A DNA stretch of 58,551 nt from positions 1-58,551 of the IMG/VR virus record IMGVR_UViG_3300011335_000817, one strand, 5' to 3'. Position 1 is the first letter of the stretch. Each line of letters begins with the position of its first letter. The notes below the pieces were generated by a model. The model had not been told where the DNA came from and searched no databases. It saw only the letters and a program-made list of their open reading frames with translations. Origin of the DNA: a virus (taxonomy: Duplodnaviria; Caudoviricetes). Made by a program: the position numbers and the translations under genes. Positions 1-58,551 of this stretch are shown here, piece by piece.

Positions 1-1
1 T

Positions 2-1501
2 GAACACCCAATACCAGGATTGTATCAGTGGGTTATTGATTTGGATTTTACATCACTGTATCCCTCTATCATTCGCTCGCTCAATATTGGTATTGAAACA
101 TTAGTAGGTCGTATTGTTAACTCAGGTAAATACGATAATCAATGGACATACGAAGAGCTACTTGATATGGATCAAGATAAAATGATTACTATTGAGAAGC
201 TAAATGAGAATTTCACTACATCTAGAACACAGGTTACAGTAGGTAAAATAGTAAAGATGATTGAATCCAATAAATGGATTACAGCAGCATCAGGTGCTAT
301 ATTCAGAACAGATAAATCATCAGTAGTGTGTGAAGTATTAACTGATTGGTTCAATAAACGTAAGCAGTATAAAAAACTAATGTCTGAAGCGTATAAGAAA
401 GGCGATATAGTATTAGGTGAATATTATAACAGATTACAACACGCTTATAAAATTAAATTGAATGATGTTTATGGCTGCTACGCTATTAATGGATGGCGCT
501 ATACAGACGGACATAAAATGATATCATCTGCTATTACGCTTACTGGTCAACGTGTAACACAAGAATCTATTAAATTCGTTAATAAGTGGATGAATAGCAA
601 ATTAAAAACAGATGATATTGACTATGTTGTAACATCAGATACCGATTCATTATTCATACAAGTAAAGGATCTATTGATTGCTAGAGGTATTGATTTGAAA
701 GATAGAGATGCATGTATCAAAGCAACATTAGAGGCAGCAACCGAAATACAAAAAGCAGCAAACACATTCATAGGGGAATTTGCAAAGAAATCATTTAATA
801 TACCAGGTGATCGTAATCATTATTTTGAATTGAAACAGGAAGTAGTAATTGAACGTAGTTACCACTCAGGTAAACGTCGCTACGCTATGCTTATTGTAAA
901 TAAGGAAGGTGTTGATACTGAAGAGATGATTATGATGGGTTTAGATTTAATGAAATCGAATATGCCTCCACTATACAAGAAATTCGGACAGAATCTACTG
1001 AAAGAAATAATGTCAGGTAAACCTAAAGCGGATGTAGACAGATCAATAGTAGAATTTAAGTCATCATTAGATAAGATGAATTGGAATGACTTAGCTAAAC
1101 CAACAGGCGTTAAACAAATCAATTCATATATTGCTAAACGCCCTGCACCAGGTGAAATATTTAGTGAATTTAAATTAAAAGCACCTGTCAATACTAAAGC
1201 AGCAGTAGTGTATAATGACCTACTCAAATTTAAACGATTAGACAAGAAATACACACTATTTACAGAAGGCGATAAGATGAAATATGTATCGCTGAAACCC
1301 AATCCATTCAATATTGACGTAATCGGTTTTAGAGGTATTGATGATCCTGAATTTATAGTTGAATTTATAGACAAATATGTAGATAGAGAAGATGCATTCA
1401 ATTCAGTATTATTAAATAAACTAACTGGTGTATATGAAGATATAGGATGGGACTTCCCAGTATTAAACGCAAAAATTAACAAATTCTTTAAATTTATGTA
1501 G
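2..1501 (+). CDS. Family B DNA polymerase, C-terminal (polymerase) part; 5' end lies outside the window
   Basis: Motif A DLDFTSLYPSII, motif B KIKLNDVYG, motif C SDTDS, KRRYA; frame is open from base 2. Confidence 0.95.
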   Translation, partial: EHPIPGLYQWVIDLDFTSLYPSIIRSLNIGIETLVGRIVNSGKYDNQWTYEELLDMDQDKMITIEKLNENFTTSRTQVTVGKIVKMIESNKWITAASGAIFRTDKSSVVCEVLTDWFNKRKQYKKLMSEAYKKGDIVLGEYYNRLQHAYKIKLNDVYGCYAINGWRYTDGHKMISSAITLTGQRVTQESIKFVNKWMNSKLKTDDIDYVVTSDTDSLFIQVKDLLIARGIDLKDRDACIKATLEAATEIQKAANTFIGEFAKKSFNIPGDRNHYFELKQEVVIERSYHSGKRRYAMLIVNKEGVDTEEMIMMGLDLMKSNMPPLYKKFGQNLLKEIMSGKPKADVDRSIVEFKSSLDKMNWNDLAKPTGVKQINSYIAKRPAPGEIFSEFKLKAPVNTKAAVVYNDLLKFKRLDKKYTLFTEGDKMKYVSLKPNPFNIDVIGFRGIDDPEFIVEFIDKYVDREDAFNSVLLNKLTGVYEDIGWDFPVLNAKINKFFKFM

Positions 1502-1503
1502 CT

Positions 1504-1737
1504 ATGATTCGTCGTCAATACCACCCAAATCAATTAAGAATAGACACAACAATTAAAATAATTGACGCGGATGGAGTGGAGACAATAGCGCCAGTAGTAG
1601 TAATAGTTGGACTATCTAAAGCAGATACTAAACAACAAACAAATATATTTAAAATAGCAAGTCGACTATTTAATAAAGAATTTATACTAGATAGACGCAA
1701 TTTAGTAACCAAAAAACCTTGGTGGAAATTGTGGTAA
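1504..1737 (+). CDS. Hypothetical protein with KKPWWKLW tail
   Basis: 77-aa ORF abutting the polymerase stop. Confidence 0.6.
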   Translation: MIRRQYHPNQLRIDTTIKIIDADGVETIAPVVVIVGLSKADTKQQTNIFKIASRLFNKEFILDRRNLVTKKPWWKLW

Positions 1738-1738
1738 A

Positions 1739-1770
1739 GCAAAATAAAAGTTATATATTTAAGTTATGAA
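1739..1770 (+). promoter_or_regulatory. Promoter-like element shared by the clamp and clamp-loader genes
   Basis: gcaaaataaaagttatatatttaagttatgaa is identical at 1739-1770 and 5045-5076; AGCA variant of the GGCA-N12-TAnnTTYA motif. Confidence 0.7.
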
Positions 1771-2491
1771 GAAACCATATTTACAAGACGTTATCGAAAA
1801 ATACCATTTAGGCGGTTTAGTTGAACGTGTTAAAATACAAATCACAGACAAAACACTAACCACTAAATTTATATCAGCACAGAAAAATCTAGTAGGTGTA
1901 TTAGAGGCACCAGGTATTACCTTACCTGATTGTGAATTCGGAGTATATGATACATCACAATTACTAAAGTTAATTGGTATTACCGATCACTTCCTAACAT
2001 TAGATGTTGAAGTGAATAAAGGTATAGCAAATAAACTATTGATTGCTGATAACGAATACAACCTAGAATATGCCTTAGCAGACACAATGCTAACACCATC
2101 AGTACCATCAATTGATGAACCAACATATCAAATGGTAGCTGATGTAGATGTAGAATTTATAGCTAAGTTCCTTAAAGCTAAAAAAGCATTAGGTACAGAT
2201 GTATTCATTATAGAGCAAGGTACAGATCATGAAGAAAAACAAGCAATGAAGTTTACCTTAGGTGGTGTAGATAAACACACTAACAAAGTTAACTTTACAC
2301 TACCGACAGCATTATCATCAGTACCAGGAGTACAGTTAAAATTCCCAATTGAGGAATTTGGTGAAATATTAGCAGCAAATAAGGAAATAGCAACAGGTGT
2401 ATTAAGTGTATCCGAAGATGGATTACTTAAAATCGAATTTACTAATGAAGAAGGAGTTAAAGTAACTTACCTGCTTGTTGGCAGGGAGTAG
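1766..2491 (+). CDS. DNA polymerase sliding clamp (T4 gp45/PCNA-like)
   Basis: 241 aa, FGVYDTSQLLKLI resembles gp45 FGIYDL..FL; located between polymerase and clamp loader. Confidence 0.75.
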   Translation: MKKPYLQDVIEKYHLGGLVERVKIQITDKTLTTKFISAQKNLVGVLEAPGITLPDCEFGVYDTSQLLKLIGITDHFLTLDVEVNKGIANKLLIADNEYNLEYALADTMLTPSVPSIDEPTYQMVADVDVEFIAKFLKAKKALGTDVFIIEQGTDHEEKQAMKFTLGGVDKHTNKVNFTLPTALSSVPGVQLKFPIEEFGEILAANKEIATGVLSVSEDGLLKIEFTNEEGVKVTYLLVGRE

Positions 2492-2528
2492 AATCCTCAT
2501 ATACGTATATACGAACAATATATTGACT

Positions 2529-2744
2529 ATGCCACCAATTACAACACCCGTTATTAGAACAAAAGCTAAACATAGTAGAAACGCCTATATGACTATTATG
2601 AATGATCAAGTACATTTTGATTGTTCCGATGGTGAATATGGCTCAATTACAGTAAGCTTAACTCAATTAGAAGAAGCAATTTTAGAACATAAAAATAAAT
2701 TAAAAAATGAAAATCAAACCATTACACAACCACGTCGTAATTAA
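2529..2744 (+). CDS. Hypothetical protein
   Basis: ORF track 2475..2744; first ATG at 2529. Confidence 0.55.
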   Translation: MPPITTPVIRTKAKHSRNAYMTIMNDQVHFDCSDGEYGSITVSLTQLEEAILEHKNKLKNENQTITQPRRN

Positions 2745-2997
2745 ACAACAAGACGAAACAGAGACAATGTATGGAAACATCATTGTGCCGGATGCCGGTA
2801 AAGAGAAACCGCTAATGGGAGAAGTTATAGCTTCAGGTCCCGGAGTAGTTAACATGAATGGAATAGTAATTCCAAACACAACAGAGGTAGGAGCTACCGT
2901 AATATTCCCATCATTTGGGGGACAACGTATCACCGTAGATGGTGAAGAATACATTGTATGTAAAGAACAAGATTTAATCGCAATTTTAGAAAACTAA
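2707..2997 (+). CDS. groES: Co-chaperonin GroES
   Basis: MKIKPLHNHVVIK, GNIIVPDAGKEKP..GEVIASGPG, EQDLIAIL. Confidence 0.96.
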   Translation: MKIKPLHNHVVIKQQDETETMYGNIIVPDAGKEKPLMGEVIASGPGVVNMNGIVIPNTTEVGATVIFPSFGGQRITVDGEEYIVCKEQDLIAILEN

Positions 2998-3004
2998 ACA
3001 AAAA

Positions 3005-4639
3005 ATGAGTAAAATAATCAGTTTTAACAGAGAAGCAAAAGAAAAATTAAAAGCAGGTATTGACAAGGTCAATAACGCAGTATCAGTAACAATGGGTCCG
3101 TTTGGACGTAATGTGTTAATTGAAAAAGAACACGGACAAGTAGCATCAACTAAGGATGGTGTTACAGTAGCTAAAACAGTAGTATTGGAAGATCCAATTG
3201 AAAACATGGCCGCTACAGTAATTAAACAAGCCGCAGAAAAAACAGTAGATGCAGCGGGTGATGGTACAACAACATCAACTGTTCTTGCACACTCAATTGC
3301 AACACAAGCACTTGAAGCAACATCGTATGCATCAACAAATGCAACGCAAATTAAAAAAGGAATTGAACAAGCAGTAAAAGTAGTAGTAGCAGAATTAAAA
3401 TCAATGTCTGTTCCTGTATCTGACGAAACGCAAATTAAACAAATTGCAACATTATCAGCTAATGGTGATGCTGAAATTGGTGAGTTGGTAGCTACAGCTA
3501 TTGAGAAAGTAGGTAGAGATGGAGTAGTAACAGTAGAAGAGTCACGTACTGGGGAAACTAGTTTAGAAGTAGTAGAGGGTATGCAATTCGATAGAGGTTA
3601 TAAGTCACCATATATGGTTACAGATAACAATACTATGACAGCAGTATTAGATAACCCATTAGTATTGATTGTAGATAGTAGAATCTCAACAGTAAAAGAA
3701 TTGTTACCTATTCTAGAATCAGTATCAACACAAAATAAATCATTGTTGGTTGTAGCTGAAGATATTGAGGGTGAAGCATTAGCAACACTTATCGTTAATA
3801 AAATGAGAGGTATCTTGAAAGTAGCTGCTGTTAAAGCACCTGACTTTGGAGAACGTAGAACATTGATTTTAGAAGATATCGCTACATTAACTGGTGGAAC
3901 AGTAGTATCACATCAAAAAGGTATGAAGCTAGACAAATTCAATAAAGATTGGTTTGGTGAAGCACGTACTATAACAGTAGGTAAAGATACAACTACAATC
4001 GTTGATGGTAAAGGTGATACAGTTGAAATTGGAGCACGCATTACTGAATTGAAAAACCAAATTGATAACTCAGTATCACCATACGAAATTGAGAAATTAC
4101 AAGAGCGTTTATCTAAAATGATTGGTGGAGTAGCTATCATTAATGTAGGTGGTGGAACTGAAATCGAAATGAAAGAGAAGAAAGATCGTTTGGATGATGC
4201 TTTACAAGCAACTAAAGCGGCTCTTGATGAAGGTATCTTACCAGGTGCTGGTGTAGCATTATTACATGCTCGCAAAGCATTAACTGCTGATTTAGAAAGA
4301 AAAGATGATATAGCTAAAGGTGCTGAAATAGTATTCCAAGCGTGTGCTAAACCATTTAAACAAATTCTTGAAAATGCAGGTGAAGATGCTACAGAATGGT
4401 GGATATTAATTAAAGACAATACTACTATAAAAGTAGTACCAGATATCACCAATGATACTGTAGTAGATGCTTACAAATCAGGTATCATCGATCCAACTAA
4501 AGTAGTACGTTCAGCACTTGAAAATGCAGCTGCCGCAGCAGTAACATTATTAATGACTGAATGTGTTATTCATGAAAAACCATCAGATAAGAAAAATGAT
4601 GGTGGAATGGGAATGGATATGATGGGAGGAATGATGTAA
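3005..4639 (+). CDS. groEL: Chaperonin GroEL
   Basis: TMGPFGRNV, TKDGVTVAK, AGDGTTT, EGMQFDRGYKSPY, GGM-rich tail. Confidence 0.98.
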   Translation: MSKIISFNREAKEKLKAGIDKVNNAVSVTMGPFGRNVLIEKEHGQVASTKDGVTVAKTVVLEDPIENMAATVIKQAAEKTVDAAGDGTTTSTVLAHSIATQALEATSYASTNATQIKKGIEQAVKVVVAELKSMSVPVSDETQIKQIATLSANGDAEIGELVATAIEKVGRDGVVTVEESRTGETSLEVVEGMQFDRGYKSPYMVTDNNTMTAVLDNPLVLIVDSRISTVKELLPILESVSTQNKSLLVVAEDIEGEALATLIVNKMRGILKVAAVKAPDFGERRTLILEDIATLTGGTVVSHQKGMKLDKFNKDWFGEARTITVGKDTTTIVDGKGDTVEIGARITELKNQIDNSVSPYEIEKLQERLSKMIGGVAIINVGGGTEIEMKEKKDRLDDALQATKAALDEGILPGAGVALLHARKALTADLERKDDIAKGAEIVFQACAKPFKQILENAGEDATEWWILIKDNTTIKVVPDITNDTVVDAYKSGIIDPTKVVRSALENAAAAAVTLLMTECVIHEKPSDKKNDGGMGMDMMGGMM

Positions 4640-4645
4640 TATTAA

Positions 4646-4665
4646 GGGCCCTCAATAGAGGGCCC
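4646..4665 (+). terminator. Hairpin after groEL
   Basis: gggccctc-aata-gagggccc; weak T tail. Confidence 0.55.
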
Positions 4666-4687
4666 ATATTTATATTAAATATAAACA

Positions 4688-5029
4688 ATGGCAGTATACA
4701 ACGCACCCTCACTATACGGAACCGGATCAGTTGGGGAAAATTTAACAGGAGGTGTATTAAAAACATTTACATTTGATAACCCATATGGTTCTTCTTATTT
4801 TACTTTAGAAACAGTAAGAAATCCAAATGGATTTTATGATGGTCAACCAACAAACTTTACAGGAAGTTGGAATGTATCCGCATCTATGGGATTAGTTCAA
4901 TCACCATATATTGCTTCTGTTGTTGTAAATCCTGGAGCATCATCATTTACATTTACCCCAGCAGCTACTGTAACAGGTACAACGTATCGCATAATGGGAA
5001 CAGGAGCATATACTCTTACAATTACTTAG
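4688..5029 (+). CDS. Hypothetical beta-rich protein, possibly virion-associated
   Basis: 113 aa, T/G/S rich, preceded by ATATTTAT. Confidence 0.6.
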   Translation: MAVYNAPSLYGTGSVGENLTGGVLKTFTFDNPYGSSYFTLETVRNPNGFYDGQPTNFTGSWNVSASMGLVQSPYIASVVVNPGASSFTFTPAATVTGTTYRIMGTGAYTLTIT

Positions 5030-5071
5030 AAAAGTAGTTGAAAGGCAAAATAAAAGTTATATATTTAAGTT

Positions 5072-5995
5072 ATGAAAAAACAACACACACTCTGGATAGA
5101 GAAATATCGATCACAAACACTCGAGCAATACATCGGAAATGATGCGGTCAAAAGCCGCATCTCCGGTTGTATTGAATCAAACGATATTCCTCACTTTATA
5201 TTCTCCGGTACAGCAGGTACTGGTAAGACAACATTAGCTAAACTAATTGTAAACAATATTAAATGCGACTACATTTATTTAAATGCTAGTGATGAAAATG
5301 GTATTGATATGATTAGAGAAAAGGTAAAGGGATTTGCATCCTCTGCTACATTTAATCCTATTAAAGTAGTAATATTAGATGAGTCTGATTTCTTAACTCA
5401 ACCAGCACAAGCAGCACTCCGTAATATTATTGAAGAATACTCAATCAATACACGTTTTATCTTAACATGTAACTATATTGAGCGTTTAATTGAACCATTA
5501 ACATCACGTTGTGAGATTCATATATTAAAACCACCATCAATGCCTGATGTAGCTAGACACGTTTGTAAAAACATATTAGATGTTGAAGACGTTACTTATG
5601 ATATTAAGAATGTAGCTATGTTAATTAAGGAATACTATCCTGATATTAGATCAGTTATTAAATATCTACAAGCAGGTACTAAGGATGGTAAATACGAGTG
5701 GATAGCATTAAATACTGATTGGTTATCTAGCGTTATAGAAACGTTAAAAGCGCGTGACAAAAAAGCTTGGTATACTATTCGCCAAATAGTAGCTGACGCT
5801 CAAGTCGATGATTTTCAAGTTGCTTATCGCTATATGTTTGATAATTTAGATAAATTCAGTTATGGACACGATGCTGAAATATCAGTTATATTAGATGATT
5901 TCATTTGGAGATCAGGTGTAGTACCAGATAAAGAAATTAACTTTGCAGCAGCAATAGCAAAAATATTAGAAACAAATAAAAAACAAATATTATAA
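5072..5995 (+). CDS. Clamp loader AAA+ subunit (RFC small/T4 gp44-like)
   Basis: WIEKYR, GTAGTGKTT, LNASDENG, LDESD, QAALR, SRC. Confidence 0.95.
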   Translation: MKKQHTLWIEKYRSQTLEQYIGNDAVKSRISGCIESNDIPHFIFSGTAGTGKTTLAKLIVNNIKCDYIYLNASDENGIDMIREKVKGFASSATFNPIKVVILDESDFLTQPAQAALRNIIEEYSINTRFILTCNYIERLIEPLTSRCEIHILKPPSMPDVARHVCKNILDVEDVTYDIKNVAMLIKEYYPDIRSVIKYLQAGTKDGKYEWIALNTDWLSSVIETLKARDKKAWYTIRQIVADAQVDDFQVAYRYMFDNLDKFSYGHDAEISVILDDFIWRSGVVPDKEINFAAAIAKILETNKKQIL

Positions 5996-6255
5996 TGGAA
6001 CAATTTAATGAACAAGAACAACAACTAAGAATTGATTTAAAATCAACAATTCCAGTACTATGTGAATGTGGTAATAATACCTTTCAAGAAGTATCTATGA
6101 TTCGTAAAGTATCTCGCTTCTCACATCCTGGTTTACCAGCAGATCAATTTCTTCCTATTACATTAATGACTTGTATTAAATGTGGAGAAATACATAAAGA
6201 ATCACTTCCCCCAATGATTAAAGCATTATTAGAAAATGAAACAGAAAATAATTAA
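5995..6255 (+). CDS. Small zinc-binding protein
   Basis: CECG ... CIKCG. Confidence 0.6.
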   Translation: MEQFNEQEQQLRIDLKSTIPVLCECGNNTFQEVSMIRKVSRFSHPGLPADQFLPITLMTCIKCGEIHKESLPPMIKALLENETENN

Positions 6256-6283
6256 TATTTTTAAAAAAATAAAAAACACAATA

Positions 6284-6523
6284 ATGAAAAAAGAAGAAAT
6301 AGAACAACAACTTGCTGACGCAATAGCCGTAGCACAAAGATTAGGAGCTGAAAATAAGCAACTAAGACAAGCAAATGATGATTTAACTGCAGCTAATAAT
6401 AAGTTAGCAGAAGAATTTAATGGTGCTGTTGAACGTGTTCGATTTTTAGCAGATCAACTTAAAATGAAAGAAGCACAACAAACCGCATCAGAAAGATTTA
6501 ACGATAACGATAGAAATTACTAA
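6284..6523 (+). CDS. Hypothetical coiled-coil protein
   Basis: Heptad-like A/E/Q/L-rich sequence; ATG at 6284 avoids overlap. Confidence 0.6.
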   Translation: MKKEEIEQQLADAIAVAQRLGAENKQLRQANDDLTAANNKLAEEFNGAVERVRFLADQLKMKEAQQTASERFNDNDRNY

Positions 6524-6903
6524 TGAATATATTCGATCATATTAAAAATATCACAACTACAAAGGGTCCATACCTAGGTGACGAGGGCTGGAATAACTGG
6601 ATGGTCAATCGCTATCTAAGTATGGATCAAGAGTATTGTGAAGTAGTAAATTATGTCCAAAAGAACACTTGGCAAATGAAAGGTGAGTACCTATACAACC
6701 TGTATAAGGATCTCATTCCACAACAATACAAGTATCTTAAGTATATTAAAGCTACTAAGAAAAAAGACTATAAGATCGAAGATGTAGAAGCGGTACAATC
6801 ATATTTTGAAATTAGCAAGAAAGAAGCTAAGGAATATATTGATATGATCGATAAAACGGAATTAGAAACTATTAAACAACAGATCAATGGCATTTACAAT
6901 TAA
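6523..6903 (+). CDS. Clamp loader second subunit (T4 gp62-like)
   Basis: WMVNRYLSM...VNYVQ...LYKDLIP..YKYLKYIK pattern; close to the gp44-like gene. Confidence 0.7.
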   Translation: MNIFDHIKNITTTKGPYLGDEGWNNWMVNRYLSMDQEYCEVVNYVQKNTWQMKGEYLYNLYKDLIPQQYKYLKYIKATKKKDYKIEDVEAVQSYFEISKKEAKEYIDMIDKTELETIKQQINGIYN

Positions 6904-7144
6904 ATTTATACTAGTAACAGTAGCAATGTTCTTAACAGACGTATGCTGGACTATGTATTTTGTAGAAACAGAAAAGCGCAGATCAATCCCAGCAGGAATA
7001 TGGGGATCAGCTATCTTATTATTTGGTTCTGTAGTAACAATCAATTATGTTGATGATCATAGGCTATTAGCAGCCGCTATTATAGGTTCATTCCTAGGAG
7101 TAGTAACTACAATTGAATATAAAAAACGTAAAGAAAATAAATAA
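6887..7144 (+). CDS. Small membrane protein
   Basis: Three hydrophobic segments, basic tail. Confidence 0.6.
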   Translation: MAFTIKFILVTVAMFLTDVCWTMYFVETEKRRSIPAGIWGSAILLFGSVVTINYVDDHRLLAAAIIGSFLGVVTTIEYKKRKENK

Positions 7145-7506
7145 TGGGGTATATTAACGATGCAAAATCATTTAAAGAATATATGAAACATATAGATAGA
7201 ATAACTATGGATGGATTTAAAATAAAAAAGACTGATGATTATTATCCCGTTAAAGATGAAATAACTAAAGAGGTAATAATGGATCTAGCTTCACGTGCTA
7301 AACGTGGAGTGGAAAAATACAATACCACATTAGGTGAAAATAATCATCAAAATATGCTTCAACATGCCTATGAAGAAGCATTAGACATGGCTCAGTATCT
7401 TAAAAAAGAAATTACAACATTAAACACAATTCAAGATCTAGTTAAACAATACTCTAATGATATGGAGTTAGGTAAAGTAATAAGAGCAAAATATGGCCAA
7501 AAGTAA
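7144..7506 (+). CDS. Hypothetical protein, possibly all-alpha NTP pyrophosphohydrolase-like
   Basis: RAKRGVEKYNTTL...LQHAYEEALDMAQY (EExxD). Confidence 0.45.
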   Translation: MGYINDAKSFKEYMKHIDRITMDGFKIKKTDDYYPVKDEITKEVIMDLASRAKRGVEKYNTTLGENNHQNMLQHAYEEALDMAQYLKKEITTLNTIQDLVKQYSNDMELGKVIRAKYGQK

Positions 7507-8434
7507 ACTATCAGAAATTGAATTACGAATTAAAAACCACACGCCTCCCGAAATAAACTATTCCTTTCAGCGGTCTGTATCTTACTCCCAATATTCAATA
7601 TATGCTAATTGCCCTCACCAATGGTACTTATCATATGTTGAAAATAAAAACCCATACCAAGCAACAATACATACTGTGTTTGGAACTGCGTTTCATGAAA
7701 CACTACAGAAATATATTGAAGTAATGTATAATGAGAGTGGAGCAGCCGCTGATAGAATGGATTTAGAAGAATTATTCACAGAACGCTTTAGAGCTATATA
7801 CTCAGAAGAGTATGAAAAAACTAAAGAACACTTTACTAACGCTCAGGAAATGAGAGAATTCTTTGATGATGGAGTAGCAATACTAAAATGGATTAAAACT
7901 AGACGAAATAAATTATTTACTACTCGTAAAGTAAAATTATTAGGAATAGAATTACCTTTATTAGTTGGTTTAAATAAAAACATATATTTAAAAGGTTATA
8001 TTGACTTCATTTTATACGATGAAGAATCACAAAAAGTTTACATTTATGATATCAAAACCTCGACGCGTGGATGGAGCGAAAGAGAAAAGAAGGACGATAA
8101 TAAACTCGCTCAAATCCTCCTTTATAAAGAGTATTTCGGAAGGCAATTTGGATTCGACGTTGATAGAATCGAAGTTGAATACTTTATTGTCAAAAGGAAA
8201 ATCTGGGAAAAATCTGAATTCCCAATCCCAAGGGTTCAATCCTTTAAGCCCGCTAGCGGAAAAACCAAAAGACGACAAGCAGTAGAAAAAATAGAAAATT
8301 TCATTAAAGACTGTTTTGATGAAAGTGGAAAACCACAAATAAAGTCATATCTTAAACAAGTAGGAGAAGATAGTTGCAAATGGTGTCCTTATGCAGACAA
8401 ACCAGAACTCTGTAATAAAACTGCAGTTTCCTGA
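7493..8434 (+). CDS. PD-(D/E)XK nuclease (RecB/Cas4-like)
   Basis: SYSQ..C, GTAFHE, GYIDFI, YDIKTS, QILLY, CKWC..C. Confidence 0.85.
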   Translation: MAKSKLSEIELRIKNHTPPEINYSFQRSVSYSQYSIYANCPHQWYLSYVENKNPYQATIHTVFGTAFHETLQKYIEVMYNESGAAADRMDLEELFTERFRAIYSEEYEKTKEHFTNAQEMREFFDDGVAILKWIKTRRNKLFTTRKVKLLGIELPLLVGLNKNIYLKGYIDFILYDEESQKVYIYDIKTSTRGWSEREKKDDNKLAQILLYKEYFGRQFGFDVDRIEVEYFIVKRKIWEKSEFPIPRVQSFKPASGKTKRRQAVEKIENFIKDCFDESGKPQIKSYLKQVGEDSCKWCPYADKPELCNKTAVS

Positions 8435-8466
8435 TAGTCGGATATATTTATATCAAAATATATATT

Positions 8467-8658
8467 ATGGCAAAAATGCAATTAACATCCGTAAAGATCC
8501 CTGAAGATCTATTCGAACAATTTAAAATTGCGTGTGTTAGGTACAAGTTCAGCGTTCAAAAATTAACAGAAAGATCAATGTTCCTATACTTAACAGACGA
8601 AGAATACAGAAAAAATATTCACAACACTTTAGACACACAATTTACAGGAAGTATTTAA
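8467..8658 (+). CDS. Small ribbon-helix-helix-like DNA-binding protein
   Basis: LTSVKIPEDLFEQFK strand-helix pattern; heads the glycan island. Confidence 0.5.
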   Translation: MAKMQLTSVKIPEDLFEQFKIACVRYKFSVQKLTERSMFLYLTDEEYRKNIHNTLDTQFTGSI

Positions 8659-8668
8659 AATTAGTTAC

Positions 8669-10129
8669 ATGAAAGAAGGTTACATTCCCCAAGCACAACG
8701 TAAAAAAATCCTATTACTATGTGATGACATTAGAATGACATCAGGTATCTCTACAATGGCTAGAGAAATTGTATTAGGTACAGCACACCACTATAATTGG
8801 GTAAATTTAGGTGGAGCTATTAACCACCCAGACCAAGGTAAACGCTTTGATCTTAATGGTGATACAAATCAACATGCTGGTATAGATGATGCCAATGTAA
8901 TGTTGTATCCAATTAATGGATATGGTGATCCAATGTTATTAAAACAAATAATTCAAATGGAAAAACCAGATGCAATTATGATGTTTACTGATCCAAGATA
9001 TTGGGTTTGGTTATTTCAAATGGAACATGAGATTAGAAAGGAAATGCCTATCATTTATCTTAATATTTGGGATGATTTACCTTATCCAATGTATAATAAA
9101 TCATTCTATGAATCATGTGATACATTACTAGCAATCAGTAAACAAACAGAAAACATTAATCATTGTGTATTAGGCGCTGAATTGTCAGCTGAAAAAACAA
9201 TTAAATATGTTCCACACGGTATTAATGAGAAATTCTTCTTCCCTATTACCGCATATCATCCTGAATACCTTTCACTACAAGAATTTAAAAAACAATTATA
9301 TAATGGAAAAGAGTACGATTTTACTTTATTATATAATGCGCGTAACATCCGTCGTAAATGCGTTTCTGATTTAATGTTAGCATGGAAAATATTTGTTGAT
9401 GAATTACCAGAAGATAAAGCAAAGAAAACAGCGTTAGTATTACATACACAAGTAGCAGATGAAAATGGAACTGATTTAGAAGCAGTAAGACAAATGTTAT
9501 TTGGTAATGAAGAGAAATATAACATTATATTTAACGATCAAAAGTATCCATCAAATGTAATGAATTTACTTTATAACGCTACTGATGGGTGTGCTTTAAT
9601 CAGCTCAAACGAAGGATGGGGGCTATCATTAACTGAAGCAATGATTTGTGGAAAACCAATTATAGCAACAGTAACAGGTGGTATGCAAGATCAAATGCGC
9701 TTTGAAGACGAAGATGGTAATTGGATTAAATTCACTGAAGAATTCGGATCAAACCATAGAGGTAAATATAAAAAACATGGCAAATGGGCCTACCCCGTAT
9801 TCCCAAGCAACATATCAATTGTAGGTTCAATTCCAACACCATATATCTATGATGACAGAGCAGAACCATTCGATATTGCAGCTCAAATATCTAAATTACA
9901 TTATCATAAAACAGAATGTCCTGATTTATATAAAGAACAATGTGAAGCTGCCCATAAATGGGTTATGTCAGACGAATCAATGATGACAGCAAAACATATG
10001 TCTGATAATATTATTGAAGGTATTGATGCTACTTTTGCTAAGTGGACTCCTCGTCATAGATTCGAATTAATTCAAGTAGAAACACCTAAACAACCAAAAC
10101 ATTACGTAAAACACTCAATCGCAAAATAA
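8669..10129 (+). CDS. GT-B glycosyltransferase (GT4-like)
   Basis: SGISTMAREI, VPHGI, RNIRRK, EGWGLSLTEAMICGKPIIA. Confidence 0.88.
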   Translation: MKEGYIPQAQRKKILLLCDDIRMTSGISTMAREIVLGTAHHYNWVNLGGAINHPDQGKRFDLNGDTNQHAGIDDANVMLYPINGYGDPMLLKQIIQMEKPDAIMMFTDPRYWVWLFQMEHEIRKEMPIIYLNIWDDLPYPMYNKSFYESCDTLLAISKQTENINHCVLGAELSAEKTIKYVPHGINEKFFFPITAYHPEYLSLQEFKKQLYNGKEYDFTLLYNARNIRRKCVSDLMLAWKIFVDELPEDKAKKTALVLHTQVADENGTDLEAVRQMLFGNEEKYNIIFNDQKYPSNVMNLLYNATDGCALISSNEGWGLSLTEAMICGKPIIATVTGGMQDQMRFEDEDGNWIKFTEEFGSNHRGKYKKHGKWAYPVFPSNISIVGSIPTPYIYDDRAEPFDIAAQISKLHYHKTECPDLYKEQCEAAHKWVMSDESMMTAKHMSDNIIEGIDATFAKWTPRHRFELIQVETPKQPKHYVKHSIAK

Positions 10130-10134
10130 GTTAT

Positions 10135-11442
10135 ATGAAACCACTATTTTTTATAAGCTGTCCGATCGACACGTACAGCGGCTACGGAGCACGTAGTAGA
10201 GATATTGTAAAAGCGCTTTTAAAATCGGATAAATACGATATTAAGATTATACCACAAAGATGGGGTAATACTCCATTTGGGTTTTTACAAGTAAATAATC
10301 CTGAACACAGACAAATATTAGATTGCATTTGGACTCAACCTCAGTTACCTAAACAACCAGATGTTTGGATGCAAATCACTGTACCAAATGAATTTCAACC
10401 AATTGGTAAATTTAATGTTGGTTTAACAGCAGGTATTGAAACAACAGTATGTGACGCTACTTGGATTGAAGGTGTTAATAAAATGGATTTAACCTTAGTA
10501 TCATCACAACACGCTAAAACAGTATTTGAAACATCTGTATTTGAACAACGTGATAGAAATCAAGGTAACAGGGTAGTTGGTTCTGTTAAATTAGAAAAAC
10601 CAGTAGAAGTATTATTTGAAGGTGTTGATACAACTATATACCAAAAACTAGATGCAGTAGCAGGTGAAAGTGAAGTAAATGATGTATTAAATACAATAGA
10701 TGAAGAATTTAATTATCTATTTGTAGGTCATTGGTTACAAGGCGAATTAGGACAAGACAGAAAAGATATTGGTATGTTAATTAAAACATTCCTTGAAACA
10801 TTTAAAGGTAAAAAGAAAAAACCAGGATTAATTTTAAAAACATCATCCGCTACGTATTCAGTAATGGATAGAGAAGATATATTAGATAAAATAAATAAAA
10901 TACGAGTTCACGTAGGCGATAAAGATTTACCAAATGTATATTTACTTCATGGTGAATTAGAAGATGGTGAAGTGAATGAATTATATAATCATCCCAAAGT
11001 AAAAGCACACGTATCATTTACTAAAGGTGAAGGATATGGTAGACCATTACTTGAATCATCAATTAGTCAAAAACCAGTAATTGTTTCTAATTATAGTGGT
11101 CATTTAGATTTCCTAGATACTGAAATGTCAGTTTTATTACCTGGTATAGTAAATTTAATTCATCCTTCCTCTGTAGTACAAAATATGCTTATTCCTGAAT
11201 CAAGTTGGTTTACAGTAGATTATGCTAAAGCATCTGAAAAATTAGAAGATGTTTATAAAAACTATAAAAACTATGTTGATGGAGCAAAAAGACAAGCGTA
11301 TCGTTCACGTACAGAATTTAGTTTAGATAAGATGGGTGAAAAATTAATTGAATTAATCGATACTAAAATTCCTAAACCAATCCAATTAAAATTACCTCAA
11401 TTAAAGAAAATTGAATTACCAAAACTTAAAAAAGTAGATTAA
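10135..11442 (+). CDS. GT-B glycosyltransferase (GT4-like)
   Basis: SGYGARSRD, DRKD, KGEGYGRPLLE, SGHLDF. Confidence 0.85.
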   Translation: MKPLFFISCPIDTYSGYGARSRDIVKALLKSDKYDIKIIPQRWGNTPFGFLQVNNPEHRQILDCIWTQPQLPKQPDVWMQITVPNEFQPIGKFNVGLTAGIETTVCDATWIEGVNKMDLTLVSSQHAKTVFETSVFEQRDRNQGNRVVGSVKLEKPVEVLFEGVDTTIYQKLDAVAGESEVNDVLNTIDEEFNYLFVGHWLQGELGQDRKDIGMLIKTFLETFKGKKKKPGLILKTSSATYSVMDREDILDKINKIRVHVGDKDLPNVYLLHGELEDGEVNELYNHPKVKAHVSFTKGEGYGRPLLESSISQKPVIVSNYSGHLDFLDTEMSVLLPGIVNLIHPSSVVQNMLIPESSWFTVDYAKASEKLEDVYKNYKNYVDGAKRQAYRSRTEFSLDKMGEKLIELIDTKIPKPIQLKLPQLKKIELPKLKKVD

Positions 11443-11443
11443 T

Positions 11444-11677
11444 ATGACATCACATGAATTTGTATTATGGTTTAAAGGATTTGCTGAAGCAGCAAGTAAC
11501 TATACTCTTACACCATCACAGTGGGATACTGTTAAAGAACAACTAGATAAAGTAAAAATTCCAACTACAAACTCTAGTGGATATACAAACTCTAGTGGAT
11601 ATACAATATCAGCCGGTGCCGAAGTATACGGAACAACTACTACAACCGCTCACGTAACATCAAACAACGTTTTTTAA
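11444..11677 (+). CDS. Hypothetical protein
   Basis: 77-aa ORF with duplicated TNSSGY. Confidence 0.6.
   Translation: MTSHEFVLWFKGFAEAASNYTLTPSQWDTVKEQLDKVKIPTTNSSGYTNSSGYTISAGAEVYGTTTTTAHVTSNNVF
11566..11606 (+). repeat. 18-nt in-frame tandem duplication
   Basis: tacaaactctagtggata x2 plus partial copy. Confidence 0.85.
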
Positions 11678-11678
11678 T

Positions 11679-12071
11679 ATGACAGAAAAATTAATAGACT
11701 GCCTTAGATGCGGATCAAACGCATGCAGCGAAATGACAGATGGAAAAGTAACTATATGGATTTGTATGGGTTGTGGATTTACATCTAATAATACTATTAA
11801 TGATAGTAATATGGAGCAAATGGAAACTACACTACCAGAACTATATAAAGCACTTAAACATAAAGACCAAGATGGAAAATATTGGTATCCAAATAGCGTA
11901 ATGTTAGAAGATAAATCAATGGTATTTGCTGAGGGTATATCAGTTAATGACTGGAAATGGTCTGCAGTACAATCGAAAGAGGGTAAAGCAGATATGACTA
12001 CTAAAAAAGAATTTACTGAACGCGACTTTATGGACGCTTTAGAATATATAGGTTACTTTAATAAAAAATAA
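11679..12071 (+). CDS. Zinc-ribbon protein
   Basis: CLRC ... CMGCG. Confidence 0.6.
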   Translation: MTEKLIDCLRCGSNACSEMTDGKVTIWICMGCGFTSNNTINDSNMEQMETTLPELYKALKHKDQDGKYWYPNSVMLEDKSMVFAEGISVNDWKWSAVQSKEGKADMTTKKEFTERDFMDALEYIGYFNKK

Positions 12072-12074
12072 TTT

Positions 12075-12689
12075 ATGCCATCAATTAGTTATGCAATCAC
12101 AGCATGTAATGAACATGTTGAATTAGAACGCCTATTAGAACAATTAGATACTAATATTCGAGATATAGATGAAGTAGTAATTCAACTAGATACTACAGCA
12201 ACAGAAGAAGTTAAAGAAGTATGCTATAAATATCCTGCATTTAGTTTATGGGAATTTTCATTAAATGGAGATTTTGCTTCATTTAAGAATCATCTTAAAA
12301 GTAAATGCAATAGAGATTATATCTTTCAAATTGACGCTGATGAATATATATCAGAAGAATTACTCCAATACCTCCCAGAAATCTTAGAAATGAATCCTGA
12401 AATTGAAATGTATGCTGTACCTAGAATTAATACAGTAGAAGGTTTAACTCCAGGCCATATTCTAAAATGGGGATGGAGAGTAAATGAAAAGGGATGGGTA
12501 AACTATCCTGATCATCAACAACGCGTATTCAAAAATCTAGACAGAATAAAATGGGTAAATAAAGTACATGAACGAATAGTTGGAGCTCGTACTACTGAAC
12601 CATTTCCTGATGGATTTAATTTGAATTTAATACATCCTAAAACAATTGAACGTCAAGAACGACAAAATAAATTTTATAATACATTATGA
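12075..12689 (+). CDS. GT2-family glycosyltransferase
   Basis: ITACNE, FQIDADE, KVHE. Confidence 0.88.
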   Translation: MPSISYAITACNEHVELERLLEQLDTNIRDIDEVVIQLDTTATEEVKEVCYKYPAFSLWEFSLNGDFASFKNHLKSKCNRDYIFQIDADEYISEELLQYLPEILEMNPEIEMYAVPRINTVEGLTPGHILKWGWRVNEKGWVNYPDHQQRVFKNLDRIKWVNKVHERIVGARTTEPFPDGFNLNLIHPKTIERQERQNKFYNTL

Positions 12690-13594
12690 AAATATTAGTT
12701 ACTGGGGGCAGTGGAATGGTAGGTAAATCATTAAAAAAATATCTACCAGATGCTATTTATATTTCTTCTAAAGATTATGATTTAACTTCTGAAATTGATG
12801 TATATCAAATGTTTAATAACATTAAACCAGACATTGTAATTCATTTAGCTGCTAAAGTAGGAGGAATAATGGATAATATTACCTATCCAGCAGACTATTT
12901 TGATAAAAATATTATAATGAACACTCTGATGTTGAAATGGACTCAACAACATAATGTAAAAAGATTTATAGGAATACTAAGTACCTGCATATACCCAGAC
13001 GTAGTTGAATCATATCCAATAAATGAGAATGTGTTACATTTAGGTCCACCTGCAAAAACTAATTTCTCATATGGATATGCTAAACGAGCATTAGCGGTAC
13101 AAATAGATGCCTATAATCAACAATACGATACTCAATATCAATATCTAATTCCTTGTAATTTATATGGTGAATATGATAAGTATGGTAATAATAGTCATTT
13201 CATAGCGGCATTAATTAAAAAAATTCATAATGCTAAAATAAATAATGAAAATAAAATAACGTTATTTGGAGTTGGAAGCCCATTAAGACAATTTATGCAT
13301 TCTGATGATTTAGCTTATGTTATTAAATACTGTTTAGATAATAACATTTATGATAATATGAATGTAGCTATAGACGAAAATTTATCAATAACAGAAATGG
13401 CTCAAATTGCTCTTAAAGCATGTAGTGCTGAACATATAGAAATAGAATATGATATAACTAAACCTAATGAGCAATATAGAAAAGATGTATCTTCTGAAAT
13501 ATTAAAATCAAAACTACCATCATTTAGTCCTATTAATTTATATGATGGAATAAAACAAACATACAATTATTTAATTAAAAACAATATAATATGA
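12686..13594 (+). CDS. GDP-L-fucose/GDP-L-colitose synthase-like epimerase-reductase (Fcl/ColC family)
   Basis: TGGSGMVG, HLAAKVGGI, STCIYP, YGYAK, PCNLYG. Confidence 0.88.
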   Translation: MKILVTGGSGMVGKSLKKYLPDAIYISSKDYDLTSEIDVYQMFNNIKPDIVIHLAAKVGGIMDNITYPADYFDKNIIMNTLMLKWTQQHNVKRFIGILSTCIYPDVVESYPINENVLHLGPPAKTNFSYGYAKRALAVQIDAYNQQYDTQYQYLIPCNLYGEYDKYGNNSHFIAALIKKIHNAKINNENKITLFGVGSPLRQFMHSDDLAYVIKYCLDNNIYDNMNVAIDENLSITEMAQIALKACSAEHIEIEYDITKPNEQYRKDVSSEILKSKLPSFSPINLYDGIKQTYNYLIKNNII

Positions 13595-14742
13595 TTAAAT
13601 TAGTAAGTGATACTATTGATAAAAATGATATCAATGCTCTTATAGAATGGTTATCTCAGGATGAAATTCCTAGACTAACTAAGGGAGATTTAACAATAGA
13701 ATTAGAAAAAAAATGGAGTGAAAAAATAGGAACAAAATACTCTGTATTTGTCAATTCAGGATCTTCTTCTATTTTACTAACATTAGCAGCATTAAAACAT
13801 AAAGCTAAATTAAAAAATTTTAAAGTAGTAGTTCCATCATTAAGTTGGGCTACAGATTTATCTTCACCTGTATTGCTAGGATTAGAACCAATATTATGTG
13901 ATTGTAATTTAAATGATTTATCTTGTGATTTAGAACATCTAGAAGAAATATTTAAAAAAGAAAATCCATCCGTTCTTATTTTAGTATCTGTTTTAGGATT
14001 AGTTCCTAATATGGATAAAATTGTTGAATTATGTAACAAATATGATGTTATACTTTTAGAAGATGTTTGTGAAAGTATGGGTTCAAAATATAAAGAACAA
14101 TATTTAGGAACATTTGGATTAGCTTCATTCTTCTCAATGTATTTCGGCCATCATTTAAGTACAATTGAAGGGGGATTTATTAATACAGATGATGAAGATT
14201 TATATTATACTTTATTGATGATGAGAAGTCATGGGTGGGCTAGAGATTTACCTATAGAAAAACAAAACGAATATAAAATTAAGTATGGTGTTAACGATTT
14301 TGAAGCACTATATAATTTCTATATTCCGGGATTTAATTTAAGATCAACTGATTTACAAGCATTTATTGGATTAAGAGCGATAGATAAATTAGATAAATAT
14401 GCTGATCTTAGAAATAAAAATTTTCATTACTATTTAGATAATATAAAAAACAATGAACTAACAATCCAGACCAATCCTGGTGACTTTATATCTAATTTTG
14501 CTATGCCTATTGTTAATAAAAATAAAGAAACAATAGTTAAAAATCTAATGGAAAATAAAATAGAATGCAGACCATTAATTGCTGGTAATTTAGGAAATAA
14601 ACCATTTTGGTATGAAAATTTTGCTGAGGTATATATGAGAAATGGTAATATAATAGATAAATATGGTTTCTATATTCCAAATCATCAAGATCTAACACAA
14701 GAACAACTTGATAAAATAATTAAAATTGTAAATAATGAGTAA
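13591..14742 (+). CDS. colD: DegT-family PLP enzyme, ColD-like GDP-4-keto-6-deoxymannose 3-dehydratase
   Basis: VNSGSS, EDVCESMG, SMYFGHHLSTIEGG (His where aminotransferases have Lys), RSHGW, GFNLR. Confidence 0.75.
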   Translation: MIKLVSDTIDKNDINALIEWLSQDEIPRLTKGDLTIELEKKWSEKIGTKYSVFVNSGSSSILLTLAALKHKAKLKNFKVVVPSLSWATDLSSPVLLGLEPILCDCNLNDLSCDLEHLEEIFKKENPSVLILVSVLGLVPNMDKIVELCNKYDVILLEDVCESMGSKYKEQYLGTFGLASFFSMYFGHHLSTIEGGFINTDDEDLYYTLLMMRSHGWARDLPIEKQNEYKIKYGVNDFEALYNFYIPGFNLRSTDLQAFIGLRAIDKLDKYADLRNKNFHYYLDNIKNNELTIQTNPGDFISNFAMPIVNKNKETIVKNLMENKIECRPLIAGNLGNKPFWYENFAEVYMRNGNIIDKYGFYIPNHQDLTQEQLDKIIKIVNNE

Positions 14743-15709
14743 AAAAGCCCTAATAACAGGTATTAATGGACAGGATGGTAGTTATTTAGCTGAGTTTTTA
14801 TTAGAAAAAGGATATGAGGTTCATGGTACTCTAAAAAGAAATTCTGTAGCTGAGAATCAAACATCTCGTTTAGAAAGTATATTTAGTAAAATTAAATTAC
14901 ATTATGCTGATCTAACAGATATGGCTTCTTTAATTTATGTTATTCAACAAACACAACCTGATGAAATATATAATTTAGCAGCTCAAAGTCATGTTAGAAT
15001 ATCCTTTGATCAACCTCTATATACAGCTAATGTAACAGGAATAGGTACATTAAATTTATTAGAAGCGGTTCGTTTAATTAAACCCAACGCTAAAGTATAT
15101 CAAGCATCATCATCTGAAATGTTTGGTAATTCAATTGATAATGATGGATTCCAAAGAGAAACAACCCCATTAAACCCAGTATCTCCTTATGGGTGTGCTA
15201 AAGTATTTAGTTATAATATATGTCGCAACTATAGAAATTCGTATAACATGTTTATCTCTAATGGTATTCTATTTAATCATGAATCACCAAGAAGAGGTAC
15301 TAACTTCGTTACAAATAAAGTAGTAAAAGAAGCAGTTAAAATTAAATTAGGATTATCTAATGAACTTAAATTAGGTAATTTAGATGCAACTAGAGATTGG
15401 GGGCATGCAAAAGATTATATAAAAGCGATGTGGGAGATCTTACAACTAGATAAACCAGATGACTTTGTATGTGCAACTGGTATATCTCATTCAGTAAGAG
15501 AACTTGTTAATTATGTTTTTACAAGATTAGGATTACACTGGTCGGAATATGTTAAACAAGATGAAAAATTTTTAAGACCTGAAGAATTACATGATTTAAA
15601 AGGAGATTGCACAAAATTAAAATTAACTACAGGCTGGGTTCCCCAATATACATTTGAGACAATGTTAGATGAAATGATTGATTATTGGTTAAATTATTAT
15701 AAAAAATGA
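14735..15709 (+). CDS. gmd: GDP-mannose 4,6-dehydratase
   Basis: ITGINGQDGSYLAE, LAAQSHV, QASSSE, SPYGCAK, LFNHESPRRG, RDWGHAKDY. Confidence 0.97.
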   Translation: MSKKALITGINGQDGSYLAEFLLEKGYEVHGTLKRNSVAENQTSRLESIFSKIKLHYADLTDMASLIYVIQQTQPDEIYNLAAQSHVRISFDQPLYTANVTGIGTLNLLEAVRLIKPNAKVYQASSSEMFGNSIDNDGFQRETTPLNPVSPYGCAKVFSYNICRNYRNSYNMFISNGILFNHESPRRGTNFVTNKVVKEAVKIKLGLSNELKLGNLDATRDWGHAKDYIKAMWEILQLDKPDDFVCATGISHSVRELVNYVFTRLGLHWSEYVKQDEKFLRPEELHDLKGDCTKLKLTTGWVPQYTFETMLDEMIDYWLNYYKK

Positions 15710-16542
15710 ATTTTATTACTAAAATAAATATATCACACCAATGTGATTTTGGTTCTCAAATGAGTAATTATGCTTCTTTAATAGCTATAGGGAAAAAAAC
15801 TAATTTAACTCCTATTTTTATAGAAGAATACTTAAATATAAGATATGGTTTTCCTTTAAAAGAACCATTTACAACTTCCATTCCTATTTATTCATTAAAT
15901 GATATACCTAGACATGATTTATACCAAATAAATCCTGATCACAACAATCTTGGATTAATAGATGAAAACTTATTTTCTTTGGATTCTAATTATAGCTACG
16001 ATATTGAAGGAGATTTATTTAGCATGAACTATTTTGACAGTATTAAAGATGAAATATTAGAATTATATACCTTTAAAAATGAAATAATATCCTTCTGTTC
16101 AGATTATATCAGTCAAATTAAACAAGAAGATGAAATATTAGTATCAATTCACTTTAGAAGAGGAGATTATTTAATATATTCGTCTTTAAATTTATCTTTA
16201 GATTATTACAGAGATGCTGTTGATACTTTAAAAAATATTTATCCTGATAAAAAAATAAAATATTTAATTTTCTCAAATGGAATGGAATGGGTTAAAGAAA
16301 ACTTTAAACTTGATAATTGTGTATATGTTGAAAATTTAGATAGGTTTAAAGATATGTGTTTAATGTCATTATGTGATCATAATATTATAGCTAATAGTAG
16401 CTTTAGTTGGTGGGGAGCTTTTCTAAATAAAAATCCAAATAAAACAGTAATTTGCCCATATCATTATCTTATGGGACCAGGTAGTGAATTATATAATGGA
16501 CATTATTACCCTAAAGAATGGATAAACATAAAAACAATATAA
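15706..16542 (+). CDS. GT11 alpha-1,2-fucosyl/colitosyltransferase
   Basis: IHFRRGDY, CDHNIIANSSFSWWGA. Confidence 0.9.
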   Translation: MNFITKINISHQCDFGSQMSNYASLIAIGKKTNLTPIFIEEYLNIRYGFPLKEPFTTSIPIYSLNDIPRHDLYQINPDHNNLGLIDENLFSLDSNYSYDIEGDLFSMNYFDSIKDEILELYTFKNEIISFCSDYISQIKQEDEILVSIHFRRGDYLIYSSLNLSLDYYRDAVDTLKNIYPDKKIKYLIFSNGMEWVKENFKLDNCVYVENLDRFKDMCLMSLCDHNIIANSSFSWWGAFLNKNPNKTVICPYHYLMGPGSELYNGHYYPKEWINIKTI

Positions 16543-16553
16543 AAATAAAAAAC

Positions 16554-17105
16554 ATGGAACATTTTTACAAAAATCTAGGAGAAAATTGGTTTACTTATCC
16601 CAATTTATATTCGTACATGATAGAAAAATTCCCAACCAATTCACACTTTGTAGAAGTAGGAACATGGAAGGGAATGAGCGCAGCTTATATGGCTGTAGAG
16701 ATAATAAACTCAGAAAAAAATATAAAATTTGATTGTGTAGATACATGGGGGTATATAGATTCTCAAAAAGAGATACCTGAAAATATGTTTGAGGGGTTAT
16801 ACGAAACCTTTCTACAAAATATAGAACCAGTAAAACATATGATAACTCCTATTAAAGATTTATCTTGGGATGGAGCTAGACATTATGAAGATAATTCATT
16901 AGATTTTGTTTTTATTGACGCCGCACATGACTATGAAAGTGTTAAAAAAGATATCCATGCTTGGTTCCCTAAAATTAAAAAAGGAGGAGTAATTTCAGGA
17001 CATGATTATACTTGGTGTGATGATGTTAAAAAAGCAGTGAATGAATTCTTTTTAGATAAAGAAATATACGAAACTGAGGGCTGTTGGACCTATTTCAATA
17101 ATTAA
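16554..17105 (+). CDS. Class I SAM-dependent methyltransferase
   Basis: VEVGTWKG, VFIDAAHDYE, GGVISGHDY. Confidence 0.88.
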   Translation: MEHFYKNLGENWFTYPNLYSYMIEKFPTNSHFVEVGTWKGMSAAYMAVEIINSEKNIKFDCVDTWGYIDSQKEIPENMFEGLYETFLQNIEPVKHMITPIKDLSWDGARHYEDNSLDFVFIDAAHDYESVKKDIHAWFPKIKKGGVISGHDYTWCDDVKKAVNEFFLDKEIYETEGCWTYFNN

Positions 17106-17110
17106 ACTAT

Positions 17111-17920
17111 ATGAAGATATTTACTAGATTTTTTGATCCTAAAATATTTGAACAAAAACTTAAAAGTTTAAGTAACACTAATTTTTCTTTATTCATTGAT
17201 GATATACCTAAATCAAATGATGATTTATCTGAAATAAACATAATAGCATTAGTGGAACCAAATGAATATTTTGGATTACATGATTGGGTTATTCAGAACA
17301 AACATTTATTTAGTGTTATATTAACATGGAGTGACAAAGTATTGAATAAATGTGAAAATTCATTATTTTTACCATTTGGTCATACCTGGTTTAAACCGGA
17401 ACAATATGAAAAAGATCATAAAAAAGAATTTAAAATTTCCCATTTAAGAGGAAATCTATTGAAATCATATGGACATCAAATTCGTTGGGAAATATTAGAT
17501 AGAAAGGATGAGATAAAAATACCTACTAAATTCTTTGAAACCTACGGAGATAGACATAATCCTGAAAGAGCAGGAATAGATAAAGAAGAAGTATTTAGTG
17601 ATACTCAATTTGGAGTAGCCATTGAAAATTTTGCTCATAGAGGATGGTTTAGTGAAAAAATATTAGATTGTTTTCTATTAAAAATAATCCCAATGTATTG
17701 GGGGTGTTCAAATATAGGAGATTTCTTTAATACAGATGGTATAGTTAAATTTGGAGATGCAGATGAATTTATTTATATTTCCAATCAATTAACAGATAGT
17801 TATTATAATTCTAAAAAAGCTATTATTGAAGAAAATTATCAATTAGCACTTCAATATGTTAATTATGAAAATAATATTTCAAATAAAATATATGAAATAT
17901 TTCAACTAAATAATTTATGA
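17111..17920 (+). CDS. GT10-like (alpha-1,3-fucosyltransferase-type) glycosyltransferase
   Basis: FGVAIEN...WFSEKILDCF...IPMYWG. Confidence 0.75.
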   Translation: MKIFTRFFDPKIFEQKLKSLSNTNFSLFIDDIPKSNDDLSEINIIALVEPNEYFGLHDWVIQNKHLFSVILTWSDKVLNKCENSLFLPFGHTWFKPEQYEKDHKKEFKISHLRGNLLKSYGHQIRWEILDRKDEIKIPTKFFETYGDRHNPERAGIDKEEVFSDTQFGVAIENFAHRGWFSEKILDCFLLKIIPMYWGCSNIGDFFNTDGIVKFGDADEFIYISNQLTDSYYNSKKAIIEENYQLALQYVNYENNISNKIYEIFQLNNL

Positions 17921-18801
17921 TTCAGATATCTATTCATGTTCTGCCCCAAGAAATAGATCAATTAGAATATCAGCTTCTTCAATTAAAGCAAAACTCTAAT
18001 TATCTAACCCCAGAAAATAAAGTTATAGTGGATGTTGTTTTGAATCTTAATTTAGTAAAATGGAATGAATCTTCTATATCAAAGTCATTTTTTATTGATA
18101 AGTTTAAAAATTTAGAAAAATTAACTCAAACATGGGCTGAAACTAAATTTGAAGCGAATGAGAATGGTACTATACAAGGCTGTGTATCACATCGAAGAAA
18201 AATAGCTAAAGAAACTCAATCAGATGCTGTATTATTATTAGATACTGATATAGTATTTAGCTCTACTTTATTATTTCATTTTATTCATTCAGTTAATGCA
18301 TTAAAAGATACTAATCCATATTATATATTAACTCCTCAAACAACTCCGATGTGGGATAATAGTTGGGATATTATTATTAATGATAAATTTAAAAATGATG
18401 GTATTCATTTTTTAAATAGAGATCCTTACAACTATGCTCAGTGCTTAGGAGAGGTCAATATAAAACCCATTAATGAATTTAAATTTGGAGGTGGATGGGC
18501 CACATTAATTAGCACTCCATTATTCAAATATATAGGAGTACCAGAATCATTAGGACATTATGGTTTGGAAGATACTTATATTATGGTTTGTTCTCAAATA
18601 ATGAAACAAAAAGGAATGAATATTACTCAATTTGTTTTAGAAAATGAAATAATTGTTGAAGATCATTTATTTAGATTTAATCCATATAAAAATTATTTAT
18701 CAATAATAGATAAAAGAGAAGAATTTAAACAAACAGCACATAGTAATTTTCAAAATGAAATAAATAAGTTTGGAGAACTAATAAATAAATATTATATTTA
18801 A
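17917..18801 (+). CDS. Putative GT-A glycosyltransferase
   Basis: LLDTDIVF DxD motif, YGLEDT. Confidence 0.6.
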   Translation: MIQISIHVLPQEIDQLEYQLLQLKQNSNYLTPENKVIVDVVLNLNLVKWNESSISKSFFIDKFKNLEKLTQTWAETKFEANENGTIQGCVSHRRKIAKETQSDAVLLLDTDIVFSSTLLFHFIHSVNALKDTNPYYILTPQTTPMWDNSWDIIINDKFKNDGIHFLNRDPYNYAQCLGEVNIKPINEFKFGGGWATLISTPLFKYIGVPESLGHYGLEDTYIMVCSQIMKQKGMNITQFVLENEIIVEDHLFRFNPYKNYLSIIDKREEFKQTAHSNFQNEINKFGELINKYYI

Positions 18802-18805
18802 TTAT

Positions 18806-19705
18806 ATGAAAAAAACTAATTACAATAAAATATTCATAGCAGGGGCTAATGGAATGTTAGGAACAACACTTCAAAATATTACTAATACTGAAAGATTTTT
18901 GCTTACAGATAAAGATACTTCAGAAAATGTTAGTTGGTGTGATATTAGAGATTTAAAATATACAGCTAATCTAATTAATGAATACCAACCAGATATTATT
19001 TTAAATTTTGCAGCATTAGTAGATTTAGAATATTGTGAAGAAAATCAAGACGATTGTTACTCAACTAATACAATTGCTGCTATTCATTTATTTAATTTAG
19101 CTAAAGATTTGAATATTCCATACGTGTTTATAAGTACAGCAGGAATATTTGGAAATGATAAAGAATTTTATACTGAAGAAGATCAACCATATCCATTAAG
19201 CGCATACGGTAAAAGTAAATACTTTACTGAACAACTATTATTAAACCAGAATTATCCTAAATATTGGATATTTCGAGCAGGGTGGATGATGGGTGGAGGT
19301 CCTGAAAAAGATAAAAAATTTATAAATAAAATTATAAAACAAATTAAATCAGGGGCTAAAGAATTATTTGTAGTTGATGATAAATTAGGTGTTCCTACTT
19401 ACACTAAAGATTTTGCTTTATCTATTTTAAGACATATTGAAGAAAATTTACCATATGGATTATATAATATGGTAAGTCAAGGTGAAGCAAGTAGATATGA
19501 AACTGCTATAGCTATTAATGAATATCTTAATTTAGGATTAACAGTTCATAAAGTAGATAGTAATTACTATAAAGAGGAATACTTTGCTCCTAGACCATAC
19601 TCAGAAAAATTAATAAATAAATCATTAAACGATTTAGAAAGAAATTATATGAGAAATTGGAAAACATGTTTACATGAATATTTAAATGAATATTTTACTA
19701 TATGA
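18806..19705 (+). CDS. RmlD-like NDP-4-keto-sugar reductase
   Basis: AGANGMLG, YGKSK, PTY, APRP. Confidence 0.85.
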   Translation: MKKTNYNKIFIAGANGMLGTTLQNITNTERFLLTDKDTSENVSWCDIRDLKYTANLINEYQPDIILNFAALVDLEYCEENQDDCYSTNTIAAIHLFNLAKDLNIPYVFISTAGIFGNDKEFYTEEDQPYPLSAYGKSKYFTEQLLLNQNYPKYWIFRAGWMMGGGPEKDKKFINKIIKQIKSGAKELFVVDDKLGVPTYTKDFALSILRHIEENLPYGLYNMVSQGEASRYETAIAINEYLNLGLTVHKVDSNYYKEEYFAPRPYSEKLINKSLNDLERNYMRNWKTCLHEYLNEYFTI

Positions 19706-20340
19706 AAAATGTATATGATATAACAAATGAATTTGAAAGACGCTTAGCAGAATATACAGGAGCACCCTATGTTGTAACTGTAGATAATCAATCAAATGGC
19801 TTATTCTTAGCACTAATGTATGAGAATGTTAAAGGAACAGAAATAACTATTCCTTCACGTACATACCCATCAGTACCATGTGAAATTATCCATGCTGGGG
19901 CAAAAGTTAACTTTAAAAAAGTTAAAGGCAAAACATTAAAAGGAGCATATCAGCTAGAACCAACAAATGTATGGGACTCCGCTTTAAGCTTTACAACAGA
20001 CATGTATAAACCAGGAACACATATGTGCATCTCATTTACAGGTCCGTATAAACACTTTAAATTAAGTAAAGGTGGAGCTATATTAACAGACAACTATGAT
20101 GCTTATCTATGGTTTAAAAGAGCTAGATACAGCGGTAGAAGAGAATGCTCATACCATGACGATAATTTAGATATGTTAGGATGGAATTTCTATATGATAC
20201 CAGAATTAGCTACTCGTGGTTTGTTATTAATGAACCAATTTTATAATGGAGAAGGAAGACCTAAACATAATGAAGATCTAGAATTACCTTATCCTGATTT
20301 ATCTAAATTTGAAATTTATACTAAAGCTAATAGAGATTAG
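19702..20340 (+). CDS. Short DegT/DnrJ-family PLP aminotransferase-like protein
   Basis: FERRLAEYTGA, DSA, SF...KH...GGAILT, GWNFYM; only 212 aa. Confidence 0.75.
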   Translation: MKNVYDITNEFERRLAEYTGAPYVVTVDNQSNGLFLALMYENVKGTEITIPSRTYPSVPCEIIHAGAKVNFKKVKGKTLKGAYQLEPTNVWDSALSFTTDMYKPGTHMCISFTGPYKHFKLSKGGAILTDNYDAYLWFKRARYSGRRECSYHDDNLDMLGWNFYMIPELATRGLLLMNQFYNGEGRPKHNEDLELPYPDLSKFEIYTKANRD

Positions 20341-20367
20341 GCAAAATAATTTTAATACATTTATTAT

Positions 20368-21606
20368 ATGAAAAAATTATTAATACTAGGAGCCAACCCA
20401 GAAACTATACCTCTTATTGAAACTGCAAAATCAATGGGAGTTTATACTATTGTTACAGATCCTGATCCTCAAGCCCCAGCAAAAAAGTTCGCTGATAGAG
20501 GAATTAACATTAATGGAATGGATGTAGAGGGAATGGTTGAATTCTGTAAACAAGAAAAAGTTGATGGTGTACTAGTGGGAGTAGCAGATAGATTAATAGA
20601 ACCATATCAAAAAGTAGCTGAAGCTTTAAATTTGCCTTGTTATGGTAATAGATACCAATGTGAAGTACTTACCAATAAAGGTAAATTTAATAACCTTTGT
20701 AAAGAATATGGAATCTTAAATATTCCTTCAATTCCATATCACAAAAACAGCAACATAGAAAATATAACATACCCTGTATTCATCAAACCTATTGATAGAA
20801 ATTCAGGAAAAGGAATGTCTATAGCTTATAATGAGCAAGAATTAAAAGAAGGAATTGAAAAGGCATTTAATAATACAAGTAGTGATTATATTCTATTAGA
20901 GCAATACATGACATGTAGAGATGTTTTAGTAAGCTATACAATTATTGATGGCGAACCTATACTATCAGCAATGGCTGATAGGTACACTTGTAAGGAACAA
21001 AATAAGACAAGTCAAGTGTGTTTAGGAGCTATTTATCCATCTAATTTATTAGAAGTGTATATGAGTGAAGAATATCCTAAAATGGTTAATATGTTAAAAA
21101 ATATAGGATTAAAAAATGCTATTCTTACAATATCAGCATTTGTTGAAGATGATAATTTCTATTATTATGATCCTGGTTTTAGACTTCAAGGTGAAGCTCC
21201 TAATCTCCATATGGAAAATATAAATGGATTTGACCAAAAAAGATTTCTAATAGACATTGCTTTAGGTAATAAATTAAATAAGAATAATATAACTAAAGCT
21301 GATTTTCAAAATAATCATGCTGCTACAATTTGGTTCTTGTTAAAAAAAGGTACAATAGGTCGAATAGAAGGATTTGATAAAATAGAGAAAGATTCTTCTA
21401 TATTTCATATATCAAGACGTTTATTTGAAGGAGATATAATTAGTGAAGAAATGACAGGAACAGAAAGTCAAGTTATGGCTCGAATTTACATGTGTTGCAA
21501 AACAAAACAAGAATTACAAAATAAAATATCAGAAATATATAACACTATAAAAGTATTTGATAAAGATAATAATAATCAACTTATTAATGGATTCAAATAT
21601 GAATAA
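20368..21606 (+). CDS. ATP-grasp protein
   Basis: LILGA N-domain, YPVFIKP...SGKG, LEQYM, RLQG. Confidence 0.85.
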   Translation: MKKLLILGANPETIPLIETAKSMGVYTIVTDPDPQAPAKKFADRGININGMDVEGMVEFCKQEKVDGVLVGVADRLIEPYQKVAEALNLPCYGNRYQCEVLTNKGKFNNLCKEYGILNIPSIPYHKNSNIENITYPVFIKPIDRNSGKGMSIAYNEQELKEGIEKAFNNTSSDYILLEQYMTCRDVLVSYTIIDGEPILSAMADRYTCKEQNKTSQVCLGAIYPSNLLEVYMSEEYPKMVNMLKNIGLKNAILTISAFVEDDNFYYYDPGFRLQGEAPNLHMENINGFDQKRFLIDIALGNKLNKNNITKADFQNNHAATIWFLLKKGTIGRIEGFDKIEKDSSIFHISRRLFEGDIISEEMTGTESQVMARIYMCCKTKQELQNKISEIYNTIKVFDKDNNNQLINGFKYE

Positions 21607-22354
21607 AGAAACATTTGTTATAGCAGGTGGTACTAAAGGAGTAGCTAAACATGTATTGATTGAACTTATTAAAACAGGACATAATGTTGTTTTTGGTGAT
21701 TTAGGTAGTATTGAGGATGCAAATAAACTTTTAAATGAAATAAAAGAATATAGGGGTGAAGCTCATTTTATTTTAACTGATGTAACAAAAGAAACAGATT
21801 GTGAAAATTTATTTAAATTAGCTTTTGATAAATTTGGACGCATAGACGGATTCTTTAGTTATGCGGGAATCACTCCAGCTGAGTCATTACTAGATTGTAC
21901 TGAAAATATACACAATAGTATATTTGATGTTAATGTAAAAGGTGCTATATTTTGTTCTAAATATGCTGTGAAGTATATGAAAGAGAATGGAGGATCAATA
22001 GTATTTACTGGATCACCTCATTCATGGGCTGGAGAAGAGGACAGAGTTTCATATGCTTGTTCAAAAGGAGCTGTAGTTACATTAGCTAATCATATTGCTA
22101 AAAATTATGGAAAATGGAATATACGTTCTAATTATATTACTTTAGGGTGGACTCCTACAGAAGGAGAATTATCTTTAAGAGAAAGTCAAGGAATGTCTGA
22201 AAACGATTTAAGACAATATGCTTCTGGGTTTATTCCTATGGGAAGAATGAATGAATATGATGATATTGTACCCGCTATAATATATCTATTATCTAACAAA
22301 TCTAAAATGGTATCTGGATCTAACATCAGAATTACTGGTGGTTGGTTTATGTAA
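21599..22354 (+). CDS. Short-chain dehydrogenase/reductase
   Basis: GGTKGVA, YACSK, IPMGR, ITGG. Confidence 0.9.
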   Translation: MNKETFVIAGGTKGVAKHVLIELIKTGHNVVFGDLGSIEDANKLLNEIKEYRGEAHFILTDVTKETDCENLFKLAFDKFGRIDGFFSYAGITPAESLLDCTENIHNSIFDVNVKGAIFCSKYAVKYMKENGGSIVFTGSPHSWAGEEDRVSYACSKGAVVTLANHIAKNYGKWNIRSNYITLGWTPTEGELSLRESQGMSENDLRQYASGFIPMGRMNEYDDIVPAIIYLLSNKSKMVSGSNIRITGGWFM

Positions 22355-22365
22355 TTAAAATAGTT

Positions 22366-23574
22366 ATGAGTAATTTATTAGTAAGTATAATTATCCCCAT
22401 TTATAATAGTGAAGCATTTTTAGATAAATGCATTCAAAGTGCTATTAATCAGACCTATAAAAATATTGAAGTTATTCTTGTTGATGATGGATCAACAGAT
22501 TCAAGTGGAAAAGTATGTGATGAATATGCTGCTACAGATAATAGAATTAAAGTAATTCATAAAAAAAATGGGGGATTAGTTAGTTCCCGTAAAGCTGGAC
22601 TTGAATTATCAACAGGAGATTATGCATTATACATTGATGGAGATGATTGGATTGAATTAGATATAATTGAAAATTATATAGATCAGGTTTTAAAATTCAA
22701 TGCTGATGTTATTGTATCCTCTCATATAGTAAATTTAGAAGGTAGAACTGATACTTTAAGAAACTCTTTACCACCTGGTGTTTATAATAAAAACCAACTC
22801 AAATCAATAGTTTATCCTAAAATGTTATATACTGGTAATTTTTCCCAGTTTGGGATATTTTCATATTCATGGGGAAAATTATATAAAAGAGATATACTAT
22901 TAAAAAATCAATTAAGAGTTACTGAAGGAATAACTATTGGTGAAGATGCATTATGTTTATACCCTACATTATTAGATGCTAATGTATTAGTTATTCTAGA
23001 TCAACCATATTATCATTATAGACAACGAGCTGATTCTTTAATTAAGACTTTAAGAACAATTGAACTTTCTAAAATGGAAAAAGTTTATAATGATCTTAAA
23101 GAAATATTTAATGATAAAGGTGTTTTAGATATAATGTTACCTCAACTTCAATATTATCTTTTAAGTTTACTAACGATTAATACAGAAGGCCCTAATCCAG
23201 GTGATAAAGTAAATCTATATCCTTTTGATGAAATTAAACCTAATGATAATTTAGTTATATATGGGGGAGGTACATTCGGTCAACATTTATATAAAAAATT
23301 ATTTTCAAAAACACCACATAATATCTTAGCTTGGATAGATGAAAAACATGAACACTACTCCAAATTAAATTTACCAGTAGAGGAGTTTGAAAAATTAAAA
23401 TCATTAGAATATGATGCTGTAATAATAGCATTAATTGATGAAGATAATTCTAATCAAGCACTTTCAAAATTAGTAGAACATGGAGTTGATAGGAATAAAA
23501 TAATTCAAGTTTCTCATTACAATAAAAAAGAAAATATTAAGAATCTTTTATTAGAATATAAAATTAATTTATAA
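22366..23574 (+). CDS. GT2 glycosyltransferase with extra C-terminal Rossmann-like domain
   Basis: SIIIPIYN, VDDGSTD, IDGDD, GED; C-terminal IYGGGTFG. Confidence 0.9.
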   Translation: MSNLLVSIIIPIYNSEAFLDKCIQSAINQTYKNIEVILVDDGSTDSSGKVCDEYAATDNRIKVIHKKNGGLVSSRKAGLELSTGDYALYIDGDDWIELDIIENYIDQVLKFNADVIVSSHIVNLEGRTDTLRNSLPPGVYNKNQLKSIVYPKMLYTGNFSQFGIFSYSWGKLYKRDILLKNQLRVTEGITIGEDALCLYPTLLDANVLVILDQPYYHYRQRADSLIKTLRTIELSKMEKVYNDLKEIFNDKGVLDIMLPQLQYYLLSLLTINTEGPNPGDKVNLYPFDEIKPNDNLVIYGGGTFGQHLYKKLFSKTPHNILAWIDEKHEHYSKLNLPVEEFEKLKSLEYDAVIIALIDEDNSNQALSKLVEHGVDRNKIIQVSHYNKKENIKNLLLEYKINL

Positions 23575-23575
23575 T

Positions 23576-24394
23576 ATGGAACTAGTTTTCTACGCAGGAT
23601 CAAGTTTATTAGAAGGACCTATTTGGGACAGTAAAAATAAGTTAGTATATTGTGTATCAATAGAGCAAGGCATTATCTATCAAGTCAACCCTAACTCAGG
23701 AGAAGTACAATCTTTTCCTACTCAAGGAAGTGTTGGTTGTGTAGCATTAATGGAAAATGGAAATTTAATTTCAGCAGAAAAGGAAGGTATTTTCGAAATT
23801 AATCCTAAAACTAAAGAAAGAATATATATTACCCAATTTGAATCAGATGTAAATTTACGTTACAATGATGGTAAGTTTGATCCAATTGGAAGATTTATTG
23901 TAGGAACTAAAAGTGAAAAAGATTTCTTTGTTGAGAAAGAAATTGTTAAAGGTAAATTATTTTCATATTATAAAGGAGAACATAAAGTATTATTAGATAA
24001 TCTATTAATATCAAATGGAATTGGGTTTTCTCATAATAACGAGAAAATGTATTTTATAGATTCACCTACAAAGAAAGTAGATCAATACAAATATAATTTA
24101 AGTATTGGTGATATAGAATTTGAAAAACATATTGTTGAGATTGAAGGTGAGAGTGTCCCAGATGGAATGTGTGTTGATTTAGATGGAAATATATGGGTAG
24201 CAGAATGGGAAGGAGGAAGAGTTCGTAAATGGGACGTAAATACAGGAAATATATTAGATGAAATAATGTTACCATGTCCAAGAGTAACTTCGTGTTGCTT
24301 AGGTGGAGATGATTATAAAGATTTGTATATTACAACTGCTAAAGATGATAAAAATACTCTTGGAGGAGCGTTATTTAGACAAAAAATAAAATAA
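23576..24394 (+). CDS. SMP-30/gluconolactonase family protein
   Basis: EGPIWD, RYNDGKFDP, SNGIGFS, PDGMCVD, LYITTA. Confidence 0.92.
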   Translation: MELVFYAGSSLLEGPIWDSKNKLVYCVSIEQGIIYQVNPNSGEVQSFPTQGSVGCVALMENGNLISAEKEGIFEINPKTKERIYITQFESDVNLRYNDGKFDPIGRFIVGTKSEKDFFVEKEIVKGKLFSYYKGEHKVLLDNLLISNGIGFSHNNEKMYFIDSPTKKVDQYKYNLSIGDIEFEKHIVEIEGESVPDGMCVDLDGNIWVAEWEGGRVRKWDVNTGNILDEIMLPCPRVTSCCLGGDDYKDLYITTAKDDKNTLGGALFRQKIK

Positions 24395-24395
24395 T

Positions 24396-24977
24396 ATGAT
24401 TACACCATCAAAATTTGATAATGATACCTTTCTTATAGCTAGAGATCATCTTAATTCATTTATTAATAGGGTAGCTGAAGGAAATAATACTGATGATAAA
24501 AAATTACTAGAGATAGGTCCACAAGAACGATCAGAAGTTAAAAAAGCATTTAATAAATGTCAAATTGAAACCTTAGATATAGTCCCGGACTACAACCCAG
24601 ATATTATAGGAGATATTACAAAATATAATTCCCATATACAAGATTCAACATATGACATTGTAACTTGTCTAGAAATACTTGAACATACAATTAATCCATT
24701 TGCAGCGATTGAAGAACTTAAACGCATTACAGTAGATGGAGGATTAGTGTTATTTTCAGCTCCATTGAATTGGAGAATCCATGGTCCCGTTCCTGATTGT
24801 TGGAGATTTACTGAATTTGGGTGGAAAGTATTACTAAAAGATTTTGATATAATTGAAATAGATAAATTAGAAACTCCTGATAGAAATTTATTTCCAATTA
24901 AATATAACATATTAGCTAAATGTAATAAATTAAAAAACATAGATGTTTATTCTATGAAATTTGAACCTTTAAAATAA
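24396..24977 (+). CDS. SAM-dependent methyltransferase
   Basis: LEIGP, CLEILEH, DCWRFT. Confidence 0.85.
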   Translation: MITPSKFDNDTFLIARDHLNSFINRVAEGNNTDDKKLLEIGPQERSEVKKAFNKCQIETLDIVPDYNPDIIGDITKYNSHIQDSTYDIVTCLEILEHTINPFAAIEELKRITVDGGLVLFSAPLNWRIHGPVPDCWRFTEFGWKVLLKDFDIIEIDKLETPDRNLFPIKYNILAKCNKLKNIDVYSMKFEPLK

Positions 24978-24984
24978 GTAATTT

Positions 24985-25683
24985 ATGAAAATGCATATAT
25001 TTTATTGCCATTATAATGTAACTGGTACTGACCATAGAGGTAGACCCCAGTGGTTTGACTATGAAAAATGTTTTATTAATCTTTTAAATACAATTAAAAA
25101 CAAAGAAAACATAGAACTTCATGTAATAATGGATGGTACTATTGACAATAATTGGATAAGTAAATATAAAGATAAATATATTGCTCATGAGATTATAACA
25201 ACTCATGATATGGATTCTGTAACAAAAGGAGTATATCCTATCATAAAAGAGACTAAATGTAAAGATACAGATCTTGTTTATCTTTTAGAAAATGATTATT
25301 TACATGTAGATAATTGGGTAGATAAAATTTTTGATATTTTTCAAACATTTGAAGGATTAAATTATATATCTTTATATGATCATGGAGATAAATATTGGCA
25401 TCCTAATTATGATGATCTAGTATCTAAAATATTTTGTTCTAATACTCATCATTGGAGAACAATGATGTCTACTTGCGGTAGTTATGTTACAACTAAAAAA
25501 ATATTTGATGAAGATTTTGATGATCATACTGGGGTTACAATTCCAATAGGAGATCACCATAAATGGTTATTCTTAAATGAAACTAAAGGCAGATTCCTTC
25601 TAACAGCAGTACCAGGTTTATCTACCCATTGCATGGATGCCTTTTTATCACCTACTATTGATTGGAAAAAAATAAATAATTAA
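24985..25683 (+). CDS. Putative glycosyltransferase
   Basis: YLLENDYLH, SLYDH, PGLSTH; island context. Confidence 0.6.
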   Translation: MKMHIFYCHYNVTGTDHRGRPQWFDYEKCFINLLNTIKNKENIELHVIMDGTIDNNWISKYKDKYIAHEIITTHDMDSVTKGVYPIIKETKCKDTDLVYLLENDYLHVDNWVDKIFDIFQTFEGLNYISLYDHGDKYWHPNYDDLVSKIFCSNTHHWRTMMSTCGSYVTTKKIFDEDFDDHTGVTIPIGDHHKWLFLNETKGRFLLTAVPGLSTHCMDAFLSPTIDWKKINN

Positions 25684-25686
25684 AAC

Positions 25687-26478
25687 ATGAGTATAAGCTT
25701 ACTAATCCCCACTTACCGAAATCCAGAATATCTAGATATTTGCTTAAAATCAGCAATTGAAAATCAAGTAAATAAAAATGAAATTATTGTTGCTATTGAT
25801 GGATACATTGAAGAAAGTCAACATGTATTAGACAAATATAAAGACGATATTGTAGTTTTAGATTTAGGAGAAAATCAAGGTTTTCAAACTGCTCATAACC
25901 TAGCAGTTATGAATGCTACTAATGAGATAGTTTGCATTATAAATGATGATAATGTGTTATGTAAAGATTGGGATAAGTTTATAGAACAAGATTTTGATTT
26001 AAATACAGTTATGACTGTAGAGCAAATTGAACCTGTAGGTCCTAGTATATTTAATTTTCATATTAAAGATTTTGGTAAGAAACCAAATGACTTTAAATAT
26101 GATGAGTTTTTAAAATATGAATTAACTATTAGAGAAAATAAGTTAACTGAAGATGGTGGTGTATTTCCGTTTGTTATATCAAAGAAAAATTACATGATAG
26201 TAAACGGATTTGACACCTTATATCCTTCACCTTATGTATGTGATTGGGATTTCTTTTTAAAATTAGATCTTAATAATGTTAAATTCTGTAAAACACACAA
26301 TATTCATTTCTATCATTTTGGAAGCTCAGTACTAAAAGGAAAGGAAGGAGATAGATTTGCCGCTTCTCATAACCCAGCAGCAGAAACATTTTACTATAAA
26401 TGGGGAATGGGACCACAATTATTCAAAAATAATAGTCATAAACCATCAAACCATACTCTTAAAGGAATTAAATTTTAA
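25687..26478 (+). CDS. GT2 glycosyltransferase
   Basis: IPTYRN, INDDNV, NGFD, DWDF. Confidence 0.88.
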   Translation: MSISLLIPTYRNPEYLDICLKSAIENQVNKNEIIVAIDGYIEESQHVLDKYKDDIVVLDLGENQGFQTAHNLAVMNATNEIVCIINDDNVLCKDWDKFIEQDFDLNTVMTVEQIEPVGPSIFNFHIKDFGKKPNDFKYDEFLKYELTIRENKLTEDGGVFPFVISKKNYMIVNGFDTLYPSPYVCDWDFFLKLDLNNVKFCKTHNIHFYHFGSSVLKGKEGDRFAASHNPAAETFYYKWGMGPQLFKNNSHKPSNHTLKGIKF

Positions 26479-26480
26479 AT

Positions 26481-27107
26481 ATGAGTAAGTATAAAGCTAT
26501 AATACCGTGTGCCGGATTTGGTACTAGAATGAGAATGCAACCTCATGAAGCCAAGGAATTAATACCAGATGAAAATGGTAATCCTACCATTGAATGGTCG
26601 TTAAATATATGCAATCAATATAATATTGAACCAATAATAGTTACTAGACCCGAAAAAGAAGAATTTAACACATATCTAAAAAATAAAGGTATTACTTATG
26701 TAGTTGATGAAGGAAAATCAGTTGGTGTTTCATTATTACAATCTAAACCACATTGGGGTGAGTATAATATAATTCTCCTACCAGATACTAGATTTGAATA
26801 TGATGATAAGTTTTTTGTTAATATATTTAAGTCTATGAAAGCGGGTAATGATTCAATGTTTGCATTATTTAATGTAATAGATCATCATAATTGGGGTATT
26901 ATATGTAATAATACCTTTTATGAAAAACCTAAAAGATCATTTACAGAAGAAGATAATGCGTTTGCTTGGGGTGTAATAGGTTTTAGAAAAGAGTATGGTG
27001 AGATATTATTAAATAGTTATAATTTAACTTCTAATCCACTTGTTCTGTCTAATCCTGGGTATATATTTATTGAGAATTTTAGAGATATTAGCAGAAAATA
27101 TATTTAG
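26481..27107 (+). CDS. Sugar-phosphate nucleotidyltransferase
   Basis: IIPCAGFGTRM...KELIP, LLPDT, EKP. Confidence 0.85.
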   Translation: MSKYKAIIPCAGFGTRMRMQPHEAKELIPDENGNPTIEWSLNICNQYNIEPIIVTRPEKEEFNTYLKNKGITYVVDEGKSVGVSLLQSKPHWGEYNIILLPDTRFEYDDKFFVNIFKSMKAGNDSMFALFNVIDHHNWGIICNNTFYEKPKRSFTEEDNAFAWGVIGFRKEYGEILLNSYNLTSNPLVLSNPGYIFIENFRDISRKYI

Positions 27108-27138
27108 TATCTATATTTATTGGAGAAAACCCACTACT

Positions 27139-27678
27139 ATGGCTTCTCCAAAAAAATCAAACAAACCTAGCGGCCGCATATTATCAATAGGCGACATCGA
27201 AATAGATAATGTTAATGAAATAATAGAAGTTATATACGAAATCAACGAAGAGGACGCTAAAAAAACGCAAAAAGAACCAATAAAGCTAATAGTTAATTCA
27301 CCTGGTGGAGACGTATATCATGGATTTGCCTTAGTTGATGTCATTTCAAACTCGCAGACTCCAATCCACACAATATGTCACGGCCATGCAATGTCAGCAG
27401 CACTAGTAGTGTACGTAGCTGGACATAAGCGATTTGCAAGCCAACGTGCTACATTCATGTATCATGAAATATCATGGGCAATGCAACAGGAAAAATTACA
27501 ATTGCACCACCAAGAAGTAAAAGAGGGAGAACGAATGTGGAAGATATATGATGATTACTTACTTTCCCGTACGAAATTCACAGCAAAACAATTGAATGAA
27601 ATTAAAGATAAACGTGGTGAATGGTATATGGATGTAAAAACAGCATATAAACATGGGCTGGTAGATGAAATTTTATAA
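27139..27678 (+). CDS. clpP: ClpP-like protease proteolytic subunit
   Basis: VNSPGGDV, GHAMSAA (Ser), FMYHE (His), GLVDEI. Confidence 0.85.
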   Translation: MASPKKSNKPSGRILSIGDIEIDNVNEIIEVIYEINEEDAKKTQKEPIKLIVNSPGGDVYHGFALVDVISNSQTPIHTICHGHAMSAALVVYVAGHKRFASQRATFMYHEISWAMQQEKLQLHHQEVKEGERMWKIYDDYLLSRTKFTAKQLNEIKDKRGEWYMDVKTAYKHGLVDEIL

Positions 27679-27700
27679 TATTTATACGTAAACAATAATA

Positions 27701-28069
27701 ATGGCTAAATTAAAAGTATCAGTTAATAAAAACCCAACTAAAGAAGGTATTAAAGTACAATTCGTATTACCTGAAACACTTGAGGGCGATAAAAAAGCTG
27801 AAGCAACTCAGAAATTACAATCTAAGTTAAATCAAGGATTAGAACAATATAATTTAACTGTATCTCAGGATACAGATGTACCATACGCTAATGTAATTGG
27901 ATTTTTAATTCCAATTGCTGATATTAAATTATTGATTAAGAATGCTATTGGTGGTGGTGAAGGACAAAGCGAACCAGCTCCTGAAGCAGCACCTGCACCT
28001 GAAGCAGCACCTGAAGAACCAATGAAGGAAATTAGAAGAATGCAGACATTAGCTGGAGTAAAAAATTAA
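27701..28069 (+). CDS. Hypothetical protein with PEAAP repeats and RMQTLAG tail
   Basis: ORF track; low-complexity linker. Confidence 0.7.
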   Translation: MAKLKVSVNKNPTKEGIKVQFVLPETLEGDKKAEATQKLQSKLNQGLEQYNLTVSQDTDVPYANVIGFLIPIADIKLLIKNAIGGGEGQSEPAPEAAPAPEAAPEEPMKEIRRMQTLAGVKN

Positions 28070-28078
28070 TATACACCA

Positions 28079-28402
28079 ATGGTTATGATTAAAACTAGAA
28101 AAATGAGAAGAAAAGTTCCTGTATTTAGGGTAAAAGCTGAGCCAGGGGCCGATTATTCTGTGTTAACCACTATACCGGAAATACAAAAAGCGGTTTTAGA
28201 TGAAGCAATATATGCCATCAAAGATGGTATTAAAACAAACAAATCCTCAATCTCTCTCTTTGAGATAGCCAATTCAAGTTATTATATTGAATTAAGTAAA
28301 GAAAAATGGAAACCTATACTAGAACATCTAATCGGACTCTACGCTGAAAAGGAAGAATACGATAAATGTATAGAAGTTAGGGATTTAATTAGCAAACTAT
28401 AA
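28079..28402 (+). CDS. UVR (UvrB/UvrC) motif protein
   Basis: C-terminal EKEEYDKCIEVRDLI. Confidence 0.6.
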   Translation: MVMIKTRKMRRKVPVFRVKAEPGADYSVLTTIPEIQKAVLDEAIYAIKDGIKTNKSSISLFEIANSSYYIELSKEKWKPILEHLIGLYAEKEEYDKCIEVRDLISKL

Positions 28403-28405
28403 TTT

Positions 28406-28840
28406 ATGGAAAATAATGAACATGTTGATGGAGTTAAAAAGTCCATTGACGATATACTGGGTACTGATACTTTCTTAAAACGCAAGAAAAAATCAGAAGA
28501 CGATACTCAACGCGAACGCTTTGAGAAAATTATCCAAACATTAGAAGAGATTGAAGTAAGATCAATGATATTAGGGAATGATTTAAGTTTAGATTTTACA
28601 TCATATGATGAAAAATTCTACTTCATAATCGATTCGTTATTTAACATGCACTTTGGAAAAGACAAAGCTGAGCTTATATTTTTCTATTTGTATGAGAGAA
28701 TCAATCCAGATGGAACAGCAAATGGATTACAAAACGAAGAAGGGGAAATAGTGGAATTAACGTCTCCTACAGATCTTTGGTATTTATTGAAAGCTATGCA
28801 AGATAAAGAAAAAAGTGGGAAGGCAAAGAAAAAATCGTAA
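28406..28840 (+). CDS. Hypothetical protein
   Basis: 144-aa ORF in operon. Confidence 0.65.
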   Translation: MENNEHVDGVKKSIDDILGTDTFLKRKKKSEDDTQRERFEKIIQTLEEIEVRSMILGNDLSLDFTSYDEKFYFIIDSLFNMHFGKDKAELIFFYLYERINPDGTANGLQNEEGEIVELTSPTDLWYLLKAMQDKEKSGKAKKKS

Positions 28841-28868
28841 TTTAACAGTAAATAAAAATAAAACAAAC

Positions 28869-29039
28869 ATGAAAAAAACAATTGCAATCGTTGCATTAGT
28901 AGCAACCCTAGCATCTTGTGGTGGAAGTACAAGTACTGAAACAACAACAACTGATTCAACTGTAGTAACAGTAGACAGCACTAAAACAGTAGATTCTACT
29001 AAAGTAACAGTAGACACTGTAAAATCAGTAAAGAAGTAA
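28869..29039 (+). CDS. Small lipoprotein, T/D/S/V-rich
   Basis: MKKTIAIVALVATLASC lipobox. Confidence 0.75.
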   Translation: MKKTIAIVALVATLASCGGSTSTETTTTDSTVVTVDSTKTVDSTKVTVDTVKSVKK

Positions 29040-29083
29040 TTAATGGGGCTGCGGCCCCAACTAATTACCCCTAAATTTAAGTT

Positions 29084-29686
29084 ATGCCAGCAGCTAAACA
29101 TCTTACCAAAACACAGATTGAAACAGCAATGCGTTATACGAAATCAGTTCGTGCCGCTGCTAGATATTTAGGTTGCTCCTATCAACATCTGAAACCATAT
29201 ATGAAAGCGCTTCGAATAGATGATAGTGATCCAAATTCACCAACATTATTTGAAGCACATAAAAATCAAAGTGGTAAGGCTATCCCTAAATTCCTACCCA
29301 ATAGACGAAGAGAACCTCATGTAACACGAATATTCACAGAGGGTACTGGGTATGAATCGTTTACAACAGAAAAAATACGAATTAGAGGTATTGCTGAGGG
29401 ATTCCTAAGAGATGAATGTTATATGTGTGGATTTAGTGAACGCAGAGTAACTGATTATAAGGTTCCATTATTAATGAATTTTAAAGATGGCAGTAAATGT
29501 AATTATTTATTAGATAATCTTGAATTATTATGTTATAATTGTTACTTCCTATATATTGGTGAAGTATTATCACCAGACCAAATCAGAGATGTTGAATCAA
29601 ATCAAACCACCAAAGCTAAATCGTTTGAATGGGATTTGGATGACGATCAATTAGATAATATGAGAGCCTTAGGTCTAATTGATTAG
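29084..29686 (+). CDS. HTH plus degenerate HNH/zinc domain protein
   Basis: SVRAAARYLGCS HTH; CYMCG ... NLELLCYNC. Confidence 0.65.
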   Translation: MPAAKHLTKTQIETAMRYTKSVRAAARYLGCSYQHLKPYMKALRIDDSDPNSPTLFEAHKNQSGKAIPKFLPNRRREPHVTRIFTEGTGYESFTTEKIRIRGIAEGFLRDECYMCGFSERRVTDYKVPLLMNFKDGSKCNYLLDNLELLCYNCYFLYIGEVLSPDQIRDVESNQTTKAKSFEWDLDDDQLDNMRALGLID

Positions 29687-29720
29687 GCAAAATAAAAGTT
29701 TTAAATTTAAAATAAAAAAT

Positions 29721-29990
29721 ATGAGTTACGAATTAGCACAAAAGTATGCGGATTTTAAAATCCCAAATGAATTTAAAAGAGGTTATGGCTCGCTCAACTT
29801 CATCAAAGCAATGATGTTTGCTAGTAGCGTTGATTTAAATAATGATCATATTGATTATTATATGGCATGTCCACCACATAGAATGGAAGACGAATCATAT
29901 GATGATATGAAATTAAGAACAAAATTTGCTAACGCATTATTAAAATATAGAGCATATCTATACGATTATTCAGTTTATAAAAACAATTAA
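29721..29990 (+). CDS. Hypothetical protein
   Basis: ATG at 29721 after motif copy at 29686. Confidence 0.6.
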   Translation: MSYELAQKYADFKIPNEFKRGYGSLNFIKAMMFASSVDLNNDHIDYYMACPPHRMEDESYDDMKLRTKFANALLKYRAYLYDYSVYKNN

Positions 29991-29992
29991 TA

Positions 29993-30337
29993 ATGGATAA
30001 AGAATTCATACCATATGAACAAGCATTAGCTCTTAAAGAACTTGGGTTTGATGAACCTTGTTTTGGTTATAGAGATGGTGTTGGACATTTAATGATAAAA
30101 TCAATGCCACATTGTGCTATATCAGCACCAACATTTTCACAAGCATTTAGATGGTTTAGAAAGAAGTATAAACTAAGTGGTTTAATTGAAATAGGAATAC
30201 ACGAATATTCATTCATAATTTTTAATGAAGCAAAAGATAAAAGACTAATAACAGATGTTTCAACTATGAATGGAACCTACGAAGAAGCAGAACTTGATTG
30301 TCTAAAAAAACTTATTGAAATAATAAAAAATAAATAA
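29993..30337 (+). CDS. Conserved phage hypothetical protein
   Basis: ALALKELGFDEPC...APTFSQAFRWFR...TYEEAE. Confidence 0.65.
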   Translation: MDKEFIPYEQALALKELGFDEPCFGYRDGVGHLMIKSMPHCAISAPTFSQAFRWFRKKYKLSGLIEIGIHEYSFIIFNEAKDKRLITDVSTMNGTYEEAELDCLKKLIEIIKNK

Positions 30338-30339
30338 CA

Positions 30340-30552
30340 ATGGCACAATTTTTCCAAGTAAAAGTACAGTTTACTGTAGAAGACAGTAAAGGTAAAGTAA
30401 AAAAACAAAACGTATTATATCTAGTAGACGCAATGTCAGTGACTGAAGCTGAAGCTAGAATGGTACAACACCTAACAGAACAAGGTGAAACTGAGTTTGA
30501 GGTTAAAGCCGCTTCCGAATCACCAATTGCCTCTGTAGTTGTAGGTAAGTAA
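30340..30552 (+). CDS. DUF4494-like protein
   Basis: GKVKK...YLVDAMSVTEAEAR...FEVKA. Confidence 0.65.
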   Translation: MAQFFQVKVQFTVEDSKGKVKKQNVLYLVDAMSVTEAEARMVQHLTEQGETEFEVKAASESPIASVVVGK

Positions 30553-30556
30553 TTAT

Positions 30557-30627
30557 TGTGACATGGTGTAACGGTAACACTACAGATTTTGATTCTGTCA
30601 TTTCTGGTTCGAATCCAGGTGTCACAT
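30557..30627 (+). tRNA. tRNA-Gln(TTG)
   Basis: Acceptor tgtgaca/tgtcaca, anticodon arm acaga-ttTTGat-tctgt, T-loop ggttcgaatcc; CCA not encoded. Confidence 0.93.
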
Positions 30628-30718
30628 CAAACTTGGAGCACGAGGAGATATTATAAGAGGAGTGCTTAACGCATAAGCGGCTAACCCGTTATAACGTTTC
30701 CAGTGAAGTATCTCAAAT

Positions 30719-30886
30719 AGTCAGGTGATGGAATTCTAAGCATGACGAACAATTTTACATTGTGAGGATGATTGCAGAGAAGCGGAAGACATTATGGCAA
30801 GTAACTGAATCCTGAAGGCAGCAACCTAATGGCAGTAAGTGAATCCATACCGGACGCGGTTACAGGTTCAAGTCCTGTCCTGACTA
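30719..30886 (+). ncRNA. tRNA-like RNA copy A (168 nt), large structured insert
   Basis: agtcagg/cctgact-a acceptor, acagg-ttcaagt-cctgt T-arm; no canonical D or anticodon arm. Confidence 0.75.
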
Positions 30887-30947
30887 CAACCCGTCGGAAG
30901 CTCATCATGACCCGAGTGAGATGAAAACGCGGATATCGGGTCTTCAT

Positions 30948-31018
30948 AGTCAGGTGGCGCAATTGGTAGAGCATGGTAATAAAACTACCTAGTGCAGGTT
31001 CGAATCCTGTCCTGACTA
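30948..31018 (+). ncRNA. tRNA-like RNA copy B (71 nt), atypical cloverleaf with nominal AAA anticodon
   Basis: Same acceptor and T-arm; D-arm gcgc-aattggta-gagc; 4-bp stem ggta-ataaaac-tacc. Confidence 0.75.
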
Positions 31019-31082
31019 CAGCTAAATGGTTCTCACTGACAAAACTGTAAAGGAAGTGGTGACAGCTGGAAAGACAGCACAT

Positions 31083-31210
31083 AGTCAGGTGGCGGAGTGG
31101 ATAGACGCTAGGTGGTTCAAATCCACGCATCACGGAAGACGTGGCAGGGCTACGGAGTCCTAGATAATACTCAGAAGATTGTTGTGCAGGTTCGATTCCT
31201 GTCCTGACTA
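31083..31210 (+). ncRNA. tRNA-like RNA copy C (128 nt), four hairpins replace anticodon/variable arms
   Basis: Same acceptor and T-arm; Leu-type D-arm ggcggagtggatagacgc. Confidence 0.8.
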
Positions 31211-31334
31211 CTTGATCAACAAAGCATTCATGTTAACCCGGACTTGTGGGGTGCTTTGAAAAACAAACAAGAAAGGGAGTATCGTTATTTTGCTGGTTTT
31301 GAAGATTCGGTATGCTCAACAAATCAGCAGTACT

Positions 31335-31406
31335 GCGACTATGGTCAAGGGGTTAAGACGCCTCCCTTTCACGGAGGAATCACGAGTTCAAATCTCGTTA
31401 GTCGTA
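31335..31406 (+). tRNA. tRNA-Glu(TTC)
   Basis: Acceptor gcgacta/tagtcgt, anticodon arm cctcc-ctTTCac-ggagg, T-arm acgag-ttcaaat-ctcgt. Confidence 0.93.
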
Positions 31407-31421
31407 CAAATATTTATAGTT

Positions 31422-31739
31422 ATGGCATGTCATTGTTTATATCTAAAAGATCAACGTGAATTCTTCACATTAATGAAGAATAGAGATACGGATTTGATTA
31501 TGAAGATGGTTAAGTGTGTACTAAGTGCATCTAAACGCGATAAAGCGAAGATTGATATTTTTGATATATCATTCAAAGATATGAGCTCAATGTTGTTTAC
31601 TATTGATAAAGCGCAATATAAGGACATGTTAAAGAATTGTATGGATGATCTTATTAAAATAGAGGAATATGAGTTATGTGGCGAAATTAAAAAAATACTA
31701 GATAAAAAAACTAGAAAAAGTAAAAAAGAAGTTCTTTAA
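31422..31739 (+). CDS. UVR-motif protein
   Basis: KIEEYELCGEIKKIL; ATG at 31422 (longer track ORF overlaps the tRNA). Confidence 0.6.
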   Translation: MACHCLYLKDQREFFTLMKNRDTDLIMKMVKCVLSASKRDKAKIDIFDISFKDMSSMLFTIDKAQYKDMLKNCMDDLIKIEEYELCGEIKKILDKKTRKSKKEVL

Positions 31740-31744
31740 AATAT

Positions 31745-32147
31745 GGGCCTGACGTGGCTTTTGACAGCAATGCGAAGGGTAAGTATACACGCAGAGGTAT
31801 GGTTCTAATCCTCTTTAATAATTGAACAAAACTATAAACGACAACAAAATCGCTCGTCAAGAAGAAGGTGCTAGAATTATCAACATGGCTTTTGCCAATG
31901 TAGCTTTAGCTGCCTAGTATCTACGGATACTTTCTTTCCCTGGCAACTTGGGTGAAACAGTAAGTTGCAACGAATGAAATGTTTTTCTGCTTTTCTCAAA
32001 AGTAGATGGTGGAGCGGCCGAAAGGCCCTAACAATTACGGTGCAAAATAACGGGGATTCATCCTCTTGATTATTTAGTACTAAGCGTGTGAGACGTTATA
32101 CTTATTGCTTACTTTGTTGGACGAGGGTTCGATCCCCTCCAGGTCCA
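31745..32147 (+). ncRNA. ssrA: tmRNA
   Basis: 5' GGGCCTG pairs with 3' CAGGTCC-A including the G3:U wobble; T-arm gaggg-ttcgatc-ccctc; tag frame 31840-31917 DNKIARQEEGARIINMAFANVALAA*. Confidence 0.93.
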
Positions 32148-32186
32148 CAACAGTTACTGTTCTTTGACATATAGGAGAAATAAAAC

Positions 32187-32513
32187 ATGAATACACAATT
32201 AGCATTTGCTTTTGGTATGCTTGCGATGGTTGCTATCACAATGTTGGTAGTGATTGTTGTAGGTATAGTTAAGGTAATCAAATTAGAAAAACAACACAAA
32301 GAATTAGATAGATCATCTTCAAGAGAGGTTGAACATCTTTACAAACGCATTGCAGATACTGAGCGAAATTTCTATTCAGAGCTAAATCAAACTCAAAATA
32401 GATTTGATCAGTATACAGAAGAGTTTAAAAGAAATTTAATGGCTTATACAGATTCAAGAATCGATAAAGCGTTAGGAACAACAACAACAAAGAAACAAAT
32501 TTTAAAAGACTAA
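32187..32513 (+). CDS. Membrane-anchored coiled-coil protein
   Basis: N-terminal TM, YTDSRIDK. Confidence 0.7.
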   Translation: MNTQLAFAFGMLAMVAITMLVVIVVGIVKVIKLEKQHKELDRSSSREVEHLYKRIADTERNFYSELNQTQNRFDQYTEEFKRNLMAYTDSRIDKALGTTTTKKQILKD

Positions 32514-32540
32514 AATAAAATAGTCAAGAACGGTAACTCT

Positions 32541-32568
32541 AAGGCAACCAGAAATGGTTGCCTTTTTT
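32541..32568 (+). terminator. Intrinsic terminator
   Basis: aaggcaacca-gaaa-tggttgcctt followed by T run. Confidence 0.85.
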
Positions 32569-32799
32569 GTCTGGCAAAATTAATTTTATATATTATAGTA
32601 TGGGAGAAATGATTGTAGGCGCTATAGCCTCTATTATAGCAGGAGTTTCGTTTTTTTTATGGGCTGATGAAAAATAAGTTATGGATACAATTTTACATAT
32701 ATTAGGGTTTTGTGGTGATCATAATTCACACACTAACCTAATTTCATTATTAACAAGTGAAATGCAATATGCATTATCATATATTAAAAATTATTTTAA

Positions 32800-33138
32800 A
32801 TGAATATATTCTGGGGAATATTATGGGGATTAGCAGCCCAAATAGTTACATTTATGCAACTACAAGGACAACTTAAGTTTGAATGGATGAAGCAATACAC
32901 ATGGGCTGTTGTATTAATGGGTATTCCCATTTCATTTATGTTTATGAAATCAGTAAAAAACTTTGTTGCAGCATTTGATGGACAAATATGGCCATCACGC
33001 TTACTTGGCTTTGGATTAGGAGTAATAGTGTTTTCAGGAATGTCTTATTTCCTATTTAAGGAACCATTCACAACAAAAACAGGTATTTGTTTATTTTTAG
33101 GATTATTAATTATATTAACACAATTATTTTGGAAATGA
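32800..33138 (+). CDS. Small 4-TM membrane protein (SMR/DMT-like)
   Basis: Four hydrophobic segments, FLFKEPFT. Confidence 0.6.
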   Translation: MNIFWGILWGLAAQIVTFMQLQGQLKFEWMKQYTWAVVLMGIPISFMFMKSVKNFVAAFDGQIWPSRLLGFGLGVIVFSGMSYFLFKEPFTTKTGICLFLGLLIILTQLFWK

Positions 33139-33881
33139 AAACAGTAGTAATAGGAGATATTCACGGCCGCTCAGTTTGGAAACTGATAGTTGAAATAGAA
33201 AAACCAGATAGAATTATTTTTATAGGTGATTACTTTGATTCATTTGATATCAAAGGAGTAGATCAGTTAAGTAATTTCCAAGACATAATCGCATTTAAGG
33301 AAAGTAACCAATGTGAAGTTATTATGTTGATTGGTAATCATGATCACCACTACTTCCCAGAAGTAGGAGATACAGGTACAAGCGGTTATCAACATCTGTT
33401 TGCTCCATCAATTCAATATGTTGTAGATCAAAATAGAAAACATCTACAGATGGCATATCAAATGGGTGAGTTTCTATTCACTCATGCTGGTGTAAGTAGT
33501 GCATTTATGGATAGTGTATTTGGTGAAGGAGAATGGAAAGTAGAGAATATAGTTACTGATTTAAATGAACTATTCAAATACAAACCAAAAACGTTTGAGT
33601 TTGGAATGGCGTGTAATTTAAAATTATCATATTACTTAAATCCATCAGGTGATAATATAGAACAATCACCAATATGGATTAGACCTAGATCATTAATGAA
33701 TGCTAATTATAATACATTACGTAAACAAGTAATACAAGTAGTAGGTCATACTCAAGTAATAAAAATTGATACTGAAGGAATGGCTACTGGTAACAGATAT
33801 TGGTTTATTGATGCTTTAGATACTAGCGGACAGTATATGATTATTAATGATAATGAAGTAACATTCAATACGTGGAGATAA
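33135..33881 (+). CDS. Metallophosphoesterase
   Basis: GDIHG, GDYFD, GNHD, THAG, VGHT. Confidence 0.92.
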   Translation: MKTVVIGDIHGRSVWKLIVEIEKPDRIIFIGDYFDSFDIKGVDQLSNFQDIIAFKESNQCEVIMLIGNHDHHYFPEVGDTGTSGYQHLFAPSIQYVVDQNRKHLQMAYQMGEFLFTHAGVSSAFMDSVFGEGEWKVENIVTDLNELFKYKPKTFEFGMACNLKLSYYLNPSGDNIEQSPIWIRPRSLMNANYNTLRKQVIQVVGHTQVIKIDTEGMATGNRYWFIDALDTSGQYMIINDNEVTFNTWR

Positions 33882-33935
33882 TAATTTCCCAATATGTATT
33901 GTCACAATAACATCATTAATCAAAAACTAAACATC

Positions 33936-34103
33936 ATGAACGCAAATTGGAAAACAACAATCGGTGGTATATTAGCTGCAGTTGGTAGTTATTTAGTTAA
34001 CTCACAAACAGGTACATTGAATCTTATAGGTCAAATTGCACAAGTAATTGGTATCTTTTTAGTAGGTGCTATGGCTCAAGATGCAGCATCAAAGAAAGCT
34101 TAA
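33936..34103 (+). CDS. Small holin-like membrane protein
   Basis: NWKTTIGG, two hydrophobic helices, AQD near the C-terminus. Confidence 0.5.
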   Translation: MNANWKTTIGGILAAVGSYLVNSQTGTLNLIGQIAQVIGIFLVGAMAQDAASKKA

Positions 34104-34135
34104 TTACCTCGCTATAGTCTCAGTATTATAGCTTT

Positions 34136-34165
34136 GAACCCGACCCCGTAAGGTCGGGTTCTTTT
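34136..34165 (+). terminator. Intrinsic terminator
   Basis: gaacccgacc-ccgtaa-ggtcgggttc-tttt. Confidence 0.85.
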
Positions 34166-34197
34166 ATTTGGCACAATCCTTTTTATACATTTACTGT

Positions 34198-34405
34198 ATG
34201 AAAAATGTGAAACAAAAAGACGATAAACGTGAATGGTTTATTGTTATGAATTCTGATTTAGAGTATTATTGTGGAATGATGTATGGTGGTGAATTGGTTT
34301 TGGAGCAGTGATTATAGAGAAGCAAAACCACTAGACGATGAAGCTAAATTCAGAACACTAAAGTATCTTAGTTATGGCAAGGAACTTGTCTTAGATTACA
34401 TTTAA
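34198..34405 (+). pseudogene. Frameshifted small gene (or sequencing error)
   Basis: Removing one T from the run at 34298-34301 joins MKNVKQ...GGELV to WSSDYREAKPL...LDYI*; preceded by motif copy at 34170. Confidence 0.55.
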
Positions 34406-34415
34406 ATAAAAAGTT

Positions 34416-34805
34416 ATGAGTATAGATACATCATTCAACAATGAGTTTGAAAAACAACTCGAAGAAGCCGGTTACAACTGGTTTAAAGACCATTGGAAAA
34501 ACTCATTGAGGGGTTTCCAAAAAAGATTCCGTGATGATTTGGGTACAAAGTATTTTATCACCGGTTATCATTGGAACTTTGGAGAGAAGTATCCCGATAT
34601 GGAAAATAGAGACCAATACACCTTTGATGTTCAATTCCGAATTAATAAGGATGGCAAAGACCAAACGATTGATTTGAGATACGGCGCTGACTTCTTACCA
34701 AACAAATGGCGACCTGTAACTACATTAAAAGAGGTTGAACAATTCTACGAAAAAGCTTTCAATGATTTTGGAGCTGATTATTATGAACTAAATCAATACG
34801 AATAA
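34416..34805 (+). CDS. Hypothetical protein
   Basis: 129-aa ORF, aaaagttATG leader. Confidence 0.7.
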   Translation: MSIDTSFNNEFEKQLEEAGYNWFKDHWKNSLRGFQKRFRDDLGTKYFITGYHWNFGEKYPDMENRDQYTFDVQFRINKDGKDQTIDLRYGADFLPNKWRPVTTLKEVEQFYEKAFNDFGADYYELNQYE

Positions 34806-34999
34806 TGAATCCAGTTTACCCAAAGCAAGACCCCGATTATCGCAAACGCGTAATGGCTCAGTTTTATAAACACGTAGTAGACACTAAGTGGCCTGATGAA
34901 GATGAAAAAGGTAAACCACGTGGCCGCAAAGCGAAAATAATAGAAAAACCTAAAGCAAAACTACGTCCCGGAGAAGGATATAATTGGTTTAATAAATAA
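34805..34999 (+). CDS. Small basic protein with KPRGRK
   Basis: ORF track. Confidence 0.6.
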   Translation: MNPVYPKQDPDYRKRVMAQFYKHVVDTKWPDEDEKGKPRGRKAKIIEKPKAKLRPGEGYNWFNK

Positions 35000-35010
35000 A
35001 AATAAAACAT

Positions 35011-35238
35011 ATGAATATTAACGTTGACATCGATATAGACGATGTATTATGGGAAATGTCCAAAAGAGAAAAACAACAATTAGTAGATGATCTTTATGAT
35101 GATGGTTATATTCCAAAACCACTAATAAATGACCACACAGATGACTTTAGTTTAGCTTGTAAAAAACTAATGGGTGAAGCCTGGAGATTAACTAATGAAG
35201 AAACAGAATTTATTATTAACATATCAAAACGATTCTAA
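35011..35238 (+). CDS. Hypothetical protein
   Basis: ORF track. Confidence 0.6.
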   Translation: MNINVDIDIDDVLWEMSKREKQQLVDDLYDDGYIPKPLINDHTDDFSLACKKLMGEAWRLTNEETEFIINISKRF

Positions 35239-35444
35239 TGGAAAACAAATACAAAATGTTAAATGACAAGTACTTCGACTTTGGAATATTCGAAGATATA
35301 ATCAAAGCTATAAAAGAAATGGAACACCCAGAACCAGATATGTTTAATTTTGGATTAGCTAGTGCTGATGGGGCTGTAAGACGATTACGCGAACAATATT
35401 ATGAAACAATAAAGAAAATGTATGATCAAGAAGATACTAATTAA
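35238..35444 (+). CDS. Hypothetical protein
   Basis: ORF track, coupled stop/start. Confidence 0.6.
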   Translation: MENKYKMLNDKYFDFGIFEDIIKAIKEMEHPEPDMFNFGLASADGAVRRLREQYYETIKKMYDQEDTN

Positions 35445-35514
35445 ACTTGAACTATGGTTCAATAAAGAATTTGGATGGTTCTTTACAAACGGAAATAAAT
35501 TAAAATAATAAATT

Positions 35515-35724
35515 ATGAAATTAGCACTTAAATTTTTATTACTCCTAATACACTATATTGTGGTAGCAGTAATTGTATATTATATTGGTGACCTTATGAC
35601 TAAAGATACTAGTGGTGTTGGTGTAGGACCTAACGCTTTAGTACTATTACTCTTAATAATAAGTGTAATACAACACACAAAACAATTTATTTTATCATTT
35701 AAAAACAAAAACACACAGTTATGA
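35515..35724 (+). CDS. Small membrane protein
   Basis: Two hydrophobic helices, upstream of the SPFH gene. Confidence 0.6.
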   Translation: MKLALKFLLLLIHYIVVAVIVYYIGDLMTKDTSGVGVGPNALVLLLLIISVIQHTKQFILSFKNKNTQL

Positions 35725-36671
35725 TTGGATTTTTAATTTTCATTTTAGCGATGCTTATTCTAGGATCAAGCTTCGGAGTATTTAACTTCAAAAACTATAC
35801 CATTGTCCAAGAAGGTAGATATGGTACAGAAACAAAAACAAACACAAAACAGATTACTAAACTAGTAGTTGTTGTAGTAGCATCACTTTTACTAGCAGCT
35901 ATTAACCCTGTAACAGTAGAACGTATTGATGTTGGTAATGTAGGATTAAAAGTAAATAACACCGGAGATGAACGAGGTGTTAGTAAGACAGCTTATGTAA
36001 CAGGATGGGTATTCTACAACAGCTGGTTATCACGAATTAAAGAATTTCCTGTAACGCAACAACACATTGATTATGAAGAAACATCTATCATTACTAAGGG
36101 TGGCTTCCAAGCAATAATCAAACCAAGTTTCAACTGGTCAGTTAATCCAGGTAATGCAGCTGATATGTATCAGAATCTAAAGCAAGATGTAGATCAAATT
36201 AAAGACACCTGGTTAAAGAATGCTATTATAGGTGCAGTTAATGATGTAGCTAACTTATATAGTGTAGATAGTATCTTCAACCACAGAGCTGAATTTGAGG
36301 CGGATATAGTTAAAGAATGTAATAAACGCGTTAGTAAGTGGTTTAATGTTAGTCAGTTAAGAACTAATATAGTACCACCTAAAGAAATTACTCAAGCGAT
36401 TAATGCTAAAACAGCTGCTGTACAAGAAGCACAAGCCGCTATTCAACAAAAGATAGTAGCTGAAGCCCAAGCACAAACACAGATTGCTAAAGCTAAGGGT
36501 GATAGTGCACAAGCAGTTATTGCAGCAGCTGGTAGAGCAGAAGCTGTAAAGAAAGAACAACAGTTCTTAACACCATTGTATATAGACTATCTTAAAGTAC
36601 AAAAGTGGAAAGGTGATGTACCAACTACAGTATTAGGTTCTAATAGTAATACGTTGATAAGTTTACCATAA
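35721..36671 (+). CDS. SPFH/Band 7 membrane protein
   Basis: N-terminal TMs, ERIDVGNVGLKV, A/Q/E-rich coil, QKWKGDVP. Confidence 0.88.
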   Translation: MIGFLIFILAMLILGSSFGVFNFKNYTIVQEGRYGTETKTNTKQITKLVVVVVASLLLAAINPVTVERIDVGNVGLKVNNTGDERGVSKTAYVTGWVFYNSWLSRIKEFPVTQQHIDYEETSIITKGGFQAIIKPSFNWSVNPGNAADMYQNLKQDVDQIKDTWLKNAIIGAVNDVANLYSVDSIFNHRAEFEADIVKECNKRVSKWFNVSQLRTNIVPPKEITQAINAKTAAVQEAQAAIQQKIVAEAQAQTQIAKAKGDSAQAVIAAAGRAEAVKKEQQFLTPLYIDYLKVQKWKGDVPTTVLGSNSNTLISLP

Positions 36672-36739
36672 TTAATAATAAAGAAAGAATGGGATCGGCA
36701 AGATCCCATTTTTATATTTATTGTATAAAACCAAAAATT

Positions 36740-36937
36740 ATGAAAGTATCAAAAGAAATGATGTATTTTAAATGCATGGCTATTGAAGAGATGGTTAAAA
36801 AGTTAGTATTAGATGGTACTACTGATAATGAAAAATTAGTAAAAGCTGTTGATGAAATGTTTCCTCCTGAAACAAATGAAGAGATGGAGGCTTATTCCGA
36901 AGCAATAATATACGCCAAATATTCAATATTAAATTAA
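36740..36937 (+). CDS. Hypothetical protein
   Basis: ATG after aaccaaaaatt leader. Confidence 0.6.
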
Positions 36938-36942
36938 ATAAT

Positions 36943-37377
36943 ATGCACGCAGACATTAATGAATTAGTTGGCAAGACGCTAACCAAGATAGATAAAACAC
37001 ACGACGAACTAATCTTCCATTGCGAGACAGGAGAGATGTATAAGATGTACCACTCTCAGGATTGTTGTGAAAGTGTTAGTATAGACGATATTAATGGTGA
37101 TTTAGACGACCTAATAGATACACCAATCCTTAAAGCAGAAGAGGTATCCAATAAAGACTTTGTAGATACGTTCAAGAATAGGTTTACTGTTGAGGGTGGT
37201 TGGACTAGGAAAGATAATGAAGGAAACTATGAACCAGAGAGCTACACCTTTACATTCTACAAGTTAGCAACTATAAAAGGGTATGTAGACATTCGTTGGT
37301 TTGGAGAATCAAATGGCTATTACTCAGAAGGTGTAGATTTTAAAAAGGCAGACGAGAATGGAAATTATGGCTGGTAA
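36943..37377 (+). CDS. Conserved phage protein (HxQDCCE / SNGYY family)
   Basis: [30 protein letters not shown]. Confidence 0.7.
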
Positions 37378-37396
37378 ACAAATAAAAAAATAATAT

Positions 37397-37570
37397 ATGA
37401 CAAACAGATTAGAATGGATTCTTATGATTATGGGTATGGTATTAGCTATTATATCAGGTATAGTAGCTATAGCAACTAATGAAAGCTTTACATGGCAAGC
37501 AATAACAGCATTATGGATTGGAGCATGTATGCTCAAACAAAGAACAATAGAAAATTTAGAAAAAAAATAA
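37397..37570 (+). CDS. Small membrane protein (below ORF-track cutoff)
   Basis: 57 aa MTNRLEWILMIMGMVLAII... Confidence 0.55.
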   Translation: MTNRLEWILMIMGMVLAIISGIVAIATNESFTWQAITALWIGACMLKQRTIENLEKK

Positions 37571-37572
37571 AT

Positions 37573-37959
37573 ATGAAAAAATTATCGCTCATAGTAGTAA
37601 GTCTACTCGCAACACTATTTAGTTACTCTCAAGATTTTAACAGAGTAGTCAATGTTACTAAAAGCCAATTCACAGGTGATGAATGGAAAGTAGTATCTAC
37701 CAACCAACCAACTGATATGTTTGTTATCATTGATGAATGGGACATTACAATAGGTAGTTATAAATTTAAGACATATGATACTCCTGACAAAACAACTTAT
37801 GATAGCCACGTATGCTATACTTGGAAATGTATTGATAAGGACGGGACTAAGTGTCTATTCTTAATGAAGAAGTTTAGACCAGAAGTAAGCACACACATGC
37901 TATACGCTATACTATACCCAGAAGATTTAATAATGTACGAATACGAAACAAAACAATAA
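37573..37959 (+). CDS. Putative secreted protein
   Basis: MKKLSLIVVSLLATLFSYSQ signal peptide. Confidence 0.65.
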   Translation: MKKLSLIVVSLLATLFSYSQDFNRVVNVTKSQFTGDEWKVVSTNQPTDMFVIIDEWDITIGSYKFKTYDTPDKTTYDSHVCYTWKCIDKDGTKCLFLMKKFRPEVSTHMLYAILYPEDLIMYEYETKQ

Positions 37960-37965
37960 CGAGTT

Positions 37966-38142
37966 ATGAGTAAAGAATTATTAACTAAATTATTAAAGGC
38001 CGCTCAAGAAATTGATAGAACACCTAAAGCCAATTATATCCATCTTTCCGAAGAATTCATTCAAACTAAGGCTGACGAAAATGGTGTTACATTTGATGAG
38101 ATGATAGAGATTATTGAAAATGAACTAAAACCAAAACAATAG
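37966..38142 (+). CDS. Hypothetical protein (below ORF-track cutoff)
   Basis: 58 aa MSKELLTKLLKAAQE... Confidence 0.55.
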   Translation: MSKELLTKLLKAAQEIDRTPKANYIHLSEEFIQTKADENGVTFDEMIEIIENELKPKQ

Positions 38143-38148
38143 AAAGTT

Positions 38149-38544
38149 ATGAGTAACGAACAACAACAGATTATTGATGAGGCGTATAAAAGATATCATA
38201 GCCAAACAATTATCAAATCAAAAGATTTAAAAGATTTTGAAGAATTAGATGGAATGGATTTAGGTACGGGTGAATGGAAAAAAGTGCATCGACAATACGC
38301 ACCAAAAGAGTTCATCAACAAATGTAAAACAGACCCAGAGTTCTCTGAAAAGTGGGGATTACAGATTGAGGAAAAAGAGTTGAGTTTGGAAGAGAGGGTT
38401 AAGATTCAAATGTCTAATGTAATGTATTCAGGTAGAGTAAACTTTGAGGAAGAATACCTAAAAGAAGTGTGTGATAAAAACAATGTCCCAACCCGACTAA
38501 TAACAATAACATATAAAGAACAAACAATAGAAAGTTATGAATAA
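38149..38544 (+). CDS. Stand-alone ThyA-insertion-like protein, paralog 1
   Basis: Shares blocks with 38731..39072 and with the insertions of the downstream ThyA. Confidence 0.75.
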   Translation: MSNEQQQIIDEAYKRYHSQTIIKSKDLKDFEELDGMDLGTGEWKKVHRQYAPKEFINKCKTDPEFSEKWGLQIEEKELSLEERVKIQMSNVMYSGRVNFEEEYLKEVCDKNNVPTRLITITYKEQTIESYE

Positions 38545-38734
38545 AGAAAAATATGAACTTGCGGTAGGCATGTACCAACAATATCAAAAGGATGTAGTTA
38601 AAGTAGGTGTGCCTATAAACATTTATCAAATAAAAACATTACAACTACTTGAAAAAAACTTTAGAGATTATCAAACAATTAAACCAAAATGGTATCAAAA
38701 ATTGATAGGAGCATTTAAAAATAGAAAGTTATGA
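38537..38734 (+). CDS. Hypothetical protein
   Basis: ORF track, between the two paralogs. Confidence 0.6.
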   Translation: MNKEKYELAVGMYQQYQKDVVKVGVPINIYQIKTLQLLEKNFRDYQTIKPKWYQKLIGAFKNRKL

Positions 38735-39072
38735 ATAACGAACAACAACAGATTATTGATGAGGCGTATAAGAATTATTGTAAATCTTTTGAAAATCAAT
38801 CGATTATTGAACAGAACTCCTATGATACTGAACCTATTACTAAACAAATGTTTATAGATAAAGTAAAAAACCTTGATTGGTTCTCTGAAAAGTGGGGATT
38901 AAAAATTGAGGAAAGGGAGTTGAGTTTGGAAGAAAGATATAAACTTGACCACCATTTTGATTGTTTAATTGGCGAATACCCTGAGCACCACATTACGCTA
39001 GATGAAAGAGGTGTTCCTTGTAAACTAATCACAATAACATATAAAGAACAAACAATAAAAAGTTATGAATAA
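38731..39072 (+). CDS. Stand-alone ThyA-insertion-like protein, paralog 2
   Basis: NEQQQIIDEAYK, FSEKWGL.IEE.ELSLEER, LITITYKEQTI.SYE shared with paralog 1. Confidence 0.75.
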   Translation: MNNEQQQIIDEAYKNYCKSFENQSIIEQNSYDTEPITKQMFIDKVKNLDWFSEKWGLKIEERELSLEERYKLDHHFDCLIGEYPEHHITLDERGVPCKLITITYKEQTIKSYE

Positions 39073-40195
39073 TATAGATAAAGCATACACAGATCTACTC
39101 CAAGACATACTAGATAATGGAGTAACTAAACAAGATCGAACTGGTACAGGAACTAAAAGTGTATTTGGTAGACAGATCAGACATAAAATGAGTGAGGGTT
39201 TTCCTTTACTAACAACGAAGAAGATGCATTGGAAGTCAATCGTGACGGAGCTCATCTGGTTTCTTAGAGGCGATACAAATATCAAATACCTTGTAGATAA
39301 TGGATGTCATATTTGGGATGGCGATGCATATAAGAATTACCACAAACAATGGAAAACAGAAGAAACTCAATACACAAAAAACTTCAATACATCTTTACCG
39401 CTCGAGCTGATAAAAGAGAGAGACCTAACAAAAGAAGAGTTTATCAACCGTATCAAAACCGATGATGAGTTTGCAAAGACGTGGGGTGAATTAGGACCGA
39501 TATACGGAAAGCAGTGGAGAAATTGGGAGAAATGTGAATTAACCAATGATGATGATTTTGGAGATGATACATCTTGGGGTGATTGGAATATTAAACAAAT
39601 AGACCAAATCGCAAACTCAATCCATCTACTTAAAACAGACCCCGATAGTAGAAGAAACAAAGTATCGGCTTGGAATGTAGGTGAGTTAGACCAAATGACG
39701 CTTCCACCCTGTCATACTGATTTTCAATTTTATACGAGAGAGTTGAGCTTAGACGAGAGATTAGACCTTATGCGAAAAAGAACAAGAGACGGAACAGTTG
39801 ATTACGATAATAGACACCATAGATTTTTAGATTATCATAATATACCAACCAGAGCAATCTCTCTAATGTGGAATCAACGTAGCGTTGACACTTTTTTGGG
39901 TTTACCATTCAACATAGCAAGTTATGGTTTGTTGTTAGAGATTATTGCTAAGGAAGTGAATATGGTTCCTGATGAATTGATTGGTAATCTAGGTGATGTA
40001 CACCTTTACAGTAACCACATCGAGCAAGCTAAGGAACAGATTAGTAGAGAGCCGTTTGAATTACCTAAATTAAATATACTGCACAATCCATGTAAGGATA
40101 TAGCACCAACAGATATATCATGTTATAACATATTTGATTTTGAATTAATAAACTATCAATCACACCCAGCAATCAAAGCACCACTAAGCAATTAG
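39065..40195 (+). CDS. thyA: Thymidylate synthase with insertions
   Basis: DRTGTGT, PLLTTKK, LGPIYGKQWR, LPPCH, QRSVD, GLPFNIASY, DVHLY. Confidence 0.97.
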   Translation: MNNIDKAYTDLLQDILDNGVTKQDRTGTGTKSVFGRQIRHKMSEGFPLLTTKKMHWKSIVTELIWFLRGDTNIKYLVDNGCHIWDGDAYKNYHKQWKTEETQYTKNFNTSLPLELIKERDLTKEEFINRIKTDDEFAKTWGELGPIYGKQWRNWEKCELTNDDDFGDDTSWGDWNIKQIDQIANSIHLLKTDPDSRRNKVSAWNVGELDQMTLPPCHTDFQFYTRELSLDERLDLMRKRTRDGTVDYDNRHHRFLDYHNIPTRAISLMWNQRSVDTFLGLPFNIASYGLLLEIIAKEVNMVPDELIGNLGDVHLYSNHIEQAKEQISREPFELPKLNILHNPCKDIAPTDISCYNIFDFELINYQSHPAIKAPLSN

Positions 40196-40241
40196 TTTGT
40201 AAAGGTCATATATGTATTGGTATAATTAAAAACTTTATATT

Positions 40242-40403
40242 ATGAACAAAGAACAAGTATTAGGTATTATCCGCCACACATTAACATTCGTAGGTGGTAT
40301 CCTTATTATTAAAGGTATAGCTACAGAAGCTATGACTGAAGAAGTAATCGGAGCAGTAATGACAGCAATCGGTACTGTATGGTCGATTATCAAAAACAAA
40401 TAA
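40242..40403 (+). CDS. Small putative holin (below ORF-track cutoff)
   Basis: MNKEQVLGIIRHTLTFVGG...GTVWSIIKNK, two TM segments. Confidence 0.6.
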   Translation: MNKEQVLGIIRHTLTFVGGILIIKGIATEAMTEEVIGAVMTAIGTVWSIIKNK

Positions 40404-40430
40404 TTTAAGATTACTTCTTATTTACGCATT

Positions 40431-40456
40431 AAGCCCTCATTTTGAGGGCTTTTTTT
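40431..40456 (+). terminator. Intrinsic terminator
   Basis: aagccctca-ttt-tgagggctt followed by T run. Confidence 0.85.
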
Positions 40457-40526
40457 ATTATATTTATAGTTGTACCCATGAAAAACAATATAAAATTATT
40501 GTTTAATTAATAAAAACCCCCAATTC

Positions 40527-42515
40527 ATGAAAAAATTAGTTTTGCTGTTTACGTTAATCGTTACAATGTTCACGGCGCAAGCAAGAAAGTTCTATTTTAG
40601 TGCAGCCGGAAATGACAGCTACACAACAACACAAGCACAAAATCCATTAACACCATGGAAAACATTAGCTAAGCTAAACAGTTTAAGTAGCATCGCAGCT
40701 GCAGGTGACACATTCGCTTTTAAAAGAGGCGAAATATTCGCAAATGGTTCTAATATTGGTAACACCGGTTCTGTAAAATGGTTTGGTGGTGGCTACGAAG
40801 GTAGAAACTTTCCATCAGGTACAGCTGCTAATCCAATCGTATTTACTTATTATGGTGATATGTCTTTAGAAAGACCAAATTTGTTGTATCCAAACCCAAC
40901 TACATTAGCTGGTAACCAAAGAAATGTACTAGCATTTGCAAATGTCAGCTACATAGTAATTGACGGTATTCAATTCAACGACACTAGATTTCCAATTAAT
41001 GATAAAAGATCAGGCGCATTTACTTGTGCTGGGTTATGGTTTGGTGATTCAGGCTATTGTAATGATAGCGAATTATGCAAATGCAGTAATATTACTATTA
41101 AAAATTGCAACTTTAGTAATATAGTGTATGGAATAGTTTGTTTTATGAAAGATGCTGAGATTACAAACAATACATTTAGTAACTTCAAATCTAGTGGTTA
41201 CTTATCAGATACATTAGGTAATAACGATATTGGTGCTGACCCTATTATATGTTCAGGAGCCCGTCTTAGAATTACCAATAACAGGTTTACTGGTTCATGG
41301 GCATATTGTAATCCAAACACATCAAGTAGTGGTTTATTAGGTGGAGCATTAGAAACCATTAATGATTTTGATAGTTGTTTTGTTGCATACAATACCTTTA
41401 TTGATTGCAGTGGTGGTATGGAATTTGGTACAAACGTAGCTGGTGGATATAAAGGTCCAAATGACGATACGATTTGTTATAATAAATTTATTAATTGTTC
41501 TAATATTACATTTTTAAATACTACAGGTCAATTTGGTACTCAAGCAAAAAATGTTCACTTTTGGAATAACTTTTTTGTTGAGGGTAGTAAATCAAGATTT
41601 AGTGGTTATGATGCTGGTGGTGATGCTATGGGAGATGGTCAAACATATGCAAACACAGGATTTATATTTTGGCCACCATATCCACCTAATAAATCAACAC
41701 GCTATCCAGCATCACTAAACTTCCAAAATGCCTGGCGCCCAGTTGCATCTGGCGTAACTACTGGACAATTAGCTGATACAGTCTTTGATATTAGAAATAA
41801 CGTATTTTGGATCAACAATGGTTTCTTTGCTAAATACTCAACATCGGAACGCGGTAAAATATTTTATAAAAACAACATCTATCACCTAGTTAGTGGTTAT
41901 CAAAACCCAGCTGAAGGGCCGTTTACACCTACATCATTAGGTAGTAGTTCAGCTACAACACTATCTACAGGTGAAAAAATAATTAACAGCAAATTGATTG
42001 TTGATAGCTCTAATGTGTACCCACAATATTGGGATATGAGAATTGCTAGTGATACGTCATATGCGGTTGCAGGTGGTACAGATGTAGGATTAACAAGAGA
42101 TTTTGATGGTAATCCAGTAACTGGAACACCGTCAATTGGAATATACCAATATTATAGTACAGTGAGTATTGACTCGTGTAAATTTACTTATGGATCTTGG
42201 TCTACTTGTACTAATGGTTTCCAAAAACGATCATATACATTAAGCTCAAGCAATTGTATTGGGTTACCACCATTAGATAGCATTCAACGAACATGTACTG
42301 TTACTACTATACGTAAATTCTATTACGATCCTACTAGAATAGCAATATACATTGAAAGTAGCATACCAGGACAAATGTTGATAACTAATACATCAGGTTC
42401 AGTTGTTAGAAACGTTACTTACAGAGCAAATGGACAATGGATTAGTGTTAGAAACTTTGCACGTGGTGTTTGTTTCGCATCTACTCAAGGACAAAGTATC
42501 ACTTTCATAAGATAG
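40527..42515 (+). CDS. Secreted right-handed beta-helix protein with TSP1-like repeat and T9SS CTD-like tail
   Basis: Signal peptide, GND...PWKTL, N-rich coil repeats, DFDGNP...PSIGIYQY, WSTC..G.QKR, CTD-like C-terminus. Confidence 0.7.
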   Translation: MKKLVLLFTLIVTMFTAQARKFYFSAAGNDSYTTTQAQNPLTPWKTLAKLNSLSSIAAAGDTFAFKRGEIFANGSNIGNTGSVKWFGGGYEGRNFPSGTAANPIVFTYYGDMSLERPNLLYPNPTTLAGNQRNVLAFANVSYIVIDGIQFNDTRFPINDKRSGAFTCAGLWFGDSGYCNDSELCKCSNITIKNCNFSNIVYGIVCFMKDAEITNNTFSNFKSSGYLSDTLGNNDIGADPIICSGARLRITNNRFTGSWAYCNPNTSSSGLLGGALETINDFDSCFVAYNTFIDCSGGMEFGTNVAGGYKGPNDDTICYNKFINCSNITFLNTTGQFGTQAKNVHFWNNFFVEGSKSRFSGYDAGGDAMGDGQTYANTGFIFWPPYPPNKSTRYPASLNFQNAWRPVASGVTTGQLADTVFDIRNNVFWINNGFFAKYSTSERGKIFYKNNIYHLVSGYQNPAEGPFTPTSLGSSSATTLSTGEKIINSKLIVDSSNVYPQYWDMRIASDTSYAVAGGTDVGLTRDFDGNPVTGTPSIGIYQYYSTVSIDSCKFTYGSWSTCTNGFQKRSYTLSSSNCIGLPPLDSIQRTCTVTTIRKFYYDPTRIAIYIESSIPGQMLITNTSGSVVRNVTYRANGQWISVRNFARGVCFASTQGQSITFIR

Positions 42516-42584
42516 CTTTGGGAGGCAAAATCTAGATTGTATCTTTATCGTGTTAAAAAATTAAAAACCAAAAACGATAAAGTT

Positions 42585-43376
42585 ATGAATCAAGAATTAA
42601 ACACAAGCAGTATGATGACCAGCAAAACATATTCGCTGGATGAAATTAAAACATTAGCCCCATCAGTATTTACTACTGATAAAGCGCCTCACCTAACAGA
42701 CAAATATATCCAAACACCAACATCACGTGTGGTTGAGGATTTGATGAAATTAGGATGGCAAGTAACTAAAGCACAAGAAGTTAGATCTAAAAAGTATAAG
42801 GGATTCCAAAAACACATTATCGTGTTTAGACACCCAGATATTCAGATTAAGGGTAAAAATGGTGATGATGCATTTCCACAGATCCTATTAACAAATAGCC
42901 ATGATGGTAAAGCAGCATTTAATTTTAGAGTAGGTATTTTTAGATTGGTGTGTAGTAATGGATTGGTTGTTAGTGATGCTGATTTTAGTAATGTGAGCAT
43001 CCGCCATATGAATTATACATTTGAATCGTTACAGGCGAAAGTAAACGAGGTAATTGAGAAGTTACCAGGTCTGGTACAGAAGATTAATTTGTTTAAATCA
43101 ACAAAATTAACCGCTGAACAAATGGCTGAGTTTGCTTACAAAGCAGCTACATTTAGAACTAAAGCTAAGGTTAGTGTTGATGAATTATTAGCTGTAGAGC
43201 GTGATGCTGATCATGGTAATGATTTATGGGCTGTGTTTAATAGAGTACAAGAGAAAATACTTGGCGGTTCATTTAGATCAGGTAAGCGTAAGTCACGTTC
43301 AGTAACATCATTCCAAAAGGATATTGAGTTAAATGAGCAATTATTTGAATTAGCAGGTTCATACCTGACAGCATAA
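42585..43376 (+). CDS. DUF932/DUF945-family protein
   Basis: APSVF, LLTNSHDG, GIFRLVCSNGLV, LWAVFNRVQE. Confidence 0.88.
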   Translation: MNQELNTSSMMTSKTYSLDEIKTLAPSVFTTDKAPHLTDKYIQTPTSRVVEDLMKLGWQVTKAQEVRSKKYKGFQKHIIVFRHPDIQIKGKNGDDAFPQILLTNSHDGKAAFNFRVGIFRLVCSNGLVVSDADFSNVSIRHMNYTFESLQAKVNEVIEKLPGLVQKINLFKSTKLTAEQMAEFAYKAATFRTKAKVSVDELLAVERDADHGNDLWAVFNRVQEKILGGSFRSGKRKSRSVTSFQKDIELNEQLFELAGSYLTA

Positions 43377-43417
43377 AAAGATTGGGGGAGGCAACTCCCT
43401 CATCTTATATTTACGTT

Positions 43418-43630
43418 ATGAGTAAAGAATTTGACGATTTTATGAAATCATTAGATGATGATTTTCAAACTAAACCAGGTTTCGTTGAACGCAGAATGAC
43501 ACTTGGTAAACTCAATAACGATAAGCAGTGGGATGAAATATACGAATCGTATAGTGGTGTATCTGATCTACATGATTTTATCGATTGGCTAAAACAAAAT
43601 TATATAGCACCTGAAAGAATACAATTATGA
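43418..43630 (+). CDS. Hypothetical protein
   Basis: ATG directly after motif copy at 43390. Confidence 0.6.
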   Translation: MSKEFDDFMKSLDDDFQTKPGFVERRMTLGKLNNDKQWDEIYESYSGVSDLHDFIDWLKQNYIAPERIQL

Positions 43631-44016
43631 GTAAACACACAGAAGAAGAATGGGTTGCATTAAATAATGCTGTACCACCAAAAAAAGAATATCCTGAACT
43701 AGAAGGTACAAATAATTTGTGTAATGATATTATAAATAAGAAAAAAAGTAAAGACCAAATCATATTAGAAACAATGATCAATAAGATGTTTGAAATAGCA
43801 GGTCACTCTGTTACATTCGAAGATATTAAAGGTCGAACTGATAATTGGTACCAGCAATGGACAATGACTGAAGAACAAAACAAAGAATGGAGAGAATGGG
43901 GTGTTAAATATCTTAAGAAACAAAAACGATGGGTTGAATATTTTGCTAGTAGACAAATGGCTATGTTTGACTTAAATTATGGACTAAAAATAGAAACAAC
44001 AAACCCCGTTATATGA
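43627..44016 (+). CDS. Hypothetical protein
   Basis: ORF track. Confidence 0.65.
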   Translation: MSKHTEEEWVALNNAVPPKKEYPELEGTNNLCNDIINKKKSKDQIILETMINKMFEIAGHSVTFEDIKGRTDNWYQQWTMTEEQNKEWREWGVKYLKKQKRWVEYFASRQMAMFDLNYGLKIETTNPVI

Positions 44017-44471
44017 AACAATTACTAATCCTTATTACCATTGTACTATTAGTTGCTTGTAGCAAACCTAATATTGTACCTGAAAACAAAACACTGTATT
44101 ATAGAATCCAACAAGTAGATTTAGATGGTACAGTAACTTACACACCCGTCAGAAAAATTAAAACTGAACCAGTAGCTAATTTAACTGATGATGAAGATGA
44201 AGATGAAGATGATGATGATGAAGATGATGATGATGAAGACGATGATGATGAAGATGGTGATTGTGATGATCATTACACATTAGCTATTGATTTTACTACA
44301 TTTACAATACGCAATGTGAAGAATGGTATTCAAGTTAATTGGGAAGCAGACGACGAACAAAACGTTAGTCACTACATAATAGAAAGATCTATTGATACAA
44401 AAAACTGGATTGGTAGATTAAATTATACTCCTAATCATTCAGGTAAATATACCGTAATAGATAAATTTTAA
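44013..44471 (+). CDS. Lipoprotein with poly-acidic linker and permuted Bacteroidota Ig/FN3-like domain
   Basis: LVAC lipobox, YYRIQQVDLDG, D/E tract, W..DEQN..YIIERS. Confidence 0.7.
   Translation: MKQLLILITIVLLVACSKPNIVPENKTLYYRIQQVDLDGTVTYTPVRKIKTEPVANLTDDEDEDEDDDDEDDDDEDDDDEDGDCDDHYTLAIDFTTFTIRNVKNGIQVNWEADDEQNVSHYIIERSIDTKNWIGRLNYTPNHSGKYTVIDKF
44187..44256 (+). repeat. GAT/GAA trinucleotide run encoding poly-Asp/Glu
   Basis: gatgatgaagatgaagat... run inside the lipoprotein gene. Confidence 0.85.
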
Positions 44472-44490
44472 ACAAAAAAAAACAAATAAG

Positions 44491-44775
44491 ATGGCAAAGA
44501 AAAAAACAACAGTACAAGAATTACAGGAATTAATTGAATCAACTCCTAAATCAAACATTTTAACTAATGAGCAATTACAAACACTTAAAGACATTTCATC
44601 TGATTTAGCAGACATTAGACGCACATTAGATAATTTGAAAGGTGAAGAAAACATCAGTGATATTATGTTTGAAGTAGGAAGATCATATCACCTTGCTTAT
44701 AAATGTGAAAATGATATTGATTCATTACTTGAATCATATGAAGACAATTGTTATGATTGTGATGAAAACTACTAG
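44491..44775 (+). CDS. Hypothetical protein
   Basis: ORF track. Confidence 0.65.
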   Translation: MAKKKTTVQELQELIESTPKSNILTNEQLQTLKDISSDLADIRRTLDNLKGEENISDIMFEVGRSYHLAYKCENDIDSLLESYEDNCYDCDENY

Positions 44776-44805
44776 TAGGCAAAATTAAAATCGTACATTC
44801 ACGTT

Positions 44806-45432
44806 ATGAATAAAAACAGTAAATTTTACCTGAAAGATAATAGATCATTCAAAGAAAAAACAGCCGACTTTTCTCAAAGCTTATTGTTTTGGAAAGGAAG
44901 AAAAAAAGGTATCATCCATACTAGAGATATTAGTTTGGATGATATCCGAGCTGTTTTTTTTCCTAGAACATTCCATGAAAAATATCAATACTTAGGTTCA
45001 ATACCTTGGAATGAAGAGGGTGCTATATTTAAAGCAATGGAGCCACTAGTAATCTTTATGGATTATAAAGCAAAACCTAAATGGTGTCCAAGATGGGTAT
45101 TACGTTTTTTACATTTATTTGGTAGTGATAATTCAATTGTTAGAGTAAGGAATAGAACACTATATAACTTAGAACAACGCTTAACTAAAGGTATTCAACT
45201 TACTGACTACAAAACTAAATGGGAATGGTATGATTTAAGAATATCAGTATATGGAACTGATCAAATGCAGAATCTAGCTGATGCTATTGAACATAAGTTT
45301 TATAATGATGGTTTGAGAGAAGATCTAGCAGAACAAATTAAAGAATTAGATCCAAACACTAAATTTCATAGTGGGTATGATACTGATTCATTAAAAGATG
45401 AATTAGAAAGATTAGAAAATATACAGCCCTAA
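44806..45432 (+). CDS. Hypothetical protein
   Basis: 208-aa ORF after motif copy. Confidence 0.7.
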   Translation: MNKNSKFYLKDNRSFKEKTADFSQSLLFWKGRKKGIIHTRDISLDDIRAVFFPRTFHEKYQYLGSIPWNEEGAIFKAMEPLVIFMDYKAKPKWCPRWVLRFLHLFGSDNSIVRVRNRTLYNLEQRLTKGIQLTDYKTKWEWYDLRISVYGTDQMQNLADAIEHKFYNDGLREDLAEQIKELDPNTKFHSGYDTDSLKDELERLENIQP

Positions 45433-45545
45433 GTACACGGGACCGAAAGACAGCCGTGGCATACCGTAAGATCTGCTCGCTTAATAGCTCCTAATCGTTA
45501 GTAGGCACTGTTGGCAACTCAGGTGGTGATCGAAAAGTTGCAAAT

Positions 45546-45622
45546 AGTTAGGTGGGCGTAATGAGGAACGGTTTCCGAATCCATTTATGGTTGCTTATCC
45601 GGTTCGAGTCCGGCCCTGACTA
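45546..45622 (+). ncRNA. tRNA-like RNA copy D (77 nt), no D-arm
   Basis: agttagg/cctgact-a acceptor (one G:U), ccgg-ttcgagt-ccgg T-arm. Confidence 0.7.
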
Positions 45623-45679
45623 CACAAATGAATTTTGAAGGCAAAATAACAATCGTATATTCAATTAAATAAAAAGGTT

Positions 45680-46246
45680 ATGAAGAAAATATTAATTATA
45701 CACCCACAAGACAAATCAACAGATTTTTTAATTCCCATTTATATGGATATGGGTGGTTTTCCTGATTTTGATAAACCAACCATTGTTAGAGGTGGAATGT
45801 CTAAAGCTGAAGTAAATGAACAGATTAAACAACATGATCGTATTATAATGATGGGACATGGTTCACCAAGTGGATTATTTTCTGTAGGTCAGTTTACTGG
45901 AACATTTGGTCATATAATTGATAGAGAAACAGTTCCTTTGTTACACGAAAAGGAATGTATTTATATTTGGTGTAATGCAGACCGTTTTATTGAATCATTT
46001 AATTTAAAAGGATTGTACAGCGGAATGTTTATTAGTGAAGTAATGGAAGCTGTTTACTGTGGTTTATATGGTACTAAACAGGAAATAGTAAATGAATCAA
46101 ATGAATTTTTTGCCAAAGAATTTGGTAGAGTATCAGATAAACCACTGGTAGAAGCATTTGAATATATTAAAGATACATATGGTGTTTTAGCCGATAATAA
46201 TCCAGTAGCGAAATATAACCACCATCGTTTATATCTAAACTCGTAA
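45680..46246 (+). CDS. Hypothetical protein, possible caspase/gingipain-like fold
   Basis: MMGHGSP and YIWC resemble a His-Gly/Cys dyad; weak. Confidence 0.45.
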   Translation: MKKILIIHPQDKSTDFLIPIYMDMGGFPDFDKPTIVRGGMSKAEVNEQIKQHDRIIMMGHGSPSGLFSVGQFTGTFGHIIDRETVPLLHEKECIYIWCNADRFIESFNLKGLYSGMFISEVMEAVYCGLYGTKQEIVNESNEFFAKEFGRVSDKPLVEAFEYIKDTYGVLADNNPVAKYNHHRLYLNS

Positions 46247-46264
46247 TCAAAAACCAAAACATAA

Positions 46265-46453
46265 ATGGCAATCCAAACCAAGGACGAAGCACAATCAAAA
46301 GCAGACAGACGTTTAGACAGAAATCTAAATCAACCGGCAAAACCAAAGAAGTACATTCCATTACTTGAAAGAAAATTTAGTGATTTAGTGTCATTAGAGG
46401 ATCAATTGAAATGGGTTGAATTAAAGAAAAAACAAAAAGATAAAGAAATATGA
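46265..46453 (+). CDS. Hypothetical protein
   Basis: ORF track. Confidence 0.55.
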   Translation: MAIQTKDEAQSKADRRLDRNLNQPAKPKKYIPLLERKFSDLVSLEDQLKWVELKKKQKDKEI

Positions 46454-46719
46454 TAATAGTAATATTTGCATTGATTATTGTATTAGCAACTTTTTTGTTC
46501 ACAGCTATTCTTTTTATAAGTAAACTAGAGAAACAAGTTAATTTATTGAATAAGGAACAGCATCAGCAGAATAAGGAAATAATGGAGTTGATGAAATATA
46601 AATCACAACATGATGAAATGTTATTACAACATATTGAAATACTTAAATATCTAATTGAGCAAGATCCTAAATTAAACGCCGGTAAAATGTATTATACTGG
46701 ACCTGTAGGGGAAGCATAA
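46450..46719 (+). CDS. Membrane-anchored coiled-coil protein
   Basis: N-terminal TM. Confidence 0.6.
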   Translation: MIIVIFALIIVLATFLFTAILFISKLEKQVNLLNKEQHQQNKEIMELMKYKSQHDEMLLQHIEILKYLIEQDPKLNAGKMYYTGPVGEA

Positions 46720-46751
46720 CGTACCATATTTATGAGCAAAAATTAAATAAA

Positions 46752-46919
46752 ATGTCAGCACAAACAGAAATGAAAGTAATAAGTGTTCTATTAGATGAAG
46801 CAATGGAACAAGGATTAGAAGTAGAAGTAATTTATAATGCTCTTAAATTGATGAGAGAAGACGATGCATTAACACCATCACAAGCATTTCAGGAAGCAAT
46901 GAATGAGTGGGTAAAATAA
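46752..46919 (+). CDS. Hypothetical protein (below ORF-track cutoff)
   Basis: 55 aa MSAQTEMKVIS...AMNEWVK, after ATATTTAT. Confidence 0.6.
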   Translation: MSAQTEMKVISVLLDEAMEQGLEVEVIYNALKLMREDDALTPSQAFQEAMNEWVK

Positions 46920-46991
46920 GAATTTTGATTTTTGGTTTAAAGATTGGCTAGGCAGAATTGCCTAGCTATCTTTATTTCAAATAAAAAAGTT

Positions 46992-47180
46992 ATGATACAA
47001 TTACAACAAAAAGAAACAACATACGAAGTTGAATATAACGAAGAAACGTATAGCGTTGTGGTATTAGAAGATAATGTTAGTTTAGGTTACACACAATATG
47101 ATGTGTTTGATTATGATGGTGAAGTAGTTAAAGGCGATTTAGAAACGGCAATAATTACTTACCTAGAAGAAAATGTGTAG
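46992..47180 (+). CDS. Hypothetical acidic protein
   Basis: ATG after aaaaaagtt leader. Confidence 0.6.
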   Translation: MIQLQQKETTYEVEYNEETYSVVVLEDNVSLGYTQYDVFDYDGEVVKGDLETAIITYLEENV

Positions 47181-47227
47181 GGCAAAGTAAAAATCGTACA
47201 TTCACGTTAACCAAAAATAAATAAGTT

Positions 47228-48037
47228 ATGAAAAAAAGAGGTAGACCAGCCACTAAAAATGTTACACATGTTCCGTCATTAATCGATTTCGGACAAATTA
47301 CAATGCTTAATCAGTTAAATATTGACAGGCGAATGCTTGAATCAATGGAGACAGAAAGCGAAGTTATTAATCAGTTATTCAGTGAGGAAGGAGGTATTCC
47401 ATGTGCATCAAATTATATGATGATTGGAGATCCTGGTGTAGGTAAAACTACAGTATTACTGGATGTACTTGCTATGGTTCAGAACCATAATAAACAACGT
47501 AAATGTTTGTTCATTAGTGGTGAAATGGGACGTAAGCAAATGTTCAAATATACAGAACGCTTCCCACAATTCGGATTTATTAAAACGCTATTCATGGCTG
47601 ATTATTTAGAGTATAACACTAAAGATGTGTTTGAGCAAGTATTAGCACAAGGATGGGATTTAATTCTAATTGATAGTGCTGCTGAAATCATCGATGGTGT
47701 ACGTGATGATAATAGTTGGGATAGAAAAACGGCTGAAGCGTGGTTCGTTGATATATGCATTAGACATAATAAAGGCGAAAACGCAAATGATAAGTATACA
47801 TCATTCCTAGCTATTCAGCAAGTGACTAAACAAGGCGAATTTGTAGGTAGTAATAAATTAAAGCATTTGTTTGATGCTATGGGTGTTATGCGTCGTGAAA
47901 GTGAACGTGATGGAGGTGGAACATATATCATGTTTGAAAAGAATCGTAATGGTAATGTTGGTATCAAGTTTAATTATCAATTAGAGAACGGAAGTATTTC
48001 ATACGGTGTTCTTAGAGAAGAGGTTGAAGAGATATAA
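47228..48037 (+). CDS. RadA/Sms-like RecA-fold ATPase without Zn finger or Lon domain
   Basis: GDPGVGKTT, ISGEM, LIDS, QVTKQGEFVG..LKHLFD, KNRNG; N-terminal KKRGRP. Confidence 0.8.
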   Translation: MKKRGRPATKNVTHVPSLIDFGQITMLNQLNIDRRMLESMETESEVINQLFSEEGGIPCASNYMMIGDPGVGKTTVLLDVLAMVQNHNKQRKCLFISGEMGRKQMFKYTERFPQFGFIKTLFMADYLEYNTKDVFEQVLAQGWDLILIDSAAEIIDGVRDDNSWDRKTAEAWFVDICIRHNKGENANDKYTSFLAIQQVTKQGEFVGSNKLKHLFDAMGVMRRESERDGGGTYIMFEKNRNGNVGIKFNYQLENGSISYGVLREEVEEI

Positions 48038-48078
48038 TTCTCTTCATCTCTCCCATATTTATTGGAAATGGATAAAAT

Positions 48079-48519
48079 ATGGAAATAAAAGTATGTGGTG
48101 CTTGTTCTAAAGAATTAGACATAACCCAATTTCACAAACAATCATCAAACAAAACAGGTTATCAACATTATTGTAAGGAATGCGTTATTAAGAAGATTAA
48201 AGTAAGATACGCTGAAAAGAAAGATCATGTAGTTAAAAGAAATATGGTCAATAATGAATTGATAAAGGATAGAAATTTCGAATTTGTAAAACGATACCTT
48301 AGGCGATTTGGAGAATGTATTGATTGTGGACATAAAGATATCAGGGTATTAGAATTCGATCATGTACGTGGAAAGAAGAAAAAAGGAGTAAAAATCATGT
48401 GTGGTCATACAGCATCAATTAAAGTAATTAAAGACGAAATAAGAAAATGTGAAATACGATGCTGTAATTGCCACAGAATAAAAACGGGTATTGATTTAAA
48501 TTGGAAGCGAGTTTATTAG
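48079..48519 (+). CDS. HNH endonuclease
   Basis: CGAC..CKEC, CIDCG, LEFDH, KCEIRCCNCHR. Confidence 0.85.
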   Translation: MEIKVCGACSKELDITQFHKQSSNKTGYQHYCKECVIKKIKVRYAEKKDHVVKRNMVNNELIKDRNFEFVKRYLRRFGECIDCGHKDIRVLEFDHVRGKKKKGVKIMCGHTASIKVIKDEIRKCEIRCCNCHRIKTGIDLNWKRVY

Positions 48520-48560
48520 GCACTGCTTCTTACTTACATTCACTACATAAATAAATAATT

Positions 48561-48767
48561 ATGACACCAAAAGAAAAAGCAAATAAATTACGATATCAAG
48601 TTGAAAACGCAATGCAAGATGCTGATATGCGTGGTCATTATAATCAAGCGGTTAAAGAATGTGTTTTAATATTATTAAGAGAAACAATTTGGGGATACTT
48701 AGACCAATACCCTATTGAGATTCAAAATTATTGGAAAGAAGTAAAACAAGAAATAGAAAACCTTTAA
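48561..48767 (+). CDS. Conserved phage hypothetical protein
   Basis: MTPKEKA...YWKEVKQEIENL. Confidence 0.65.
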   Translation: MTPKEKANKLRYQVENAMQDADMRGHYNQAVKECVLILLRETIWGYLDQYPIEIQNYWKEVKQEIENL

Positions 48768-48776
48768 TAAACAATT

Positions 48777-48977
48777 ATGACACAGGAACAAATAGAACAA
48801 CGCATTAGAGATGTATTAACAGCAGAAGGCGATATACCAATTGGTTATATAGATAATTACATTGATTGTATATTAGCTTATAGTTCATTTGAAGATTATG
48901 ATGGTATAACAGATGAAGCCATTCTCAATGATTGGTCTGAATGGATGGATGAAGATGGCGAGTGGAAGGCACAGTAA
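48777..48977 (+). CDS. Hypothetical acidic protein
   Basis: Stop lies inside the next promoter motif. Confidence 0.6.
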   Translation: MTQEQIEQRIRDVLTAEGDIPIGYIDNYIDCILAYSSFEDYDGITDEAILNDWSEWMDEDGEWKAQ

Positions 48978-48999
48978 TAATCGTATATTCATATTATAA

Positions 49000-49129
49000 A
49001 GTCAGGTGGCGGAATTGGCAGACGCAAGAAGGAGTAGCTTTTAGAGTGTGAAGTTATCAATCACATTGATGGGCGAAAGTTCCACGTGCCTTTGATAAGG
49101 AGATACAGGTTCGAATCCTGTCCTGACTA
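49000..49129 (+). ncRNA. tRNA-like RNA copy E (130 nt), four hairpins replace anticodon/variable arms
   Basis: agtcagg/cctgact-a, Leu-type D-arm ggcggaattggcagacgc, acagg-ttcgaat-cctgt; directly after motif copy at 48968. Confidence 0.8.
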
Positions 49130-49143
49130 CTAAAATTAAGGTT

Positions 49144-49434
49144 ATGAAAACAATTTACCAATCACCACTGGGATTATCAGTCGAAAAATATGACTGGGAT
49201 AAAAATTTCACTATTACAGGTAAAGTCCTTAAATCAATGACAATGAAGGAATTTGATTCTGCATATGATGTAGAAGAATTTATTCAAGCAAAAATCAATT
49301 GTAAAGGAATAGATTTTGATAGTGAATATTGTCAGTTCTTTGCATATGCAAAAAATAAAAATCGAGCAATGACCTTTGTTAAGGAAATAGAAGATTATTT
49401 CGCTAAGGTAAGAGAGATGTTGTCGGCAAAGTAG
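49144..49434 (+). CDS. Hypothetical protein
   Basis: ORF track. Confidence 0.65.
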   Translation: MKTIYQSPLGLSVEKYDWDKNFTITGKVLKSMTMKEFDSAYDVEEFIQAKINCKGIDFDSEYCQFFAYAKNKNRAMTFVKEIEDYFAKVREMLSAK

Positions 49435-49463
49435 TGTTTGTATATTCAATTAAATAAAAAGTT

Positions 49464-49643
49464 ATGACACAAGTAATTCAAAAAGGCGGTCGCATAAGCG
49501 AACATGGTAATGTAGTAGCTACATTCGATAATCACGAAGAAGCGAAACAATACGCTAAAAATAGAAGAAAACACTTAACACCTGGGGAGAGACATTACTA
49601 CAAATATTCTTACATTGTAAAGAAAGTAAAAGAGGCAAAGTAA
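49464..49643 (+). CDS. Hypothetical protein (below ORF-track cutoff)
   Basis: 59 aa between two motif copies. Confidence 0.6.
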   Translation: MTQVIQKGGRISEHGNVVATFDNHEEAKQYAKNRRKHLTPGERHYYKYSYIVKKVKEAK

Positions 49644-49696
49644 AAATCGTACATTTACGTTATAAATAATTAATTAAACCAAAAAAACAAATCGTT

Positions 49697-50017
49697 ATGA
49701 CAAAGCAAGAAACAATTGATTTATTAGGAAAACAATTACCAGGATTCTACTCAGTAGAACAAGTTATTAAAATGATTACTGACATTGAAGACAGTGGTTC
49801 ATTTGAAATTACAGATGAAATGGTTGCTGATATTAGTAGTGATATTGCAGAAGCATTATCCAGTGAAGGAACAGATATAGTAGATGATTATGAACTAACT
49901 ATGAATTACAGAGAAGTAGAATTGGATAGTATTGATTTGAATGAAAGTAAAATCAAAGCAGCAGTTAAAGATGCGATTGAAAATTATATAGATAACAATA
50001 AAGCAGATGCCGAATAG
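49697..50017 (+). CDS. Hypothetical acidic protein
   Basis: ORF in cassette array. Confidence 0.65.
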   Translation: MTKQETIDLLGKQLPGFYSVEQVIKMITDIEDSGSFEITDEMVADISSDIAEALSSEGTDIVDDYELTMNYREVELDSIDLNESKIKAAVKDAIENYIDNNKADAE

Positions 50018-50070
50018 GCACTGCTTCTTGTGTACATTTATTTATTATTAATCATAAAAATAAATTAGTT

Positions 50071-50328
50071 ATGGCAGAATTTAGTAAACAATACTGTGGA
50101 TTAAATGATATGGGCTTTGATGGTGACTTTGATATATATGAAGAATGGTCTAAATTAACACCCGGCTACGCAACATCTTATATATGTGAAGGATTTGGTT
50201 TTAGCATGATTGGTAAAAAAGAATCAGGTGATGATGTGATTGTGTATATGAATGATTATGATAATCCTGAGAATAGTAAATGGGTTAATTTTGATGAAAT
50301 ATACTTGGAGGCAAAACTCAAGTCGTAA
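50071..50328 (+). CDS. Hypothetical protein
   Basis: MAEFSKQYC...ICEGFG; cassette array. Confidence 0.65.
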   Translation: MAEFSKQYCGLNDMGFDGDFDIYEEWSKLTPGYATSYICEGFGFSMIGKKESGDDVIVYMNDYDNPENSKWVNFDEIYLEAKLKS

Positions 50329-50355
50329 ATTTACGTTAACCAAAAATTAATAGTT

Positions 50356-50631
50356 ATGAAATTAAAAATGAGCGATTACACAGCAATGAGTACCGAAGAT
50401 CTACGAGCAATGAATAATATGATTGTTGCTATACTCAGGGATAGGCAAAATGAAAAAATTGAAGATATTAAGGATCAAATTAAGGTCGGCTCTAAAGTAA
50501 CAGTTAATCATGCCAGAACACAAGGAATAATATTTACCATTACAGAAATTAGACGCAAACGAGCTACAGTTAAAGGACAATATGGTAATTCACTTAATGT
50601 ACCAATTGCTTTAGTAACATTGGCAAAGTAA
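50356..50631 (+). CDS. Hypothetical protein, SH3/KOW-like C-terminus
   Basis: IKVGSKVTV...ITEIRRKRATV...VP. Confidence 0.55.
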   Translation: MKLKMSDYTAMSTEDLRAMNNMIVAILRDRQNEKIEDIKDQIKVGSKVTVNHARTQGIIFTITEIRRKRATVKGQYGNSLNVPIALVTLAK

Positions 50632-50667
50632 TAATTGTATATTCATTTAAACCAAAAATAAAAAGTT

Positions 50668-50868
50668 ATGAAAATTGAATTCGTTAAAGAAATAAATGCA
50701 AATCGCTTAACAACCTATTTTACCCAAGTTGATGGTAAATTTATTACTAATAGTTTAGATTTTGATCGGGATAAAGCCAAAGTTATATACGATGGGATTG
50801 TAGCGAATGGTGGTAAATTTGTTGCTATAGAAGTACTCGAATCAGTAGAGATTGAAGAGGCAAAGTAA
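50668..50868 (+). CDS. Hypothetical protein
   Basis: ORF in cassette array. Confidence 0.6.
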   Translation: MKIEFVKEINANRLTTYFTQVDGKFITNSLDFDRDKAKVIYDGIVANGGKFVAIEVLESVEIEEAK

Positions 50869-50902
50869 TAAGCATACATTCCCATTAACCAAAAAATCAG
50901 TT

Positions 50903-51208
50903 ATGAAAAAAACATTTAAGGAAATTAGTGGTACATCATTCCACGACACAACAATCGGTACTACAGTATACACATTACGAAAGCTATTAGGTATACCAGT
51001 ATGTGAAGATAATACAGGTAAAGATAAGGTAAACTTTGAATGGCAAATGGAAACGGATAATGGTGATATTTTTACTGTATATGACTGGAAAGAATATAAA
51101 GTATTAGATGAACATGAAATAATTGAGTTCCATATTGGTGGAATGAGTAAGGCGATAACAGAACAAGCTAAAAATGAAATGTACGAAGCATTACCAAATA
51201 TTAAATAG
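50903..51208 (+). CDS. Conserved phage hypothetical protein
   Basis: DKVNFEW...FTVYDWK...FHIGG. Confidence 0.65.
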   Translation: MKKTFKEISGTSFHDTTIGTTVYTLRKLLGIPVCEDNTGKDKVNFEWQMETDNGDIFTVYDWKEYKVLDEHEIIEFHIGGMSKAITEQAKNEMYEALPNIK

Positions 51209-51273
51209 GCAAAATAGCAGTTGTATATTCACACCACACAACAATACGTATATACTTAACCAAATAATAAGTT

Positions 51274-51453
51274 ATGAACGAAACACAATTATTCCTTTGG
51301 AAGGATGGAGATTATAATGCTAAAGGCGGATTCTTCGTTAGAAGCGACCTTAAAACATTCATCAATAAACTAATCGAAGTAGGCCATAAACCAGTAGGTA
51401 TTAAGATTGATTTAGAATCATTCAATGTAGAAGTATTGGTAGAGGCAGAATAA
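51274..51453 (+). CDS. Hypothetical protein (below ORF-track cutoff)
   Basis: 59 aa between motif copies. Confidence 0.6.
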   Translation: MNETQLFLWKDGDYNAKGGFFVRSDLKTFINKLIEVGHKPVGIKIDLESFNVEVLVEAE

Positions 51454-51571
51454 GTGCATTAGATTTACATTAACGATTAGAGCAGTTGAGATCATAACTC
51501 AAAGGAATGCAGACAGTGGAGATGAGCGCCCCACCTAATCATTTTTATAATTAACCAAATAAACGTAATAT

Positions 51572-52036
51572 ATGGGATCAGTTATTGACATTATCGAATG
51601 TCCACATTGTGGTGGAGAAGCATTTAGTGATTTTTATTACAAGACGGGTGAAGAATATATAAATTGTCAACATTGTGGATACAACTACTCAGCAACGTAT
51701 CAGCGTGATAAAGAAGGTAAGTACATTACCAAAGACGGAACAGATAACTACACATTTGATAATTTAATAATGGAGACGAAGGAATTAAAGAATCCATATG
51801 GCGCTTTCCGTATTAAGTATGTTGATGGTATAGCATATCAATGTGGTTCATTGGAGAGTGAAAAAGATTATATAGAACTAACTACAGCCGCAGATCTAAA
51901 TGAAAATGGAGCAATGGAATATATATCAGTAAGTAGATATATAAATGGTGAAATAATACAGGAAGTATTACTTGGTGATGATGGACCTAAATTCGACGGG
52001 GCAGGATTCAGTGAAGAAGATAGGATGGCAGAGTAG
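51572..52036 (+). CDS. Zinc-ribbon protein
   Basis: CPHCG ... CQHCGY. Confidence 0.7.
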   Translation: MGSVIDIIECPHCGGEAFSDFYYKTGEEYINCQHCGYNYSATYQRDKEGKYITKDGTDNYTFDNLIMETKELKNPYGAFRIKYVDGIAYQCGSLESEKDYIELTTAADLNENGAMEYISVSRYINGEIIQEVLLGDDGPKFDGAGFSEEDRMAE

Positions 52037-52069
52037 TGTTCGTATATTGAATTAACCAAAAAATAAAAA

Positions 52070-52216
52070 ATGACACACGAACAACAACTTAGAGAAGCAA
52101 TCAAATCAGTAGCAGAACTAATCCAAAACAGTGAATGGAGTATTGATGATAGTGATATCATGGATGGAAACATCTACATCACTATAGTTAAACCACTAAA
52201 AGAAGATAGTGAGTAG
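52070..52216 (+). CDS. Hypothetical protein (below ORF-track cutoff)
   Basis: 48 aa between motif copies. Confidence 0.55.
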   Translation: MTHEQQLREAIKSVAELIQNSEWSIDDSDIMDGNIYITIVKPLKEDSE

Positions 52217-52261
52217 GCAAAATAGTGTTTGTAGATTCACGTTAACCAAAAAATAAGCGTT

Positions 52262-52441
52262 ATGAAATTACAAGAATTTAAAGACCAAATCATTAACAAA
52301 TTAGGTGAGATGTATAATGAACATTTCATAATAGATATTAATGAGTGTAATAATGGATATGAGTTATTACATACATTAGAAGAATATGGTTACGATACAC
52401 AAGGTAGTTTAGATATTTTATTTTCGATCCTAATTGATTAG
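52262..52441 (+). CDS. Hypothetical protein (below ORF-track cutoff)
   Basis: 59 aa between motif copies. Confidence 0.55.
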   Translation: MKLQEFKDQIINKLGEMYNEHFIIDINECNNGYELLHTLEEYGYDTQGSLDILFSILID

Positions 52442-52486
52442 GCAAAGTAATAGTTGTAGATTCAATTAACCAAAAAGATAAAAGTT

Positions 52487-52711
52487 ATGAAAATTATTGC
52501 ATTAACAAGTAATTCAGACGGAAAATTATTATACATCAATGTTGACACAATTGGTCACATATATGATGTAGAAAAGAAAGATTTAGGAAAAAAGGAAATC
52601 TATACAGTAGTAGGTACAACGTGCCATAACAATGGTGGTTTTAAAGTTAATGAAAATGCTAAAACAATACTAAAAATGATTAGTGATGATAAGTTTAATG
52701 TGTTGAAGTAG
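52487..52711 (+). CDS. Hypothetical protein
   Basis: THNNGG-like CHNNGGFKV; cassette array. Confidence 0.6.
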   Translation: MKIIALTSNSDGKLLYINVDTIGHIYDVEKKDLGKKEIYTVVGTTCHNNGGFKVNENAKTILKMISDDKFNVLK

Positions 52712-52757
52712 GCAAAGTAATAGTCGTAGATTCCAATTAACCAAAAAATATAAAGTT

Positions 52758-52916
52758 ATGAAAAAAGGTGATGTGGTTTACATTCAAAGTGCCGAGTTAA
52801 TACCGGCCAAGTATATTAAAGAAACATCAACAGGCCATCAGGTTGAAATTAAAAAAACAACACTCGGTTATATGCGTGGGGATATAATTGAGAGTGTGAA
52901 TATTATACCTATATAA
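52758..52916 (+). CDS. Hypothetical protein (below ORF-track cutoff)
   Basis: 52 aa MKKGDVVY... after full leader. Confidence 0.55.
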   Translation: MKKGDVVYIQSAELIPAKYIKETSTGHQVEIKKTTLGYMRGDIIESVNIIPI

Positions 52917-52967
52917 TAAGTGTATATTCATTACATAATAAAATTTTAAACCAAAAAATATAAAGTT

Positions 52968-53261
52968 ATGCCAAACATGAGTTATTGCCAATTCGAAAAC
53001 ACATATCGTGATTTGTTACAGTGCCTAAGCGCTATGAATGAAAGATTAGATGATAGAGAAGCTGGATATAGAGATCGTTTAGTTGATGTTTGTAGGGAAA
53101 TCATTGAGGAACATGAATTAACTAAAATGAGTGAAAGTGATGATGTGTGGGGGGATGATGAATGGGGAGTAGATATAGTGGTGGATGAATGGAATATAGA
53201 TAATAATCCAGCAGATATGGAAACACAGGATGGGGATGTGTTCGGTGAAAATAAAATATAG
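52968..53261 (+). CDS. Conserved phage hypothetical protein with acidic tail
   Basis: MPNMSYCQFENTYRDL..C. Confidence 0.65.
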   Translation: MPNMSYCQFENTYRDLLQCLSAMNERLDDREAGYRDRLVDVCREIIEEHELTKMSESDDVWGDDEWGVDIVVDEWNIDNNPADMETQDGDVFGENKI

Positions 53262-53415
53262 GGACGGCACAGTTTTTTTGTGTAAATTCATCTCAACCAA
53301 AAAATAATAAATTATGCAATACGTAGTAGGAATAGTAATAGTTTTTTTGTTCGCTGTTTGTATATGGGGAATAATAGATGCAATAAATCAAATTAATAAA
53401 CTAAAATAATTAGTT

Positions 53416-53604
53416 ATGAATACAAATAATTTAATTTTAATCGATAGTGTTGTTATAATAGCGCTTTGTTTGTTTGGTATTTTGTTGCCAAAATTGTTTA
53501 AGGATGAAGAGATTAGGTATGGTATGAATGCTATTAATGTGGCTTTTGCTATAGGTTTTTTATTTAATTTAGTTATTTTTTTAGTAGCTGAGTTATTGAA
53601 ATAA
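53416..53604 (+). CDS. Small membrane protein
   Basis: Two hydrophobic helices. Confidence 0.55.
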   Translation: MNTNNLILIDSVVIIALCLFGILLPKLFKDEEIRYGMNAINVAFAIGFLFNLVIFLVAELLK

Positions 53605-53611
53605 AAGCTAC

Positions 53612-53660
53612 TGCGTTGTTTTTGCGCTGATAATGCGTTTTTATGCGTTGTTTTTATGCG
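53612..53660. repeat. Phased TGCG/T-tract repeats
   Basis: TGCG at 53612, 53623, 53634, 53644, 53657. Confidence 0.7.
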
Positions 53661-53907
53661 AAGTGTTTATAATGTTTTGTAGTGTAAGGGTGACAAATAT
53701 AGTTTTGTTTGTAATATAAATTGGTTTATAATATAGACCATATATACGATCAATTATGTATGTGGAACGGGTGTTGAGTATGTGGTATGTGTAGCTGTGA
53801 ATAGTCCCCTTTACCTTGCCCAACCACACCTATTTTTACTATAACAAAGTATATACTGTTTTTTAGGCACAACTCATTACGTAAATTCACGTATAAAATT
53901 AAAAGTT

Positions 53908-54117
53908 ATGACATTACTTTGGTCTTCAGTCGATACATGGACATCTGATGATACACAAGGCGTATGGATGTTAGTTATGATTGTTGTGTTATATTTGTTG
54001 CGCGACACATCACCATTTTTTGCTTCAGTTTGGAATATAGTTAAAATATTATTATTTGTTATATTAGCAATCACCACAGCAGGTCTTGCTATTAAGTGGT
54101 TAAAGAAAGTGTTTTAG
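53908..54117 (+). CDS. Small membrane protein
   Basis: Two hydrophobic helices. Confidence 0.6.
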   Translation: MTLLWSSVDTWTSDDTQGVWMLVMIVVLYLLRDTSPFFASVWNIVKILLFVILAITTAGLAIKWLKKVF

Positions 54118-54159
54118 GCAAAGTTTTGTTATTATATTCAATTAACCAAAAAGATAAAA

Positions 54160-54396
54160 ATGAAAAATAAAATTAAAGCACAACCAGGCGTTACGTATGA
54201 ATGTTATAGAGGTTTTACCGATCACATGGGCAGTAGAGTACGCCGAGGACAACGTTATTATATGATGAGTGAGTGGAGAGATTTTTACTACATGCACTCA
54301 GTTAGTAGAAAGGGATACGGCAAAGCGGTCGCTAAGAAGGAATTCGCAGCGCGTTTCATCCCACTAAACCCCCTAGATGCAGTGTACCTGCCTTAA
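54160..54396 (+). CDS. Hypothetical basic protein
   Basis: ORF after motif copy at 54117. Confidence 0.6.
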   Translation: MKNKIKAQPGVTYECYRGFTDHMGSRVRRGQRYYMMSEWRDFYYMHSVSRKGYGKAVAKKEFAARFIPLNPLDAVYLP

Positions 54397-54420
54397 GACA
54401 TTTTTTTGGTTAAAAATACG

Positions 54421-54456
54421 CCACTACTCCCCGTTATGGGGAGTGGTGGTTTTTTT
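54421..54456 (+). terminator. Intrinsic terminator
   Basis: ccactactcccc-gttat-ggggagtggtgg followed by T7. Confidence 0.85.
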
Positions 54457-54541
54457 ATACGCGTACTGGAGTAAGAAATCTTAAGTAAACTACCCCTGAT
54501 CTCTTCACCCGTTTCATTAGGCGCCTGCAAACTCGCAACCG

Positions 54542-54565
54542 TGAATATACGCGTATTATTTTGCC
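54542..54565 (-). promoter_or_regulatory. Minus-strand copy of the GGCA-N12-TATATTCA motif
   Basis: Reverse complement reads ggca-aaataatacgcg-tatattca; back-to-back with + copy at 54585. Confidence 0.7.
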
Positions 54566-54631
54566 CAACACATTTTTTTTGTTTGGCACAATTACGTTAT
54601 TATATTTACATTAACCAAAACCATATAAAAT

Positions 54632-55273
54632 ATGAAATTACAAGAACGCGATTGGATTATGGGTGGACATAAAATAGGCACTCAGTTTTTTTATACAAAC
54701 GTAGAGCCAGAGCTTGAGGTAACCACTCCAGGCACTAGGGTTTTACCCGCAGTCTATTTTTACGAGAAGGGTGTGCGGTGCGAGTTACTTAAGCGATGGG
54801 AACCAGGCGAGTACCGTTTTATGCCCAACGGGGGGTTTGAGGTGTGGGTTGAGGACGGCGGCAGACGATACTTTGAGCTGGATCAGGTAATCATCCACCC
54901 GGCAGTTATTAAACACCAGAAGTCACTTGATAAGATGATGCGCAAAGCAGAGAAGGAACAAGCGAAGCGTGATCGCCAATACAAGAAAGCCGCTCGTGAG
55001 GTAGGTGCTGAACCAGGTAAGCGAGGTAGACGTCCAATGGATCCAGCCGTTAAAGCGCAGTTACAGGCGGATAAAGCGACGAGAGCGGAGAAGTCAGGTG
55101 GTAAGCGTGGGCGACCTAAGAGTGCGTTGTCTGAGCCTAAAGCACCTAAAGCCCCAGGTGGAAAGCGTGGGAGAAGACCACTCGATCCTTCGATCAGGGA
55201 AGCTCGCGCGCGTGAAGCTGTTGCTCGCACAGCCAGATCAGGTGGGAAACGAGGCAGACCAAAGCGTAGTTAG
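54632..55273 (+). CDS. Basic DNA-binding protein with four AT-hook-like motifs
   Basis: GKRGRRP/GKRGRP x4 in the C-terminal half. Confidence 0.7.
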   Translation: MKLQERDWIMGGHKIGTQFFYTNVEPELEVTTPGTRVLPAVYFYEKGVRCELLKRWEPGEYRFMPNGGFEVWVEDGGRRYFELDQVIIHPAVIKHQKSLDKMMRKAEKEQAKRDRQYKKAAREVGAEPGKRGRRPMDPAVKAQLQADKATRAEKSGGKRGRPKSALSEPKAPKAPGGKRGRRPLDPSIREARAREAVARTARSGGKRGRPKRS

Positions 55274-55318
55274 GCAATGTTTTTGTTGTACATTCACGTT
55301 AACCAAAAAAATATAATT

Positions 55319-55474
55319 ATGTATAGTTTAAAATGTTCTTATTACACAGCAGAGTTTACAACATTAGGTGATTTAATCGCCCACATCATGATTTCAGGTA
55401 TGGATCCAAATTATGAGATTACTAAGGATGGTAAGGGTATAGGAGAAGAAGCAATTAATTACATCGTGTTCTAG
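55319..55474 (+). CDS. Hypothetical protein
   Basis: ATG after aaccaaaaaa leader. Confidence 0.6.
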   Translation: MYSLKCSYYTAEFTTLGDLIAHIMISGMDPNYEITKDGKGIGEEAINYIVF

Positions 55475-55520
55475 GCACAGTTTTTTGTGTACATTTATCA
55501 CGAACCAAAAATTAAAAATT

Positions 55521-55712
55521 ATGACTTATCAAATCCCAGTTTTAACAGAGCGATTAAGATTTTTACAGAGCGAATTAGGTGATCGTATTAAGGTATTGAG
55601 CACTGATGAAGTTTCGTTCGGTGGTTTTTCTCAAGTGGAAATTACTATTGAAAATGAGGTTGATGTGTTAAATATTTTTCATGCAGGAATAAGAGTAAAT
55701 AGTAATTATTAA
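55521..55712 (+). CDS. Hypothetical protein
   Basis: ATG after aaccaaaaa leader. Confidence 0.6.
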   Translation: MTYQIPVLTERLRFLQSELGDRIKVLSTDEVSFGGFSQVEITIENEVDVLNIFHAGIRVNSNY

Positions 55713-55787
55713 AACCGAGCAGGGCAAAATTATTTTGTTACATTCACGTTATACAATTATTAATTAAAAAAACAAAAATTAAAGGTT

Positions 55788-56117
55788 ATGAGTACAAAAA
55801 CTAAAGCAGCTCCAGCTAAGAAGGAGATCAAGACAGTAACAGTAGAAACAGTTACAGCAGTAATAACTGAAAAAGCAGCAGGCAAGCGTGGTCGTCCAGT
55901 GTTGGAAACATCAGCTCGCCAAGCTAAACTCGCCGCACGCGCAGCACGTATAGCTGCAGGTGGATCAGCAGAACGAGGCAGACCAGCTAATCCGGAAAGC
56001 AAGCGTCAAGCCCGTTTATCAGCCCAAGTTGCACGCGCAGCAGCAGGGATTGTAATTAAAGCTGGCCGTCCTAAAAGTGTGGCTAAAACCGCCGAGACCG
56101 AAGCCGTAGTTGCTTAG
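55788..56117 (+). CDS. Histone-like A/K/R-rich protein with GRP (AT-hook-like) repeats
   Basis: KRGRP, ERGRP, KAGRP; S.RQA.L repeated. Confidence 0.7.
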   Translation: MSTKTKAAPAKKEIKTVTVETVTAVITEKAAGKRGRPVLETSARQAKLAARAARIAAGGSAERGRPANPESKRQARLSAQVARAAAGIVIKAGRPKSVAKTAETEAVVA

Positions 56118-56202
56118 GGGTCTATTTTATGAGAACCTCGCGTCAGAGATATATTTCCGGCGAGGTTCTATTTTTACCATCATACTAACCAAAATTATTA
56201 TT

Positions 56203-56409
56203 ATGTTAAATCAAATTATTCTTTTTCTAACAACATTATTATTCGGTAAGCCGGCTAAAGGGGAAATGATACCAGCACCAACATTTAGATCCAGCTATCC
56301 AGAGGATCGTCCAGATGAGCAGACGTGGGTACAGGAGGTTAAGTTTGGATCAAGATATGGACACAAGGGCTCTTTTTATACTAACAATTCAAATCGGTCA
56401 TACTTTTAA
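56203..56409 (+). CDS. Hypothetical protein
   Basis: ATG after taaccaaaatt leader. Confidence 0.55.
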   Translation: MLNQIILFLTTLLFGKPAKGEMIPAPTFRSSYPEDRPDEQTWVQEVKFGSRYGHKGSFYTNNSNRSYF

Positions 56410-56999
56410 AGGGCTATATATTTATACCCGTATGAATGAAAATAAAAAATGTAGAAAATGTGGGTTAGAAAAACAATCCCACCTGTTTGCTAAAGATAAA
56501 TCCCGAAAGGATGGTTTACAGCCTGAGTGTAAGGAGTGTAAAGTGAGTGGGATAAAACAAGCCGGATACAAGTATCAAAAGCAGTGGAATGAAAAGAAAC
56601 GAGAAGAGGGATATTGGGATCAATACAAAAATAAAGGATACTGGAATGAGTATAATAAACAAAGACGTAAAACCGACCCTTATTATTCTCTATATATTAA
56701 TTTAAGAAGCCGAATAAGTAATTTACTTTCAGGACGAACAAAATCCAGACACACCCAGGAGATAATAGGATTAACAACGGATCAGTTCAAAAAACACATA
56801 GAGAGTGAGTGGGGTGAAGGAATGAAATGGGATAATTACGGTTATGGGGATGGGAAATGGGTAATTGACCACCACACCCCAATTTCCACTGCTGAATCAG
56901 AAGATGAAATTTATAAACTCAATCATTATACTAACTTAAAACCAATGTGGTGGAGAGAAAATTTAATAAAACGAGATAAAATAGTATAGTCATACTTTT
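56397..56999 (+). mobile_element. Putative homing-endonuclease insertion bounded by an 11-bp direct repeat
   Basis: gtcatactttt at 56397-56407 and 56989-56999 flanking the HNH gene. Confidence 0.55.
56432..56989 (+). CDS. HNH-type homing endonuclease
   Basis: CRKC...KDGL...CKEC, GMKWDNYG, WVIDHHTP, NHYTNLKPMW..EN..K. Confidence 0.85.
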   Translation: MNENKKCRKCGLEKQSHLFAKDKSRKDGLQPECKECKVSGIKQAGYKYQKQWNEKKREEGYWDQYKNKGYWNEYNKQRRKTDPYYSLYINLRSRISNLLSGRTKSRHTQEIIGLTTDQFKKHIESEWGEGMKWDNYGYGDGKWVIDHHTPISTAESEDEIYKLNHYTNLKPMWWRENLIKRDKIV

Positions 57000-57021
57000 T
57001 AATTTTTAATGGTTAATGAAC

Positions 57022-57052
57022 GCCCTGATGTTTCTACATCGGGGCTCTTTTT
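57022..57052 (+). terminator. Intrinsic terminator
   Basis: gccctgatgt-ttct-acatcggggc followed by tcttttt. Confidence 0.75.
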
Positions 57053-57100
57053 ATGGCACGATCCGTTTTATATATTCACATTAACCAAAAATTAAAAAGT

Positions 57101-57334
57101 ATGATAGTACAAGAATTAATTAATTACCTAAAACAATTTGATCCCGAAACTGAAGTGTTTACTTCAATCACTGATCACACAGACTACACTGTAACCTTAT
57201 CTTTAGACACTAACGATATTGAGTTAGAAGATGAATTGTCTGGTGATAATGTGATTGATGATTATGAGAGTCAGTTTGATGATGAAGGTGATTATAAAGG
57301 TAAACCAGTGTTAGTAATAAAATTAGAGAATTAA
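57101..57334 (+). CDS. Hypothetical acidic protein
   Basis: MIVQELINYLKQFDPETEV. Confidence 0.65.
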   Translation: MIVQELINYLKQFDPETEVFTSITDHTDYTVTLSLDTNDIELEDELSGDNVIDDYESQFDDEGDYKGKPVLVIKLEN

Positions 57335-57522
57335 ATTGGGTGGTCAGAATTGACCACCTATCTTTACGTTAACCAAAAACCATTAATTATGTTTATTACT
57401 CCAACAATCGGAATTTGTCAAGCAATTATCGGATTACCAGAACCAATTAACATTATTATTTTAAATTAAATATGGGTGGGCATTGCTCACCCTTTACCTT
57501 CCCATTAACCAAAACAATTAAA

Positions 57523-57720
57523 ATGAGTGATTTAACAATTTACGATTTAATAGGTAAACGAGTAAAACTGATAGAGATGTTTGAGGACGCAGACCCAATA
57601 GCCCCAGGAACTGAAGGGATTGTTTATAATGTAGGGGGTGATGTGATTAATGTTAAGTGGGATAATGGGCGCACATTAGGAATGATTTGGGAGGTTGATC
57701 AGTTTGAGGTGATTGGGTGA
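57523..57720 (+). CDS. DUF4314-like SH3-fold protein
   Basis: GKRVKLIEM.D..PIAPGTEG.V...INVKWDNGRTLG. Confidence 0.75.
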   Translation: MSDLTIYDLIGKRVKLIEMFEDADPIAPGTEGIVYNVGGDVINVKWDNGRTLGMIWEVDQFEVIG

Positions 57721-57766
57721 GGCAAAACACAACATGTATATTCACATTAACCAAAAAGATAAAATT

Positions 57767-57979
57767 ATGAAAGTACAATTTAAACCGTTTAAGATTTATG
57801 TTGAGAAGTATCACATTGAAGGGGGTAATATTTACCCTCCACGTATTCTTAATTTAAAAAGAGTGGGTATTATATTATTAGTTATTATTGGTATAGTGGT
57901 TATGTTATCCTCTTGTACAACAAGACGTGTTGGGTGTCCTGTTAATGCAACTCATGGTTTTGGTCCTGGTAGAATATAA
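57767..57979 (+). CDS. Small putative lipoprotein
   Basis: Hydrophobic stretch then LSSC. Confidence 0.55.
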   Translation: MKVQFKPFKIYVEKYHIEGGNIYPPRILNLKRVGIILLVIIGIVVMLSSCTTRRVGCPVNATHGFGPGRI

Positions 57980-58055
57980 TAGCAGCAACTAAAAATTAAT
58001 TATTGGTGGGCAGGGAAACCTGTCTACCTTTACGTCAACCAAAAAATTAAACGTT

Positions 58056-58241
58056 ATGAATAAAAAGGAATTAACAACCGAACAATTAGTCTTAATAGTG
58101 TTTATAATGATGTTATTAATAAATGGTCTTATGAGCTGTACTGGTACCAGACCTTTATACCAGCAGGATCTAGAGGGAAGTGTGTGGAAGGTGGGTCCCA
58201 AAACATCAGCAGTAACAGGTTATACCTACAAGTATAAATAG
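58056..58241 (+). CDS. Small putative lipoprotein
   Basis: Hydrophobic stretch then LMSC. Confidence 0.55.
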   Translation: MNKKELTTEQLVLIVFIMMLLINGLMSCTGTRPLYQQDLEGSVWKVGPKTSAVTGYTYKYK

Positions 58242-58292
58242 GACGGGGCAAAACATTACTCGTACATTCACATTAACCAAAAATTATTAATT

Positions 58293-58551
58293 ATGACTCC
58301 ATTCCAACAAGCAGTACTAAACGTACAAGCAGGAACACAGAACGTTCCAACCGTAAGCACATCAGAGGGTACGATTAACTTCTTCAGCTATCAACTCGCC
58401 GTACACAAGTATTATCTGAGCCTGATGAGTAAAGGGATTCAGAACCGACAAGTTAAGCTCCGTGACCTAAAGAATTATTATGGGCTTAAAGGTCGCACAG
58501 CAGCAGATTGCCTACCCCAATTCATCCAATTGATGGAGCAATTTACAGGCC
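58293..58551 (+). CDS. Hypothetical protein, 3' truncated by window end
   Basis: Open frame from ATG at 58293 after motif copy at 58247. Confidence 0.6.
   Translation, partial: MTPFQQAVLNVQAGTQNVPTVSTSEGTINFFSYQLAVHKYYLSLMSKGIQNRQVKLRDLKNYYGLKGRTAADCLPQFIQLMEQFTG

Follow-up and report, generated by a model that had tools for sequence, protein, structure and literature searches.

Two small genes upstream of a phage thyA gene match the insert regions of the enzyme and lack its catalytic core

Upstream of the thymidylate synthase gene (thyA) in a phage DNA stretch of 58,551 nucleotides, which we call the window, lie two small genes, mini-genes A and B, that encode the two insert regions of the enzyme and none of its catalytic core. 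We put at roughly 60% the probability that A and B belong to a phage-restricted family of stand-alone ThyA insertion domains, which act in trans and whose variable cassettes are exchanged via their flanks. The features of the region are the following:

38149-38544, + strand: mini-gene A, 131 aa, stand-alone paralogue of the ThyA insert domain (ORF and translation)
38149-38196, + strand: mini-gene A, block 1 (hmmalign-based extraction)
38197-38304, + strand: mini-gene A, cassette V1 (hmmalign-based extraction)
38305-38397, + strand: mini-gene A, block 2 (hmmalign-based extraction)
38398-38481, + strand: mini-gene A, cassette V2 (hmmalign-based extraction)
38482-38544, + strand: mini-gene A, block 3 and stop (hmmalign-based extraction)
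38537-38734, + strand: 65-aa ORF between A and B, with no kinship to the mini-family
38731-39072, + strand: mini-gene B, 113 aa (ORF and translation)
38779-38844 and 38938-39009, + strand: mini-gene B, cassettes V1 and V2
39065-40195, + strand: thyA, 376 aa, catalytic motifs intact
39323-39487, + strand: thyA insert 1, with V1 at 39341-39433 (family profile match)
39527-39598, + strand: thyA middle variable stretch, the third hypervariable stretch (residues 155-178)
39734-39892, + strand: thyA insert 2 and its flanking strands, with V2 at 39761-39838 (family profile match)
38140-38152, + strand: gene-junction motif TA(G/A)AAAGTTATGA
38528-38540, 38722-38734 and 39056-39068, + strand: further copies of the gene-junction motif

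The genes are tightly packed. The 65-aa ORF has an 8-nt overlap with the stop of A and its own stop overlaps the start of B, while the stop of B has an 8-nt overlap with the thyA start. A homologue of the 65-aa ORF lies within another array (L046) and is fused to a mini-protein in L053. Neither the two mini-proteins nor the product of the 65-aa ORF had a match in Pfam (at E <= 1) or PHROGs, and no endonuclease gene was found in this 2-kb region of the window. Every listed copy of the gene-junction motif sets a start codon over the end of the preceding gene, and the frame of the motif differs at the ends of A and of the 65-aa ORF, which points to a start context at the DNA or RNA level. The motif has eight + strand sites against 0.37 expected, four of which mark the starts of other genes of the window; since unrelated gene starts carry it too, we ruled it out as a recombination site.

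Few enzymes are as conserved or as well studied as thymidylate synthase. The window's ThyA matched PF00303 with an E-value of 1.8e-94 over profile positions 1-265 of 266 and its closest solved relatives with an E-value of 2e-75, and it contains the motifs DRTGTGT (at 24), DSRR (194), PPCH (214), QRSVD (271), FNIASY (282) and GDVHLY (310), of which we take PPCH to hold the catalytic Cys and the Arg motifs to bind phosphate. Insert 1 is presumably the long-known small-domain insert of the Lactobacillus casei type. Solved thymidylate synthases of 315-321 residues (PDB 4dq1, 3uwl and 1lca) have a small-domain insert at the same site, and this insert of ~50 residues can be aligned between them and ThyA, including the conserved helix that precedes the GELG motif; residues 1-229 of ThyA align continuously with 4dq1 and 3uwl, across insert 1. 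The window's enzyme departs from these long forms in that the centre of its insert 1 is a hypervariable cassette and in that its insert regions exist as separate genes too. Of the two inserts, only insert 2 (ThyA residues 230-265) is without a counterpart in any solved thymidylate synthase. The V2 cassette of ThyA shares 88-96% identity with its counterparts in the ThyAs of four related loci (L068, L083, L084 and L081), whose V1 cassettes differ.

The three ORFs are as a preliminary description gave them, with the motifs that it quoted found letter for letter, and its central observation, that A and B are both ThyA insert regions without the catalytic core, was confirmed by collinear pairwise and profile matches well above chance. 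In pairwise alignments residues 48-70 of A matched ThyA 119-141 (E 8e-6) and residues 59-130 matched ThyA 216-277 (E 1e-7); B gave two matches to ThyA (E 2e-5 and 1e-5), and A and B are 45% identical (E 5e-20). A family profile built from 121 members, which scored mini-gene A with an E-value of 2.6e-69 and mini-gene B with 3.6e-38, also recognised the thyA DNA in two places, 39323-39487 (positions 18-77 of the profile, E 3.5e-10) and 39734-39892 (positions 82-134, E 3.2e-8). Of ThyA, A and B contain just the stretches that correspond to residues 87-141 and 216-277, and the mini-proteins retain both beta strands that flank ThyA insert 2. By this homology, A and B are derived fragments of the thymidylate synthase fold that stand outside the enzyme family PF00303. 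That short AT-rich ORFs resemble thyA by chance or composition has a negligible probability: the low G+C of the window speaks for it and nothing else does, and it is already refuted by the two-segment collinear matches, pairwise and profile, and by related loci with DNA tracts up to 98% identical. Between A and B the three conserved blocks are identical at 40/41, 50/54 and 47/49 nt and the cassettes are unrelated. The earlier statement that A, B and ThyA differ wholly in their variable loops also held, as the comparison revealed no similarity among them.

A and B are members of a large, uncharacterised family, which we encountered nowhere but in phage or metagenome sequences. The family search placed 1468 of 1476 candidates at E <= 0.01; representatives at 50% identity numbered 615 at E <= 1e-3, 438 at 1e-10 and 87 at 1e-30, and the best 150 of them are all 88-221 aa long. 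The sample of homologues was drawn by likeness to A, so the V1 type of A is over-represented in it. Among 185,579 bacterial and archaeal species genomes there were 76 pattern matches, none of which was confirmed as a family member, and a tblastn search of 50,697 deposited phage records did not find the family. The mini-proteins consist of two hypervariable cassettes (V1 and V2) framed by three conserved blocks, and their genes are complete ORFs whose N and C termini are specific to the family and whose start context is conserved. In the conserved blocks pN/pS was 0.34-0.50 at pS 0.33-0.56, and within cassette types it was 0.25, a value biased downwards by setting the types at >=50% identity. 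Judged by these ratios, the mini-genes are under purifying selection as proteins.

AlphaFold2 predicted a single compact fold for mini-protein A (pLDDT 89.5, pTM 0.75), whose helices and strands correspond one-to-one, and in order, with those predicted in the ThyA insert regions. Its best viral fold matches were three family members and then thymidylate synthases, which occupied ranks 4 and 5 in BFVD with probabilities of 0.98 and 0.97, and its structural neighbours in the Atlas were viral thymidylate synthase clusters (TM 0.51 and 0.49). Among solved structures, the whole model reached at best an E-value of 0.17 with Foldseek and a Z of 3.5 with VIA-align (48,161 chains), with no thymidylate synthase matched; the family profile, run against the sequences of solved structures, retrieved a chance repeat protein alone (E 0.024) and did not reach any thymidylate synthase, and a protein language-model search with the mini-protein gave no usable feature-based match. 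The missing solved-fold match may arise because the mini-protein joins segments that are distant in the enzyme. A ThyA model computed from a 19-row alignment had a mean pLDDT of 56 with the core unmodelled, and the packing of inserts 1 and 2 is not readable from it. The proposal that both inserts form one domain is thus supported indirectly, by the compact fold of the free protein, the matching secondary structure and the fold matches to thymidylate synthases.

Next, we studied the genomic context of the family. The mini-genes form tandem arrays of 1 to 8 copies at 78 loci (one copy in 36 loci, two in 25, three in 10, four in 6 and eight in 1), with no copy on the opposite strand, and the arrays mostly lie directly upstream of a thymidylate synthase gene. 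A thymidylate synthase core is present in 57 of the 78 array loci. Among the 21 loci without one, 11 have <2 kb of downstream sequence; 10 array loci with >=3 kb downstream have no thymidylate synthase gene. Linkage to thyA, which the preliminary description had expected, holds for thymidylate synthase genes of either type but not for the insert-bearing type exclusively: 21 of the 78 arrays adjoin a thyA that lacks the inserts and among solved structures comes closest to the 279-residue 1b02/1bko type, and mini-genes lie within 6 kb at no more than 4 of the 79 insert-bearing thyA loci. In part, the family thus occurs independently of insert-bearing thyA, which the preliminary description had named as counting against its reading.

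Homing endonuclease genes (GIY-YIG/NUMOD1) lie beside or inside thyA at 31 of the 78 loci, and read-through fusions of mini-genes with adjoining small ORFs occur in P0072, P0054 and P0124. Such observations (endonuclease genes of the GIY-YIG or other homing types at these 31 loci, thyA genes split by them, and the fusions) could be read as signs that the mini-genes are functionless debris, that is, thyA fragments left by endonuclease-triggered break repair and unequal recombination. We consider this quite improbable, as debris would hardly give hundreds of diverged members with an open frame, a common start and end and a pN/pS of 0.25-0.50 at pS ~0.5, nor a confident compact predicted fold, and the family persists beside insert-less thyA.

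At four loci (L002, L061, L074 and L078) an endonuclease gene cuts thyA into ORFs of ~105 aa and 270-323 aa, the second of which has its own start, and the cut falls exactly inside cassette V1. Because of this position, the V1 sequence may set susceptibility to invasion; an unsplit V1 cassette of the split-thyA type was not found among 90 ThyAs and 239 mini-proteins. At the split or flanked loci no Rfam intron, group I included, was detected at the gathering score, a missing match that is weak evidence, and the endonucleases appear free-standing rather than intron-borne. In phage Aeh1, nrdA is reportedly split by mobE, a free-standing homing endonuclease gene. Genes in pieces of this kind are matched by the split thyA of related loci, while the window's thyA is intact; the mini-genes, in contrast, are not gene halves of the Aeh1 type, since all core segments are missing from them. 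GIY-YIG endonucleases that target thymidylate synthase genes include I-TevI, in T4 td, and I-BmoI, in Bacillus mojavensis thyA (PMC5009752). The related loci are similar in that GIY-YIG genes adjoin or interrupt thyA, but differ in that these genes are apparently free-standing, without an intron.

We then compared the cassettes of mini-proteins and ThyAs. V1 of ThyA and V1 of mini-proteins gave 51 matching pairs that involve 16 of 90 ThyAs, and V2 gave 64 pairs that involve 23 of 90, whereas the cross-position controls gave 0, 1, 2 and 0 pairs. Between mini-genes and thyA there are 23 DNA tracts of >=80% identity and >=90 nt, 7 in V1, 16 in V2 and no others. They terminate within the conserved flanks, at residues 85-90/136-141 and 224-230/259-268 of ThyA. 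In one contig (L011) the mini-gene and the thyA share a tract identical at 122/125 nt, and weak sharing within a contig was seen in L007 and L017. Sequence comparison has thus shown the same cassettes at equal positions in mini-genes and in the thyA of other phages. In 223 mini-proteins there are 170 V1xV2 combinations, with 21 four-gamete violations, and the V1 of B resembles the V1 of a ThyA from another locus (L116; 71% over 21 aa, E 1e-13). Each cassette is a discrete allele, conserved in its own right, and the cassettes reassort freely. A V2-type module (RELS.EER - variable - IPT[KR]) is found in frame at two ThyA sites and once or twice in mini-proteins.

The window itself gave a different picture. 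The stretches that A and B have in common with the thyA DNA measure at most 12-14 nt, and none of their cassettes matches the window's ThyA. Contigs of four river/freshwater runs pile up on the conserved blocks, and some link the flanks over other cassettes, e.g. 39327 to 39426-39461 and 39747 to 39838-39852; these flank-joining contigs, with 85% likeness and short sides, probably stem from other phages. In the likely source run, the window's form is alone in the assembled contigs, which drop rare variants, so there is no sign of switching in the window's phage. Recombination of variable loops, which had been suggested earlier, is therefore supported in related genomes by position-specific sharing, the tracts and L011, but it is not shown in the window.

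These data bear on the suggestion that the mini-genes are recombination donors. In its strict form, the mini-genes would chiefly store silent cassettes, which gene conversion transfers to the expressed thyA in the way that pilS copies reach pilE, and the phage could in this way alter the ThyA surface or the DNA recognised by endonucleases. Tandem copies on one strand upstream of thyA speak for such an array, as do cassettes and flanks common to the mini-genes and thyA, tracts that end in conserved blocks, the 122/125-nt tract between a mini-gene and the thyA of its own locus, and the endonuclease splits inside V1. Yet 75 of the 79 insert-bearing thyA loci lack an array inside 6 kb, 21 of the 78 arrays flank a thyA without acceptor sites, the mini-genes are complete, with family-specific termini and purifying selection, A and B have no usable DNA homology with the window's thyA, and the contigs of the likely source run hold one form only. 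Given the lack of a shared tract in the window, the scarcity of arrays near insert-bearing thyA (4 of 79 loci) and the 21 arrays with an insert-less neighbour, a pure donor role is unlikely. The idea of a donor array as the purpose of these genes is weakened by the last two findings and by the complete, selected ORFs.

Another explanation is that a mini-protein mimics a subunit: it would bind a thymidylate synthase monomer of the host, of a competitor phage or of its own phage and inhibit or regulate dTMP synthesis, with the cassettes setting the target. The mini-protein strands at residues 71-77 and 116-122 have their homologues in ThyA 217-226 and 263-275, the monomer-monomer interface strands, and the second of them is the counterpart of the LSCQLYQR segment of the human enzyme. 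An octapeptide of this sequence binds the monomer-monomer interface of human thymidylate synthase and inhibits the enzyme (PMC8041318), and the arrays adjoin thymidylate synthase genes of two subfamilies. This explanation is nevertheless doubtful, as in the predicted monomer both strands and a third one form a small sheet that is packed by the protein's own helices, and the need for many paralogues with different cassettes is not accounted for. A literature search for a phage-made thymidylate synthase inhibitor yielded no useful paper, and the predicted complex of ThyA and mini-protein A scored 0.02 against a mark of 0.32, a result that counts neither for nor against binding.

We favour the reading in which the mini-proteins are stand-alone domains that act in trans. 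An insert-bearing phage thyA that lost its catalytic core would have given rise to the family, each mini-protein being a stand-alone bipartite ThyA insertion domain made of the small-domain insert, two central beta strands and the hairpin insert. Cassette exchange would proceed via the conserved flanks, as short-tract homologous recombination or gene conversion, and would probably be promoted by breaks that endonucleases make, a link drawn from co-location alone; V1 and V2 would be reshuffled by recombination at the near-identical blocks of neighbouring copies. As copies of the ThyA domain with a variable surface, the mini-proteins may act in trans as decoys or competitors for whatever recognises the domain, the function we infer for them, and the pool of cassettes would be a by-product of this role and not its purpose. 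A more far-reaching proposal, which is speculative and to which we give a low probability, is that the ThyA insertion domain is caught in an arms race and the arrays are a counter-measure at two levels, protein decoys and a DNA cassette library. A host immune sensor or competing element would read the protein surface, or homing endonucleases the coding DNA; the free proteins would be decoy copies of the recognised surface, and the array DNA would supply pre-tested, foldable cassettes to replace loops of the enzyme via the conserved flanks.

Our results outline a lineage of aquatic phages whose thymidylate synthase carries hypervariable surface cassettes, three or four in number, that can be swapped; some members of the lineage also keep arrays of free copies of this surface alone. 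The results also name and delimit an uncharacterised protein family of several hundred sequence clusters. The listings of literature searches for an account of hypervariable phage thymidylate synthase inserts or of stand-alone insert genes contained nothing relevant. The thyA gene emerges as a hub of mobile-element activity, with split genes, flanking endonucleases and replacement by another thyA subfamily. Should the variability be driven by recognition, whether by homing endonucleases, competing phages or the defence of the host, an enzyme of nucleotide metabolism would be a new battleground, and the cassettes would be a natural stock of loop modules, able to fold in two or three protein contexts and useful for protein engineering. 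Under the arms-race proposal, there would be an antigenic-variation-like system around a viral core metabolic enzyme.

Finally, we compared the arrays with known systems. Neisseria pilE/pilS and Borrelia vlsE are gene-conversion cassette systems for surface variation. Seen from the side of the arrays, the mini-genes are like them in being mostly same-orientation tandem partial copies upstream of a full-length gene; short conserved segments frame variable ones, and the tracts exchanged in related genomes end in the flanks. Unlike them, the copies are complete, selected ORFs and not silent donors, the full-length gene belongs to a phage and encodes a metabolic enzyme, a nearby array is missing from most full-length thyA, and some arrays are without an acceptor gene. 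Localised hypervariability in a phage gene also recalls diversity-generating retroelements, but the cassettes vary in length, are unlike one another over their entire sequence and form discrete conserved alleles, and no template/variable repeat pair was found among A, B and thyA. Rickettsia palindromic elements are in-frame mobile peptide modules. The V2-type module resembles them in occurring in frame at different protein sites; it differs in that no palindromic ends were seen, in that its interior is variable and in that its spread resembles homologous exchange through the flanks.

The window thyA, which encodes a full-length thymidylate synthase (PF00303, E 1.8e-94) with intact catalytic motifs, closes a row of four head-to-tail genes, among them the free-standing insert copies ORF A and ORF B (mini-genes):

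35721-36671: SPFH/Band 7 protein
36943-37377: DUF7448 protein
38149-38544, + strand: ORF A, 131 aa, first of the four
38537-38734, + strand: 65-aa ORF unrelated to A or B, second
38731-39072, + strand: ORF B, 113 aa, third
39065-40195, + strand: thyA, 376 aa, fourth
40527-42515: 662-aa protein without a Pfam match
42537-43376: DUF932 protein

At the DNA level, Flavobacterium phage immuto carries the closest relative of this thyA (about 71%). CheckV rates the 58,551-base viral contig as 34% complete; its G+C is ~32% and nearly all its long ORFs lie on the + strand. The region 12000-26000 has 26-29% G+C, vs 31-41% elsewhere, and is densely filled with 190-410-aa ORFs, and a full-length tmRNA (87 bits, E 1.6e-32) lies with three tRNAs in the 31745-32150 / 30557-31406 region.

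Each junction between A, the 65-aa ORF, B and thyA is an 8-nt overlap inside the motif TA(G/A)AAAGTTATGA, which sets the start codon over the end of the preceding gene (ATGAATAA overlaps). The motif occurs at 8 sites in the window, vs 0.37 expected (38140-38152, 38528-38540, 38722-38734, 39056-39068, and at 34407, 49455, 50659 and 52749). Because it is enriched, is found at some unrelated gene starts too and is read in several frames, the motif is a start context, and the conserved 'IESYE-stop' end of the mini-family, the proteins homologous to A, is partly due to it.

The preliminary description had taken A and B for the two ThyA inserts without the core, and the motifs that it quoted are present in all three proteins. 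Congruently, pairwise comparison aligned each with ThyA in two collinear segments (E 8e-6 and 1e-7 for A; 2e-5 and 1e-5 for B), and a profile of 121 relatives matched the thyA DNA on both inserts, at 39323-39487 (E 3.5e-10) and 39734-39892 (E 3.2e-8). In alignments with solved enzymes, insert 1 is the counterpart of the insert of the 315-321-residue forms 4dq1, 3uwl and 1lca, and insert 2 (residues 230-265) has no counterpart in any solved thymidylate synthase; the two beta strands bordering it are also kept in the mini-proteins. ThyA carries a third hypervariable stretch after QWR.W (residues 155-178; 39527-39598) without counterpart in the mini-proteins; among 90 ThyAs its length ranges from 8 to 270 aa, the ~270-aa insert of locus L040 having no Pfam match.

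Mini-protein alignments display three conserved blocks; the two regions between them, the cassettes V1 and V2, differ wholly in sequence and length. A is 45% identical to B (E 5e-20), and at the DNA level their blocks nearly coincide, with 40/41, 50/54 and 47/49 nt the same. As first described, the variable loops all differ: the A and B cassettes are unrelated to each other and none equals a cassette of the window ThyA. Near-identical blocks around unrelated cassettes indicate a recent duplication with cassette replacement, or else conversion between the copies, and unequal recombination between such direct repeats could recombine V1 with V2.

The AlphaFold2 model of the mini-protein (121 sequences; pLDDT 89.5, pTM 0.75) is a compact alpha/beta fold with predicted helices at 3-22, 52-61, 63-69, 80-90 and 101-110, strands at 71-77, 116-122 and 125-130, and a hairpin within V1. 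While the ThyA model was poor overall (mean pLDDT 56), its insert regions (pLDDT 70-83) are predicted to contain these elements too, likewise in this order. Searches of solved structures with the whole mini-protein model gave no match; among predicted viral structures the top three matches were family members (E 5e-10 to 5e-9), followed at ranks 4-5 by two phage thymidylate synthases, from 201phi2-1 and RisingSun (probabilities 0.98 and 0.97, with TM of only 0.31-0.35). The structures nearest to the Atlas model of A were viral thymidylate synthase clusters (TM 0.51 and 0.49). The proposal that the two inserts form one domain is thus indirectly supported by the compact fold, the element order and the enzymes among the fold matches; there is moderate support from these predictions for the mini-protein as an excised insertion lobe of thymidylate synthase.

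Homologues of A proved numerous, 1468 of 1476 candidates being 72-230-aa proteins at E <= 0.01, with no Pfam domain in any of the 1468. Among 1.84 billion cluster representatives, all searched, 615 belong to the mini-family at E <= 1e-3, 438 at <= 1e-10 and 87 at <= 1e-30, and the best 150 all measure 88-221 aa. Longer forms are rare (2/166 candidates, one a read-through fusion and the other with two V2-type modules). The member P0125 (234 aa) has two V2-type modules in tandem, and in P0072, P0054 and P0124 read-through has fused the member to a small ORF upstream. Neither Pfam nor PHROGs has a model for the family, no member was found in 50,697 deposited phage records, and none of 76 pattern matches in 185,579 bacterial and archaeal species (one genome each) was confirmed. 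The mini-family is large, unnamed and phage-only, and thymidylate synthases with both inserts are likewise essentially viral. The best 80 bacterial thyA loci include one long phage-type form (60% identical), in L163, and two ~316-aa forms at 40-43% identity, the rest being ~262-273 aa. L163, only 2225 bases long, comes from a metagenome bin labelled Terrimicrobiaceae and probably represents phage sequence that was grouped with bacterial contigs.

In 78 IMG/VR loci the mini-genes form same-strand tandem arrays, with one copy in 36 loci, two in 25, three in 10, four in 6 and eight in 1. Core-only ThyA queries found a thymidylate synthase gene in 57 of them, insert-bearing in 36 and insert-less in 21; of the 21 loci lacking one, 11 have <2 kb of downstream sequence. 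The insert-less neighbours (as in L005, L006, L019, L025, L038, L044, L046, L058, L067 and L071) belong to a 279-aa type, with 1b02 and 1bko as its best solved relatives. A GIY-YIG gene usually follows, which suggests thyA replacement inside a conserved gene order. Seen from the enzyme, the linkage of mini-domain and thyA, one of the checks first proposed, is weak: a mini-gene lies within 6 kb of the insert-bearing thyA (343-441 aa) at only 4 of 79 loci, and at only 2 of the 65 that have at least 3 kb upstream.

GIY-YIG/NUMOD1 homing endonuclease genes immediately adjoin or lie inside thyA at 31 of the 78 array loci. At four loci the endonuclease gene divides thyA into two ORFs exactly within V1; the second ORF has a start of its own, and the search with intron models gave no match:

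L002, 5551-7690: split thyA
L061, 4921-6960: split thyA
L074, 4317-6434: split thyA
L078, 5407-7395: split thyA

This resembles the 'genes in pieces' arrangement reportedly described for a phage nrdA (PMC3045599).

To follow the cassettes we compared segments only (V1, middle stretch and V2 from 90 distinct ThyAs; V1 and V2 from 239 distinct mini-proteins). ThyA V1 matched mini-protein V1 in 51 pairs (16/90 ThyAs) and V2 matched V2 in 64 pairs (23/90), with identities up to 100%, while four cross-position controls gave 0, 1, 2 and 0 pairs. Thirteen of 115 V1 types and 15 of 144 V2 types are common to mini-genes and thyA. In a sample where A's own V1 type is over-represented, 223 mini-proteins contained 170 V1xV2 combinations and 21 four-gamete violations. 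At the DNA level, 61 pairs are more than 90% identical across 60 nt or longer, and the 23 mini-gene/thyA tracts that reach 80% identity and 90 nt each comprise one cassette with its conserved flanks, either V1 (7; ThyA residues 85-90 to 136-141) or V2 (16; 224-230 to 259-268). At locus L011 the mini-gene and its own thyA agree at 122/125 nt over V2 and its flanks, the remainder of both genes being diverged. The window ThyA V2 recurs at 88-96% identity in ThyAs of four other contigs with different V1, and the V1 of B resembles that of the L116 ThyA. A and B have no cassettes and at most 12-14 nt in common with the window thyA, so the proposed loop swapping between mini-genes and thyA is shown for the family but not for the window genome.

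A fourth in-frame insert, flanked much as insert 2 is, follows the AKEQI helix in 16 of the 90 ThyAs (L007, L017, L023, L051, L052 and 11 other loci). The cassettes of this insert matched mini-protein V2 in 16 pairs and ThyA V2 in 22, but V1 or the middle stretch in only 1, 0 and 0 pairs; therefore the V2-type peptide module is portable among three contexts.

Comparison of the conserved blocks between loci gave pS 0.33-0.56, pN 0.15-0.23 and pN/pS 0.34-0.50, so their conservation is at the protein level and not just that of the DNA. For members of one cassette type the pN/pS ratio is 0.25 at pS ~0.5, a value biased downwards by the type definition; thus the cassettes look like discrete, long-lived, constrained alleles, not fast-drifting junk.

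These facts fit a mini-family that descends from thyA, encodes only the insertion lobe and evolves in concert with it. Lobe and mini-genes would co-evolve through short-tract recombination via the conserved flanks, and endonuclease-made breaks, given the co-location, are a plausible motor of exchange; published work states that GIY-YIG enzymes target thymidylate synthase genes (PMC5009752) and that nuclease genes mark phage exchange boundaries (PMC10448857). Of the roles first offered for the free copies, that of a purely silent recombination donor is unlikely because the mini-genes are selected ORFs, most insert-bearing thyA genes have no array and 21 arrays flank an insert-less thyA. We therefore favour a protein acting in trans, a variable-surface copy of the ThyA lobe that would serve as decoy or competitor. 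In a sharper variant the mini-protein would imitate the subunit interface of the enzyme: its strand 116-122 is the counterpart of the human LSCQLYQR segment, a peptide that binds the monomer-monomer interface of human thymidylate synthase and inhibits the enzyme (PMC8041318).

Our literature search, which covered articles without their supplements, found no description of hypervariable phage thymidylate synthase cassettes or free-standing insert genes. Neither gene conversion via conserved flanks nor endonuclease-associated mosaicism is a new kind of mechanism; the novelty lies in finding them at a central metabolic enzyme to which a whole family of stand-alone domain copies is dedicated.
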